DNA of 64,000 nucleotides from Hormiphora californensis. Lineage: Eukaryota > Animalia > Ctenophora. The notes beneath the pieces were generated by a model. It was not told where the DNA came from. It did not search any database and saw only the letters and a list, made by a program, of their open reading frames with translations. The stretch is from NCBI GenBank assembly GCA_020137815.1, contig CM035357.1, positions 7,192,001-7,256,000 on the forward strand. The letters are read 5' to 3'. This document shows, one piece after another, positions 1-64,000 of the stretch. Numbering within the stretch: the stretch's first letter is position 1; the number at the start of each line of letters is the position of its first letter. Both the position numbers and the translations under genes were made by a program.

Positions 1-196
1 TGAACTCTTAAATAATATACCCTCATAAAATTATTACGGGATGCCATATTTTTAACTGTTTTTAAAACTCGTGTCATGTGTTTATTTGATATACAACGTT
101 GTTCTTCGTCTAATAATATTTTCATGTCAAACATATTATGTGTGTGTTTATGTCTCCAGTTGTCCAATCCACATAATTGTCTCCCATTTGTGTGAC

Positions 197-297
197 ATAG
201 TCGGACCCGATTTATCGGGATGCTCGGAGAAAGGGTTTTTCCCGGTAAATCGGGGTTCCGGTATATCGGGGCCCGGTAAATCGGGGTCCAACTGTAC
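197..297. mobile_element. Short Tc1/mariner-type MITE
   Basis: Imperfect TIR AGTCGGACCCGATTTATCGGG ... CCCGGTAAATCGGGGTCCAACTG followed by TA; internal repeats of CCGGTAAATCGGGG. Confidence 0.55.
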
Positions 298-519
298 ATA
301 ATATCCCTTCATCATGGAATATAACCTACGTGCTAGACAGTATAATATCTGCATATTTCAGGTCTTTTATCCCAATGGAAGTTAAAATTTATTCCCATTC
401 CTGGGAATTAGTTCTTTTGGCGGTGTTGCACTAGAAATTAATGGCCTCCCCTGCTTGACCCAGTCGCCACATTAATAATAGTATGCAGTTTAGTGTTGCA
501 GGATAGGGTCTAACTAATC

Positions 520-629
520 CAGGAACCGACCGAATCATGAAATACTGGTCCCTGATTGGCTGATTACCAGTCACGTGACCTAAATAACGAGTTTCTGATT
601 GGTTGTTTACTTGTTTCGGTCGGTTCCTG
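520..629. mobile_element. 110-bp hAT-like MITE
   Basis: TIR CAGGAACCGACCGAA ... TTCGGTCGGTTCCTG; degenerate 8-bp flanks AACTAATC/AATTAAGC. Confidence 0.75.
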
Positions 630-769
630 AATTAAGCCATGATGTCGATTTTATCCCTTCTTCATGATTATACCGCTGATGCATTATATACCGGATACCC
701 CCACTATAATCCCTCTTTTCCCAATTAAAATCCCCCTCTTTCTAATGCCCTCTACTCTAGTATGGCAAG

Positions 770-1828
770 ATGGGTGCAAGTTCAGGAGTCACAGAGGAGA
801 ATGTATACGTGATGCAGATAGACTCGGCGAAGGGTACAACAGAAACACAAAACCATCATGCCGCCCCCACAGACAACACCGTGAATAACAATTGTAACAA
901 CCATTGCTTCAACCCAGCCCCATTAAATGAGGGTGGACCTTCCCCAAAGTGGTATGTTATATTCAGCGCCCCTGATATATATTGATTCACCAATAGATCA
1001 TATTGTGTTGTATTCGATATTATAGCTGGACTAGTGGACTAATTCCTTTGTTTATATTAGTGCTTGTCGAGCCTGATTCATATTGTTATTTTAATGCGGT
1101 TGTCCTAATATATATCGCATTTTACGAGTTTCCCTGTGCATAAAATGCATATTTAATAAAATATGCGTTTTTCGCCTCAGTTTTTATCAAGGAGTAGGAC
1201 TATTACATTAGCTTGTGATTCTTGGGATAACGAGAACAACACTGAATATCAGGCTATTTTCTAGTTTAATAATATATTCCAATAAGGAAATATATACCGC
1301 TATCCCTCTATTAAATCCCACATGTAACGAGCTCCTTCTCAGTAAGGGTAAAGTGAAGGACACGACCCCAGAGCACCGACCTATGGGTGTCTCCCAAACA
1401 CCCACAGGAACCACCATGCCGCCACCCCTGGTGACACCCCTAGTGACACCATCCGCGGAAACAAAGTCCCTGCCTGAGCACACCCGCAAGGGCAGCTCCA
1501 GCAGCTTCAAGACGAACGGGAGTGCTAAAAAGGGCGACACATTGTCTAGGTAAGATGTTACAAGTTTAAACAAGAAGTTTTGTTCAAGCTCCAGATAAAT
1601 TTTTCGAGCACTGTCACCAGCAACCCTAAGTATAGGTACATTGTTAGGAATACTTTCAATCGTTGTCTGTCACTATATCGATAAGATTCTCACACAGTGT
1701 GCTTTCCCACTATAACAGCAGCACTGTCGGCCCCTCCTTCTTTTATTTTATTTCTCCTGTTTCTTCTCTCGAACAGTGACTCCGCTTTATAATAATTGCA
1801 ATATTTATATATATTCTCTCCCTCTCTT

Positions 1829-1907
<79 letters not shown>

Positions 1908-3469
1908 CTCTCTATCTCTCCGTTTCGTGCAATCTCTCTCGTTCCAGGCTCGATAAATGGTTAATACTATCTCTTAGATTTTATGCGTTGATGCGTCTGT
2001 AAAGTTGCTAAAACGTTTGCATATACTTGTTATTTCTGTCTCTCTCTGTCTTTGTCTCTCTTCCTCTCTCCCCATTCTTCTCTTGAGCTCTATGAAATTG
2101 TCCTCCCTTCCTTTTTCTCGTTACTACATCATTTCTAAAAAGGATCGGGACACCCTCCTGCTGGCCTTTAGCCGGATTACCCTAAGTTATTAAGTCATTC
2201 AAGTTATCCGGTACCCATCATTACACTAATTGGTCATATATCCTGTCCTGACTCATCAAACCTCATACCCCCTGACCTGTCCTAGTTTCTCTCTCTCTCT
2301 CTCCCTCTCTCTCTCTCTATCTCTCTCTCTCTCTCTCTCCTCCTCCTCTCCTCCCTTCCTTTCCTCCTCTCCCTCCTCTCCTCTCTCATCTCCTCTTGCT
2401 CTCTCTCTCTCTCCATCTTCACCTCTTCAATCTCTCTCCTCGCTCATCGATCTTCTACGCCGGCCTCTCTCCTCTTACCATGTTCTTTGCGAATCCCTTA
2501 ATTATCAGTCACTCACATGATTCTCGCACCCGATATCGAGATTTAGCCAGGTTTTGTGGATAGTTTCTTAATCACCACTCTAACTCCTGTGGTTTCCGGG
2601 CGCTTTAGCCGGTGGTCATAACCCTCTCGACCACTGTGTACTTTGATCCCCTCTTATATTACATTTATATAAATATCATTCTAACGGAACCCCGACATAA
2701 AACCTAGAACCCATTATATTAGTACCAAAAGTCTTTATAATAGTCATTCTTTAGAACCCCACTCTCTCTACTCTCTTACTCTTATAATATGCATTTTCCA
2801 CAACCGCTCTAGAAACTTCTACAACTTGTGAACTTTCCCATTATTCAATATACCCCCCCCTCAAATACTGCTACGACTTAAACCAAAATCCGATACTAAC
2901 TAAGAACTACTTATCTTATTATAATCTCTTTTCCTCAACACCACTGGTCGATATCCTCTCACTCGTAGAAACTGGCAACTCCTCCTTCTGTATGCGAATA
3001 CTTAAACCACCCCGCTCTGCTGTGGTTGCTTTAATCATCTCATCAACTCAACAGACGAGATGACCCTTGCCGGAGTGCGAGGAAAGGAAGCCCAATGTTT
3101 TAGAACAACCTGATGGTGTAAATTCAATCAAATAGAGTAAAACTGATGTCCGAAAGGTATAGTGTCTCTACTAAATAACCTCTTATTGCTGTATCATAGA
3201 GTAACTGTAGCAGCGAGCTGCAGCCAATCACAGTCCACCATTTCAATCACGTGACCTATTTCGGCCAATCAGAGTCAGACATTGTAACCACATGATATGA
3301 ACTCAACGAATGTAAGATTGGATTCGAGCCAGCAAGTGTTGCGCCGCACACACCCGCACTTCCGGCACTAAATACTGTTTTAGAAGAAGGGACACAAGGG
3401 ACCGTTATTTAGGGATTAGGATGAAAGTTTAGGGACTTGGTTGTGGTAAATGGGTTGCATATGTCTCTC

Positions 3470-3541
<72 letters not shown>

Positions 3542-4356
3542 TTAGTGGTCTATTTTGAATTTTTCAAAATGTTTGTTTTCACTAATTATATCTAATGGTT
3601 TCAGGATTTGGATGTGTTATTTGACCGGAGTACATCGTTTTACAACAGCCTGATTTTACCAATCTACGCCGGTGGGATCAACCACGGTCAGGTAAAAGAG
3701 GATGAGAAATAAGTCATTAATGTAGGTGGACCATCCTTAATTGAATAATAAAATGTTCTATTCTCCTATCCTTCCCCAATTGTCTCCCAACCCACTGACG
3801 TAGGGCTTTCTTTCAACCTCAGTTTGGGCGAGGTTGCAGCATTGTGAGGGGTATAATAGTTTTACTGCTCTTAGTACCCCCGGGGTCTGTGACGTAGAAT
3901 CATTTCTACTATTATGTTGGATTCTTCCATTCTCTCCACCCCCATTATATATTTCCCTGTATTGTCCTCTATCCAAGACTCTTGTATTCTTTATAGTTCT
4001 GTCGAAATATAGCCCGGCCCTATTCTTCAGAAATGCCCTTTTATTTCCAGGTTTCCACTGACCACTCCCTCTCGTTCCTATTGTTCCTGACCCCTCTTTA
4101 TTTCAGGTCCAGGATCATTACCCCTTCCTTGCAACACACCAGACACTGATCTATGATGAAGAGAAGGTGGATGGAATAGTGAAAAAGATGAAAATTCTCT
4201 TAGGTACAATTAAATTCGTTTTAATTTTAATTAATTGTTGTGTAACACCCTTTTTTCCCTTTTCTCGTTTCCGCATCTGTCTGTGAGTCTGTGGTTGGTG
4301 ACCAGTTTAATGTGGTTGAATCATATGCTCTCTCCCTTTCTTTCTCTCTCTTTCTT

Positions 4357-4419
<63 letters not shown>

Positions 4420-5340
4420 CTCTCTCTTTCTCTCTCTCCCTCTCTCTCTCTCTCCCTCCTTCTCCCTCCTGATTTATCGTGATCTATCTTTAGCGCTTTG
4501 TAGTTTAGCTCTCCGTTCTATGAACAGTACATCAATTACCACTGTCATTTCAGAAAAGAGGAAGAACCGGGGTCCAGTCAGACCTACGACCCTCGCCCCT
4601 AAGACACCCTCCACCAATACCTCTTCAACTCTAACCTCCTCGCCTCATCACCACGGTAGCTGTGCCTCTGAAGTTAAGGTTTGTTAGTAACGCGCACACC
4701 CCCTTGTGTTATGTGGAGAGTAGGGCATAGCGCGAGGAATAGTCCGCGCGCTCTTTGCATAATTATGTACCCTACGCATATTCCTCCCTCCCTCCTACAC
4801 ACTTGCATATATTCCTCTCCTTCTTTCTCAGAGCGTCTCTGACATACATGTCACTGTGGAAGGTGATTCCCCGGTCGGCTTGGTTTGTACCAGACCAAGT
4901 TCCCTGTCCATTGACAAGCCCAGCTCGAGTGGTGATGGTGCATCGACCTCCTCCGCTGAACCCCCAACCCAGGTATTTATAACAGGGGGCTAAACAGGTG
5001 AATTGAGCTGGTTTCTCGGGTTACAATTCTTCTCATTTCCAATTATATATCTTCATTTACCTTACCAGTGATTTGCAAGACATATCTTGTACATATATCT
5101 GGACACGGTGTCACCCTACACATTTATACATGTGCTTCTGTGTGAGAGATCGGTCTGCATAAAATACCTCACATTCATGAAAGACTCCCCCTCTTTTTCT
5201 AGGACACGCCTAGTAAGCCTAATGGGGTGTTGCGTCACAGCAACAATCCTAAAACATCGAGTGTTAAGAAAACGTTACGCTTTAATCCAGATACAAAGGT
5301 AGGATACTTCGCCGGGTGCTTGTGTGTGTGAGAGAGAGGG

Positions 5341-5423
<83 letters not shown>

Positions 5424-5653
5424 AGACTGAGACTGAGACTGAGACTGAGACTGAGACTGAGACTGAGACTGAGACTGAGACTGAGACTGAGACTGAGACT
5501 GAGACTGAGACTGAGACTGAGACTGAGACTGAGACTGAGACTGAGACTGAGACTGAGACTGAGACTGAGACTGAGACTGAGACTGAGACTGAGACTGAGA
5601 CTGAGACTGAGACTGAGACTGAGACTGAGACTGAGACTAAGACTGAGACTGAG

Positions 5654-5722
<69 letters not shown>

Positions 5723-7731
5723 CAGAAAGAGACAGAGACAGACAGAGACAGAGACAGAGACTGAGACTGAGACAGCGAGGAGTGTTGGTTTTGAAGGTGT
5801 GTCTGTGTGAGCCATGAAATAATAAACATCTGCTTTTATACTCTCGTAAGGAAGCAGGTCTGCTTATAATGCTTTATAGGTTACACCCCAATAAGTGTCT
5901 CCAATTTCTTATTTCCATACTGTTGTAGGTGTTGCGAAAAGAGCCAGAGTACAGGCAAGATGGGAAGGTTAACCATTGCTGTCATTGTGGCCCCCTCTCC
6001 GGCAAGTACAGGTTGTGTGAGATGGAGGCACTACACCAGTCTCGCATTGCAGAGGATCACGTGGCGGGTAGTTCTAGTGATGAGGAGGAGGATGATAGTG
6101 AGGATGAGGATGAGGTTAGAATGGAAAGGGAGTGATTGAGACGTGGAGAAAGAGAGGGATACAATGTTTGAGTGACATAACCATATATAAATAATTGGCC
6201 CCCTCCCTTTTCCCAGGCTCTGTTATCTGACCCTCTCTATATCCCAGGCTCTGTTATCTGACCCCCTCTATTTCCCAGGCTCTGTTATCTGATCCCTCTA
6301 TTTCCCAGGCTCTGTTATCTGATCCCCTCTATTTCCCAGGCTCTGTTATCTGATCCTCTCTATTTCCCAGGCTCTGTTATCTGATCCCCTCTATTTCCCA
6401 GGCTCTGTTATCTGATCCCTTCTATTTCCCAGGCTCTGTTATCTGACCCCCTCTATTTCCCAGGCTCTGTTATCTGATCCCCTCTATTTCCCAGGCTCTG
6501 TTATCTGATCCCCTCTATTTCCCAGGCTCTGTTATCTGATCCCTTCTATTTCCCAGGCTCTGTTATCTGATCCCTTCTATTTCCCAGGCTCTGTTATCTG
6601 ACCCCCTCTATTTCCCAGGCTCTGTTATCCGACCCCTCTATTTCCCAGGCTCTGTTATCTGATCCCCTCTATTTCCCAGGCTCTGTTATCTGATCCCCTC
6701 TATTTCCCAGGCTCTGTTATCTGATCCCCTCTATTTCCCAGGCTCTGTTATCTGATCCCTTCTATTTCCCAGGCTCTGTTATCTGATCCCTTCTATTTCC
6801 CAGGCTCTGTTATCTGACCCCCTCTATTTCCCAGGCTCTGTTATCCGACCCCTCTATTTCCCAGGCTCTGTTATCTGATCCCTTCTATTTCCCAGGCTCT
6901 GTTATCTGATCCCTTCTATTTCCCAGGCTCTGTTATCTGATCCCCTCTATTTCCCAGGCTCTGTTATCTGATCCCCATCTGCTGAATGAAATTCTCCCTA
7001 ATGAGATCAACTCGATACCCTATCAGCTGCTCCGGGACCTTTCAATCCTAATGGACCCTTTATCAACTGCAGGCAGTGATTTTACCTCTCTTGCAGCTAA
7101 AATAGGGTTCTGTGCACCTTACATCAAGTAAGTGACATAAAATATATCAAATCATACTGTATCGTTTCATGTATACAATGGCCCCTAATGCTGCATTTTC
7201 GCAACGTGTTCGTCTAGTCATCGCGCGTCGCGGGCTGCCCCGCCAGCCCTCCAAACCCGGGTGAACAAGCTAACAATAGTGCAATTACATGCACGCGATG
7301 TAGTATATCGCATGTAATTTCACTATTGTTAGCTTGTTCACCCGGGTTTGGAGGGCTGGCGAGGCAGCCCGCGACGCGCGATGACTAGACGAACACGTTC
7401 CGAGAAAGGAGCATTATGGGCTCAGTCGAGTAACAAGCACCCCTTAAATTACTTGTTGTATTCTAACCCTCCCTTTGCATTTCGCGTGCGAGGCTCGCGA
7501 AAGGCAGTATAGCTTGGCAACCTATTACTTCAAAATCAGTCTCTAACCCTTTGTTCTCCTATCAGTTATCTGAAGGCCCTGAACATCAAAACGAACAGCC
7601 CCTTTCAAGAGGTGTTGCGAGTTTGGGCGGACTCAGCGCCCGATGCAACAGTAGGAGATCTGGTGTATCTTCTAGCGGAGATAAAGCGTTACGACGCTGT
7701 AACAGAGATTCGAGACTTTTACCAACTGTGA
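770..7731 (+). CDS. Multi-exon protein with C-terminal death domain and a possible central TIR-like segment
   Basis: GT-AG exons join in frame: 770-951, 1343-1549, [unresolved 1550-3604], 3605-3691, 4107-4203, 4554-4678, 4832-4972, 5203-5298, 5929-6114, 6958-7127, 7566-7731. The last two exons encode [28 protein letters not shown]...[35 protein letters not shown], a typical death-domain pattern. Confidence 0.75.
5344..5771. repeat. Compound (GA)n/(GAGACT)n microsatellite in intron
   Basis: Direct reading; roughly 40 GAGACT units between GA tracts. Other (CT)n/(GA)n tracts occur at about 1.82-1.92, 3.46-3.54, 4.33-4.46, 12.4-12.96, 17.46-17.52 and 29.66-29.75 kb. Confidence 0.95.
6208..6975 (+). 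repeat. 31-bp tandem minisatellite (about 25 copies) spanning a 3' splice site
   Basis: Unit CTATTTCCCAG|GCTCTGTTATCTGATCCCCT, with a few 30-bp variants. Confidence 0.95.
7180..7420. mobile_element. Palindromic (foldback) MITE in intron
   Basis: About 110-bp inverted arms, e.g. CCAGCCCTCCAAACCCGGGTGAACAAGCTAACAATAGTG / CACTATTGTTAGCTTGTTCACCCGGGTTTGGAGGGCTGG. Confidence 0.85.
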
Positions 7732-8493
7732 TGTCATAATGTTTTCACTTTTCACACCCAAAGATTTTCTGCCCTCTCACTCTTCAAGTTGTTGACCTTC
7801 GCGGTGACGAACTTTTTCCTTTTTCCGACAGAATATTTTCACATGTATTTTTGGTCGTGAAAGGGTGAGAGAGAGAGGAGGAGAGGGGGGAGATGGAGAG
7901 AAATAAGATTCTATACGATTAGATACGATGTTAGAATATAACTTATTTCCCGACCGATATTTTGTTGAAACCCCAATCCCGTCTTGAATCCCGTCTTTTA
8001 GTCTCCGCTTCTGTTTCTTCTTTCTCTACCTCTCTTTCTCCATATCCCTCTCTTTCTCTCTCCCTTTTTTCTTTTGTCTCCCGAACGTTTTTTGGTATAT
8101 TGTTTTTTTTCGAGGGCTAAGTTTGCTTTAAAGAGTTGTCTTGTTTAGTATTGAGGAAAATTGAGAGACTGACTAGAATTGTGTCTCCCTTTTTTTGTCT
8201 TATAATGAAGAATGGTTAGGACGATATATTCTCTCTTATATGACTAGGATGTTAGTCAATAGAAAGATATATCGTCTTCCCATTGCCTTCATTGTCAGAT
8301 CAAAAGGAGGCTAAAAGATTTGATAAGTACGTGTTTAGATGCCTACTATGTTCCTTTAGACGGCAGATATGTCATATTTGAACCCCTGTGTAATGCAGTT
8401 TGGTTGCATCGTGGTAGATAATGTTAATACTATACGGTGTGATAAGTTACAGTTATAATATTAACACTATCTACCACCACTGCACCCTCATTA

Positions 8494-9443
8494 TAGTAGA
8501 GTCGATAAGCAAACTCACCTCCTCTGATTTCAATGAAACTTCTCTCATGCTAAAATATAATATAATATAATGGGGGTACAAATACCGCTTATTTTGAGTC
8601 CGGAAAACTTTTGGTTCGTTAATTATCGCTAATTGAAAAACGCCAAAATGGCCTAAAATTGCCCTTAACATGGTTTTGAAATTTTGGAGTTGGAACTCCA
8701 GACTTCGTAGAGATGTCCGCTAGGATGCCAAAATGCACCAAAAGTGGGCTCAGGCCCAAATTCGTCCGAATTTTTGCGTAAGACCGGATGGACTGAATTT
8801 TGGTCACGTGACTTCGGCTAACTTCTGAACCATTGAAGTAAGGGAGGTTTATAGGGGGCTTAATCGATGCAGAAAGAGATAAAAATGAGACGAAATGACC
8901 TTCTTTTTCATCTCCGACGTGCATGAAAGGCACAAATGGCAAAACAAAATTGACGCCATCTAGTCTCCCGCTCTTTTTTTCAAAACTCTAACTTCTGAAC
9001 CGTTGGAGTAAGGAATATTTATAGGGGGCTTAAAAGATGCAGAAAAGAAAAAAATGAGACGAAATGACCTTCTTTTTCATCTCCGACGTGCATGAAAGGC
9101 ACAAATAGCAAAAAACTGATTTTGGAGCCAATTCACGTGACCAAAATTCAGTCCATCCGGTCTTACGCAAAAATTCGGACGAATTTGGGCCTGAGCCCAC
9201 TTTTGGTGCATTTTGGCATCCTAGCGGACATCTCTACGAAGTCTGGAGTTCCAACTCCAAAATTTCAAAACCATGTTAAGGGCAATTTTAGGCCATTTTG
9301 GCGTTTTTCAAATAGCGATAATTAACGAACCAAAAGTTTTCCGGACTCAAAATAAGCGGTATTTGTACCCCCATTACCATATTTTAGCATGGGAGGAGTT
9401 TCAGCGAAATCAGAGGAGGTGAGTTTGCTTATCGACTCTACTA
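8494..9443. mobile_element. Long-TIR non-autonomous DNA transposon with TTA TSD (PIF/Harbinger-type)
   Basis: About 310-bp inverted arms starting TAGTAGAGTCGATAAGCAAACTCACC; TTA at 8491-8493 and 9444-9446; internal direct repeat of about 125 bp. Confidence 0.85.
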
Positions 9444-10029
9444 TTAATATATGGGACTTTTAGAACATCCCCATATTTTTCCGTCTCTGTGTGTCCCCCT
9501 ACTTTCTCTCTATTATTGCAATAGTTTTGATACTTCTAAAATTTTATCCTATACCCTCTTTAACTACTATATTTTTTGTTGTCATCATGAAGCGACAGAG
9601 ATATTTATCAAGTATCAACCTTCTGAACCGTTTAACTATCATCTGTCTCTTGCTGGGAACGCTCCTACAATTTTCTATCTCAGATTTGAGAAAGTGTGGG
9701 CACTATTATAGAGCTCCCTATTTTTTCACAATAACAAGTGATATTATATTCACACAAAGAGCACATGTCACACACTGTGTTAAACACTGTAAAAATATTC
9801 TTGTACACAACGCACACACTTGATGAGAGCTGTCCCCTCTTTTCTTTAGTTGGGGAATGAGAAGATGATGATGTTTTTTTGCAACACCAAGTTTGTTTTA
9901 CACACCAATACATTGAGTGTGTCCATTCGTGTCTCTGTCTCTCTTTTTTTGAGTTGCAAAAGTTGCCATTCCTCAACAAAAAACCAGAAAATATCAGTGT
10001 TTGAATCTTTGTCCCACAAACCCTTTTTT

Positions 10030-10200
10030 ACCTGAACTGACTGCCCCTGTGAGAGCATTGGCCTGACCCTATTCTCATTTCTCTCAAATAGAGCAAGAAC
10101 TGATATGTGGTCAAAGCATGAGCATTGGCCTGACAGGTGAGACCAGGACACTGGATCCAGTGCTGGACAGGTCTTTCCGCCAGACATTGACAGCACAACT
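10030..10200. repeat. Dispersed repeat (GAGCATTGGCCTGAC motif family)
   Basis: GAGCATTGGCCTGAC occurs twice here; an inverted related copy (GTCAGGCCAATGCTCT twice, with GAGAATAGGG) is at about 63928-63985. Confidence 0.6.
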
Positions 10201-10767
10201 TCCAGACACCGGCGTGTGGGCCAGTTCAAAAGCGCGCTCTGTGAACGAATTTCGGTTGAGCCGCGCGAAGGAGACTGCCTCCGTTGCACGGCGCGTCACA
10301 ACCAACAGTGTGCAGCTGTCTATACGATGGGGGAAGATGGCCCTGGTCACAATTGCTTTGTAATTATGAATTATCGGACAATTGGAGATAATGGGACAAT
10401 CAGCCAATAACTAGTTTAGTACGAAATAAAGAGTTTCCTTTACGCAGCACTTAAATAAATAGTCTTCTAAAACAAGAAGATACACAGGAAAAGAGAAAAC
10501 ACAAAATTGTACACACTTAGGAAAAGAATGGATAATATTATTATTATATATTGCGGTGCTCCAGTCAGGGCTTAAACTAAATATCACAAATAAATATTAA
10601 CAATAATAGTTTCATTCAATCTCTTATCATCATTCGACTACCGACCTAACATAGCACACAAATAAAGAGTCACTATGATGCAAGCACAAATACAAAAACA
10701 GCCCAAAAAACATTATTAACTAGCTTTATCCCACATAACGATATATGTCCCTAAATTCCACTCTGAA

Positions 10768-15542
<4,775 letters not shown>

Positions 15543-16019
15543 CGCTACAGCTAGATATTATGGAAGGGTTTTAAAATAGGGCACAGCAAACAGAGTGGCT
15601 AAAAATTCTAAATTTGAAAATCACTAGAGAAGCAATTATACCAAATATAGGAACGAGTCATATCTGAAAGGTTGGTGCGTAGAACGTAAACTGAGTTGCT
15701 AGGGGTGGTAGATGCAACCCAAAGAGCGACATTATGTTGAGCAATGGCTAATCATAAGTGGATCAGAGAGGAAGAGAAGAGAGAGAGAGGGAGAGAGAGA
15801 GAGAGAGAAAAAGGGGGAGAGAGGAGCTAGGAAGAGAAAGAAAAGGGGGGAAAGGAAAACTCCCATAAAAAAAATAAAAAGGGGGGGGGGGGTAAAAGGG
15901 TTCCCCCCCCCAAAAAATTTTTTTAGGGGGGGGCCCCCAAAAAAGGGGGGGAAAAAAAAGGGGGGGGGGGGGGGGGGGGGGGGTGGGAAAAAGAGAACGA
16001 AAAAAGAAAAACCCAATTA

Positions 16020-16959
16020 AGTAACGGTTACTGCCGAATGGATGATAACAACATGTCAATGATCGGATATAACTATCTTTTCTCTCTCTCTCTCTGTAGT
16101 CTGTCTCTCTCTCTCTCTAGCTCTCTGTAGTCTGTCTCTATAATATTCCTCTACCAGACTAACATACGGAGAAAAGTTTTAACAGAGCTCCACTTTTAAA
16201 ATTTCTCTCATTCCCAACACTCATGAGAATCGGTCTCTATTTCTCTTCTTCTTTGCCTCCGGCAAGTCTATTTCTTCCCAACTTAGAAAGGTAACGGCCC
16301 CCCCCCCAACCTACAAACCTTTTCTCCTTCCCCCTCTAGCATTTCCCACACACCTATCCCAATGATATTTATCCCCTTTATGGATTGACATACACATAAA
16401 AATCATCCGCCCGAGATTTTGGTTTTCGTACCGCCATGATCTGGGTGTTATCAGGTTTCCACCGTTTCACAAGATACCCCATTCTCACAAGATGGGCGAA
16501 CACCTGATAAAAATCTATGGATATCCACCGCAGCAGGACGGTGTAAAGATGTTCCAGCGGTAGTGGAATAACCTCCCGGGGACCCAGGAATACTTCCATA
16601 ATTCCAAACTCACACAACAGAAGGGCTTCCTCTGGACAAAACACAAAACCATTCTTGCCCTGGGTGCCCATGAAATGGAATGCGTTACCTTTTGCTTTTC
16701 GTGTCCTACTGACAACATTTCCACCATCTCCACTGATCAGGTCCCCTCTGAAAATACTCCTCTCCTTATTTACAGTTCGTTCCTCGAGCACAGCCCGGTA
16801 CGTTTCCCGGCAACATCGCTCCGTTTCTTGGGACTGTTCGTCAGGGATGAACAGTTTCTCAGGAAGATATTTAGGAAGGTGGGGTGGTTTGAATGCGAGC
16901 TGGAGGACTCTTGGTGGAGGGTCTGGAGGATCCACTCCACTGGTAGACATCATATTCAC
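16020..16959 (-). CDS. TSEN54: tRNA-splicing endonuclease subunit Sen54
   Basis: KGNAFHFMG...FCPEEALLL...YQVFAHLVRMGYLVKRW matches the Sen54 N-terminal domain. The 3' exons are uncertain because of poor sequence. Confidence 0.7.
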
Positions 16960-17465
16960 TACTCAGAGGGAAGGTTGAAAACAGGGAGGGGAAGACGACA
17001 TCAAAGGGGTAGTTTTTATAAACTAGCGCACCCATTGGGTGCGCCTCAAGTAAGGGCTTTTTGATTCGAAAATATTAACAAACTTCCACTGGAAGTTCCA
17101 AAAGTGTGAATGACAGCTTTACAGCTTTGGGCACATAAAGTATTTTATGAAGGAGCACTGTCGCTTAGATACCGCTGAACGAACGGCTTCGACTTCGACG
17201 TCGTTCATCTCCAAATTATAATAGAGATGGATACACACTGTGTATTGCAAAGGGAAGGGTAGGAGGGAAGGAAATGAAAGAAAAGGGAGACGGAGGGTTA
17301 AACGGTAAAAGTAAGGCGGGATTGTAAGAGACAATAATGTAGTTTTCTATAAAGATAGTTAGCAGTAATAAGGGAGGGAGGGAATAAAGAGAGCAATGGA
17401 GAAAGAGATAGAGCGAGATGAATAAAGACGAAAGGGATAATGAAAGCGAAACAGAGAAAGGGAGG

Positions 17466-17525
<60 letters not shown>

Positions 17526-17822
17526 TAGAGATAGACTCTATCATAGAGAGAAATAGAGAGGGAGCCTATAAGTATTCAGTAGAGACTTGAGGTGGTTATA
17601 TGACCTAGCAATTAGGACAAATTGGGCTGCAAAGAAAGTTCTTATAATACACTACTGGCTTTACTGTACAAATCATCATTATAAATATAAATATGAAACC
17701 ACATGCATACTGGTAAAATATATTGCGTCTGATCCGTTGTAATCATAATCACGGTCTGGAAATAAAAACGGAAAAAATGAGTTCTGTCCCACATGAACAC
17801 CACATGTTTCATAATAATCTCT

Positions 17823-20185
17823 TCAAGCCCTCTCCTCACTCTTTTTAATTCGATCTATCTCGCTGAGATGAGAGTTGATTCTCGCCAGCTGTCTCTGCAG
17901 TTCCTCAACCCCGCTACTCCGAGACGAGGAACTAGCATTCCTAGAGGATGTATCACAGCCCATAAACAACCCAGAATGGACCCCAGAACGGCCAGACTGG
18001 ACCCCAGAACGGCCAGACTGGACCCCAGAACGGCCAGACATATTCTTGCCCTGGCTGGCGGGTGTTGAACTCATGGGCGGGTTTAGAGTTGTATCACGTG
18101 ACGACATAACTGCACTACTATCTGTTAGTGTGTGTTGGGACATGGAGCTACTGAGATCGGAGGAGAGGTTGACACTGTTTTGGGAGCTCAGTATCTCCTG
18201 GATTATCGATGATGTTAGGGAGGGTGGTAGTGATTTAGTTAGTGGGGAGGTATAGGAGATGGGAGCAGGTTGGGTGACACACACCACTCCCCCCATTTCC
18301 CGTAGTTGTCGGTTTATCTTCAACTGCTCCTTTATCAAACCAGACAAATCCAAGTCTTCATCAGCAGGAGGAGGGACTAGTGTCGCTGTGTTGGATACAA
18401 CAGTACACACTTCGTCCTCCAACTCACCACTCTCATCTAGAACTGTCAGATCGAGTGCACTATCAGGGGGATGTACAGCAGGGGAGATACTGAGAGATGT
18501 TGTGTTATCACTACTGTGTAGTGGGAAGTAAAGGTTCAAACTGGGCCTGCTTTCATCAGCAAGAGGGTCCTCAGGGGCTGCTGTGGGATCATGAAGAGAA
18601 GAAGTGATAGAGATATCACGGAGAGGAGGAGAGGTGGCAGGTATCTCAATCACCTCTACATCATCTTCATCATCATGATCAATTATAGAAAACACTTCCT
18701 CCCCCTGTCCACCAATCACAATACCAGCTGATTCCTCACACACCCCACTCTCTCCAGCTCCCTCCCTTTGACAGACCCCACTCTCTCCCGCTCCCTCCCT
18801 TCCAGATATAATAGAGCTCACCTCAGACCTCTCTTCAATCGTCTCCAGTCCCTGTAGCACAGCAGCACTTGGAGGTAGCACCATCTCCCTCACCCCTCCT
18901 CCCTGTAACCTCTCAAACACATCCTCTACCGCATGCTCCATCTCAATTTGGTGCTGTTTCTCGCCCGCCTCCCGGACATGAGCACTAGCGAATATGTTGC
19001 TTTGGAATGTGGAACTGCGCTTTTTTGTTCTGTTTATCACAGCATATCGGTCCAGAGCTGTCGTGACATCATTTAGCACATTCTTTAGTTGGACTTTAGC
19101 TAGTGCAGCTGTTCCACGTACATCGGCCCGCTCCTCACGAGCCTGCTTAGACTGTGCCAACTGAGGGAGGGGGTGAGTTGTTGTCAATTTGGTGTGACAA
19201 TGGGATAGGTACAAGAATGATATAAACAATAGGTTAGATACGATAATGATATAAACAAGATGATCAAGTAAAGTCCCAAGTACATCACCACCACCAGAAA
19301 AGTCCCAATTAGTTACCTGTGCTTTACACTCCTCCATAAGTCTCTCCATTTCCGTTGCAGCTACCTTTGCATTCTCACCCCTCTCCTCTTCAACCACCCC
19401 AGCATTAGAGGGCAGATGGAAGAGAGTTTTGGTGTTAGCATCTAGCCCCTTTAGAGGTTTAGTTGTGGTTGTTTGGGGGAGATCAAGGAGAGGTAATGGA
19501 TTCTTGAACGGGTTCTCCAACAGCCTAAAAAGATGAATTAGAATGTTAAGATATCTGAGAAGTGATTTAAGAGCAGTTTTTAGAAGAATTGTAGTGTACC
19601 TTCTTGTTCTCTCCCTCTCTTCCTCCAGTGCTTTGTTCTTCAGCTCCACACCCCTCGTCTCCTCTACAGACCGTGCATTATTCTGAATCTTCACCTCCTT
19701 CATAGCAGATCTAAACCGGGCTGCAGCTCTCCTCCTGTTCCTCGCAGTCTCTTCCTTCTTCTGTTTCTCCAGCTCCTGTTCGTTCACTTCCTCTGCATCG
19801 CACTGTCCCTGCCCTACTGAAATGAGAGCGTCCTCCAGCTGCTTCCGAAGCTCATTTTCCTTGTTCTCAAGGTCATCTATCTTCTCTTTTGTTCTCTGCG
19901 TAGGGGGGAAATGTAATGATTCGAGGGGCAGGAAATAGCGATATATAATGTAGTTTCAATAGACACAAAGACCAGTGAAATAGTGCGGTGAGTGAAATAG
20001 AGTACCTTTATTTCCTGGTGCACTTGTTGTTGTTTACATTTTGCGACATGGTCTACAACTCGTTTCTTGCTCCAAGAGCACGCCTGTCTGCGTGCTGCAA
20101 TCAATCGCTCTCTTTTCAATTGTTCTTGGTTTTGTTTTCGAAATTGTGCCTCTTCATTGGGGCTTGGCACTAATATTCTTGGCAT
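17823..20185 (-). CDS. CEP295: Centrosomal protein CEP295/Ana1-like
   Basis: Exon 1 (20185-20006) SPNEEAQFRKQ...KRERLIAARRQ and exon 2 (from 19895) EDALISVGQGQCDAEE...ARNRRRAAARFRSAM...KALEEERER match the CEP295 N-terminal domain. Low-complexity C-terminus; small in-frame introns are likely. Confidence 0.75.
17977..18040. repeat. 21-bp coding tandem repeat x3 (SGRSGVQ)
   Basis: TGGACCCCAGAACGGCCAGAC three times. Confidence 0.9.
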
Positions 20186-20611
20186 TGCTAAACACAGAGT
20201 TACTAGTTCATAAAATGGGACAATTGAGATGTATAAACTATATCTTATTACAATCCAATGCAATTAATATTTGTAGGTATCACGTATCATATCGTAACTG
20301 CCGAGTGCCGTCCCAGTCTCATCCAACTTGGAGGATAGGAAATCGGATATCATGTTAGAAATCAGATCACGTATCACAATTGCCTAGTGCAGTACCATAA
20401 AAGGAGCGGATTAAAATTGATGGATTAAAATATATATCATAGCTGTTTTCTGAAAAAGACATTGCTAAGACATGTCAAAGGATGGGTAAATAAGTTTTAG
20501 TTTCCCCGAGGCGCGATGAATCCATAGACCCAGTTTGCTATTCTATTGACTATTTCCATAATTAACAGCTTCGTTCAAAAATCTCATTTTACCAGATGCC
20601 AATGTACAACC

Positions 20612-20917
20612 CAGGGGTGTAGGAATAGGGGGGGGGGGGGGCGAGGGGGGCGCCCCCCCCCCACTTTTGGCCAGGTTCGCCCCCTCACTTTTGTCGCCAA
20701 CAGTCAACACTCATTCCCAAATGACGAAATCATGACTTTTTGGCTCAAACCCTAAAAATTTTCTCGGGCTCCGCTGTCGCTCCGCCCGATGTATAGTAAA
20801 TGCAATGGAATAGGTGACTAAATCTTGCTCACAAAAAATTTTCTTGGGCGCTGGCCAGCGCTGTAATTGGTCACGTGACTTCGCCCCCTCACTTGAAAAA
20901 TCATTCCTACACCCCTG
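20612..20917. mobile_element. hAT-family MITE with perfect 8-bp TSD
   Basis: TIR CAGGGGTGTAGGAAT/ATTCCTACACCCCTG; TSD GTACAACC at 20604-20611 and 20918-20925. Confidence 0.9.
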
Positions 20918-23900
20918 GTACAACCAGTGGAAAACGTCAAACGAGGCAAGGCGGGCAACTTTTGGTTCGAAAAACGAATAATGAAAACAAAACAATAAAT
21001 CAATTCATCCTCGGATCAATTTATCCTCGGATCCTCAAGTTCTTCAGGTCACCAGTTCAGTATTTGTTAGACTAGTGATAGCAATCTTCCTCCGATTTCC
21101 TCTTAATGCAATAAGGCATGATCTCAGGAGGGAGAATCGTAGCCTCGTCCTCAGGTGCGCCATCACTTCACTGTACGGTTCTCCGGTTCTTGTGGAGACT
21201 CGGTGTGAGAGAGTCTTGAGCACCTTTTGGAACTCGTTGGCTATCCCGCCTGCTGTATTCATAACCAGCGGAGAGAAGGCACCCCCTTCAACTTCTCTTA
21301 CACGCTTTCCGTACGACTGCTTCTTGCTAGCCTCGTTTCTTCGGTAGAGTTGGTCGAGGGGCGTGTCGATATAGGAGGGCGAATTGGCATGGAAAATTCG
21401 CACATCCATATGAGCCAGCTGCATTTTTCGCCACATGTCAAGTGCTATCACATCCATCCTTGCATCAGGGGCTGTGTTTGCCGAAGGGTGAAAGTGTATG
21501 CCGTCCGGACAAGGGAGAAGTAGCTTCTCTGTTTCCACACCTTTGAGGCCCGCATACGAGCATATCTCCGCCATTAGGTCCCTGATGTTGTCGTGACGGA
21601 GGATGGAATAGCCCCCGGTTGAACAGGACAAGGTATGGTCCGCATTGTTTGGCTTTCCACATACGCATGTCGCGCCCAAATCTTTGACCTCAAACCCGTA
21701 TCGCAGTGCCACTGAGTCGACGAATTCCAATTGATTCAGTTCGAAGCCCAGGTGAGGGTAGGGTGTTGCTGTGAGCCATACAGATGCTCCGGCCTCTCCA
21801 GCGAGCTCTAGACATCTCACTAGCTTTGGGCATGTGATTCTAGTGAGTAACTCTTTGAGAGTGTCTGAGTGGTGGTCCTCATTCTCCTTTGCTATCTTGT
21901 TCCTTGCCTCTCTTGCATTCTTCTCCACTAGAGCCATTTCTATTTCTTCTTCGTTACGGCATAGTATCAAATCAACAAGGGGCTTCGTCAATGCTCGGGA
22001 GTTGCTGTATGATCTGTCAGAGGTTTTGACCGGGTTCTCAATTCCCATTCCACCTTTTCCAGAGGGGAGTGCCAGTATCTCCCGTTCTAGGTCGGACACT
22101 TGACGGCCCACCAGACATGGAATCAACTGTGAACGGATGGTGTGTTCAAGCGGATCAAACAGATCACTGATGTCTGGAACTGTTCGCTGGAGAAAGGCCC
22201 ACTTGAATCGGAAGCTTCTCACAAAGTTGCTGTACGCCAAATGAGGATGGGCTTTGGCAATAGCCACAAGATTTTCCAGCTCAATGCACCATTTGGAAAC
22301 TGCAGCAGAAACAAATGTTTGCTTGAAGGTCTCAGATCCTATGGAAGCACCTAGGTGACGAGCACCTTCAGCAGTGATTTGAACCCCAGTATCTCCAAAC
22401 AGTCGCTTAGCATGGTCGAGCAGTTCAGGTTTCACGATAAGATGGCACTTTGCAGGGTTTACAAAATATCCGAAACTGGGGCCAAAGGTTGTCACCTTGT
22501 CAAACCACTCTAACAAGCCCGTGAGCTTCCCTGCATTGTTTGCATCATCTGCATACCACACTTGTGTTGTATCTGGCGTCTCCGCAAGCTCGATCAGTCT
22601 TAGTATGCCAATTGAGTAGAAGTCCATTGCAGCTGGATCTCCCTGTGTGGCTCCTTCAGAGCTCCACAGTAGCTTTTCACCAACAAAAAGTGCCCTTGGC
22701 TTCCCGTAGATGTTGGTCAGAAATGTGGAGAGGTCCGGACAGTAGAAGGTAGTGTTCTTCAGGGCCATTTTCCGGTTGAGATTGTTAAACGCGTTCTGGG
22801 CGTCCAACAACAGTACACCTTCACATTCCTCAGATTCAAACTTCTCACTCAGTGCATGGATCGCTGCCTCCACACCTCCTAACTGACCTGCAGCTAGTTG
22901 AACCTTTCCAGCCGCACTCTTGATGTCCGACTTGATGGTGCGAATAATGGCCTTGGTCATAACACGTCTGAAACACTCTCCTATTCCAATAGGACGTGTT
23001 CCACCTCCAGGCTTGGCAAGGGGCATGAGGCGACTTGCACAGAAAATGTCCAAAGCTTTCAAGTCAACCTGCTCTGTGGCTAGGGTCCGAGCTGCTTTTG
23101 CAAGCGCTGTGCACAGTGCTGGGGGTGATTTCTTGAATTTCCTGGAGCAAAGGATTCGGTGTATTCCTGTTGCATCTAGTCCACTTGGTCCTCCACTACC
23201 TTTGAGGCTTTTGCCGCATGAGAAAATCGTTTGCCCATTCATACCGTCAAAGGTGACTTCCAATACTGCATCTGTTGGCCCCTGTCTCGCCAGGGTACTG
23301 TTGGCAGGCTGACCCTTTGGGTGTTTCTCTAGCAGATCAGACAATACGGACTCGTCGTTGCAGTCCTTAACTCCAGTTGTATGCCTCTCGGGGTTCAACC
23401 ATGCAGTTGCCTCTGTAACTCTCCCCTCTCTGGTTAGGTCCACAAACCTCTTAGTGCAGAGTTCAGAAGATGGGACATTGTGCTTCAATGGTTTCTGGAT
23501 AACCTTGGCTTCCCGAACCAACGCCTCAAAGTCTCCATCGTGCCACAGTTTTAGGCGTCGTTTGAGAACTTGAGCATGCTCCCGATTCTTCGACTTCTTG
23601 GCCGGCTTCTGGAGTAGCAGCAGTGGGGCTATAACCAAAGCAGATAAGGACCATCCTCTGGTGTCTTCCCTATCACTGAAGAGACCTGCCAGTCTGGTAA
23701 GTTCATCAATGAAAGAACGGCCCACTTGACCGAAGGGAACTTTGAACAGGTTGGTTGACCATCCCTGACTGATCATAGAGATGTTGGAGAAAGCCTCGAT
23801 GAGCTCTTCCCCATTCAACGGTCCCCAACAGTTAGCTTTACAAGGCTCTGTAGTCTTCCAAACTAATCTGTTTAGGTTGAAACAGGCAGTACAATACCAC

Positions 23901-23949
23901 ACTACAGGTGTATGAACCATTTGTTCAGATTGATTAACCGGTGTCATAC

Positions 23950-23992
23950 AGTTTCAGGCTTTTCGGCACTACTTTAAACAAATTAATTTGAG
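23950..23992 (+). other. Genomic copy of spliced-leader exon at LINE 5' end
   Basis: AGTTTCAGGCTTTTCGGCACTACTTTAAACAAATTAATTTGAG, not followed by GT. Matches my recollection of the ctenophore SL 3' part and aligns with the copies at 44564 and 44967. Confidence 0.8.
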
Positions 23993-24042
23993 GACGCAAT
24001 GTTCTTGGATTAACAGCCTGTTTTAGCCATGGAGTTTTAGGA

Positions 24043-24486
24043 ATGGTTGTTAACAACGCCTCCAACATGATTCTAGACAACACACCTCTAGAGGAAGTCT
24101 TTACCAGGGTATCATCGCCCGTGTTGGAGAGGATTATACAGATTGTACAAAAGGAGCTAGAGAGGCGTAAGAGAGATGGAGTTCCAGAAAAGGATCCGAA
24201 TCAGTTTGTTACCCACCACGGGAGATATGTTTCTGATGAGGACCTCGAGATGATGAAATGGGAAGTAGGAGGATTAACTGGCAAGAATACCTGGCTAACT
24301 AACACTGGGTGTCCCTACGGGTGGGCCAATGTGGACCTGCCACCCAGGGACATAACTAAATACCCGAACATTAACAAGCTGATGGGGAGGATTAACAAGG
24401 ACCAAGGGACTGAGTTCAACTCCTGCCTAGTCACTAGATACAGAAAAGGGGACGGCGTGGGATACCACTCAGATTTCGAGACTTCG
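24043..24486 (+). pseudogene. Truncated AlkB-like 2OG-Fe(II) dioxygenase domain (LINE ORF1 position)
   Basis: WL..TGCPYGW....INKLMGRIN....FNSCLVTRYRKGDGVGYHSDFE (HxD at 24466-24474). The distal His/Arg motifs are lost at the deletion junction near 24486. Confidence 0.75.
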
Positions 24487-26003
24487 CTGGTGCAGATAAT
24501 ATTGACGGTGTTGTGCTTAAGAAATGTCATAAATCCCTAGCTTATCCACTCACCCTTATATTTAATAAATCATACTCAGAGGGATGTATACCAACAGAAT
24601 GGAAAACCGCGAACGTTGTCCCAGTTTACAAGAAAGGGGAACGATCATGCGTTGAGAATTATAGGCCTATATCCCTGACTTGCCTTGTTATGAAAGTTTT
24701 TGAGAAATTAGTAAGAGAACGCCTATATAAAGCTTGTCTAGAAAAAATAACTCCCTACCAGCATGGTTTTGTACCCTTGAAATCATGTACATCACAACTG
24801 ATTGAGTTTAATTGTGAATTAGCGTTGAACATAAATAACCGAAATCAAACTGATATAGTTTACTTTGACTTTCAGAAAGCCTTCGATAGTGTATCTCATG
24901 ATGTAATAATAAATAAGCTGAAAAATGAGTTTAATTTAGGAGGTAAGATGTTACGTTTCCTAATGAATTATTTATCTGGTAGGCAACAGAGGGTTGTGTT
25001 AGATGGGGAATTTTCAGAATGGGTAGAGGTTAGGAGTGGAGTTCCACAAGGATCAATACTAGGTCCTTTCTTGTTTGTGTTATTCATAAATGATATTGTT
25101 AATGTTTTAAGAGAAGATGATCTAACCAAAATTAGGCTATATGCAGATGATCTGAAAATTTGGCGGGTTATAAATAGTGAAGAAGATAGTTTGCAGCCCG
25201 ACATCGATAGTTTAGTGGAATGGGCAAAGGATAATAAAATGATATTCCATCCTAAAAAGTGTAAGCTGCTTAGGTGTACTAAAATTATTAAACAACGTCA
25301 ATTAAATTATCACCTAGGCAGAGATGAAATCAAATTATGTGAAAATGAAGTTGATCTAGGAGTCTCAACTAATCACAAGTTGTCGCCAATCGAACACCAG
25401 AAAAATGTTGTTTCCAAAGCTTCTCAAAGATTAGGACTGGTGAAGCGTGTAGGCGTATTAGTTAAATGTCCCCTTAAAAAGAAGAACCTCTACATTAGTC
25501 TAGTTAGATCTTTGTTCGAACACTGTAGCCAAATATGGCGTCCACAAAGTGAGTCAAGTCTGCTTAAGTTTGAACGACTCCAGAAACGTGCCACAAAATG
25601 GATATTCGGTGAAACAGATACCAGTTATAGTTTAGATACGTATATAAAGAAACTCAGGGAGATTGACGTACTCCCAATGACTCAAAAATTCCAATATAAT
25701 GATCTTAAATTGTTCCATAAAATATTCTATGAGACGTCTCCTATAAAACTCCCATCTTTCCTACAAAAATACAATTCGGAATTACATGACAGACGTGCCA
25801 CCAGACAACAAACAAAACGAGACAGTACGGACATTATATGTACCGAACAACCCAGAGTAGACCTGTTCAAAAACTGTTACTTTTATCGCTGCCACCTTGA
25901 GTGGAACTTACTTCCTAAAGAACTGAGAAATACAGCTGAACACCATTTATTTTCCTCTAGACTGAAAGACCATCTCTGGAAAGCCTTACACGACATAACT
26001 TAA
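24486..26003 (+). CDS. LINE ORF2 reverse transcriptase (no APE domain retained)
   Basis: Open frame from AGADNIDGVVLKKC..LAYPL..IFNKS through YADD to WNLLP. Confidence 0.9.
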   Translation, partial: AGADNIDGVVLKKCHKSLAYPLTLIFNKSYSEGCIPTEWKTANVVPVYKKGERSCVENYRPISLTCLVMKVFEKLVRERLYKACLEKITPYQHGFVPLKSCTSQLIEFNCELALNINNRNQTDIVYFDFQKAFDSVSHDVIINKLKNEFNLGGKMLRFLMNYLSGRQQRVVLDGEFSEWVEVRSGVPQGSILGPFLFVLFINDIVNVLREDDLTKIRLYADDLKIWRVINSEEDSLQPDIDSLVEWAKDNKMIFHPKKCKLLRCTKIIKQRQLNYHLGRDEIKLCENEVDLGVSTNHKLSPIEHQKNVVSKASQRLGLVKRVGVLVKCPLKKKNLYISLVRSLFEHCSQIWRPQSESSLLKFERLQKRATKWIFGETDTSYSLDTYIKKLREIDVLPMTQKFQYNDLKLFHKIFYETSPIKLPSFLQKYNSELHDRRATRQQTKRDSTDIICTEQPRVDLFKNCYFYRCHLEWNLLPKELRNTAEHHLFSSRLKDHLWKALHDIT

Positions 26004-27336
26004 TTCGCTGCTGTGGTGTGGGCCCCTTTCTCTTCTTTTAACTTTACAGTAACTGTCCTTCTTCCGCACATAGCTTTCATTCTTACATTGTACTCAAATT
26101 GAAGGTTTGGAGTGGTGTTGAACAGTTTGAAACAAGATGGTGGACCCGCACCACAGATGTGAATTATAACTGATCTTAACATCTACCCAACAGTCGACAT
26201 GACGTTAAATTCGGGGTATGGTTCATGGGGGAGGGAGGTGGGGGATTGGGAATCAAGGGTAAGTATTAAGTATAATTGTTATTATTATTGAGTGAAATAA
26301 ATTTAGCTTATAACTAGTATAAGAGTGTGTCGTAGCCTTATAGCTACTTTTTTTAAATATTTTTAAATTAGTTTTTTAAGACGTAAGCACTCGCGCCATA
26401 GGCTGCTAAACTATTAGTAAGAGTCAGTCGGGTATTTATTTAATGTGCAATTTGTACGTTTATATAATATCTATTTCAAATCAAATCAAATCAGGTCTGG
26501 TGAAAAGGTTCATGACATGCTTCACATTTGGCATTCTCATAAGACGGCAGTGTTTCATAGCATTGCCCACACTTCTCTTCTGTAAACCACCTCGACTCAT
26601 TTATCAATCTGCTTATGGGCGTTGAGTTTGAAATGGGTGTTCCCCTTGTGATGCTGGTGTTGGGAGTAGCATAATCATGGTCACCGTCTGAAGCCGATCC
26701 TGAGCTGTCGGAGGATAGAGAGTCGTCAGGGGATACGACAAACGATCTGAGGTGAGCTTGTGGGTGGAACGGTCTATGTAGGGATGATGACGGCCGAAGG
26801 GCTACTGGTGAGAGACGTGCCTTGGCTTTGGATCGCGTGATCATGTGATCGGGGTGGTGAGTGATTGTTGAGAATTCTCAACTTGTTGGGTGTATGAATA
26901 ATAAGTCCTTTCCGCGGAAATTTCCGGGAAGAACTTTGACGTTTCGTTGAGTGTGCTCAACTAGAAAAAGAAAATAAAGAAGAGATCTTGTTGATCTTAA
27001 CGTCTGGAACCCTCTCTGGCCTATCGATGGCCAGAGAGACAAATAGCAACAAAACGAACTTTAAAAAATCAGACCTATTTCCCAATCCGAAATCAAAAAC
27101 GAATCGAAAATTTACAAAAATCTGTCTGTTTTAAAAACTTCCAATCTCTTGATTTTTGCGGCCGCAACGATGAAATACGACAAATCGCGCGTTACATCAT
27201 AAGCAGCGGGACAATCTTTCAGAGCGCGTCCCAAAGATTCTCAGGATTCGCGGAGAGCTGGGCCGCGGTTCCAAAGTTTAAAACTTCGAGACTCGCAGTT
27301 TCAACTTCCTCCGACCTTTTCGTTTCGTTTGCAGTC

Positions 27337-28065
27337 ATGTCGCGTTCGAATCATGTACAGATGGCCAAGCTGGCTGAGCAGGCTGAGAGATACAGTGACA
27401 TGGCAGTAGAAATGAGGAAAGCTATCGAGGTATGCTCTGGAAGCATCGGTGAAGATGAGAGGAATCTATTTTCTGTGGCATACAAAAATGTTGTTGGTCA
27501 GCGAAGATCTTCGTGGAGGTCGATGGCTGGGATTGAGAAGAAGTTGGAAGAGAGTGACCCAAAGCTGCCCCTTGTCAGGGATTATAAGAAGAAGATCGAA
27601 GGATGAGCTGACGGAACTGTGTAGTGAAGTGTTGTCAATTCCTAAACGGTATGCTATTGAATCAGTGCACGGAGAGTTGTGGGAAAGTATTTTATCTGAA
27701 GATGAAGGGAGACTACCTGAGGTACCTGGCGGAGATTAAGAAAGATGCAGGAGGATAAAGTTGAGGTAGGGAGCTGCTGCAGGATGTTTACCAGGAGGCC
27801 TGGGAAGTTCTCTCAAGCGGAACTGGAACCAACACATCCAATCCACCTGGGTCTGGCCCTCAACTACTCTGTCTACTACTTCGAGATCATGGATGACAAA
27901 GAGAAAGCCTGTCAGTTGGCTAAATCAGCGTTCAATGATGCCATCAGTATGCTGGATAGTTTGAAAGAAGATAGTTATAAGGACAGCACGCTCATTATGC
28001 AGCTACTTCGAGACAACCTGACGCTGTGGAGCGCTGAAGGGGACGATGAGGAGGATGGGAAATAA
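27337..28065 (+). CDS. 14-3-3 protein, intronless (several 1-bp frameshifts at 27600-27800)
   Basis: [68 protein letters not shown]. Confidence 0.9.
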
Positions 28066-29018
28066 AGGAGAGAGAGAGAGAGTATTATTGTTAGTGTTCG
28101 ATACAGTTCTGAGATCTAAATAACATTTCTGTTTATTTGTGCGTTCTTCTCAGGCAGGTTCTCAGTCTCCAGTATCTGTTTGTTGAAAAAGAACTCATTA
28201 GGAGAAGGAATGGAACAACGAAAAAGAGAGAGAATTATATATCTATGTTTGGTTTTTTGTGTTTGCTAAATCGTTCATGTTGTTTAATGATGGATATATA
28301 TAAATAGGCTAAATTCTTTCAATTTAACTTGATGTGCACAGGTTTATTATATACGTGTGTCTATACACCACTCAAAGTAATTTAAAATTATATATTTAAG
28401 CACTATGTGCCCCGATATTTTTCTAAACTTTTACCCCCTCACACCCCGCACCTCACACAATATATCACACTCACACCTCACACACCCCGCCTATCATCAT
28501 CTGTATTTGAGAGTACATCACATATATTGCCGCATGATATTGAAGAGACCTCAGGAGATTAATTGTAAATAGATATATAGGGAGTGTGATCGTTTTGTAA
28601 TGTTATCCAAAAAGATCACACTGAGATACGTGTTGCACGTGTGTGTGTGTTCTTGTTGTACAATTATATATTTTGCCATACACAGTTGTTATGATGTGCG
28701 GAATATGATTTGTTTTCATCCCTCCCCTCCCCAATGTAGGACATTCTTCCCATCGGGCTCCTCCCCTCCCAATTAGTGACCACTGTCTCCCCGTCCCCCA
28801 CCCCCTATATGTCACTGCTGACTACTACCCTGTCCCCTTCTCCAAACATGTCTATACAACTTTATAACTAACCGCCTCCTCTCCCTCTCTAGCTAGTGTA
28901 GCTTGATCTGAGTTGCTTGTTCGAGTGTCCGGAGCCCCCACCAGTTCACACCTCTACACAGCAAACACACAGATTCGAGTAAGAGCAGCAGCCGAGAGAG
29001 CACGATAATCCAAAAGTT

Positions 29019-29669
29019 ATGACTGACTGTGATACGCTGATTATCCTGGCCAAGTGGGCGGAGAGTGCGGAACGATATGACGACATGGCTGAATACATGA
29101 AGGAGGTAATATTATCGTGAATAACTTTGCGGGCGGAGAGTGCATTTTCTCTCTTGTTCTCAGTACATGCGCCATGGAACATGCACTCATTCTTATCTCT
29201 CTCTTCCCATGCATACTTATCACCCATATCAGGTTTCCCTAACCCATTCTTATCAGTATACTACTCTACCCTTAGCACGCTATGTGTGCTGATGTATCAC
29301 CATGATTTAACTCGTTTATGACATAAACACCAGATACATGTTCAAATTATCAAAAAAAGCCCCACCCATCTGTCCTATCCTAAACAGTTCACCCCTCCCC
29401 CTCCAGATGACTACACAAGTGAAGGAGCTGTCCCAGGAAGTGCGAAACTTGCTCTCTGTTGCTTACAAGAATGTTGTTGGAGCTCGACGGTCCTCCTGGA
29501 GGGTTCTCTCTTCCATCGAAGGAAAGGTTTGTGCTATACCTTGTCTCTCAACACATTTAGTTGTCTTCTACTTTATACACCATTTAGATTCTCTCCTCTC
29601 AACATCTCTCTCCCTCTCTCTTCCCTCCTTCTTTCTCTTTCTCTCTTGCTCACTGTTTCTCTTGCTCAC

Positions 29670-29751
<82 letters not shown>

Positions 29752-32700
29752 TTCTCTCTTTCTCACTGTCTCCTCGCTATGTTTCCATCACGCTCGCCAG
29801 TAATTGTATTCACCTCTGTGCGTCTCTGCTCCAGACCGACAGACACAATAGCACGTTTTTTCATTTCATATTACAGTTCTCCACAATTATTTGTCTTGTT
29901 TTACATAATCTTGCACCTGATCGCTATTTCTTTCTCTCCTGAGCTCTTCCTCACCTTCTCCCACTCTCACGGTTAAATAATTTATGTGGAATATGAGATA
30001 GTGAGAGAGAGAGGGAGGGATGGAGAGGAAGAGATAGGAGAGAAGTGCAAGTGTGTGTGTGTGCAGCTTCCTTCACTCCTGTGCAACACTGTTCTCATAC
30101 ATGCATAATATTGAGCAACTTTGCATTGTGCGTGTGTCTTCTGTCTGTGAGTTTGTTCCTTCCCATTCTTTTATAATGCATCATAGATCTGGTCTTTGTC
30201 CCCATTTTCATCCCGGCCCCTGAAGTAGTAAATAACACCCCCGAATGGTTTAGAAAATAACACCCACTTCCCTAATCCCTTCCTTCGCCCTGTAGTAAAC
30301 AATACCCTCTCCCTCAGGTGAAAGATGACGCCAAGAAGGCTACCCAGGCTACCACATACAAGAAGAAGATCGAGGATGAGCTGACAGACTTGTGTAACAC
30401 TGTCCTCAACCTTCTCGACGAATATCTGATCCCCAACGCTACTGAGGATGAGAGCAAGGTAAGGAAAGGGAGAAAGTGAAGTGAGATATAGAGAGTAAGG
30501 TGAGGAAAGAGAGAACGGGAGAAAATGAAGTAAAATCGGGCACACAATAGATGAGAGAAAGAGAACAGTAAAGAGAAATAGCAGGTGCCAAAGCGGTAAA
30601 TGAGAAGCAGAATTTGGGGATGAGTAAAGGAGAATCTTTTGTTCCTGGCCCAAATACGGAGAAAAAACGGTGTAAAATTTGCATGCTGTGCTTTCTGAAT
30701 GAGCCTTTGTTAGGTATTATGTAGGAAATATTGTGAGCAATAATGTAGGATCCAGATATAAATAGGTATTTCTTGAGTCTCGATACTCTTGATTTACTCT
30801 TGATTTACTCTTGATTTACCGAAATCTCATATATATATATATAATTAAGCCAAAAACTAATTGGAATTAGTTGGCGGGAAAGGTGGCCCACTTACACCTT
30901 TTGCTGCTACCGGGTACCACGAACTGTCATTCTCTTCACGTCACGTCGGTATCTCAATCTCTCTCTCTCACCCTTTCTTTCTCTTTCTCTATTTCACTCA
31001 CCTCTTATATCCCTGATACATTTTAAAATAAAACCCGGCATCAGGCAAAGGTGTAAGTGGGCCACCTTTCCCGCCAACTAATTCCAATTAGTTTTTGGCT
31101 TAATTTAGGTCCCTTTTTGGTTTCTAATGTCAGTATGACATTATTTCATGATGTAAAATTGTCAAAATGATGTGTTATATGAGAAACGAGACGAATTTCT
31201 GTGAAAATCGTAATTTTGACGTCATTATGACATCATCTGACGTAATTAGTGACGTCGTAACGACGTAATTGCATCACAATATATTTTGAATGAATACCCT
31301 GAAGGAGCTTGTAAAGTATCATTAACCGCAGTGGTCAGGAAAGGGAGTTTTTGCTAGAAAAACGTTCAATTTGCTGAATTTTTCGTCAAATTTTTGACTT
31401 CCGACGCAATTTAAGGGCTCAAAATGATGAGCTACGAAAATTCGCAATATAGTAACTGAAAGTTCAGACGATTTGCCGGTAACGATTTTTTGTCAAATCA
31501 AAAATCGGAACACGTCTCAAGGGTGCTAGAGGCGTTTGAAAAAAGTTAGTCGGTCTCGCGCAATGACGTCACTCGTGACGTCATTGCGCGCGTCATAGGC
31601 AAGATGAAGAGTCGCCACCAGAATGGGTACATGCACGAGACAATTATCTGTCGATTGCCGCTTGGTTTAAGGTCGTACGATGTCTGGTTCGTCTCAAACT
31701 GGGACCAAACGGAAGGTAACAAAGCGTCTATACATGTATCTATGTATTATACCAAAACTAATTGAAATTAGTAGGCCAGAAAGGTTGCCCTATGATTTGA
31801 GCTACCTTTGCCACCGTAACATTTGCATTCATGGGGTAAAAACAAGGTATAACAGATGCTTCTATCTTCAAAAGGAAATGTACTGGTGCCAAAGGTAGCT
31901 CAAATCATAGGGCAACCTTTCTGGCCTACTAATTTCAATTAGTTTTGGTATAATTTGCATCATTTTTGGGATTTTTTATCCATTTAGATGTAGTAGAACA
32001 AGTACGGAGAGGATGGAATCGTTAAGTTGAATTTTTTTTCATTTTTGACGTCATTTTGACGTCATAAAATGACGTCACGACGTCATGACGTCAAAATTTT
32101 GACGTCATATCATCGGGATTACCTAGATGAAGATACTGACCAAGTTTGAGATCGATTGGATAAGATTTGAGTCCGCTATGGCGAAAAAACCCAATCGTCA
32201 TATCTATTCTTAAACAGTCGTAACACTTCAGACGCGTTTTAAGACCCTTATACATGCAGTTTTGAAAATTCCCGATATAGTTTCTGAAAGTTCAGACAAT
32301 TCTCTTTCCATGATATAGTCTTCGTTTTTCGATTAGAATCCGTCTTTAGGGTGTAAATTGAGCTCAAAGAATTTTGGTCAGAGTCTGAAAAATGACGACT
32401 TTAAGACGTTCTGTAGGACGTTCCTGGCGATGAAAAGGGACGCCACCTCAACTAATGCACACACATCCAGTAGATCTACCAGCTGTGAAAACGAGAAGTT
32501 TCTATCTTTTTTCGTTTGGCGTGAATATGGTTTATAAAAAGCGTCTCTCCTACGCGCGCGCGTGCGCGCGCGCGCGCATATGTGTTACACTGAATCTAGG
32601 GCAAATGGGACCTGTCTGTAACTTCAGTTCCAGATGAGATAGAGACTTGAAATTTTGGACTTAAGTTAATGACCCCGAGCCGGGTATACATTCCAAATTT

Positions 32701-35384
32701 CAAGTCAAACGGATGAATGGGAGCCATGCTATAGCCTTCTGAAATCTGGGTTTTCAGTCAAAACACCCATAAAACGTATAACTGCGTTTCTGGCGGCGCT
32801 TTGCTGTTTGGGGGAGGGGGAATGGCAACCTTTGCGCTTGCCAGCGCAGTGATGTATGTATCAACCTAGTTATCCCCACACTGAATTTTCTGTTTTGGGG
32901 GTGGTGTTATAACTTTTGAACAAAATGAGCTAGCCACTTGAAATTTTCACCATCGATAGATGTCTACAAGAAGCTTCTGAGTACAAAATTTCAGCTTCCT
33001 AGCTCATCCGGTTCCGGAGTTATGGCGTGTCAAAAAGTGCCAAAATGGGCTAAAAGTATGAAATAACTATATATACGCTGTGAGCAAGCGGGCCGTTTTT
33101 TGGGGGAATTTTTTTCGGGGGGTTGGATGGGGCCACCTTTGCGCTTGCCAGCGCAGTGACTTATCCACTTATATATAACTTATCCACTTATATATAACTT
33201 ATCCACTTATATATAACTTATCCACTTATATATAGAAAAAGAGAGTCTGAGATATATCTCAGACTCTCTTTTTCTCATTATCGTAAATGTTGGTAAGTGG
33301 ATAAGTTATTCTGAGAACTCTTTTTAACAGTGCCTCCTCTCTCCTCCAGGTGTTTTATATGAAGATGAAGGGAGATTACTACCGATATCTTGCCGAGGTC
33401 GCTGAGGGTGAGGCTCGAAACAAGACCGTCCAGAACTCCCACACCGCTTACGAGGATGCCTCCAAGATTGCCCAGAATCTTTACCCCACCCACCCCGTCC
33501 GATTGGGTCTTGCCCTCAACTACTCCGTGTTCCACTATGAAATTCAGGGTACGTGTAATCTTCTGTCTGAAACGAATCTTTCTCCCTTGTCTTTTCGCCG
33601 GCTGTCTAACGGGTGGCCTACTCTGTAATATGGGGTGGTCTCATGTCATACATTTTATCTCTATCCTGCACTCTGCAGTACCCACATTGTCCTTGATCCA
33701 GTGCAGACACTGTGTAATACCACACTGTACTACTATACAGACACTGTGTAATACCACCCTGTATTGGGTTGCATGTAGCAGCAACCAGGTGGTCTATTAC
33801 TACAGGGGTGGGCATAAAAAATGTCCGCCCTAGACTAGCATGGTTCCAGATATCGTAGAGCGCCAACATTTAGCAAAGTTACTCTATGGGACAAATAAAT
33901 AGGTTGACCAAAATTTCAGACTTTTAGCTCAAGGTTCATTTTTTTGATCGGAATGAACATTGTCATTCATTCCAAAAAACATGAATTTTTGGTCCAGAAG
34001 TTAAACAATTGTCTTTGGCTAACGAATTTCTTTCAAATGCGACCAAGAAAATCAAAAACAGACAACCACAAGGCACACAGTGGTCATGTTTCTGACAAAT
34101 AGTCAGGTCATGTGATCCCCACCGAATCGTGAATTGCTAATCAGGCTTATTGGGGAAGAATCACGTATCATAGCCGCTAATGAGGGATGTGTATCGAAAA
34201 AGCGACATGTGATTCGAAAGCACTGGGATAAAGAGGCCACTTGTTAATGAGGCTCGGATCTCATGGCCAATCATCTTCGTCATCCCTCATTGGCGGCTGT
34301 GATACGTGATTCTCCACCACTAATCCTGATTAGCAATTCTGAATAAATTACACGATTCGGTGGGGATCACATGACCTGACTAACTGTCAGAAACATGACC
34401 ACTGTGTGCCTTGTGATTGCCCGTTTTTGATTTTCTTGGTCGCATTTGAAAGTAATTCGATAGCCAAAGACAATTGTTTGACTTCTAAGCCGAAAATTCA
34501 TGTTTTTTGGAATGAATGACAATGTTCATTCCGATCAAAAAAATGAACTTTGAGCTAAAAGTCTGAAATTTTGGTCAACCTATTTATTTGTTCCATAGAG
34601 AATCTCTGCCAAGTTTTAGCCTTCTACGATATCTGGAACCATGCTAGTCTAGGGCGGACATTTTTTATGCCCACCCCTGTACATTGTTGACAGCTTTATC
34701 CCTACACACCCTTAGTAGAGAGGGGGGAGATGACGCGTTATGTAATGACCAAAAATAGAGAGATAAATGTGTGGTGTTATGTTTCTAGGGCAATGAATTA
34801 CAATGAATTAGAAGATGGGGTGCGGAACACAATGAACGATGATGTCATGAGTGTGTGATCTAATTCTCACATAATGATGATATTCTCTCTATTTCCTTCC
34901 CTTTTTTTCTCTCCCTCCCTTTCTAGTTTCTCTGTCTCTCTTTCTCTCTCTCCCCGACTCTCACATTTCTGAACTAGATACCCTACCCTTTTTTGTTCTA
35001 AGATGAAAGAGATCAGTTAAATATTCTCAACCAACCATTATACCAATCTGGGAAATCTTCCTTTTCTCACTCACTCCCTTTATTGTACATCTACTGAAGC
35101 CACTCCCAATTATAGTTATCCCATCTCTCATCCCTTTTCTAATCGAAATATTCTTGCTCTAACCCAGTTAGTTATCTCTCTTTCAATATCCCCATCTTTC
35201 AGGATGCCCGGACAGTGCCTGCAAGTTGGCCAAGGAATCATTTGACCAGGCTGTCGCAGAGCTGGACTCCCTAGACCAGGAGAGCTATAAGGATAGCACA
35301 CTTATCATGCAGTTGCTGAGGGACAACCTCACACTATGGATGAGTGAACAGGATGGAGAGGAAGAGGGTGGTGAGGAGAAATAG
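29019..35384 (+). CDS. 14-3-3 protein, 5 exons
   Basis: Exons 29019-29105, 29407-29526, 30318-30458, 33350-33549 and 35203-35384 contain all the 14-3-3 signature motifs. Confidence 0.92.
30843..33160. mobile_element. Non-autonomous Helentron-like element (outer) in 14-3-3 intron
   Basis: 5' foldback 30843-31105; subterminal IR AAGGTGGCCC/GGGCCACCTT plus terminal hairpin TGCGCTTGCCAGCGCA; flanked by short tandem repeats (ACTCTTGATTT x3; ACTTATCCACTTATATATA x4). Confidence 0.55.
31746..32852. mobile_element. Related Helentron-like element nested in the above
   Basis: 5' foldback 31746-31955 (CCAAAACTAATTGAAATTAG..AAGGTTGCCC); 3' end GGCAACCTTTGCGCTTGCCAGCGCAGTGA. Confidence 0.55.
33803..34679. 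mobile_element. Tc1/mariner-type foldback MITE with TA TSD
   Basis: About 390-bp inverted arms beginning CAGGGGTGGGCATAAAAAATGTCCGCCCTAGACTAGCATGG; TA on both sides. Confidence 0.9.
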
Positions 35385-37334
35385 ACACATAATGAGAGAG
35401 AGAGTGATTGAGAGAGAGAGAGCAGTGTGTTGAGTATATATAACACACGTATTGAATGTGTGTGAGTGTGTGCGTACATGTGTATTCTATATATTGCCCC
35501 TCCTTCTAATACATGGTACAACGTCCCCAGCTCCCCATCCCCCCATCCCTTATTCTCCTTCTCTTGCGTGTATGTCATCCCTAGAAAAGGAGATAAGGGA
35601 GAGAGAGAGGGGTCTCGTTTACCAGGGTAGTAGCATTAGTAGAGTCGACCTTCTCCAACAATCATTACTGTTACTGTGCATTTGTGATCAATAATATTAT
35701 TATTATTATGTGCATATAACACAAGGAGTATGTATATTGTATCGTTACACAACCATATATATATTGTATGTCGTCGTCCTCCCCCCTCCTGTTGAATAAC
35801 AAGTTATGGAACACCCCCCTTCCCCCCGTGTCCCCCATGCTCTCTGTACTACGGTTATCCTACCCTTTCTCCCTCCCGCTGCTATATTGTGTGTGGAGGT
35901 AGGATGGATACACCGGCCTCCCTCATTTTTACGCCTGTAAAACTTTTTCTATTGCGCTATATATGATACCTAGCAGTTGTGTGTGTGTGTGTGTGTGAGA
36001 GATTGAGAGAGAGATAGGGAGATATGTATTGTATTCAAAAAACGGTTTTTAGATCGCTAGAATTATATACCTCCCCGCGTCCCTTGGAGCTTTAGAAATT
36101 TTTGTTGTGCCCCAGTGGCGCCGTAATTAGCCCAATTGAGAGTTCTGCCCACCCACCGTTAGTTAGGATGAAGTTTTACAGTGTAGAAATTGTTTTACCA
36201 AAAATTTTAATTCTTTTACAATTAATCCTTTTCATTTTGATGAAAAATGAGCGAGAAGAGAACACAACGTTTTTGCTTGAATTGAGAGAAAAAGAGAGCT
36301 ATCCTGATATACAATTGTTATACATGATTATTACCCTCCCTTCTATAATACACTAGAGTCATTGTGTAGGCGATATATTGCTGTCCCCCCCCCCCTATAT
36401 AACACCCCCATGCACACACCCGACCAACAACAGCCTGAAGGACACACTGCCCTGATCTCCCCTCTCCTGCACAATACCAAGAGAGATGGGGGATCTATAG
36501 AAGGGTGTGTTCCTTAGCAGCAACAAGACGTTTTAGAAAGAATGAGAGAGAGGGAGAGAAGAAAGAGAGAGAGGGAGAAGAGAGAGAGATTGTCCACGTG
36601 TGTGCCGCGGGTTTTGTTGGATCCAAATAATGGAATGTGCACCCCCCCTTTTTTGTTTGATCAAAATCCCTTTGTCGTGTATTATTTCCAAGTGTCTACA
36701 AGAAACACCAAATCAATCTATCAGATACCCGTGCATGTTCTCAAGAAGTCTTGTAATTTCTAAAGAAGGAGGTTCCCACTCTTTTTCTAAAGGTCCCATC
36801 TTCTATTCTAAAGGTCCTATCGCATGGAACACAGTGCACATCTCTTCTACCTCCCAGTCGCCCACACAGGAGGAGCGAGGTGTGTGTGTAATCAAATTGG
36901 GAGGCAGTTAAAGAGAGAGGGAGGGATTGGAAAACGGTAACGAAGTATTTTACCATGGCAACATGCAGCTCCCCCCGCTGTGTGTCCGCCACTTACCGCT
37001 CTCCCTTTTTTAGTTGATACACTCTCCTCATATACAGGGTGTCTTACAAAATGTGGCGGGATAGTACTTGAGAATTAGGGAAGATCTTCATCTTCTTCTC
37101 TCGTAGTCTGGTATGGCTCATTTTATCTCTTTGACTGGCTTAAAAGAGACACAAACGAATTGCCATTATATACGCTTGTAGACACCTTAACCACTTTTTA
37201 ACTGCAAGTTATCTGCGTCACTAGATGGTCGTGATCTCTTTATCCCCCTCTGTCTCTCTCTCTCACTCTCTCTCTCTCTCCTCTCTCCCTATATCTCTCT
37301 CTCCACCACGTCTGACCCCACGAAGCCTCTCAGG

Positions 37335-37864
37335 ATGTTTTCGCCTCGAAAGTGTGGCATAAAGTATGACCCTCCGACTCTCATTCTCGAGTACATAGTG
37401 ACTGCCACAGGGAAGCTACACCGCCGCTCCATGCCACTGCGTGACGTCACAGGTTCCACAGATCCAGACCTGGCTGCCAGGAAATGGAAGTCTCACCCGA
37501 AACACGGGAAATATTTGGAGAAATTGGACGAGGAGAAGTTGAGTAGAGTGCTGGGCAAGTGTATACGGTATCTGAGGGGTGCTGAGGCGATAGGAGGAGG
37601 GACAAGGAGTAAACCAACCCGGCTTGTTTGGATGATGACGATTTGTTGGGTGGTAGTGATAACATGGACTTAAACAAACTCAATGATTCGGAGCTGCAGT
37701 TTGAGAAGTCCAAAATGCAAAGGGGATTCCTTGACAGACAGATAAAACCGGGAGATACTGAGTTTGAGTATAATAAAGAGGTTGATTTTGGGTCAGGGAA
37801 ATTGGACAATGTTGAGGGTTGTGAGTGGGATGAGAGCGAGGATAATTCAGATTTTAGTTTCTGA
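37335..37864 (+). CDS. CEP19: Centrosomal protein CEP19 (one frameshift near 37620)
   Basis: KCGIKYDPPTLILEY...RRSMPLR...HPKHGKYL, then DLNKLNDSEL..EKSKM..F....IKPGDTEFEYNKEVDF...CEWD. Confidence 0.85.
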
Positions 37865-38816
37865 GAGGACAATCAGAGAGAGAGAGGGGTGCTGGTCGCC
37901 CTATGTGGTCATTGTGTATGCCAAGAGAGAGGAGAGAGAGGGAAGTCTTGGTCCCTTGAAATAGCGTGTTTGCCACAAGTTAATTCTTGTCCAGGTGCGA
38001 CTAATTGATACAATTAAATGTGGCCTCTTGTTCAGGTGTATTTTTAGTGAAGAGAGAGAGAGAGACAGAATGAGAGAGAAAGGAAGGAAGTGTGTAGATA
38101 GCTGGTGTAGATAAAATTGTAAAAAGGCACCAAAATCAAGTTTTTATATTCCTGTTATCATGTACAATATTTATGTTAACCGCACAGTCAGGCTTCTATT
38201 GCAAAATCCCTTGATCTTGGTGTGTCAAATATGTCAGAACTGACAAGGGTACAGGGGGTTACACCCCTCGAATCACCTCTATAAGCCCAGAACCGATTAC
38301 TCCTTATCACGATACGTACTGTCAAATTTTACAGCTTTCTCTTCCCTCTCTATCTACGTTGAATACAGAGAGTTGTCGGTCCTGATGAGAAGCAGAGAGA
38401 GAGAGAAAGAACGATGGGAAGTGGGTCAATATTGCAACATCACCTAAATTACTAGCACAGGTAGTCGATTGCGCGCGCGTACAAAGTACACCACTCCGCG
38501 CATTTCTCGGCAATAGTCCCCTCCCTCTGCTTCACCTCTCTCCACAACATCGGCACCCATGTTCGTTCCAGGGGGAGTTGACAAATTCCAGGAATCGGAT
38601 TCCTTCTTTATTGGGAGACTTGGGAGGAATGAATAAAGCCTCATTTTGTAAAGGAAGTTATGCATAGTAAATAGTACACAAAGATCATTTCACGATCTTC
38701 TGCTCAACTCTGATTTCTCTCTCACAGTCTCTTCAGTCTTCACTCAATATATTTCACGACATTTTGACCTTTCTCACTTTTCAAACAACCCAACTCTGAG
38801 TTGGTCCATCCCCTCA

Positions 38817-40747
38817 CTAGCTGAATTGAGATAAGTTACTCTGGAAGTGGTTCGTGTATAGTTGGTGGGGTTGTCCATCAGGTACATTGTTGAGCATGCC
38901 CTGGGCTGGTATTTGGCCTGCAGGAAGACGAGTATCAGACAGGAAATAAAAGCGAAACACAGAGATCACACGTGCGAGCCAAGCTGTGTTTCAGATGTCT
39001 CCCTCCATCAGATATTGGTTTACGCGCGCTTTCTAGCAGCCCGCGCGAACACCCCTGCCCTGGATCAGTGTGGTGGCGGCGTGTGCTCACCGACCCACAA
39101 AGCGGCAGTGGTTGATAAAGTCAGATGCAACAGCGGGAAAATAATCATAACTTGATGATGGTTCTTGTTGTTTTACCTCCGTAGTGTACTTGGACGGCAT
39201 GTAATTCTCGGACCCTTTGTTCCTCTTGGTCACCCATTTCTCCCTTCACTTGGATCAATGATTTCTCGCCCTGAAGGGGGGGGGGGTTGGGTTGAATTGG
39301 GAAGGGGGTTGAATTTTGTGTAGACTTCCTTGAGTGCAAGATGTTGGTACTAAGAGACATCCTTAGCTCAGTCAGTAAGGATTAAAACAAAGAATCTCAA
39401 AGTGTGAAAATACAGCATATAAGAGAGTGAAAAAAACAAAGGAATCAAATCAAGTTGGCACCTTGAGAGCTGAGAATAAAGAAAGAAAAGATAGAGAGAA
39501 AAAGAGAAATAAGGGGCGTGAAAGAAAAATGAAGGGAGAGGATTTCTATGAAAGAATATCAAGCAACATCAATGATGATACAATATACCTGTTTGACCCA
39601 TTCCCTGTACTTTTGTAGGTAAATCTTGAGGGGTTCAACATAGTTATCAAAACCTAGTGTATTCATTGCAAATAAGATATCCTCTCCATTTATTGTCTTC
39701 CTTTTCTCCTGCTGACAACGATCTAGCAGGGATATCCAGTATTTAAATTAGGTACAACAGGATTCACGATTAATTAAATTATGGTTAACAATATTTACTT
39801 CAAAATATTACCGAGTACTATCTATAGTTGTAACGGGTATGAAATTGAGAAGTATTACCTGAAGCCTCACTGGTTATGAAACTAATGAACTCTGATACAC
39901 ACTCCTGAACACACTCCTTAGCATCCTTAGCTATCTGAAAATGGGGGGGTTATTGGCTAATCTACGAAAGAAGAAGATAGAAAGAGGGAGATTCAGGGTG
40001 TGTAATGGGTATTTAATTTTAATGTTGGGCTACTACTTTGGCGATGCACTATGTAGAAGCTTCAGTCCCAAAGTAATTGGCAGTATACACATTTCAACCA
40101 TTAGTGTACTTCCCCATCTCTCTCTCTCTCTCTTACTATCTCTCTTTTACTATCTCTCTCTCCCCTCTCTGTCTTTCTCAACAGCACTTTGAACATCCTC
40201 TTCCTTGAGCGTATATAACATTATGTATTCTGCGTGAGAGCGAGTTAGAGAGAGAATGAAAAAAGAGGGTGGAGCCGTGATAGTACTATCAAAATGGGAC
40301 TAAAATTAACAATGAAAACATCATGATTTTGTACCTTCCCAACTTGTGGAACTGCTTTCTTCATGATTCGTGACACATTAGCAATAGGTAGAAATCTATC
40401 CTGCTCCCTGAGGAATGTATCTCCTTCGCACCCTTTCTCTCCCACATCACCAGCTGGGTCCTGACCTGGGATTGTTTAATTAATTAATTTATTTATTTAT
40501 TAATTGGGTATGATGTCACAACAAATCATTGGAACAATCAACAAATCATTTTAATCATACTTCCAAAGTTTCCAGAAGGGTTATTGGATCGATCACTGCC
40601 CGGGTCATTCCCCTCTATCATACTAACACTGTCCACTTGCCCCATCGCTGACTCCAGGAGGTTTTGTGAGGGCATGGAGTTTTCATCCTGGGTGCTTTGT
40701 TCCCTGGGCTCGAACTTCGTCTGAATAGCACCCGTAGTGGTTGTCAT
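38817..40747 (-). CDS. NFYB: Nuclear transcription factor Y subunit beta
   Basis: Spliced histone fold [69 protein letters not shown]; 3' exon boundaries approximate. Confidence 0.9.
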
Positions 40748-40892
40748 TTTATGCTATAAAGGGGGTATTGAAGTGGAGTTAGTCAAGCAATGAGTGATAC
40801 CTGTTTTATTGGGGATTTAAACTAAAACTTAAAAAGAGCTAGAGCATTGTCAAAATTAATTGAATACAAATGTCAAATATAAAAACTGTCTC

Positions 40893-42506
40893 TTATTTTA
40901 AAAATCGTCTCAATAACATTCCAACAATACACCCCACAGACACAACTACAACAGAAACAACAGCTGTCCTGCTAGTCCACCCTCCAGATCCCGGTTCATA
41001 CCTTGTTACCTTGTACACTTCATGTCCCTCCATCTCAACCAGCACCCCTGCTGACATGCCAATAGAAGGTAGCGCCACCAGACACCCTCCATCCATCTCC
41101 CTCACACTAACATCCCCGAACGCACTGAACACCCTAGACACATGATCCGGTGAGATGGTACACCCATCCACACGTGATACCACCAGCCACTGAGGTCGAC
41201 CAAAGACCGGGTCCTCTCCTGCGAGGTTGATGTGGGTCAGTGAACACCTGATGAGGTTAACATGGTTCCTGTATCCCTCCAACTCCCTCCGATAGTCCAT
41301 ATAATGGAATGGTTTGGTGTACGGTGAGGTGTTGTTAACCGTAGCTGAGAAATGTGCTAGCCTCACAAAGACAGCCCCTGCCAGGAATGAATCATAACCC
41401 GCGTTGTGAGCCTTCATTCCCATTTCCGTGGAAAGGTTGCTTTGGATCCGTGGTTGGTACTCCATCCCCCGCACAAAGGGCCCGTTACATTCTTCATACA
41501 GATTTAGCAGGCTGGTACTCCGGAAGAAATTACCGTACTTTTCATCATTTTTGAGGGTTACCTTTATATTGCTGATAATATGGCGTGTATCATACACTTC
41601 TGGAAACTCTCTCGAGAACCGCCGTTTGAATTCTTCATAGCACTCCGGGAGGGGTTTATAAAACTTGTGATACATATACAACAGGTCCATCAGGACATTA
41701 TGTCCTATGATCGGAGTCCTAGTTTTCCTGAGTAACCGAACAATATGTGTAAAACCTATCGCATCAGATAACTCTCTTGCTTTGTTTTCCCCTTCCTGTC
41801 TGTTGAACTCCTCCTTTCCCCCGTCAGAGTCCACCTTCATCACTTCCAGGGTAGAATTCTCCCCCGGTAACTGGTATGCGACAATGTCAGGGAAGTCGGG
41901 TGACGTCATAACGTCTGATATAAGAACCTCCATCATCCCCCTACTAAACGCATCGATAATGGTCTTTTCCTGGTGTCTCGCCTCACCAGACCACCGCTTG
42001 AGAAATTCCTGTTTCCGGCTACGGAATGCCTTTTTTACATCGTTCAACAGAATTTCCTCGACCCGGGGTGTGTCAGGTGATATGATCTGGAGGTTTGCGA
42101 TCTCTTCCTCGTTTAAAAATGGGATCCCCCCGTAGAAACTCTTGTTGAAATCAAAGTCATGGCTCATGAGGAAATGACATGCTGCTGTTTCGTAAATTAC
42201 ACTCTGAGATAAATTCTGGTAGAGTCGAGGATGAAGAGCAAAGTTGTACGAAGTGGAATCATAGTTTCTCGATATTCGATCATAAGTGAAAACTGTCAAT
42301 CCGCACTGTAAAGGAGAGAAATCTTTACAACTTTCCTTCAGGATGTGATACCGCTCTTTCGGTGTGTCAAATAGGCTGACATTGGGACATCGATTCGTGT
42401 GAAGTCCAGAAAACTCAAAATCTAGGCAAACAAAAGTTGCATTTTCCAAATTCTCCTCAAACTTTGTGACGATTTCGTGGAAGTTCTTGACAGTGACATC
42501 AACCAT
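40893..42506 (-). CDS. PNLDC1: CAF1/PARN-family DEDD 3' exonuclease with C-terminal TM helix (PNLDC1-like)
   Basis: LDFEFSGL, GHNVLMDL, YDTR, AHNAGYDS; C-terminal TAVVSVVVVSVGCIVGMLL followed by RRFLK; intronless. Confidence 0.75.
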   Translation of the reverse strand: MVDVTVKNFHEIVTKFEENLENATFVCLDFEFSGLHTNRCPNVSLFDTPKERYHILKESCKDFSPLQCGLTVFTYDRISRNYDSTSYNFALHPRLYQNLSQSVIYETAACHFLMSHDFDFNKSFYGGIPFLNEEEIANLQIISPDTPRVEEILLNDVKKAFRSRKQEFLKRWSGEARHQEKTIIDAFSRGMMEVLISDVMTSPDFPDIVAYQLPGENSTLEVMKVDSDGGKEEFNRQEGENKARELSDAIGFTHIVRLLRKTRTPIIGHNVLMDLLYMYHKFYKPLPECYEEFKRRFSREFPEVYDTRHIISNIKVTLKNDEKYGNFFRSTSLLNLYEECNGPFVRGMEYQPRIQSNLSTEMGMKAHNAGYDSFLAGAVFVRLAHFSATVNNTSPYTKPFHYMDYRRELEGYRNHVNLIRCSLTHINLAGEDPVFGRPQWLVVSRVDGCTISPDHVSRVFSAFGDVSVREMDGGCLVALPSIGMSAGVLVEMEGHEVYKVTRYEPGSGGWTSRTAVVSVVVVSVGCIVGMLLRRFLK

Positions 42507-43086
42507 TCGACTGAAGGATATAAGTTGTTAGATACATTAAACAAATCACGTTTCAATCCAACCACTGGATATAATTCTGAGAACCACTGGATATAATTCT
42601 GAAACTGTTTCATGCCCTTCCATATATTATCACTGTTTTGTCAAGGGAAATATAAAAATTTGTTTAACCCACTGCAGTCGTATCGAGGCATGAAGACGCA
42701 GCAGTTTTGCATCATAGAAGATATCATAGTTCCATTGTTGGACATTCTGAATCAAATTTGAATGAGGGAAAGATAGAGGAGTGCCTTTCTTAAAACAATA
42801 GTTCCTCTTTCTCATAGCAGCGAGATATAATAAAGATTTAGCAAGAGGGGAAGAAAGAAACAGAGATAAAAATGAATGGTTTACTGGTTATCTAGTTAGA
42901 TACAAGTTTTCATGTGGTACTATTGAAAATAATGATCATTCAACAAGCTAGACTCGTATTGATATTTTTGAGCTCTCCAGGGGGTGGGGCAGTTTTTGTA
43001 GCTTGGACATGTTTTTAGTATACAGAGAGTTCTAAATTTTCGTATGAAGATGTTTTTCTTTGTTCCTAACACAACTCTCATCACAG

Positions 43087-44223
43087 ATGTCAGATGAAGG
43101 AGAACTCAAACTTAACTATCGCGGATTTTCCACGGCCGTGACTTCTACCGCAGCTATCTTCGTTATCATACTTTCTCTTCAAACATTGATCAATGAAGTA
43201 CAAAACAATAACCTGGCGATAATGGAATATGTCGAATACGTTGAAAACACTACAACGAATATCACGATCGATACTATAACAAACGAAACGAGTGAAGAGG
43301 ACCAGAAGGAGGAAGTTTTCATTGTGTTTGTGATTCCAATTGACCCTGCTGATTTTGAGCGGCGCCAAGTGATCCGTGAAACATGGGCTAATCGTTCCAG
43401 TTGGATAGACTACAAGGAGAAGACCAATACGACATCTCCCCAGGACGAGTACTACCGAGAATTTGCCATCATGTTTATTATGGCCGATCCAGATTTGGAA
43501 TATAAAGAGGCTGCAGCTGCCAGGGACAAAGAAGACAGTGATGATGAAACAACTGAAACGGCAGAAGAAGAAAGCGATAATGCTAGTGAGGAAGAAGCTG
43601 AAGATATCAGCGAGTTGTTAAAGGAAGAAGCAGAAAGGTACGGTGATATTTATGATGTGGATGGGCTCGATGAGGGGTATCACCTGATAAAATACAAGGT
43701 TCTCTGGGGCCTGAGACAGAGCCTAGCGCTATACAACGCCACCTATATCATTAAAACGGATGGAGATATTCTTGTCAATATGCCAGTCCTGATTAGGAGA
43801 CTAAAAAGAGAATCACGGACCGGTCTCTACACAGGGCTCTGTCATGGACACAGTCTACCAGCTGATGTTTTGAAGTTTACGGTTACACATGGGAGTATTC
43901 CCAATTGGAGTTACTGCTCAGGAGGAGGGTATATCTTGTCCCGTGATGTGGTGGAGAGAATCATGGAGCTGTCACGGGAGGTTGAACGGATTCCTATCAT
44001 TGCTGAGGATATGTACACGGGGTACCTTGTTGCTAGGTTACAAGAACCAGCAGTGTATGCAGTTAATGATGGTGGATGGTTGAAATTGAATCTGATTAAT
44101 TTAGATCCTATAATTTTGAATACAAAGGTATTTTTTCACGGGCTTAAAAAACTGAAACTTTTTAGATTCATTTTGGACAGTCTCAATGAGGCCCCATTTT
44201 TACCTGCGGCTGATAACCATTAA
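43087..44223 (+). CDS. GT31 beta-1,3-galactosyl/GlcNAc-transferase (type II membrane)
   Basis: N-terminal TM, RRQVIRETW, EAERYGDI, IKTDGD, YCSGGGYILS, EDMYTG. Confidence 0.85.
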   Translation: MSDEGELKLNYRGFSTAVTSTAAIFVIILSLQTLINEVQNNNLAIMEYVEYVENTTTNITIDTITNETSEEDQKEEVFIVFVIPIDPADFERRQVIRETWANRSSWIDYKEKTNTTSPQDEYYREFAIMFIMADPDLEYKEAAAARDKEDSDDETTETAEEESDNASEEEAEDISELLKEEAERYGDIYDVDGLDEGYHLIKYKVLWGLRQSLALYNATYIIKTDGDILVNMPVLIRRLKRESRTGLYTGLCHGHSLPADVLKFTVTHGSIPNWSYCSGGGYILSRDVVERIMELSREVERIPIIAEDMYTGYLVARLQEPAVYAVNDGGWLKLNLINLDPIILNTKVFFHGLKKLKLFRFILDSLNEAPFLPAADNH

Positions 44224-44237
44224 GCACATCATGCTCC

Positions 44238-44378
44238 AAAGTCAGATTTTTGAAGTTGTCAACTTCTCGTACGCTCGTTCTTTTCTGTGCCTATGACATG
44301 TTAACATGTGGTCAAAAAGTGATAAACATCACATACATGTGTGAGTTTGGGGTGACAACTTCAAAAAATCCGACTTTA
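44238..44378. mobile_element. MITE (AAAGTCGGATTTTTTGAA family)
   Basis: TIR AAAGTC(A/G)GATTTTTGAAGTTGTCA ... TGACAACTTCAAAAAATCCGACTTT. Confidence 0.75.
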
Positions 44379-44563
44379 ATTTGTGCGTAACAAATTGTGG
44401 CTTTAAATGTTTTTGGGGAGGGACTTTCTTTCCAGTAACTTTAATATCATTGTTTTGTTCAAACACTTTTTTTTAAATTTTATTCGCTCACGGGGCGCGC
44501 GAATAACAGTCTAACTTGGCAATAATATTAATGGTCTCGCATGAACTGATTATGTATTATATA

Positions 44564-44650
44564 TTTCAAACTTTCAATCAACTACAACGAAAAACTATCT
44601 ATTAGTAATGTGTATTTAATTGTTTAGGGAAAATGATCCATTCGGATTCA
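44564..44650 (+). ncRNA. Putative spliced-leader RNA gene or pseudogene
   Basis: SL-like exon TTTCAAACTTTCAATCAACTACAACGAAAAACTATCTATTAG overlapping GTAATG (donor-like), then Sm-like AATTGTTTAGG and hairpin GATCC-ATTC-GGATTC. Confidence 0.55.
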
Positions 44651-44966
44651 ATACTTATGTGGTGGCAATGCTACAGCGCATGAGTGATGAGGATTGAGGG
44701 GAGCGAGCGCTGATGATCCTGAAGGCTGAAGGCTCCTCTATCGCGTAAGGCCCCAGGTAGAGATTCGAATACTGGAGCCAGTTTCTTGATGCCAGAGATT
44801 CACTCTGCTGCTGACATTGCGCACGGCGCCTACTTTCAATACAATTCACATCGAAATTCCTGCTAGTCATTGAAGATGTCGTGCGCAGCATGGTTCATCA
44901 GGAGTGTCAGTTTCCAATCTGCAACTGGAGCGTAACTTGGAAATATTTACACACTTCACACCGCAC

Positions 44967-45009
44967 AGTTCAAACTTTCATCAACTACAACGTAAAACTA
45001 TTTATTGAG
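44967..45009 (+). other. Second SL-like exon at 5' end of L2-like LINE
   Basis: AGTTCAAACTTTCATCAACTACAACGTAAAACTATTTATTGAG, followed by GCGG (no GT donor). Confidence 0.7.
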
Positions 45010-48000
45010 GCGGCACCCCCCCCTCAATTGTTTCAGTCGTATGTACCTACACTAAGTGGACGAGAGGAACCCGAGACTGTACGATCAACCCGAGAACACC
45101 CCTTCCCCAGAACCACTCCCCCTCCGAACCGAGCCTCACTTGCACTGTGATGACGTCCCTAAACCAAAAAACATTGACAGGGCCCAAGATTCCCTTTGCA
45201 AATTGAAACCTTCTCATCTTTAAAAACTCGGTTCCCAATAAAAGTCCAAAACTTGCCCCCTCAACTGAAAAGGCGGGTGTTTCTCCAAAATACTACCAAA
45301 TCTGTCTTTCATGAAAAAGTGCACTCCTTCCTTTTTTCCCCGTTACCTTCTCCCCCATGCTCCCCAAACTCTCGAAAGTTCCTCGAAAACTTAGGCAAAA
45401 AATGATCTCCAAAAATTTGTTCTCCCCTCTCATTGTTTTTTTAAACAAATCATCGGACCGAACTTCAACGGTGGCCTAAAACTCCCTGTTGAACTGAAGA
45501 CAACTTCCAGCAAAGGAAGGGTTTTCTTTATATTCATCGTGAAGTCTACCATCGTGTGCACATTAAAAGGTGCCCCCATTGTCAAGCTCTTGGGCACTAT
45601 CCCGACCAATGCCCAAAACGATTTGCATCCTGCTACCTGCATGTACTGTGCTGAAAAACATCCAACAAATGATTGCCCGGTAAAAGAAGACACGGAGAAG
45701 CATCAGTGTAAAAACTGTCTACATTCCAGTCGTTCCAACCCAGATATCCCAGTCCATCATGCTGGTTCATCAAAATGCCCCACCTATAAAGAACAGTACG
45801 ATAAGCTCTCAAAAAAACTACCGTCTTTCGCAGCTCCCTGCACTCAAATACGGAAATCTAAACTGCCGATCGATGAATAACAAGCTCATTGACATCTGTG
45901 AAACGTTCCACGACCTTGGTCTGGATTTTTTCCCTTAAAAGACCTGGGGGAATGGCACATCGTTACTCCCTGAGTGATGAAAGTTTGGGTTAAACCCCTC
46001 TTATTCTCAAGAGGAAACGAGGGGGGGGTTGCTATTCTTGCAAAAAAAAAGCATAAAAATCCGTACTGTGAAACTAATAAAACCCCAAAAACCTTTAAAA
46101 ATCTACACTACCGTTAAGGAGGAAACCCCCAAAAGGACAACTAGGGTTGAAATTCGGGCCACCTTCTACCTCAAAAAAAGATTTCTGATTGAGTTTGAGG
46201 AATACTTTCCTCTAAATGGACAATGGTCTCCCTTTTTTTGGAATTTCAAACATCCACACTGAGGATGAAAACGATCCAAACGTCAAAAGCCTTTACAATT
46301 TTCTTATAAGATGGATAAAACCTGGAAAAACCCTACGCAGTCGCTGGAGGGACTTGACCTGCATCACGAGACGATGAGCTCCCACCAATCATGCTATAGG
46401 TCGCGAAATCGCATTTTGATATTTGCATAACCCTTTCCCATTCCATGTGGTAAAACCTACACCAGAAAAAAATGGTAACAGCAGAAAGATGAAAAAACGT
46501 AACCCTGGAGGCCCTTTCTTCTAAAATAGCAGATTCCTCGCTAGTCTACCCGCTGAGACCTACTGAACTAGAAGACTGCTTACGGCTGTATTATGATACT
46601 CTGATGAATATCCTCGATGAATTAGCCCCAGTTGAGGAGATGACTGTTAAAGAATCAGATAATCCACCCTGGTACACTAAAGAGTGTGTTGATGCCAAAC
46701 GAACTCGCAGAAAATACGAGAGAGCGTTCAAAAACTGCCCTTAAGAAAGCTAAGAAGAAATCGGACTACAGCGATGCATGGATAGCCCTGAAAAACTTCA
46801 CCGATGAAACTTCTAGGTTATTACGAAAACCAGAGTATCCTACTACCGTGAAAAACTGAAACTGGTTGCTGATGATCCAGCAGCGGTAAGCGGTATCATA
46901 AACAAGCTTCTTGGTAAAGACAAGATCCCTCAGGAACTACCAAGTGGATGGTCGGATGAAGAAGCAGCGAACAAATTTAGTGCTTACTTTAAATCAAAGA
47001 TCGAAAACATCTATGAGATGATTAAAGTCGAGAAAGCACTTAATGGATGTGTTCCTGACCTTTCCGAGGAAACCACCTTTAAAGGAAATTCCTTCTCCTC
47101 TTTCAAGAAAGTGAGTGATGAGGATCTCACTGCTATTATAACGTCGATGAGCAAGAAGCACTGTGATCTTGATCCGATACCTACTCGAACTCTAGTTGGA
47201 CTCTTACCGCAACTATTACCTATTATATCTGACATTGTCAATGGAAGCCTTCAAGAGGGAAGATTCCCTGAAATGCTGAAACAATCCCTGGTTAGGCCAT
47301 CTTTCAAGAAAAAGGACAGTCCCGAGGATATGAAGAATTACCGTCCTGTTTCTAATTTATCCTTCATCTCGAAGATCATCGAGAAATGTGCGGCGGCCCA
47401 ATTAACTGAGCATCTGGAGGAGAATATTTGTTTCCAGGAGTGCAATCAGCTTACAGAACACATCACAGCACTGAGACCACTCTTGTGAAGGTGGTCAACG
47501 ATCTCCTGCTCATTACTGACGAGAAATCCAAGGCAATCCTAGTACTTTTAGACTTGAGCGCTGCTTTCGATACCATCAATCACAAGATACTCCTGGGGAA
47601 GCTGAAAAAGGAACTATGGTGTGACAGGGACTGCTCTCTCTTGGTTGAGTCCTACCTGACGGACAGAAAGGCCTCGGTAAAAGTTGGAAACTCGACCTCA
47701 TCGCCAGTGGCTATAACCATCGGAGTTCCTCAAGGATCCATCTTAGGGCCCCTTTTGTTCATTCTCTATACCAAAGAACTTGAGAGTATCGCTAAGCACT
47801 ATGGTTTACTAGTAGAGCTATATGCTGACGATACGCAGCTCTATGTTTCATTTACCAACAACAAACTAGTTGACTTGGAAAAGACACTTCAGGAATGTCT
47901 CAACCATATCAAGGTGTGGATGGCAGACAACTTTCTTCGACTAAATCCTTCGAAAACTGAATTCATCGTTCTTAGAAACAAACACGACAAAGAAGCGAAT

Positions 48001-48537
48001 CCAGAAGCTATAAAAGCACTAGACGACCAAGATCCATCTGTTCCAGCCCCACTGGTGCGAAACCTTGGTGTTTTCCTTGATTCGGAGCTTTCACTAACTG
48101 GAAACGTTTCAAAAAACAGTAAGAGCATGCAATCTGTGTCTCCTGAATCTTTGGAAGATAGGTAATACACTAACTATCGACCTCAAAGTGAAGCTAGTCA
48201 ACACCCTTGTACACAGTAGGCTTGATTACTGCAATAGTCTACTTGCGGGAGCATCTGCTAAAGACCTCGGGAGGTTACAAAAGGTTCAAAACGCTGCCAC
48301 AAGATTCATCACGGGACGCCGATCTCTTCATAGCACATCAGACATTCGAAAACAGCTTCATTTTCTACCGGTTAAGGAAAGAATTAACTACAAGCTATGC
48401 TTATTGACCTACAAAGCCCTAAACGGTCTAGCACCGACGTATCTTTCTGAACTGGTACAGCGTCGGAAGCACAAGCTGAAGAATCTCCGGCGTGATATGG
48501 ACATAACATATCTTGAAAGGAAATACACCCGTTATTG

Positions 48538-49563
48538 TGACACCTGCCATTTGTAATACGTTTCTCGATTGTTACTCTTGTCAATTTGGTCTGGAAATGG
48601 CATCTCATTTCCCCTTTCTAACTCTACTAATTCACTTTATTCACTTCACAATCCCTTCTGAATGTTCCCCCTAGCAATTATCAGAGTGATTACGTCTCGA
48701 TGTTTTGTCCCGTCCCCTCTCTTCAGATAAAATCTCACACTTGGCACTCTTCTCTATTCTCTCCCTACCTCCCACCCCCTCCGCCCCGCCCCCTCCACCC
48801 CCGCCCCACCTCCCCCACCCCTGCCCTTCCCAATTTAGGGCACTTTGTTACACAGGCCACTACAGCGACAATCCTTGTGTTTTGGTGCACTAAGTCGCTT
48901 ATCGCGTGTAACAGTTATCACTGGTCTTATCTATATTATCCGACTTGTCTTCTAGAACATTTTACACTCTACGTTGGTACTGCCCCACGCCTTATTTGTG
49001 TTTGATCGTCTTTTATCTTTACCTGTAATTGAAAGGAATACACCTCTCACCTTATCACCAACAACATCACGGTATCAATCATACATCAAATACTGTAAGT
49101 TCATCTGTCTGTATTGACTGTTCATTCATTGTGTACAATTGATAATGTTACCGGATTTAACCTTACCTACAAATTATTTAATTAGAGCTACTATAGACAG
49201 ACTACCCCAGACCCAAGCTTGAGAAGTGTCCACTCGACGGACCGTCGTCGTAACAAACAAACGAACAGGCTTACTTGCACAGCCACCCAAGCTTGAAAAT
49301 TTGCCCCCTAACTTGTCATGTTGCTTATTCGCAAGATAACTGCAAATGTCCTCACGGGGCGGAGATGCGAAGAGTGCAACCGACCTTTAACCGTGGGGGC
49401 TGCGTAAGTGTCTGGCAAGTACAATGACTGACTGACATTAAGAATGCCATGATATTAACTGACCACAACACGATGACAGACGCTATGACGAGGTTGCAAT
49501 GTCGTTCTGCCCTAACGGGCAGAGTTTGGCACGCTATAACCTATCTGTACCACCACCACCACC
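48538..49563 (+). mobile_element. About 1-kb non-coding insertion with 13-bp TSD and (CAC)n end
   Basis: ACACCCGTTATTG at 48525-48537 and 49564-49576; the LINE ORF2 resumes in frame after removal (RKYTRYC-SSKGAFSVAAP). Confidence 0.85.
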
Positions 49564-50566
49564 ACACCCGTTATTGCTCGAGCAAAGGAGCCTTTAGTGT
49601 CGCTGCGCCAGCAGTGTGGAACGACCTGCCGAAACTTCTACGTGAAAATACATCCGTCCTATCCTTTAAAGCCAACCTAAAGACTCACTTCTTCAAAAAA
49701 GCCTACAAATGTTGAAGGACCCATTTTCGGTATGAAACATGGACAATTGTGACAGAGTGATGTGTATGAGTATATGTAACGTGTGTAGCGTGAACTAAGT
49801 GAAGCTGGAATGGTCAGTATTTATTTTTTTTCCTCTCTTTCCTCTATCCTCTAAACTGACCCTTACTGCTAATGATTGGTTTGTTTATTTTGTAACATTT
49901 GATATCAAAAGGGAAAAAAAAAGAAAAAAAAAAAAAAAAAAAAAAGGACAACAACAAAAAAGCGAGAAAAACGTGTGAATATAAAAAACATCCCAATGAA
50001 AAAAAAAAAAAAAAAAAAAAAAAAGTTGTCCTAAAAAAAAAAAAGAAAAAGAGAGCTTGCGAGAAAATAGAATGATATGTGAGGACTTGTAAGTGTTTAA
50101 GCAGTTGGCAAGTGGCTTCTACTACTCCAAATTGGTCAACTGAATTACTGGAAATTGGAAATGCTACATGATACATCTTCTTCGAGCATTTTATGTGCAA
50201 CTAAGCACACAGGTTTCAGTATAGGTATCCTAGTATCAGTATCCCCGATAGGGGCGGTCTTCAATTTGCTTCTTTTGGATCTTTTAGATCCTTCAAGGAT
50301 ATTATATGCACTACTGCATTTTCTGCAGTGATAGGATCCCCTAAATTATTTTCTCAACCTTCCAAATATATTAACAAAACATCTTTCAGAAGATAAGAAA
50401 AAATCATAATCTTGTAGTAAAACTAGCCGCTTTTGGAGCGAGGGCTGTTGGGGATGAAAGAGGATGGAATGATGAATTTTTCTTCTTCCAACAGCAGAAC
50501 TTGTGCTGAACCGTAAAACGGACAGTTAAAGAGCGGACTATAAATGTTTATTTTGTATTGTATTGT

Positions 50567-50864
50567 ATAGGGATCCCTAAAAAAGTTCAGTATTTACACA
50601 GAGTTTACACAGTCTTTACTCAGTCGTTACACCCAGAGCGCCCGCGCCGCTCTGGGTGTAACGACTGCGTCTTTCGCACTCGATTTGCAGCGTTTTCGGA
50701 AACTTTTTCCGCCGCAGCGCTCAATTTTGTCAATTGTGCAGCACACAATCCAATATTTTCTTGGGAAAAGCCACTGTGCGCAGCACGCGCCGCTCTGGGT
50801 GTAACGACTGAGTAAAGACTGTGTAAACTCTGTGTAAATACTGAACTTTTTTAGGGATCCCTAT
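50567..50864. mobile_element. Foldback MITE
   Basis: About 75-bp arms ATAGGGATCCCTAAAAAAGTTCAGTATTTACACAGAG...; one-ended copy at 51392-51480. Confidence 0.85.
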
Positions 50865-50866
50865 TG

Positions 50867-51270
50867 TAAAGTCGGATTTTTTGAAGTTGTCACCCCAAAA
50901 TGACCGCGCATGTGAAATTTATCAATTTTGACGCGCACACCACACGTTAACATGTGATGTGACGCGCAAAAACATTCCGCGCACGAGAAGGGGGGTGACA
51001 ACTTCAAAAAATCCGACTTTATTGTATAAAAAATTGTGAAAGTTTAAAGTCGGATTTTTTGAAACTGTCACCCCCCTGAAATAACAAAACTTGCCATATC
51101 TCCGGTTCCTGATAAGATAGAGACTTGAAATTTGGAGGTTCGGAAGAACTTAGCAAGATCTTCGTAACCTCCAAATTTCAAGTCTCTATCTCGTCAGAAA
51201 CCGGATTTATGGTCATTTACGAAATTTGAAAATACCCAGGGGGGTGACAGTTTCAAAAAATCCGACTTTA
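50867..51270. mobile_element. Two adjacent MITEs (50867-51021 and 51045-51270) of the TAAAGTCGGATTTTTTGAA family
   Basis: Each is bounded by TAAAGTCGGATTTTTTGAA...TTCAAAAAATCCGACTTTA. Confidence 0.85.
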
Positions 51271-51854
51271 AAAAAGTGCGCCTCGCACCGCGCCGGCCCC
51301 GCCCAACAAGAAATTCTTGGCGCGCGGCTCAGATAGCTAAAATTCGGCTGCGCTTTACTGGAGACCATTCGCGCGTTACAGTTTGTACAAGAGGGATCCC
51401 TAAAAAAGTTCAGAGTTTACACAGAGTTTACACAGTCTTTACTCAGTCATTACACCCAGAGCGGCGCGTGCTGCGCGTTTCTTGATTTTCGCGCGGGTTC
51501 TTTTTGCGCGTACCAAATACTCCCGCGCAACTAGCAAGTACTGGTTTTAACAATTTGGTTACCGCGCGCTACATGAACGTACAGAGCGAGTGTTGAGATA
51601 CAACTCCCGTTGGCGGCCGTTGTTGTTTCTCTCGCACCAAAGATTGAAGCGACAATTGATCATCGCTATTTGCTACCGTCCCAGGCCTCTGCACTGTGTA
51701 ACCACCGATAAATCAATGTTTGTAACAAATTTAAATACGAGTAATTTTGTCGAGTTAATAGAATTATGCTCATAACAACAATATTAATCACATTACTAAA
51801 AGAAAGAGATGTCAGATGGGCGAAGAAGTATTAGTTTTTTATCGTGGTCAACAT

Positions 51855-52086
51855 TTAAAATGAGTACGGAAAACAATGAAAGTTCAAATATTTCAAACAC
51901 TCATTCAAGGGCTTCGCCAACACAGGAATAATCCCGTTATGACAGGCGACACCCAGAGTCCTACACACACGGTTGTTCTCTCCTTGTGCCACATTGAACT
52001 GTTGCCGTCCACCCCACAGGCCAGTTGGCATCTGCATCGTTACACCTGGAGAAGAAACTTATTAGCCAGGCACGGTCAGCAGTCCG

Positions 52087-52161
<75 letters not shown>

Positions 52162-53044
52162 CTCTCTCTCTCTCTCTCTCACTCATTTTCTCTCTCTCAC
52201 TCTCTCCTTCTCTCTCTCTCCTTCTCTCTCTCACTCTCTGTATGATGTAATGTATATCTGTTTATTACCTGGAGGTAGAATATCTGTTATAAGGAACCCT
52301 TTATCCACAAGTATTTGATCTCCAGGTTGGAACTGCGTTAAAATTCCTGTCGCCTCCACTATCTGTTTATCGGTTGACCCCCAGGGTTAGTCGGACTGAT
52401 ATAGGTAATTGCACCGTATGGTGCTATTGGTTACGAAGTCACCCCTATTATTGCATATAGGGGTGACAATACCGCCTACCTAAAAATGAAAATTTACGGG
52501 ACCTTCTCATAAAAAGTTATCGAAAACTTGTCTAAAACCTATCTAAAACGTATGGTACTAGTTTGTATAGTAACCAGGACCTAAATTCTACAGAAAGTAA
52601 CGACCGGTAGCGATTACACCACATGTTTAACAACAGAGGTGTGTCGCATAACTCCTTATATGGGCATAAAATTCCAATCTTGTGGAATTTATTCTGACTC
52701 GACTATAGCTTAGTTATCAATGAATCCACCTCTAATACCTTTGGAATGGCATTTTGCACATTTCTGAAGCTTTTTGTAGCCAAATTCCAGCATCTTCATA
52801 GTTTTCCAAAAACAAAAACAGTGTTAATGGCCAAAATATCGAAAAATTCCGGTATGTAATGGTAGCTCAGACAATTTCCTCGGTATGTTCAAAAAATTAG
52901 AACTTTCTGTTTTGTAGTTTGGACACAGGAATTTTTTTCCCGCCGTACAAGCGATATTATTACCCCTCCGTGAGCTAGCGCAGAGGGGGAATTTCATTAC
53001 CAAATGGTGCTATTACTACCAAGAATTTCATCGTGTGATGACCT
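51855..53044 (-). pseudogene. PIF/Harbinger (DDE_Tnp_4) transposase relic with introns
   Basis: After removing the 52427-53003 insert: GHHTMKFLVVIAPYGAITYISPTNPG-STDKQIVEATGILTQFQPGDQILVDKGFLITDILPP|GVTMQMPTGLWGGRQQF. Confidence 0.75.
52427..53003. mobile_element. Non-autonomous DNA transposon with 9-bp TSD (Mutator/Merlin-like)
   Basis: TSD ATGGTGCTA at 52418-52426 and 53004-53012; imperfect TIR TTGGTTACGAAGTCACCCCT / AGGGGGAATTTCATTACCAA. Confidence 0.7.
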
Positions 53045-53239
53045 GCAGAGGGGGTGAACGATTAATTTTTTTAACCGTAGCTCCACCCATAACATAACAA
53101 TTGGATAGGGATTTCAATGTCATTTATGAAGAAGGGGTCTTGCAAAAATATGTGACCCTAGTTTTACAACTAAAATACAAAGAGATTCGCTCACCGTCCC
53201 TTCAGCCCTTCCCACCCCCCCCCCCCCTACAGAGTGAGA

Positions 53240-53287
<48 letters not shown>

Positions 53288-53404
53288 GAGAGAGATAAGA
53301 GAGCGAAGAGAGAGAAAAAAAACGAACTCGTGATAGTAAGGAAATTAGAGATTAAAAGTTTAATCTCTTATCAGTGCACTACAGTAGAAGATTGGCGGAA
53401 TCGC

Positions 53405-54155
53405 CCTACCCAACCCCCAATTTTTTTTTTAAAAAAAAAAAAAAATTAAAAAAAATTGGGGTTTTCCCCCCCCCCCTTTTTTTTTCCCCCCCCCTTTTTT
53501 TTAAAAATTTTTTTTTTTTTCCCCCCCCTTTTTTTTTTTTTTTTCCCCCCCCCTTTTTCCCCCCTTTTCCCCCCCTTCCCCCTTTTCCCCCCCCCCTTTT
53601 GGGCGTTTCCCGGGGGGGGAAAAATTTTAAATTTTTTAAAAAAAAACCCCAAAAACCCAAAAAAAATTAAAAAAGGGGAAAAAAGGGGGAAAAAAAAATT
53701 TTTAAAAAACCCCCAAAAAAACCGGGGGCCGGGGTTTTTTGGGGGAAAAAAAAGAGGGGGCCCCCTTTTTTTTTTTGGGGGTTTTTTTTTTTTTCCCCCC
53801 CCCCTTTTTTTTTTCCCCCCCCCAAAAAAAAAATTTAAAAAAAAAATTTTTTTTTTTTCCCCCCCCCAAAAAACCCCCCCCCTTTTCCCCCCCCCCCTTT
53901 TTTTCCCCTTTTTTTTTCCCAAAAACCCCTCCCCCCCTTTAAAACCCCTTTGGGCCTTTTGGGTTTTTTTAAACCCTTTTCCCCCAAAAAAACTTTAAAA
54001 AAAAAACCTTTTTTTTTTAAACCCCCCCCCCTTAAAAAAAATTTTTCCCCCCCTTTTTTAAAGAAAAAAAAAAAAAATTTTTTTTTAAAATTTTTTTAAA
54101 AAAAGGGGCCCAAAGGGAAAACCCCTTTTCCCCCCCCCCCAAAAAAAAAATTTTT

Positions 54156-54186
<31 letters not shown>

Positions 54187-54356
54187 GGGGGGAAAAAAAA
54201 AAGGTTTTTTTTTTAAAAAAAATTTTAAAAATTTTTTTTTGGGCCCCCCAAAAAAAAAAAAGGGGAAAAAAAAAAAACCCCCCCGGGGGGGAAAAGGGGG
54301 GAAAAAAAAGGGCCCGGGGGGGGGGAAAAAAGGGGTTCCCCGGGGGGGGAAAAAAA

Positions 54357-54394
<38 letters not shown>

Positions 54395-57300
54395 AGTTTG
54401 GGGGGGTTTTTTGGGGGGGGGGTTTTTTTTTTTTTTTTTTTTTTTCCCCCCCCCGGGGGGAAAAAAGGGGGGTTTTCCAAATTTTTCCCCTTTTTTCCCC
54501 CCAATTTAAAATTTTTTTTTTCCCGGTTCCCCCCGGGGGGGAAATTTTTAAAAAAGGGGGGGGAATTTTTTTCCCCTTTTAAAAGGGGGGGTTTTTTTTT
54601 TTTTTTTTTTTTTAAAAAATTTTTGGGGTTTTTTTTTAAAAAATTTTTTTTTTTAAAAAAAAAAAAAATTTTTTTTTGGGGGGGGGGGGGAAAAAAAAAA
54701 ATTTTTTTTTTTAAAATTTTGGGGGGTTGGGTTTTTTGGGGGGGTTTTGGGGGGGGGGGGAAAAAAAAAAATTTTTTTGGGGGGTTTTTTTTAAATTTTT
54801 TTTTTTTTTTGGGGGTTTGGGGGGAAAAAAAGGGTTTTTTTTTTTTTTTTTTCCTTTTTGGGGGGGGGTTTTTTTTTTTTTTTTTTTTTGGGGGGGGGGG
54901 AAAAAAAGGGGGGGGGGGTTTTTTTTTTTTCCCCCCCTTTTTCCCGGGTTTTTCCTCCTCTTTTTTCCCCCCCTTTCCCCCCCCTTTTTCCTCCCCCTTT
55001 TCCCCCCCCTCTTTTCTCCCCCTTTTTCCCCTTTTCCCCTTTCCCTCTTTCCCCCCCCTCTCTCTCTCCCCCCCCCTCTTTCCCCCCCCCCCTTTTTCCC
55101 TTCCCCCCCCTTTTTTTTTTTTTTCCCCCCCCCCCCCCTTCTTTTCTTTTTCCCTCTTTTCCTTTTTTCTTTTTTTTTTCCCCTTTTTCCTTTCCCCCCC
55201 CCCCCTTTTTCCCCCCCCCCTTTTTTCCCCCTTTTCCCCTCCCCCCCCGCTTCCCCCTTTTTCCTCCCTCTCTCTCTTTTCCCCCCCCCTTTCTTTCTCT
55301 CTCCCCCCCCCCGGTTTTTTCCCCCTTTTTTTTTTCTTTTTCCCCCCTTCCTTTTTTTCCCCCCCTTTCCCCCCCCCTTCTCCTTTTTTTTTTTATTTTT
55401 TTTTCCCCCCCCCCCCCCCCAAAATTTCCCCCAAAAAAAAAAATTTTTCCCCCCCCCCTTTTTTTCCCTTTTTCCCTTTTTTCCCCCCTTTTTCCCAAAA
55501 CCCCAAAGGGGTTTTTGGGGGGGAAACAAAATTTTCCCAAAAAAAAAAAAACCCCTTTTGGGGGTTTTTTTTTTCCCCTGAAATTTTTGGGGCAAAAAAC
55601 AATGGAAAAAAAGGGGGTTAAAAAAATTTTTTTTTTTGGAAAACCCCCCCCCAAAAAACCCCCCCCAAAACCCCCCCCCCTTTTAAAAAATTTTTTTTTT
55701 TAAAAAAATTTTTAAAAAACCTTTTTTTTAATTTTTTTCCCGGGGCATTTTTTTAAAATTTTTTAACCCGTTTTAAAAAACCCCGGGCCGGGGGGGGGGG
55801 AAATTTTTTCAAATTTTTTTTTTTCCCTTTAAAAAAAAAAAACCCCTTTTTTTTTTTTAAAAAAATTTTAATTTTTTTTCCCAATTTTTTCCCAAGCGCG
55901 AAAAACCCCTTTTTAAAAAAAAAAACCCCCCCCCGGGGGCAAACCCCCGGGGGGGGGGGGGGTTTTTTTTTTTTTTTTTTTAAACCCCCCTTTTTTTTTT
56001 TTGGGGGGGTTTTTTAAAAAAAAAGGGGGGGGGTTTTTTTTTTTTTTTTAAAAAAAAAATTTTTCCCCCCCGGGGCCCCCCCCCTTTTTTAAAAGCCCCT
56101 TTTTTTTTTTCCCCCCCTTTTTTTTCCTTTTTTTTTTTTTTCCCCCTTTGGGGCCCCTTTTTTAAAAAATTTTTTAAAAATTTTTAAAAAAAAAAAAATA
56201 AAAAAAAAAGGGGGGGGCCCCCCAAAAAAAAAGGGGGTTTTTAAATTAAAAAACCCCCTTTTCCCGGGGCCAAACCCCCCCCCCCCGGGGTTTTAGGAAA
56301 ATTTTTTTTCCCCCCCCCCCCCCAAAACCTTGGGAAAAATTTTTTTCCAAAAATTTTTTAAAACCCTTTCCCCCAAAACCCCTTCCCCCCCCCCCCCCCG
56401 GGGGAAAACTAAACTCGATCAACACAGTCTAAGCTGCCTCGGGAGGTTATTTCAACCTTAGAACACAATCAAAGCGTGATCTCACTGCGAACCCCCTTAG
56501 CTGAGGCTGGGTTTGGGGGTGTTTTTTTATGAACCTCAAATTCCCCTTCTTCCCAAATAATGGAGAGGGTTCCCAAAAACCTTCCGCCTCAACCCCCCCG
56601 AAGAAAGGGTCGAATTTTAAAGTCTCCCCACGTGCCCCCTGGTCCCTTATTGGCCCAAAAAAACATTTTTCCTTTATTTCCGCGTTTTTTAATTTTCCGG
56701 CCCCCAATTCCCGAGCCCCCCCCAATCAATCTCTTCCTATTACCAAGGCCTCAAGAAAAACGAGGTAGAAGAAACGACATATGGTTAACGTGTTTGCGGT
56801 CAAAAAATTTCCTTCACAACCCGGTTTTTCCCTTTTTCCTCGACCCTCCCGGAAATTTTGGGCGATGAAAAGGGCCCTTCTATAAAAAAACTTTCTTCTA
56901 AACTTTCCGATTTAAAAAGAAAAAATCCATCCCGACTCTATCCGGTACATTAGGCAACGATTACATTTTTTGCCTCTTGAGGAAACTTTGATCAAATCTA
57001 AGGGGGCACCTGGCCTAGCCCAAAACGTTTTCAACCCACAGGAAAGATATTAAAATTTTAATATGATTAAAAAAAATTTGAATTAATTTTTATAATCCCT
57101 TTTATTTACAGGAAAAACCTTGATTTCTATACCATTTTAAATAATTAAAAGGGGAAAACCAACCCCCCGGGTTTTGGCAAAAAAAAATTTTTTTAAACGA
57201 GGTTGTGAACGAAGTTTCCCCACAAGTATGCCCCAAATAGTCAAGACCTAACAGAACTCGTTTTTTTCTTAAAAAAAATGGACCCAATTTAAAAACGGGC

Positions 57301-57700
57301 AATAAATGTATATTTGTATTTGTAATTTGTATTTGTATTTTATTTTTTTGGGGCCAAAGGAAACGAAACCCCTTTAAACTGGGGGTTCGAGGACTGATTC
57401 ATTGAGTGTCAGGACCAGGAGTCAGGGAAATGTCCCCACTTTTTCCGTTTTTTTTTTCGGTTTTTGAATATTGGGTTAGAGCTGGGGGGTTTTTGGGTCG
57501 GGGTTTCCTATCAGAAAAACCCCTTTTGGCCCAAAAAGGTTGAAATTTGGGTTTTGGGCTTTGGGGTCCTAAAAGGGGGGCCCCATATAAAATTAAATTT
57601 TTTTTTTTTTTAAAACTCAAAGGGCCAATGTGACCCCTATCACAAATCCCCCAAAAACCCCGAACCCTCCCGGGAAATAAATGACCGTCCCCTTTTTAAG
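53405..57700. other. Homopolymer-corrupted low-quality sequence
   Basis: Almost entirely runs of A/C/G/T; ORFs are poly-K/F/G/P. Confidence 0.9.
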
Positions 57701-57702
57701 GG

Positions 57703-58911
57703 GTGCTTAAATTTTTTCGGAAAGATACGCAATGGCCGAAGGACTTTAATCCGGCACTTCTAGTTTGTGGTTTAGATAACGCAGGGAAATCAACCATTAT
57801 CTGTCGCATATGTAACGATACTTCGGACCCAACACCAACGGTCGGGTTTGTGCCTCACACAGTCAAAATGCACGGCAAGTCAATAAGACTGTACGATGTT
57901 GGTGGTGGGGAGCGAATCAGGGGCATCTGGGAGAGTTATTTTGAAGAGGTGTACGGTGTCATTTACGTCTTTGACTCAACAGATGCCACACGGCTATCAG
58001 AATCGGTCGACCTGTTAAAGTCGATGCATGGAAATCAGCTTTTATTACGGAAACCCTTCCTCATTCTGGCAAACAAACAGGACACTAACGGTGCTTTGAA
58101 CCAGCAGCAGCTTTCAGATAAACTTTCTCTGTCGGAGGAGGCTAATAAAAATGTCCACTTTGAGGAATGCTCGGCAATTAAATCGACCACTGATAAATCG
58201 ATAAAGGATGGCTTGATGTGGGTGCTAAAGTATATTTACGATAACTACGATGAACTTCTAGTTAAGGTGTCGGGAGATTGCGCCGTGAAGGAGCAGAAAA
58301 AGAAAATTGAGCGGGAACAGAGGCAGGCCAGGATAAAGAAAGCAAGAGAAGAAAGAGAGAAAGAGGAAGCTGCTAAAAAGGAAAGTGAGGAACCGAAAAA
58401 AGAGGAGGAGAGCGGAGAGGATGACCTTGTATGTTCTCCTTTCAAACCCATTGTAAAGCAGGCGTTTACTGAAGACGTGCTATCCTCACCAGAACCTCCA
58501 TTAAGTGATGGTCAGAAAACACCGAACAAAAAGAAGAAAAAGAAGAAACGTAAGGGAAACAAGGTCACTCCAATTCACTCCAACGAGGGGTCTCTAATGA
58601 GCCTCGCCAGTAACAATTCTATCGAGGCACCAAAGTTAGCACCAGTCCTTCCGAAATCGAATCTCCCTTCGTTGTCCCCTTCCATTGTTCAATTAGAACG
58701 ATCATCCCTTCCTCCCATCAAAAATGCTCCAATCCAAACTGTCGTCAAGGATAATTGTGATGTTCAAAAAGTTCAACTTTCGGACTTGGTTAAAAGTGAG
58801 AAAGATGATGAAAAACCGGAGATATCAGTTCCAGGAATTTTTGGAAATAGTTATGTTGAAGTAGAGGGGTTGGAACAAAAACCAGCTCTCCCCGTGGAAA
58901 CAAATTTTTAA
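57703..58911 (+). CDS. ARL13B: Ciliary small GTPase ARL13B (5' end corrupted)
   Basis: GLDNAGKST, DVGGG (no catalytic Gln), NKQD, coiled coil, basic tract plus KVTP (VxPx-like) tail. Confidence 0.88.
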   Translation: MLKFFRKDTQWPKDFNPALLVCGLDNAGKSTIICRICNDTSDPTPTVGFVPHTVKMHGKSIRLYDVGGGERIRGIWESYFEEVYGVIYVFDSTDATRLSESVDLLKSMHGNQLLLRKPFLILANKQDTNGALNQQQLSDKLSLSEEANKNVHFEECSAIKSTTDKSIKDGLMWVLKYIYDNYDELLVKVSGDCAVKEQKKKIEREQRQARIKKAREEREKEEAAKKESEEPKKEEESGEDDLVCSPFKPIVKQAFTEDVLSSPEPPLSDGQKTPNKKKKKKKRKGNKVTPIHSNEGSLMSLASNNSIEAPKLAPVLPKSNLPSLSPSIVQLERSSLPPIKNAPIQTVVKDNCDVQKVQLSDLVKSEKDDEKPEISVPGIFGNSYVEVEGLEQKPALPVETNF

Positions 58912-59409
58912 AAATTAAAATTTACAGGGGGTAAATTCCCGGGAAAATGTTCAAATTTAAAAGGGTAAAAACTTTTGATTTGTTTGTGTTTTTTTTTTGT
59001 GTGTTTTTTTTTGTTTTGGGGGGCAAAAAACCAAACCCCCACCGAGGGTTAGGGAAAAGCCAGGTTTTATGCCAAAAATCTGGGGCCCTCCCGACAAAAG
59101 GTTTGCAAACCTTTTTCCTTTAAAATCTGTTTTTTTTGGGTTTTTTTTTTGTGTTAAAAAAAGTTGCTGATGTTTTTATTCAAAAGGATAACTGGGTTTT
59201 TTTTTTTTTTTTATTATCACTTTTGAACAAGAGAACATTAGTGTTTAAAAAAGTACATATAAAAAAACCCTTGATTAATATTATCTGACCGGATTAAAGT
59301 TGTTTTAATACTCTCAAGTTATCTGAACTCTGATTAATATACATAATCGCCCAAATATCCCTCAAATTACCATTTGTCATTATCTCCCCTCCTTCTCCTT
59401 GTTAGAAGC

Positions 59410-60720
59410 ATGGCCGAAAGGAAAAGTTTAATTTTTAATTTAAAATAAAAAAACCCCCAACCCAAACCCCCGGTTTATAAAGTACCACCAACCCCCCCCC
59501 CACCCTCCCCCCTTCAACTCTAAATTTTTTTCGAAAAAAGACCAAACCAAAATCCCCATCTCTTTCCCGCCCCTATTTTTTTTATTTTCCCCACAAACCA
59601 AAGGGAACCTTCCCGGAATCCCCACCCCAGGCCCAATTTTTTTGGTTTCCTTTCTTCCCCCGGAACCCACCCAAAAACCAGCTGGATTTTTTATGGGAAA
59701 TTTTTTTTGGCCCCCCTGGGGAAAAAATTTCGGGGTTTGGGGGTTTGGGGAGGGGGAGGGGTTGGGGGGTTTTTTGGGGGGGGGCCGGGTCAAGGGGTTT
59801 TGTACCCCCCTTCTCCCATCCAACACTTGTTTTCTTATTGGGGGAGGGGAAAAAATCCTTTTTAAATTTTTTTTTCCCTTTGTTTTGGGGGGGGGAGGGG
59901 TTTTTTTAAACCTGGGGGAAGGAAGAGGCCAAACAACGGTTTTCCAAATTTTTCCCAAAACCAAAAAGGACTTTTTTGATTAATTTCAAAATTGGGGGGG
60001 GGGGACTTAAATTTTTTTTAAAATTATTTTTTCCCCTTTTAAAAAAAAGGGGTTTTTCCTTCCGGTTTTCCTTTCCCCTCCTTCTCGACAGGTTGGACCC
60101 AAAAGGGGGGGGTTAGTGGGGAATTTTTGGGGTTTTCTATTACCAAAATGTTTTTGGGGTTTTTGGAATTATGGGTTTTTTTTGGGGGGACACTCCCCCA
60201 AATTATGGGGTTAAAAATTTTAAAATTTTTCCCCCTTAAACAAAAAAATGTTTCCAAATTTTTATATCTTTCAGGGACCCCCCCTTTTTAAAGGGGAAAT
60301 TTCTAATTTGGCTTTTGAAATTTTATGGGATGGTTCAACTAAACCCGTTCCTTTTGTTTTTTTTCTCAACCTAAACCTCTCCCCCCTTTTTAATCCGGGA
60401 TTGTAAAAGGTAAAGGAATTAGGGGTAGTTTCCTTTCTCTTCTTTTCCCCAAACCCAACCCCCTTGTCCTTTTGGGGGGGGGGTTTCCCGTTTTTTTTTG
60501 CCCAGGGGTTTTGGGTGACGGATAGAAAGTTTTACCCTCGAGGGTTTGTGATTTCCCCAATAATTTGGCGTTATCTTGAGGTTATTACCGAACCAGACAA
60601 ATAATTGATGAGACGAAGCAGTCAAATTGACGAAAGATAGACACATAAAATCCCCCTCATTACCCCTTTTTCTAAAAAAGCGCCTAAAAAAGAGTTTGAT
60701 ACACAAATATCCCACTCCAT
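59410..60720 (+). pseudogene. Corrupted tandem copy of CFAP300
   Basis: Starts ATGGCCGAAAGGAAAAG like 60782; 60585-60660 matches intron 61890-61964; collinear remnants lie in between. Confidence 0.6.
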
Positions 60721-60781
60721 TATAACCCCCAATCCCCATACCATTGAATTATCTCTCCTCCCTCTTCCTCCTACTAGAAAC

Positions 60782-62190
60782 ATGGCCGAAAGGAAGAAGT
60801 TCAAGTTTACCCCAGTTGATAAAAAGTACCTCACCTTCAACTCTAAAGATGTGCGAACAGATATGACAAGATGGGACCTAGCCAACAGGCTCTCTCTCAC
60901 TTCATTCTCCTACAGTGAACACTTCAAGGATTACCAGGCTAAGGATTTTGTTATGGATTTCTTTACTGATCCAAACGTGCAACAAAGTCTCAAGGTGAGT
61001 TGGTGTATTGTTTTGGGGAGGGGGGAGGAGTTGTTTTATTCGGGGAGAGAGAGCCGATCAAGGCAAACTTGATACCAATCTTACTCAACATCAAAATCAG
61101 ATCTAAATATTCGTGGATAATTCCACATTTTGGTGACGGTGCATTCAACACAATATACTTCTCCTATATATCTCCTTTACAGGTGTTTTCCTCGTCTCGA
61201 CAAGAGTTGGTTACATGGGGCTCACATGAGGTAAAAGAGGTCCAATCAGAGCTGGTTCCATGCTCCATTACTAGCATGGACTTCTTTGATAGGTGAGTTA
61301 CTGCAATAGAGTCAGGAACGTGTCTTGGAGATATTTTTGCAGTTTGCACTCATACTGGTAGACTGAATATTTCATTACCACTCATCATATTTATCTGACC
61401 TACACTCACTATATATATCATCTCGTACAGGTTGACCCAACCTGGGTTAGTGCGAGATATGGGTGCTATATACAAGTGTCTAGATGAGGATATTGACGGG
61501 TTTTTAGTGGCTGACGAACTACACAAGATGATCCTATCAGAGGTAGATGTTTGTTAAATCTCCTTAGTATATTCAATAATATGCCTCCCATCAAAGATCT
61601 GAGGTAGATGTTTTTTCAATGTCACCCATTTTCATGATCGATCAGGGATCTAAACTATTGATGTCCTCTCTTTCTCAACTAAATGTGTCCTCTACCCAGG
61701 AGTCAGATCACTGGGATGTGTATGGTGAGGAGGAGAGGAGCGAGTTCCTATTCCTTCTCTTTAAACTACTAGTCCTGGGAGGTCCTGTGTGTCAGTATGA
61801 TGACGGGATAGAACATTACCTCGAGGTTTGTACCAAATACAAATAACCACAATTTAGTTATTGATACATAGGTAACTTTGTTGCCGTGATACCGAACCAG
61901 ACAATAATTAATGAGACGAACCAATCAAGTTGACGAAATATATAACACATAAAATCCCCCTCATATAGGTTTCTAAAGCGCTCTACAAAGAGTTCATTAC
62001 GGTACAGAAGAATGCAGAAACTAAAGCCATTGAGATAGCATCTCGGGTTCTCAAGGCCTCAGCATGGGATGGCGAGATCTGTTGGTTCCCAGGGGACGAT
62101 CACCATCAGACATTTTGTTACCTTATTTTGAACCCGATTAGTCGAATTTGCACTGTTATTAGTCATGATTTTGGGAAAGGTATTTGGTAG
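60782..62190 (+). CDS. CFAP300: Dynein assembly factor CFAP300 (C11orf70)
   Basis: Exons 60782-60993, 61183-61292, 61431-61542, 61700-61825 and 61969-62190; SMDFFDRL, KCLDE..ADEL, EFLFLLFKLLVLGGPVCQYDD, HQTFCYLILNP. Confidence 0.88.
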
Positions 62191-62426
62191 CATGTGGGTG
62201 ATGTAAAATATTTATTTGACGTGTGTTTTTGTACAGGGTGTTTTTCTGATATGTATTAGTAGATCTAAGTTTATCGTTCCGAAGTTTATGCTTTTTGTCT
62301 AAACTGTGTTTTGTTCCCTACTACCCTTCCCATTTAATAAAGTCTACTATGTACCTCTTTTAATTTCCACTGTCTAAAGTAAGGTTGATATGAAACTACG
62401 AGTGAAGTACAGAGAAATGGAGCGCA

Positions 62427-63838
62427 ATGTTTAAAAGTAGTTTTCAGGTTAGTGGCATCATCCAATCACCATCATCTTCAAAGATTCGTAAATATTAGAT
62501 TAGATCTGTCATAGTTTAGGACTAAACGGTGTGATTAGTTGTTATGTTCTAACCCTCCTTAACGGCGGGGTGGGGGAAACATTGTCGAACAAGGCAAGTG
62601 CCAAGCAAGTGATTGGACCAGTTTATAATGCCTCTTCACTTTACAGGGTGGTACCCATGTAGAGATATTCAGTGCCCAGGGCAAGGACCCTGCAGCCAAA
62701 TGGAAACAAACTGGAAAAGTACAACGGGTAAGTAAGATGTATGTTATGTGTAATTTGGTAAATGGTGTTCAGGGGCATTTGAAGTGAATCAGAAAATCTA
62801 ACCTACTCCAAACTTAATAATAACATCAGATCAGTAATACTTCTCTTATCCCCCAGTTGTTTGACAAGACGATCAAGAGTTATGTGTATCTACTTGAGGG
62901 AGGGCCCAGTTCCAAGATGTTGATACCAAAGGATGAGAAAACAGGACTCTCTCTAATCCAACCATTTGTAGTGGTACAGATCAGTGTTCCTCTTGGTGTT
63001 GGGTTTAATGTTGAAATATTGTGAGTTAGTTTCTATTTAGTAGTTTTGCAGTACATTCTATCCGTGTTATCTTGGATGAATTATTGGTAACCATGTTAAC
63101 TGTATAATTGGTAACCATGGTAACCGCACACAGGGCAACAGACACAGTGAATAGCAACCGAAGGATATTCCTCTCCTCGTCTTACCGTGATATCTCCCAT
63201 ACTCCCCTTCACACCAGACTACCTCTAGGTGAGAGAGTTGGAAATTAGAGATAGTCTAGATTTGTCTCACAAAAGACTGTCCTCTCCGCAACCAAGATAT
63301 TACAGTCATGAAGTATGAAAAGACGTCTAGATCTGATTTTAAACACTACGTGTTTTCAGTCCTGCAACTTGTATGATAAAACATCAATTCCAGGAATGAT
63401 GACAAGAGGACAATGGGTAAACCTAGCTTTCAACATCCCATCAATTGTTAGTGGGGTATTCAACTCGACCTTCAAATCCGTGGAACTAATATCAGTATCA
63501 GCAAGTTGCAAGCTACGGAAAGTGTTCACAATGAGACATCAGCCACATAACACTACAACAGGTCAGTGCAGGGCCTTGCTCGACCAGATCAGCCCCCTGG
63601 ATTCAGACAAGGAAATAACATGTATTTCCAATTTCCATGCACCATGAACTTGTTCCGAAACATCATGAACCCATGTTTGTATTGTGAACTCTCTCCCTCT
63701 CTCGCAGGTCTGTACACACCGATGTATGATGGCGCTACTGACATGATACCCAAATCTTGTTCCCTGAACGTTGGTAATACCACACAGGTTATTGACATGG
63801 CTGTTATCAGACAGTGGGTGGATAACCAACAACCAAAG
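62427..63838 (+). CDS. CFAP20DC: CFAP20-domain protein (C3orf67), continues beyond window
   Basis: MFKSSFQ|GGTHVEIFSAQGKDPAAKWK...FDKTIKSYVYLLEG...LIQPFVVVQISVPLG...RRIFLSS..TPLHTRLPL...CKLRKVFTM. Confidence 0.88.
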
Positions 63839-64000
63839 GTTAGAGCCCCTAACTTTCTAGCAGTACACACAAGTAGGGTTGTACAAAAATAGGGATACTA
63901 TTTACCGCCAGTCGTCATTCCTGGGCTGTCAGGCCAATGCTCTGACCACAGAATTGAGAATAGGGTCAGGCCAATGCTCTGACAGTTCCTGGGTGGTTTG

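Follow-up and report, generated by a model that had tools for sequence, protein, structure and literature searches.

The window, by which we mean the whole 64,000-nucleotide stretch of Hormiphora californensis DNA that was analysed, contains a LINE copy that interrupts a host retrotransposon and, farther along, a second LINE (Table 1). Joining 23948 to 26492 produced a single uninterrupted frame, 1096 codons long, in which the C4HC3 PHD finger is complete, and the empty site was present in contigs of DNA runs X1, X5, and X7; the 5' boundary of the insert, which the original prediction had set by the interrupted PHD ORF, was thus confirmed. Because CAG is common to both ends, the 5' end falls within 23949-23952 and the 3' end within 26491-26494, and CAG represents either a 3-nt target duplication or microhomology to the start of the spliced leader (SL; AG) and to the tail (CA).

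Table 1. Positions of the two LINEs, the interrupted host element, and their parts in the window
Feature	Position	Strand	Evidence
Host non-LTR retrotransposon, PHD finger interrupted by the insert	21044..26877	-	Single ORF: PHD, RT, restriction-like C-terminus (by eye); multi-copy depth
CAG common to both ends	23949..23951 and 26492-26494	+	3 letters fit either side of the empty-site joint
Class A SL exon at LINE head	23950..23992	+	39/43 nt vs published Hormiphora leader (PMC8527503) and vs exon of SL RNA gene L011
Short 5'UTR joined straight to SL exon	23993..24042	+	Family contigs in X1, X5, X7 start in SL and continue here
ORF1 codons 1-150, AlkB-like 2OG-Fe(II) oxygenase part	24043..24492	+	P0001 90%; P0002 (Pleurobrachia bachei) 62%
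Internal deletion junction, ~2.9 kb gone (rest of ORF1, APE endonuclease)	24492..24493	+	P0001 aa 150 abuts ~P0005 aa 639
ORF2 3' half (reverse transcriptase, C-terminus), frame open	24493..26003	+	RVT_1 E 2.5e-31; 95% to P0005 aa 637-1141
3'UTR stem-loop	26001..26166	+	Arms 26001-26025 / 26142-26166; inverted repeat I1, 25 nt, 80%; fold
Antisense class A leader copy	26093..26134	+	Duplex energy; also in whole-element MFE
(CAAAT)3 tail, LINE 3' end	26477..26491	+	Sequence; empty site
Class B SL exon heading second LINE	44967..45009	+	No mismatch at nt 4-44 to the exon in L006, L007, L014 (SL genes)
Second, unrelated LINE; frameshifted, error-rich 5' part, poly(A) tail	45010..49946	+	RVT_1

Composition of the insert and its leader

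The insert is an internally deleted copy of a CR1-like LINE. The full ORF1 of this family consists of an AlkB-like part and an SGNH esterase (Pfam PF13532 and PF13472, the latter in P0001 and P0002), and an X5 contig stays in ORF1 past 24492, where the window copy jumps to ORF2. Protein P0003 connects the start of ORF1 with the ORF2 of this LINE, and the APE endonuclease that is deleted from the window copy was found in P0003 and P0005. A chimera of an AlkB host mRNA and a 5'-truncated LINE was rejected because the AlkB part belongs to the ORF1 of the family. The traits of the CR1 group found here were a non-LTR reverse transcriptase (RT), APE, an esterase ORF1, a short tandem tail, and a target duplication of at most 3 nt; the CR1 and L2 labels are our presumption from motifs, and the tree, which holds no named clade references, only separates the elements. 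Searches of viral_contigs and genome_contigs with SL patterns and family proteins gave no match, so that a second 3'UTR of this family was unavailable for alignment.

The first 43 bases of the insert are a ctenophore SL exon of class A. The four mismatches to the leader are all A>G, at exon positions 8, 9, 16, and 17 (23957, 23958, 23965, and 23966), and the best leader match in a shuffled-window control (n = 50) had 15 mismatches. In L011 the exon is followed by GTAAGCTG. Directly 3' of the exon at the LINE head stands GACGC, not GT, and no SL intron was found downstream of the tail in the sequence at the 3' end of the insert. The original prediction, an SL-like exon of ~43 nt that ends in TTGAG and has no GT or SL intron behind it or at the insert's 3' end, was therefore borne out on comparison with the published ctenophore leader. 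Class A is represented by L011 (a 778-bp tandem unit) and class B by L006, L007, and L014; these SL RNA genes combine the exon with a GT donor, stem-loops, and a U-rich Sm-like site at nt 90-104 (fold z -3.87 and -2.30). An Rfam search of the 64-kb window gave no match.

According to the available part of PMC8527503, which prints the Hormiphora leader, at least 56% of the mRNA reads of the host bear this tag. The 43-mer also stands at the 5' ends of unrelated mRNAs, as the original prediction implied for a true leader: class A heads three unrelated intronless host cDNA-like contigs, a cathepsin (L001), proteasome Rpn9 (L005), and an unnamed one (L012). In run X22, which we guess to be RNA, the SL heads several unrelated contigs; coverage in X22 was limited to the leader and host genes, with the LINE body absent. 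LINE RNA did not turn up, and no RNA run appeared among those listed for the stretch, which has no bearing on expression. No class B leader on an mRNA was seen among the metagenome SL matches.

Leader heads on other LINEs

SL heads are family-wide. All five family contigs listed across the SL-5'UTR junction, which was present in three DNA runs and under two species labels, start inside the SL. The SL-LINE junction sought by the original prediction was thus recovered for the family, and the host-SL junction of this particular copy was spanned by no contig among the best 32 of 739 pieces; short links between two repeats are often dropped from contigs, and a missing junction is no proof of absence. 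The second LINE, also said in the original prediction to be SL-headed and unrelated, proved to be both, and its RT showed 41-47% identity to those of the class-A-headed L003, L004, L008, and L017 and occupied a separate tree branch from the first LINE. Its boundary was judged from the window sequence alone, in which no target-site duplication was found, and the upstream segment 44625-44966 had no usable Pfam or tblastx match.

The proposed scan for SL copies that lack a GT and precede LINEs, run on metagenome contigs, was productive. The 18 SL matches comprised the heads of 10 LINE-type elements, 5 SL genes, and 3 mRNAs, so that 10 of the 15 genomic matches are heads of retroelements, in a census biased toward multi-copy elements and heads fitting the search pattern. 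All 10 LINE-type heads agreed with SL gene exons at every one of 40-41 nt, of which 17-18 were free positions of the search pattern. Past the head, similarity among five related families falls to just 52-85% over 60 nt, with an ORF1 identity of 43-61%. Of the 10 heads, nine fall short of the leader start by 1-3 nt, with none found short by more, and loose contig ends in three DNA runs start at leader nt 1-3 with unlike flanks. Both SL classes were seen on members of one wider L2-like group. Because identity to SL genes persists in the heads despite wide divergence of the bodies, each cycle likely adds the leader anew rather than merely passing it on. Capture of the leader from free SL RNA by template switching was rejected because intron letters followed none of 12 heads.

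Antisense leader in the 3'UTR

Two features go beyond the original prediction: the 3'UTR carries an antisense leader, and the head carries A>G changes. The antisense arm is complementary to the leader, with a predicted pairing to 38 of the 43 SL bases at -47.5 kcal/mol, compared with -15.1±2.4 for shuffles and -26.6 kcal/mol for the best of 500, and it is the sole such site in 64 kb, leaders themselves aside. The 3'UTR stem-loop encloses it together with a pyrimidine tract ending in CAG. In the first LINE, the predicted effect of the arm is to hold the two RNA ends against each other. Neither the second LINE nor L009, L013, or L016 yielded an antisense leader, and a panhandle is therefore unnecessary for SL heads.

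The changes in the arm favour G·U pairs and an ADAR context. All three U-preceded As are now G, against 1 of 13 other As (P 0.007), a bias that fits the 5' neighbour preference of ADAR (PMC9989829); A>G accounts for 4 of the 8 changes, which is weak alone (P 0.057). The four head changes, all A>G (P 0.002 under the local spectrum), lie opposite U in the predicted 38-bp duplex; the bases before them are A, A, C, and A, and the three U-preceded As of the head are unchanged, which is atypical for ADAR. The four G letters were seen in no contig among the best 32 of 739 pieces, and the 16 of these pieces that span the two GG pairs each have 4-6 letters unlike the window. As modelled, the leader/3'UTR duplex would likely be edited by ADAR.

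The antisense leader could instead be functionless, left behind by a tiny SL-headed RNA that was inserted long ago in reverse orientation, with the Gs of the head arising from an unseen SL gene variant, later mutation, or assembly error. This origin, which we hold possible but doubtful, agrees with an A-rich run that lies ~50 nt past the arm on the minus strand and resembles a decayed tail, with the lack of the arm in other families, and with the GG head being unseen in the contigs listed. However, pairing has been kept far better than under neutral decay, in which only 5 of 3000 simulations with an equal number of changes paired as well, and a subfamily of 89% identity can be aligned across the arm as far as 26132. 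In addition, X1 contigs over the region are mostly 0-2% off the window and gapless, which makes four clustered errors unlikely.

Origin of the heads and comparison with known systems

The insert was likely reverse-transcribed from a leader-trans-spliced RNA, with the host SL exon as its first 43 bases. The original interpretation is as a whole partly supported: retrotransposition of an SL-trans-spliced RNA stands, as does its recurrence in unrelated LINEs, and "fully reverse-transcribed" holds for the 5' end only, because the copy is internally deleted. In the proposed cycle, a full-length copy would be read through from flanking transcription, and trans-splicing would cap the RNA with a new leader, the most likely acceptor being the terminal AG of the leader copy in the genome, a step on which we are evenly divided. 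Splicing at this AG would swap the old head tracelessly and make a separate master unnecessary. Reverse transcription by ORF2p would then begin at the CAAAT tail and stop 0-3 nt short of the cap. In the family of the first LINE, leader and 3'UTR would form a 38-bp panhandle, likely ADAR-edited, and edits would build up in the inherited 3'UTR arm and be erased from the head at every renewal. GAG is a poor splice acceptor, and the lack of a long pyrimidine tract at the leader end counts against the splicing step.

It is rather unlikely that, as first proposed, a few masters keep an outron and a true acceptor and the SL-headed genomic copies are dead-end daughters of their trans-spliced RNA. Five diverged families share one junction position, and masters of this kind would account equally well for the exact junction, the perfect heads, and the 0-3 nt truncation and would need no GAG acceptor. 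They must, however, spread via unspliced RNA, which should leave outron-headed copies, and in the contigs listed (24 of 52 loose ends) the 5'UTR is joined to nothing other than SL. The main X1 contig (23967-24346), at a depth ~16x that of the neighbouring 14-3-3 contig (781 versus 48, a rough figure), runs from SL nt 18 into ORF1 with no break at 23993. The expected parents with a pyrimidine-AG in place of the SL did not appear among the contigs listed in three DNA runs (5 junction contigs and 24 of 52 loose ends), although simplified contigs may drop a rare acceptor-bearing master. The ORF1-only element at 13145-14090 was rejected as such a parent because it is without the N-terminal part of SL-headed L009 and follows a cis intron-like tract.

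We consider it improbable that the leader was captured once and then inherited as an initiator or promoter, with no new trans-splicing. Both window heads are preceded by C, giving CAGT, as also at SL genes, and this word, which we take to be initiator-like, would suit such a role. Relics of the dinoflagellate leader have likewise been proposed as promoter motifs in the part of PMC5585692 that was available. Against inheritance, the 10 heads have 0 mismatches next to sequence diverged by 15-48%, and integration losses of 1-3 nt would add up over cycles. Masters inside SL RNA genes, inserted at the exon-intron boundary and co-transcribed from the SL promoter, would also yield perfect heads and exact junctions, and SL-targeting non-LTR elements exist (PMC4640811, as far as its available text goes). 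Such an origin is nevertheless very improbable: those elements carry restriction-like endonucleases whereas the SL-headed families have APE or none, the identical exact insertion would be required separately in several unrelated families, and SL-gene flanks were found at none of 12 heads, 5 of which had <20 nt of flank. Assembly chimera or cDNA contamination would fit the low-quality sequence in parts of the window and the junctions unseen among the 32 of 739 pieces listed, but both ends meet at one 3-nt site of the host element with the ORF restored, and the SL-UTR junction recurs across runs and species labels, so this is barely credible. The explanation that we prefer, a LINE headed by an SL from its own trans-spliced RNA, with a renewed head and an antisense leader predicted to pair with it, is probably correct.

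LINEs must define their 5' end without losing their promoter, and the usual solutions are internal promoters or ribozymes. Renewal of a host leader, if true, would add a third solution to these, here in an animal and in families of LINEs that are unrelated, and the leader would be an exact marker of 5'-complete copies. It would also offer a testable account of the dispersed genomic leader copies given in the available part of PMC8527503 (718 in Hormiphora and 491 in Mnemiopsis), with the caution that some of these copies are something other than SL genes. If functional, the antisense leader would give a retrotransposon RNA an element directed against the tag on at least 56% of host mRNA reads (PMC8527503, same portion), and it might act in RNA selection, translation control, or host conflict. 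Taken jointly, and only tentatively, ctenophore LINEs would be promoter-independent parasites of trans-splicing in which every full-length copy rebuilds its acceptor out of the final AG of the leader, such copies making up the majority of the hundreds of scattered leader copies, and the CR1-like family would have evolved a leader-binding 3'UTR element that closes the capped RNA as a panhandle or grabs SL RNA or host mRNA leaders, with a fossil record of ADAR editing.

CRE, SLACS, and CZAR are non-LTR elements that target SL exons. NeSL likewise adjoins an SL exon in DNA, but inserts into SL RNA genes with a restriction-like endonuclease (PMC4640811, available text). Here the leader lies inside the insert, the family has APE, and, since the insert lies in another retrotransposon and has no SL intron after its tail, the insertion is not one into an SL RNA gene. 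The first LINE shares with APE LINEs of the CR1 group two ORFs, an SGNH esterase ORF1, APE and RT, a short tandem tail, and little or no target duplication; it differs in the AlkB-like domain of ORF1 and in a 5' end that is a host leader, not an internal-promoter UTR. No published SL-headed LINE in an animal was found in the literature covered, including the accessible portions of PMC2566580, PMC12460157, PMC11067881, PMC2861651, PMC3846280, and PMC4233971. The dispersed ctenophore leader copies have the identical leader sequence in many copies, their nature being unstated in the available part of PMC8527503, whereas most genomic matches here head retroelements. In Hydra, host SL trans-splicing acts on transcripts of transposable elements (~30% of their Iso-Seq reads), but at the RNA level only, with genomic SL-headed copies undescribed in the available part of PMC12220107. 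Dinoflagellate SL-relic retrogenes, according to the parts of PMC12014239 and PMC5585692 at hand, are likewise retrocopies whose DNA begins at the 5' end with a trans-spliced leader, and renewed trans-splicing at an AG inside the relic has been proposed; they differ in that host mRNAs are copied and partial or tandem relics remain, whereas in the Hormiphora element the body is a LINE that copies its own RNA, the leader is whole and single, and the 3'UTR carries an antisense leader.

Boundaries and body of the first LINE

The spliced leader (SL)-headed first LINE is real. Taking out 23949-26491 restored one uninterrupted 1096-codon minus-strand reading frame that encodes an intact PHD finger and is part of a host non-LTR element (RVT_1), and contigs of three sequencing runs (X1, X5, and X7) joined 23948 to 26492 as an empty site, bearing out the observation that the interrupted PHD ORF sets the 5′ boundary. 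CAG fits both sides of this site; either CAG was duplicated and the leader lacks its AG, or both ends of the LINE show microhomology. The insert ends in (CAAAT)3. None of the contigs listed (32 of 739) spanned the host junctions of this copy, which may be rare or may have had its link dropped from the contigs; because both its ends meet one host site, it was taken as real.

Since one database protein (P0003) holds both the ORF1 start and this ORF2, and since an X5 contig goes on within ORF1 at 24492, the copy is 5′-complete but lacks ~2.9 kb internally. The full reverse transcription originally proposed thus holds for the 5′ end but not for the interior. This copy is incapable of moving by itself. 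A nine-row tree showed only that the first and second LINEs are separate; we take them, from their motifs, to be CR1-like and L2-like, respectively. ORF1 has a relative in Pleurobrachia bachei (62% identical), which together with the leader match suggests that the window comes from a ctenophore of pleurobrachiid type. In its full form, as in the database proteins P0001 and P0002, this ORF1 joins an AlkB-like demethylase domain to an SGNH esterase; ALKBH2 and ALKBH3 were the best PDB matches of the AlkB-like domain, and only three relatives of this ORF1 were present among longer proteins. In P0003, a motif ending NPGP precedes the endonuclease at residues about 145-156 and presumably resembles the 2A-like skip peptides of some LINEs.

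Coordinates of features in the window and in two metagenome loci
Feature	Coordinates	Strand	Remarks
ORF1-only element	13145-14090	minus	45% to SL-headed L009; no leader; directly after (CT)n-TAG tract
First LINE	23950-26491		SL head 23950-23992
ORF1, codons 1-150	24043-24492		first part of an ORF1 with AlkB-like oxygenase + SGNH esterase; 90% to P0001
ORF2, 3′ half	24493-26003		APE-RT; 95% to P0005
Pyrimidine tract ending CAG	26026-26049		3′UTR, within stem enclosing antisense leader; either acceptor-like on RNA strand or decayed poly(A) on other strand
Antisense leader	26092-26134	minus	89 nt past ORF2 stop
Strong pyrimidine tract ending TAG	26961-26990	minus	upstream of host retrotransposon's ORF
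Decayed class B leader	44564-44605		heads the next feature
Decayed ORF-like stretch	44625-44966		cut by second LINE
Second LINE	45010-49946		SL head 44967-45009
Nested insert (~1 kb)	48525-49576		in second LINE; 13-nt target duplication
Stretch past second LINE	50402-50570		79% match to 3′UTR and tail of SL-headed L013
Low-complexity, error-rich sequence	45010-46500, 53400-56200, 59400-60000		resembles unpolished long-read sequence
SL RNA genes, two classes	L011:693-830, L006:2030-2165		donor and U-rich site common to both

Leader census and the source of the acceptor

The material comprised the window itself, one scan of metagenome contigs for the SL, protein searches, and contigs of four public runs, of which X1 and X5 carry one species label and X7 another; X22 is an RNA run by guess only. 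The head of the first LINE proved to be a true leader, matching at 39 of 43 nt both the Hormiphora leader of PMC8527503 and the SL gene exon of L011. All four differences were A>G, and the closest match in 50 shuffled windows had 15 mismatches. The second, unrelated LINE is likewise SL-headed, its class B head being identical to the class B gene exon over nt 4-44. Rfam matched nothing to the leader exons within the window.

The scan gave 18 SL matches at 17 loci. Five were SL RNA genes with GTAAGCTG directly after the exon (class B, L006, L007, and L014; class A, L011, twice), and three were intronless, SL-headed, host cDNA-like contigs (L001, L005, and L012), placing the leader on unrelated mRNAs. 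The other 10 headed retroelement-like sequence: six carried ORF1 and an APE-bearing ORF2 (L002, L003, L004, L008, L010, and L017), and the label is weaker for four without RT, namely L015 (a PHD ORF ended by the contig edge), L009 and L013 (each with a single ORF and a microsatellite tail), and L016 (an ORF without assigned family). The retroelement share of genomic leader copies, 10/15, is an overestimate, because multi-copy elements assemble best. One SL RNA gene class sits in a 778-bp tandem unit. L009 and L013, ~1.2 kb and ORF1-only, are like half-LINE non-autonomous elements, and an older SL-headed short element was possibly split by the second LINE.

All 10 retroelement heads had 0 mismatches to SL gene exons across 40-41 nt, 17-18 of them free in a search pattern blind to drifted or more deeply cut heads; nine lacked 1-3 nt of the leader start. 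The 60 nt that follow the leader were 52-85% alike across five related families, whose ORF1 was 43-61% identical. Drift and erosion are expected of a head passed down from copy to copy but not of a re-spliced one, so clean heads on diverged bodies point to re-addition. Furthermore, many unlike flanks in DNA contigs terminated at leader nt 1-3, and unlike sequence lay 3′ of the leader exon in 13 (X1), 14 (X5), and 14 (X7) contigs. Copying from an SL-trans-spliced RNA, as originally predicted, accords with these perfect heads, and the first LINE type very probably originates in this way, with its leader renewed.

The distinct acceptor-keeping parent copies envisaged alongside SL-headed daughters did not appear: all five family contigs listed across the SL-5′UTR junction (one from X1, two from X5, and two from X7), with at least three 5′UTR variants, started inside the leader, and an X1 contig was unbroken over 23967-24346, at a rough depth of 781 versus 48 on the neighbouring 14-3-3 gene. 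Had parents with other upstream sequence survived assembly, this contig should break at 23993, and we therefore regard them as rather unlikely. The same contigs favour self-renewal, in which re-splicing would occur at the AG ending the genomic leader copy and would leave no relic. GAG is a weak splice acceptor, which counts against this proposed step, and we consider the case for the leader's own AG evenly balanced. Upstream of the host retrotransposon's ORF, where the pyrimidine tract ending TAG lies, depth was multi-copy up to about 27025; the host element's family may have an acceptor of its own, retained in genomic copies, the opposite strategy to that of the SL-headed LINEs.

An antisense leader in the 3′UTR

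When the metagenome loci were compared with the window by Blast, a minus-strand leader match appeared in the 3′UTR of the first LINE. Its predicted pairing with the leader on the LINE RNA strand was −47.5 kcal/mol, against −15.1±2.4 for shuffles (best −26.6; n=500) and −17.4±2.5 for shuffled leaders; leaders themselves aside, no other such site lies within the 64 kb, and 38 of the leader pairs recur when all 2.5 kb of the element are folded to the MFE structure. The arm prefers class A, carried by this LINE's family, to class B (only −26.4). An 89%-identical subfamily aligned through it (X1 contig, 25679-26132, by alignment extent only, without letters), and another contig omits or substitutes 26092-26195. 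The second LINE, L009, L013, and L016 had no antisense arm (best pairing −24.5). The arm is family-specific, and its function is putative.

Compared with a perfect leader complement, the arm has 8 substitutions and 1 gap; four substitutions are A>G, keeping G·U pairs, and its pairing was equalled in only 5 of 3000 neutral decays. On balance, the predicted panhandle of leader and antisense leader is somewhat more likely than not to be maintained. The arm's A>G count by itself gave P 0.057, and its U-preceded As are now G in 3/3 cases (P 0.007), matching the preference of ADAR for U-preceded As; ctenophores possess ADAR1 and ADAR2, and repeats are edited, according to PMC9989829. The four A>G changes of the head (P 0.002 under the local spectrum) lie opposite U in the predicted whole-element fold but are preceded by A, A, C, and A. 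The chances that ADAR produced them are about equal either way; a leader variant or an error is possible, and these Gs occurred in none of 16 covering pieces among the contigs listed.

Relation to known systems

In the literature searched, which was short of most subscription papers and repeat-database reports, no animal SL-headed genomic LINEs and no antisense leader in a LINE 3′UTR were found, and searches on the AlkB-esterase ORF1 and on ctenophore CR1 found nothing. The components are known separately: trans-spliced TE RNAs in Hydra (PMC12220107), SL-targeting elements (PMC4640811), leader copies without explanation in ctenophore genomes (PMC8527503), and SL-tagged retrogenes in dinoflagellates (PMC5585692, PMC12014239). 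In the dinoflagellate relics of these two sources, an internal AG has been proposed as acceptor, which parallels the AG proposed here at the end of the LINE's genomic leader.

What the first reader, a model, noticed from the sequence alone, without database searches (positions are those of the whole stretch)
24043..24540. AlkB-like demethylase domain carried in the ORF1 position of a LINE
Between the SL and the RT lies an ORF with ALKBH2/3- or viral-AlkB-like motifs (FNSCLVTRY...GYHSD). It is cut just after HxD and fused out of frame to the RT start, so the rest of ORF1 and the APE domain are deleted. Established: AlkB domains in some plant RNA virus replicases repair methylated RNA, and known LINE ORF1 accessory domains are mainly PHD, RRM, CCHC and esterase. 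Inference: a retroelement family that erases m1A/m3C/m6A on its RNA, or DNA methyl marks, as a counter-defence.
Basis: partly seen in the sequence, partly recalled or inferred. Interest (0 to 1): 0.82.

Follow-up and report, generated by a model that had tools for sequence, protein, structure and literature searches.

The report
LINE retrotransposons carrying AlkB-esterase ORF1
This is a broken copy of a jumping gene, likely from a comb jelly, and its intact relatives begin with a protein joining an AlkB-type enzyme, predicted to strip methyl damage from nucleic acid, to a lipid esterase, a pairing I found described for no LINE element.

Summary
The ORF at 24043-24540 matches 2OG-FeII_Oxy_2 above Pfam's cut-off. 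It is cut six codons after HxD at a 4-nt microhomology and joined out of frame to a LINE RT. The whole unit (spliced leader, AlkB stub, RT, repeat tail; 23952-26494) is one insertion into a CRE-like element. This copy is dead, but it is not a host-gene chimera. Contigs from public runs continue into the rest of AlkB on one side and into upstream ORF2 on the other. A 90%-identical relative is a full AlkB + SGNH-esterase ORF1, and a natural 6.3-kb contig holds an intact AlkB-SGNH ORF1 plus APE-RT ORF2. The family is large: of the 150 best 50%-identity representatives, all 99 long enough carry the esterase, and the Fe/2OG ligands are near-invariant. The domain resembles ALKBH2/3, not ALKBH5/FTO or plant-virus AlkB. 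So m1A/m3C repair of the element's RNA or cDNA is likelier than erasing m6A or DNA marks. Activity is untested. The precedent is an orchid Gypsy AlkB. Ten literature searches found no LINE case; Repbase could not be checked.

The parts
23950..23992 (+). Ctenophore-type spliced leader at the 5' end of the inserted copy (its first two letters overlap the target duplication)
   Evidence: 39 of 43 letters match the leader in PMC8527503, all four differences A>G; one copy in the window; contigs of runs X1, X3, X5 and X7 start inside the leader and run on into ORF1 (table 8)
23993..24042 (+). 5' UTR, 50 nt, with a 4-codon upstream ORF from 23999
   Evidence: sequence
24043..24492 (+). Native 5' 150 codons of ORF1: N-terminal helices and the first half of the AlkB domain, with Y92-x-W94, NSCL and H142-x-D144-x-E146
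   Evidence: PF13532 hit; 90% identical to P0002 residues 1-150; helices 16-22 and 25-45 in the P0002 model
24489..24492 (+). Deletion joint, a 4-nt microhomology shared by ORF1 and ORF2; about 2.9 kb missing (328 ORF1 codons with the distal AlkB ligands, linker and SGNH esterase, and about 637 ORF2 codons with the APE)
   Evidence: loose ends behind 24492 and before 24489; sizes from P0002 and P0034
24489..26003 (+). RT half of ORF2, open for about 500 codons but without its start and endonuclease
   Evidence: RVT_1 E 2.5e-31; 95% identical to P0034, 90% to P0004 and 47% to L002 ORF2
26004..26494 (+). 3' UTR (491 nt) ending in a (TCAAA)n repeat tail and the second copy of the 3-nt target duplication
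21044..23951 (-). Host element, 3' part: RT plus restriction-like endonuclease element (CRE-like; clade label recalled) into which the LINE inserted
   Evidence: 969-codon ORF; RVT_1 E 4.6e-9
26495..26844 (-). Host element, 5' part: N-terminus, with a Cys-rich finger split by the insertion
   Evidence: frame is continuous across the insertion site for 1096 codons; run X5 shows the empty site (loose end behind 23951); first Met at 26844

Best explanation
The stretch is a dead, internally deleted copy of a two-ORF LINE whose first protein joins an AlkB-type dioxygenase to an SGNH esterase, and that dioxygenase likely removes m1A/m3C-type methyl groups from the element's own RNA or new cDNA so that reverse transcription can proceed. 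Shown: the architecture, the link to this RT, the deletion joint, the insertion limits and the conservation of both active sites. Inferred life cycle: the element RNA receives the host spliced leader, and ORF1p (N-terminal helices, AlkB, disordered proline-rich linker, esterase) is packaged with it. The AlkB domain binds and repairs single-stranded nucleic acid in cis, because methyls on the base-pairing face stall RT (established knowledge, recalled). The esterase would target the particle to lipids, as proposed for ZfL2-1. ORF2p copies the RNA from the repeat tail to the leader. This copy most likely arose when the RT jumped 2.9 kb at a 4-nt microhomology, or when the DNA was deleted later.
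For: Linkage: (1) contigs stop matching at 24492 and read on into the rest of AlkB, one for about 1000 nt, while contigs right of the joint read back into ORF2. In 3 of 3 runs with cover (X2, X4, X6; X22 had none there), all depth right of the joint comes from such contigs (same loose ends). (2) P0004 joins 38 ORF1 residues (76% identical to the window, 89% to P0003) to an APE-RT 90% identical to the window RT, at a different breakpoint. (3) L002 is a natural 6346-nt contig with an intact AlkB+SGNH ORF1 and APE+RT ORF2. Family: 25 of 30 hits carry both Pfam domains. Of 150 top representatives, 103 have the SGNH domain, including 99 of 99 with at least 150 residues after AlkB. Members are multi-copy: clusters of 62 and 14 members on many large contigs. 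Catalytic residues: H142, D144, H203, R213, R219 and SGNH G296, S298, G316, N357 in 28 of 28, H458 in 27 of 28; HxD in 126 of 127 and the distal H/R/R motif in 127 of 127. Among read variants pN/pS is 0.29 in the AlkB piece (7 synonymous, 7 non-synonymous, p 0.02). Substrate: ALKBH2/3 are the top PDB hits by profile (54-61 bits against 24 for E. coli AlkB) and by fold. Y92-x-W94 and E146 align with the ALKBH2 Y-T-F loop and the Glu of HRDDE, and F124A and E175A cut m1A/m3C repair to 5-10% product in PMC12295762. The hairpin before the lid is much shorter than in bacterial ALKBH3-like proteins, which fits single-stranded substrate.
Against: No activity was measured. The 2OG-binding Asn of ALKBH2/3 is replaced, mostly by Thr (19 of 28; Asn in 1 of 28), and the lid Arg is not kept. 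HxDxE is no strict specificity mark: it is in 30 of 32 viral and 3 of 10 bacterial/phage domains. Only one intact full-length element (L002) was read as DNA, and its RT is only 47% identical to the window's; for most family members the link to an RT is assumed. No host ALKBH2/3 sequence was in the tree. The pN/pS rests on 14 sites. Expression is not shown, because the runs are labelled 'DNA?' by guess. No listed contig bridges the deletion joint or the filled insertion site, so an assembly error at the joint is not excluded.
Confidence: 0.5

Rival explanations
1. Same architecture, but the AlkB domain erases m6A on the element RNA, or a DNA methyl mark (6mA, 5mC) at the new insertion, as a counter-defence, like the orchid Gypsy ALKBH5-type protein.
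For: Precedent in PMC9289625. ALKBH5 and FTO folds also match (E 1.6e-9). ALKBH2/3 oxidise 5mC in vitro (PMC6582317, search listing only). Long retention across more than 100 lineages suggests a steady benefit.
Against: ALKBH5 and FTO are not among the 40 PDB hits of the profile at E<=1 and rank about 1000-fold below ALKBH2/3 by fold E-value. The acidic residue at HxD+2 is kept in 28 of 28.
Confidence: 0.2
2. The AlkB fold serves mainly as the RNA-binding or chaperone module that esterase-type ORF1 proteins otherwise lack; metal binding is structural and demethylation is incidental.
For: PMC3905857 notes that esterase ORF1ps in RepBase had no structural RNA-binding domain, so AlkB could fill that gap. 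The 2OG Asn is lost. Nine of 150 representatives have two AlkB domains, as tandem binding modules do.
Against: All five Fe/2OG ligands are invariant in 28 of 28 sequences that are 23-64% identical to P0002, which is hard to explain without catalysis.
Confidence: 0.15
3. The enzyme acts on another substrate in the particle: modified bases of the spliced leader or cap, a tRNA, or a protein or lipid handed on with the esterase.
For: AlkB and SGNH are never found apart in long members (99 of 99). The genomic leader copy differs from the published leader only by four A>G changes, which could be misreading of modified adenosines.
Against: The two domains are separated by a 60-residue disordered linker. 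The A>G changes may simply be a leader allele of this species. The base-stacking aromatic residues of ALKBH2/3 are kept.
Confidence: 0.1
4. One-off chimera of a single-copy host AlkB mRNA and a LINE RT, or an assembly artefact.
For: No listed contig bridges the joint. The copy starts with a spliced leader, as host mRNAs do.
Against: P0004 and L002 link this ORF1 type to APE-RT independently. Homologues are multi-copy. The C-terminal half matches the ZfL2-1 ORF1 esterase 4c1b (E 0.0013). An artefact could affect only the joint of this copy, not the family.
Confidence: 0.03

Closest known systems
CR1/L2 LINEs with Type IV esterase ORF1, e.g. zebrafish ZfL2-1 (PMC3905857 abstract and passages; PMC4120745 passages; PDB 4c1b)
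   Same: Two ORFs, APE+RT ORF2, C-terminal SGNH esterase with conserved active site, N-terminal helices and a poorly conserved linker, repeat tail.
   Different: An AlkB domain (two in some members) lies between the helices and the esterase. Neither paper's main text contains 'AlkB' or 'oxygenase'. The RNA appears to be trans-spliced.
Phalaenopsis Ty3/Gypsy Gypsy_Pa_2799 with an ALKBH5-like ORF2 (PMC9289625, abstract and passages)
   Same: A retrotransposon keeps a catalytically intact AlkB domain over many copies.
   Different: That one is an LTR element with a separate accessory ORF, recently captured from plant ALKBH5, and is a shown m6A demethylase. Here the domain is ALKBH2/3-like, fused into ORF1 of a non-LTR element and deeply diversified.
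AlkB domains in plant RNA virus replicases (Alphaflexi-, Betaflexi-, Closteroviridae; as cited in PMC9289625)
   Same: An RNA-based parasite carries its own AlkB; similar fold (BFVD hits down to E 2.4e-14); proposed RNA repair role.
   Different: Separate branch in the tree (100/100); lower profile scores (18-52 bits against 45-93 for bacterial/phage domains).
Human ALKBH2/ALKBH3 (PDB 3bu0, 2iuw, 8jnr)
   Same: Top sequence and fold matches; Y-x-aromatic lid, HxDxE, distal His, RxxxxxR.
   Different: About 20-24% identity; shortened hairpin, no lid Arg, 2OG Asn replaced; part of a transposon protein.

Membership tests
AlkB family (PF13532) | Profile score above the curated cut-off | tested here: met
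   Window stub 34.7 bits, P0002 57.4, L002 ORF1 48.5; cut-off 31.2
AlkB family (PF13532) | HxD...H iron triad and RxxxxxR | tested here: met
   28 of 28 in A1; 126 of 127 and 127 of 127. The window copy itself lacks the distal His and both Arg (deleted).
AlkB family (PF13532) | Double-stranded beta-helix fold with nucleotide lid | tested here: met
   Model with mean pLDDT 83; ALKBH2/3 matches with target TM about 0.7
AlkB family (PF13532) | Fe/2OG-dependent demethylase activity | not testable with these tools
   Needs an assay
ALKBH2/3 subgroup | Nearest solved relatives; Y-x-aromatic loop and HxDxE | tested here: met
   Y92 in 24 of 28, aromatic 94 in 26 of 28, E146 in 28 of 28
ALKBH2/3 subgroup | Full beta-hairpin before the lid, lid Arg, 2OG Asn | tested here: not met
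   Hairpin short, Arg not kept; Asn in 1 of 28
ALKBH2/3 subgroup | Nests with eukaryotic ALKBH2/3 in a tree | not tested
   No host or human ALKBH2/3 sequence was available as a stored protein
ALKBH5/FTO m6A erasers | Closest homology to ALKBH5 or FTO | tested here: not met
   Absent from 40 profile hits; fold ranks 38 and below
RNA-virus AlkB | Groups with viral replicase AlkB domains | tested here: not met
   32 viral rows form their own branch (100/100) and the 40 LINE-type rows another (99/95). The viral rows were picked by one motif, so they do not cover all viral AlkBs.
APE-type non-LTR retrotransposon (LINE) | ORF1 followed by ORF2 with APE and RT | tested here: met
   L002; P0004 and P0034; read continuations
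APE-type non-LTR retrotransposon (LINE) | 3' simple-repeat tail, short or no target duplication, no LTRs | tested here: met
   (TCAAA)n tail, 3-nt duplication, empty site seen
APE-type non-LTR retrotransposon (LINE) | Dispersed multiple copies | tested here: inconclusive
   Relatives P0026 and P0030 are multi-copy and variant subfamilies appear in the runs; this genome could not be searched
CR1/L2 group with Type IV esterase ORF1 | SGNH esterase with intact catalytic blocks in ORF1 | tested here: met
   Lipase_GDSL_2 above cut-off; residues; 4c1b hit at E 0.0013
CR1/L2 group with Type IV esterase ORF1 | RT phylogeny places it in CR1, L2, Crack or Daphne | not tested
   No reference clade sequences on hand; the clade label is recalled from general features

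The most novel reading that the evidence does not exclude
An old, phylum-scale radiation of ctenophore LINEs (over 100 lineages at 50% identity) uses a previously undescribed ORF1 class, AlkB + esterase, to strip RT-blocking methyl groups that the host places on transposon RNA on purpose. That would reveal an m1A/m3C-based restriction system against retrotransposons and its mobile antidote, in elements that also borrow the host spliced leader.
Probability: 0.2. Interest if true: 0.88.

Novelty: new variant of a known kind. Interest (0 to 1): 0.7.

Why it matters
LINE ORF1 proteins are classed by RRM, PHD, CCHC, transposase-22 and esterase domains, and esterase ORF1s were reported to lack any folded nucleic-acid-binding domain (PMC3905857, PMC4120745). 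A conserved, catalytically intact AlkB inside ORF1 adds a new class. It also gives a direct test of whether base methylation of template RNA limits retrotransposition: intact natural proteins (P0002, L002 ORF1) can be assayed and mutated. With the viral and orchid cases it would be a third independent capture of AlkB by an RNA-based parasite, this time of the ALKBH2/3 type.

Tried and rejected
No genome is held for the window, so copy number and a full copy of this exact subfamily could not be checked; the window has no second copy. The family pattern found no relative in viral contigs (0 of 10 pattern matches confirmed), and P0002 none in bacterial/archaeal genomes (0 of 26; this finds close relatives only). 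The metagenome scan confirmed 2 of 96 matches. My guess from recall that the domain is closest to RNA-virus AlkB was rejected. A 12-nt leader-like match between the ORFs of L002 is at chance level (E 2.6). Rfam gave nothing real in 20500-27500 (one hit, E 0.86). Similar contig depths over ORF1 and RT in run X1 (250 against 249-251) were not used, because depth is a poor measure. The apparent stop variant at 24187 comes from scoring one site at a time: P0002 has Tyr there. The VIA structure alignment never ran. The Pleurobrachia genome paper (Moroz 2014) is not held and Repbase is not available; either may already describe these elements. Tree rows dropped: 67 of 149 domains as short or redundant, including the window stub and 2 viral rows; 2 of 36 viral loci gave no domain. 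A1 used 28 of the 30 hits (P0022 and P0028 left out). Literature searches, none showing a LINE with AlkB; one search was for ALKBH2 residues.

Full report
Observation. The ORF at 24043-24540 translates as described and matches 2OG-FeII_Oxy_2 above the curated cut-off (34.7 against 31.2 bits). Its best PDB sequence match is human ALKBH3. Upstream lies a 43-nt leader whose 24-nt core occurs once in the window and in none of 100 shuffles. It matches the Hormiphora californensis spliced leader in 39 of 43 letters (PMC8527503, passages read), which points to a ctenophore. Downstream an RT frame runs to 26003.

Limits of the copy. The unit 23952-26494 is one insertion. It ends in a (TCAAA)n tail and is flanked by a 3-nt duplication, and the minus-strand element on both sides is in frame across the site for 1096 codons. 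A contig of run X5 shows the empty site. So a leader-bearing RNA was copied to its 5' end and inserted into a young RT/restriction-endonuclease element (CRE-like; label recalled).

The joint is a deletion. Contigs over the AlkB piece stop matching at 24492 and read on into further AlkB sequence, one of them for about 1000 nt. Contigs over the RT begin matching at 24489 and read back into upstream ORF2. The four shared letters are a microhomology. In the three runs with cover (X2, X4, X6; the fourth, X22, had none there), the depth just right of the joint equals the sum of contigs with the ORF2 continuation, so none bridges it. Contigs drop rare forms, and the runs' DNA label is a guess, so this shows only that the deleted form is rare. 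About 328 ORF1 and 637 ORF2 codons are missing. This copy cannot make a working AlkB or endonuclease.

The intact family. P0002 (478 aa, 90% identical over the 150 native residues) and P0003 (Pleurobrachia bachei; 62%) are AlkB + SGNH esterase proteins. P0004 joins the first 38 ORF1 residues to an APE-RT 90% identical to the window RT, at another breakpoint; I could not see its DNA. L002, a 6346-nt metagenome contig, has both ORFs intact: AlkB + SGNH (511 aa), then APE + RT, 47% identical to the window RT. Of 30 hits to P0002, 25 carry both domains. A profile search of 1.84 billion representatives listed 150 best hits: 103 have the esterase, all 99 with room for it have it, the other 47 end sooner, and 9 have two AlkB domains. 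Some members are multi-copy (clusters of 62 and 14 members on many large contigs). ESM Atlas clusters of this architecture have 103, 61 and 66 members, with Ctenophora commonest among the 1-3 members with a recorded phylum. The range outside ctenophores is unknown, and the organism of L002 is not known. For most members the link to an RT is assumed, not read.

Both active sites are kept. The five Fe/2OG ligands are invariant in 28 of 28 aligned proteins. The esterase Gly, Ser, Gly and Asn are kept in 28 of 28 and its His in 27 of 28. In the wider set HxD is in 126 of 127 and the distal motif in 127 of 127. Read variants give pN/pS 0.29 for the AlkB piece (7 synonymous, 7 not; p 0.02) and 0.11 for the RT piece (8 and 3); these are small counts. 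The model (mean pLDDT 83) shows two N-terminal helices, the AlkB domain, a disordered linker (227-286) and the SGNH domain.

Which AlkB. By profile, ALKBH2/3 score 54-61 bits and E. coli AlkB 24, while ALKBH5 and FTO do not appear among the 40 hits. By fold ALKBH2/3 rank first, with FTO and ALKBH5 at ranks 38 and 39. Y92-x-W94 and E146 align with the ALKBH2 loop and glutamate whose loss cuts m1A/m3C repair to 5-10% product (PMC12295762, passages). The hairpin before the lid is short and the lid Arg is gone, which suggests single strands. Against a confident call: the 2OG Asn is mostly Thr, and HxDxE is also common in viral domains. In a tree of 82 domains, the 40 LINE-type rows form one branch (99/95), apart from 32 RNA-virus-type rows (100/100) and 10 bacterial/phage rows (quick version). 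No eukaryotic ALKBH2/3 was in the tree, so the donor is open.

Mechanism. Most likely (0.5) ORF1p repairs m1A/m3C in cis on the element's RNA or cDNA, because such methyls block base pairing and RT (recalled), while the esterase acts on lipids as proposed for ZfL2-1 (PMC3905857, abstract and passages). The rivals are m6A or DNA-mark erasure (0.2), RNA binding without needed catalysis (0.15), another substrate (0.1), and a chimera or artefact (0.03). The architecture itself I hold at about 0.95. L001 and L002 each have one T-rich acceptor-like site ending TTTTAG upstream of ORF1 (positions 80 and 568). In four runs, from two organism labels, contigs run from the leader into ORF1. Trans-splicing of element RNA is therefore likely a family trait, though not shown on RNA.

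Novelty. AlkB is known in RNA viruses and in an orchid Gypsy element (PMC9289625, abstract and passages). Nine searches aimed at a LINE case found none. The ORF1 survey PMC4120745 and the esterase paper PMC3905857 contain no 'AlkB' or 'oxygenase' in their main text, and PMC4738411 (passages) mentions no LINE AlkB in the places shown. I read no supplements. Repbase and the Pleurobrachia genome paper and its supplement were out of reach and may already describe the family. An unchecked note of this scan (e1-7144909) reports a LINE with AlkB behind the RT in another genome, a different layout. Verdict: a new variant of a known kind, interest 0.7.

Noticed in passing
window 23957-23958 and 23965-23966: All four differences between the inserted leader and the published Hormiphora leader are A>G in AA pairs. 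This may be a species allele, A-to-I editing, or RT misreading of modified adenosines.
   Followed up: partly
window 21044-23951 and 26495-26844, minus strand: Otherwise intact RT/restriction-endonuclease element of about 1085 codons, with an N-terminal Cys-rich (PHD-like) finger split by the LINE insertion.
   Followed up: partly
P0004 (residues 36-41): A second natural join of the ORF1 N-terminus to ORF2, this time in frame.
   Followed up: no
P0019, P0020 and 9 of the 150 representatives: A sub-lineage with two tandem AlkB domains before the esterase.
   Followed up: partly
L001 41-86 and L002 524-574: Similar T-rich branch-point and acceptor-like tracts upstream of ORF1 in two divergent elements, a candidate trans-splice acceptor.
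   Followed up: partly
P0034 residues 150-162; L002 ORF2 just before the APE: A long hydrophobic N-terminal region ending in a degenerate 2A-like NPGP/HPGP motif (motif recalled).
   Followed up: no
window 27348-28065: Intronless 14-3-3 copy with an in-frame stop and frame breaks. Exons of a second, intron-containing 14-3-3 gene follow at about 29400-33500.
   Followed up: partly
window 45395-48556: A second, unrelated and frameshifted LINE with a Cys/His-knuckle-like ORF1 and no AlkB; its RT is 28% identical to the one studied.
   Followed up: partly
window 53446-55703 and 59440-59983: Homopolymer-rich low-complexity stretches that look like poor base calls in the assembly.
   Followed up: no
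window 40893-42527 (-), 43048-44223 (+), 57700-58911 (-), 16378-16962 (-): Long single-exon ORFs resembling a PARN-like nuclease, a galactosyltransferase, an ARL13-like GTPase and a Sen54-like subunit (labels from recall, not scanned).
   Followed up: no
runs X2 and X6, window 24352-24479: A diverged 126-nt AlkB piece sits in other flanking sequence on both sides, possibly a captured fragment or another subfamily.
   Followed up: no
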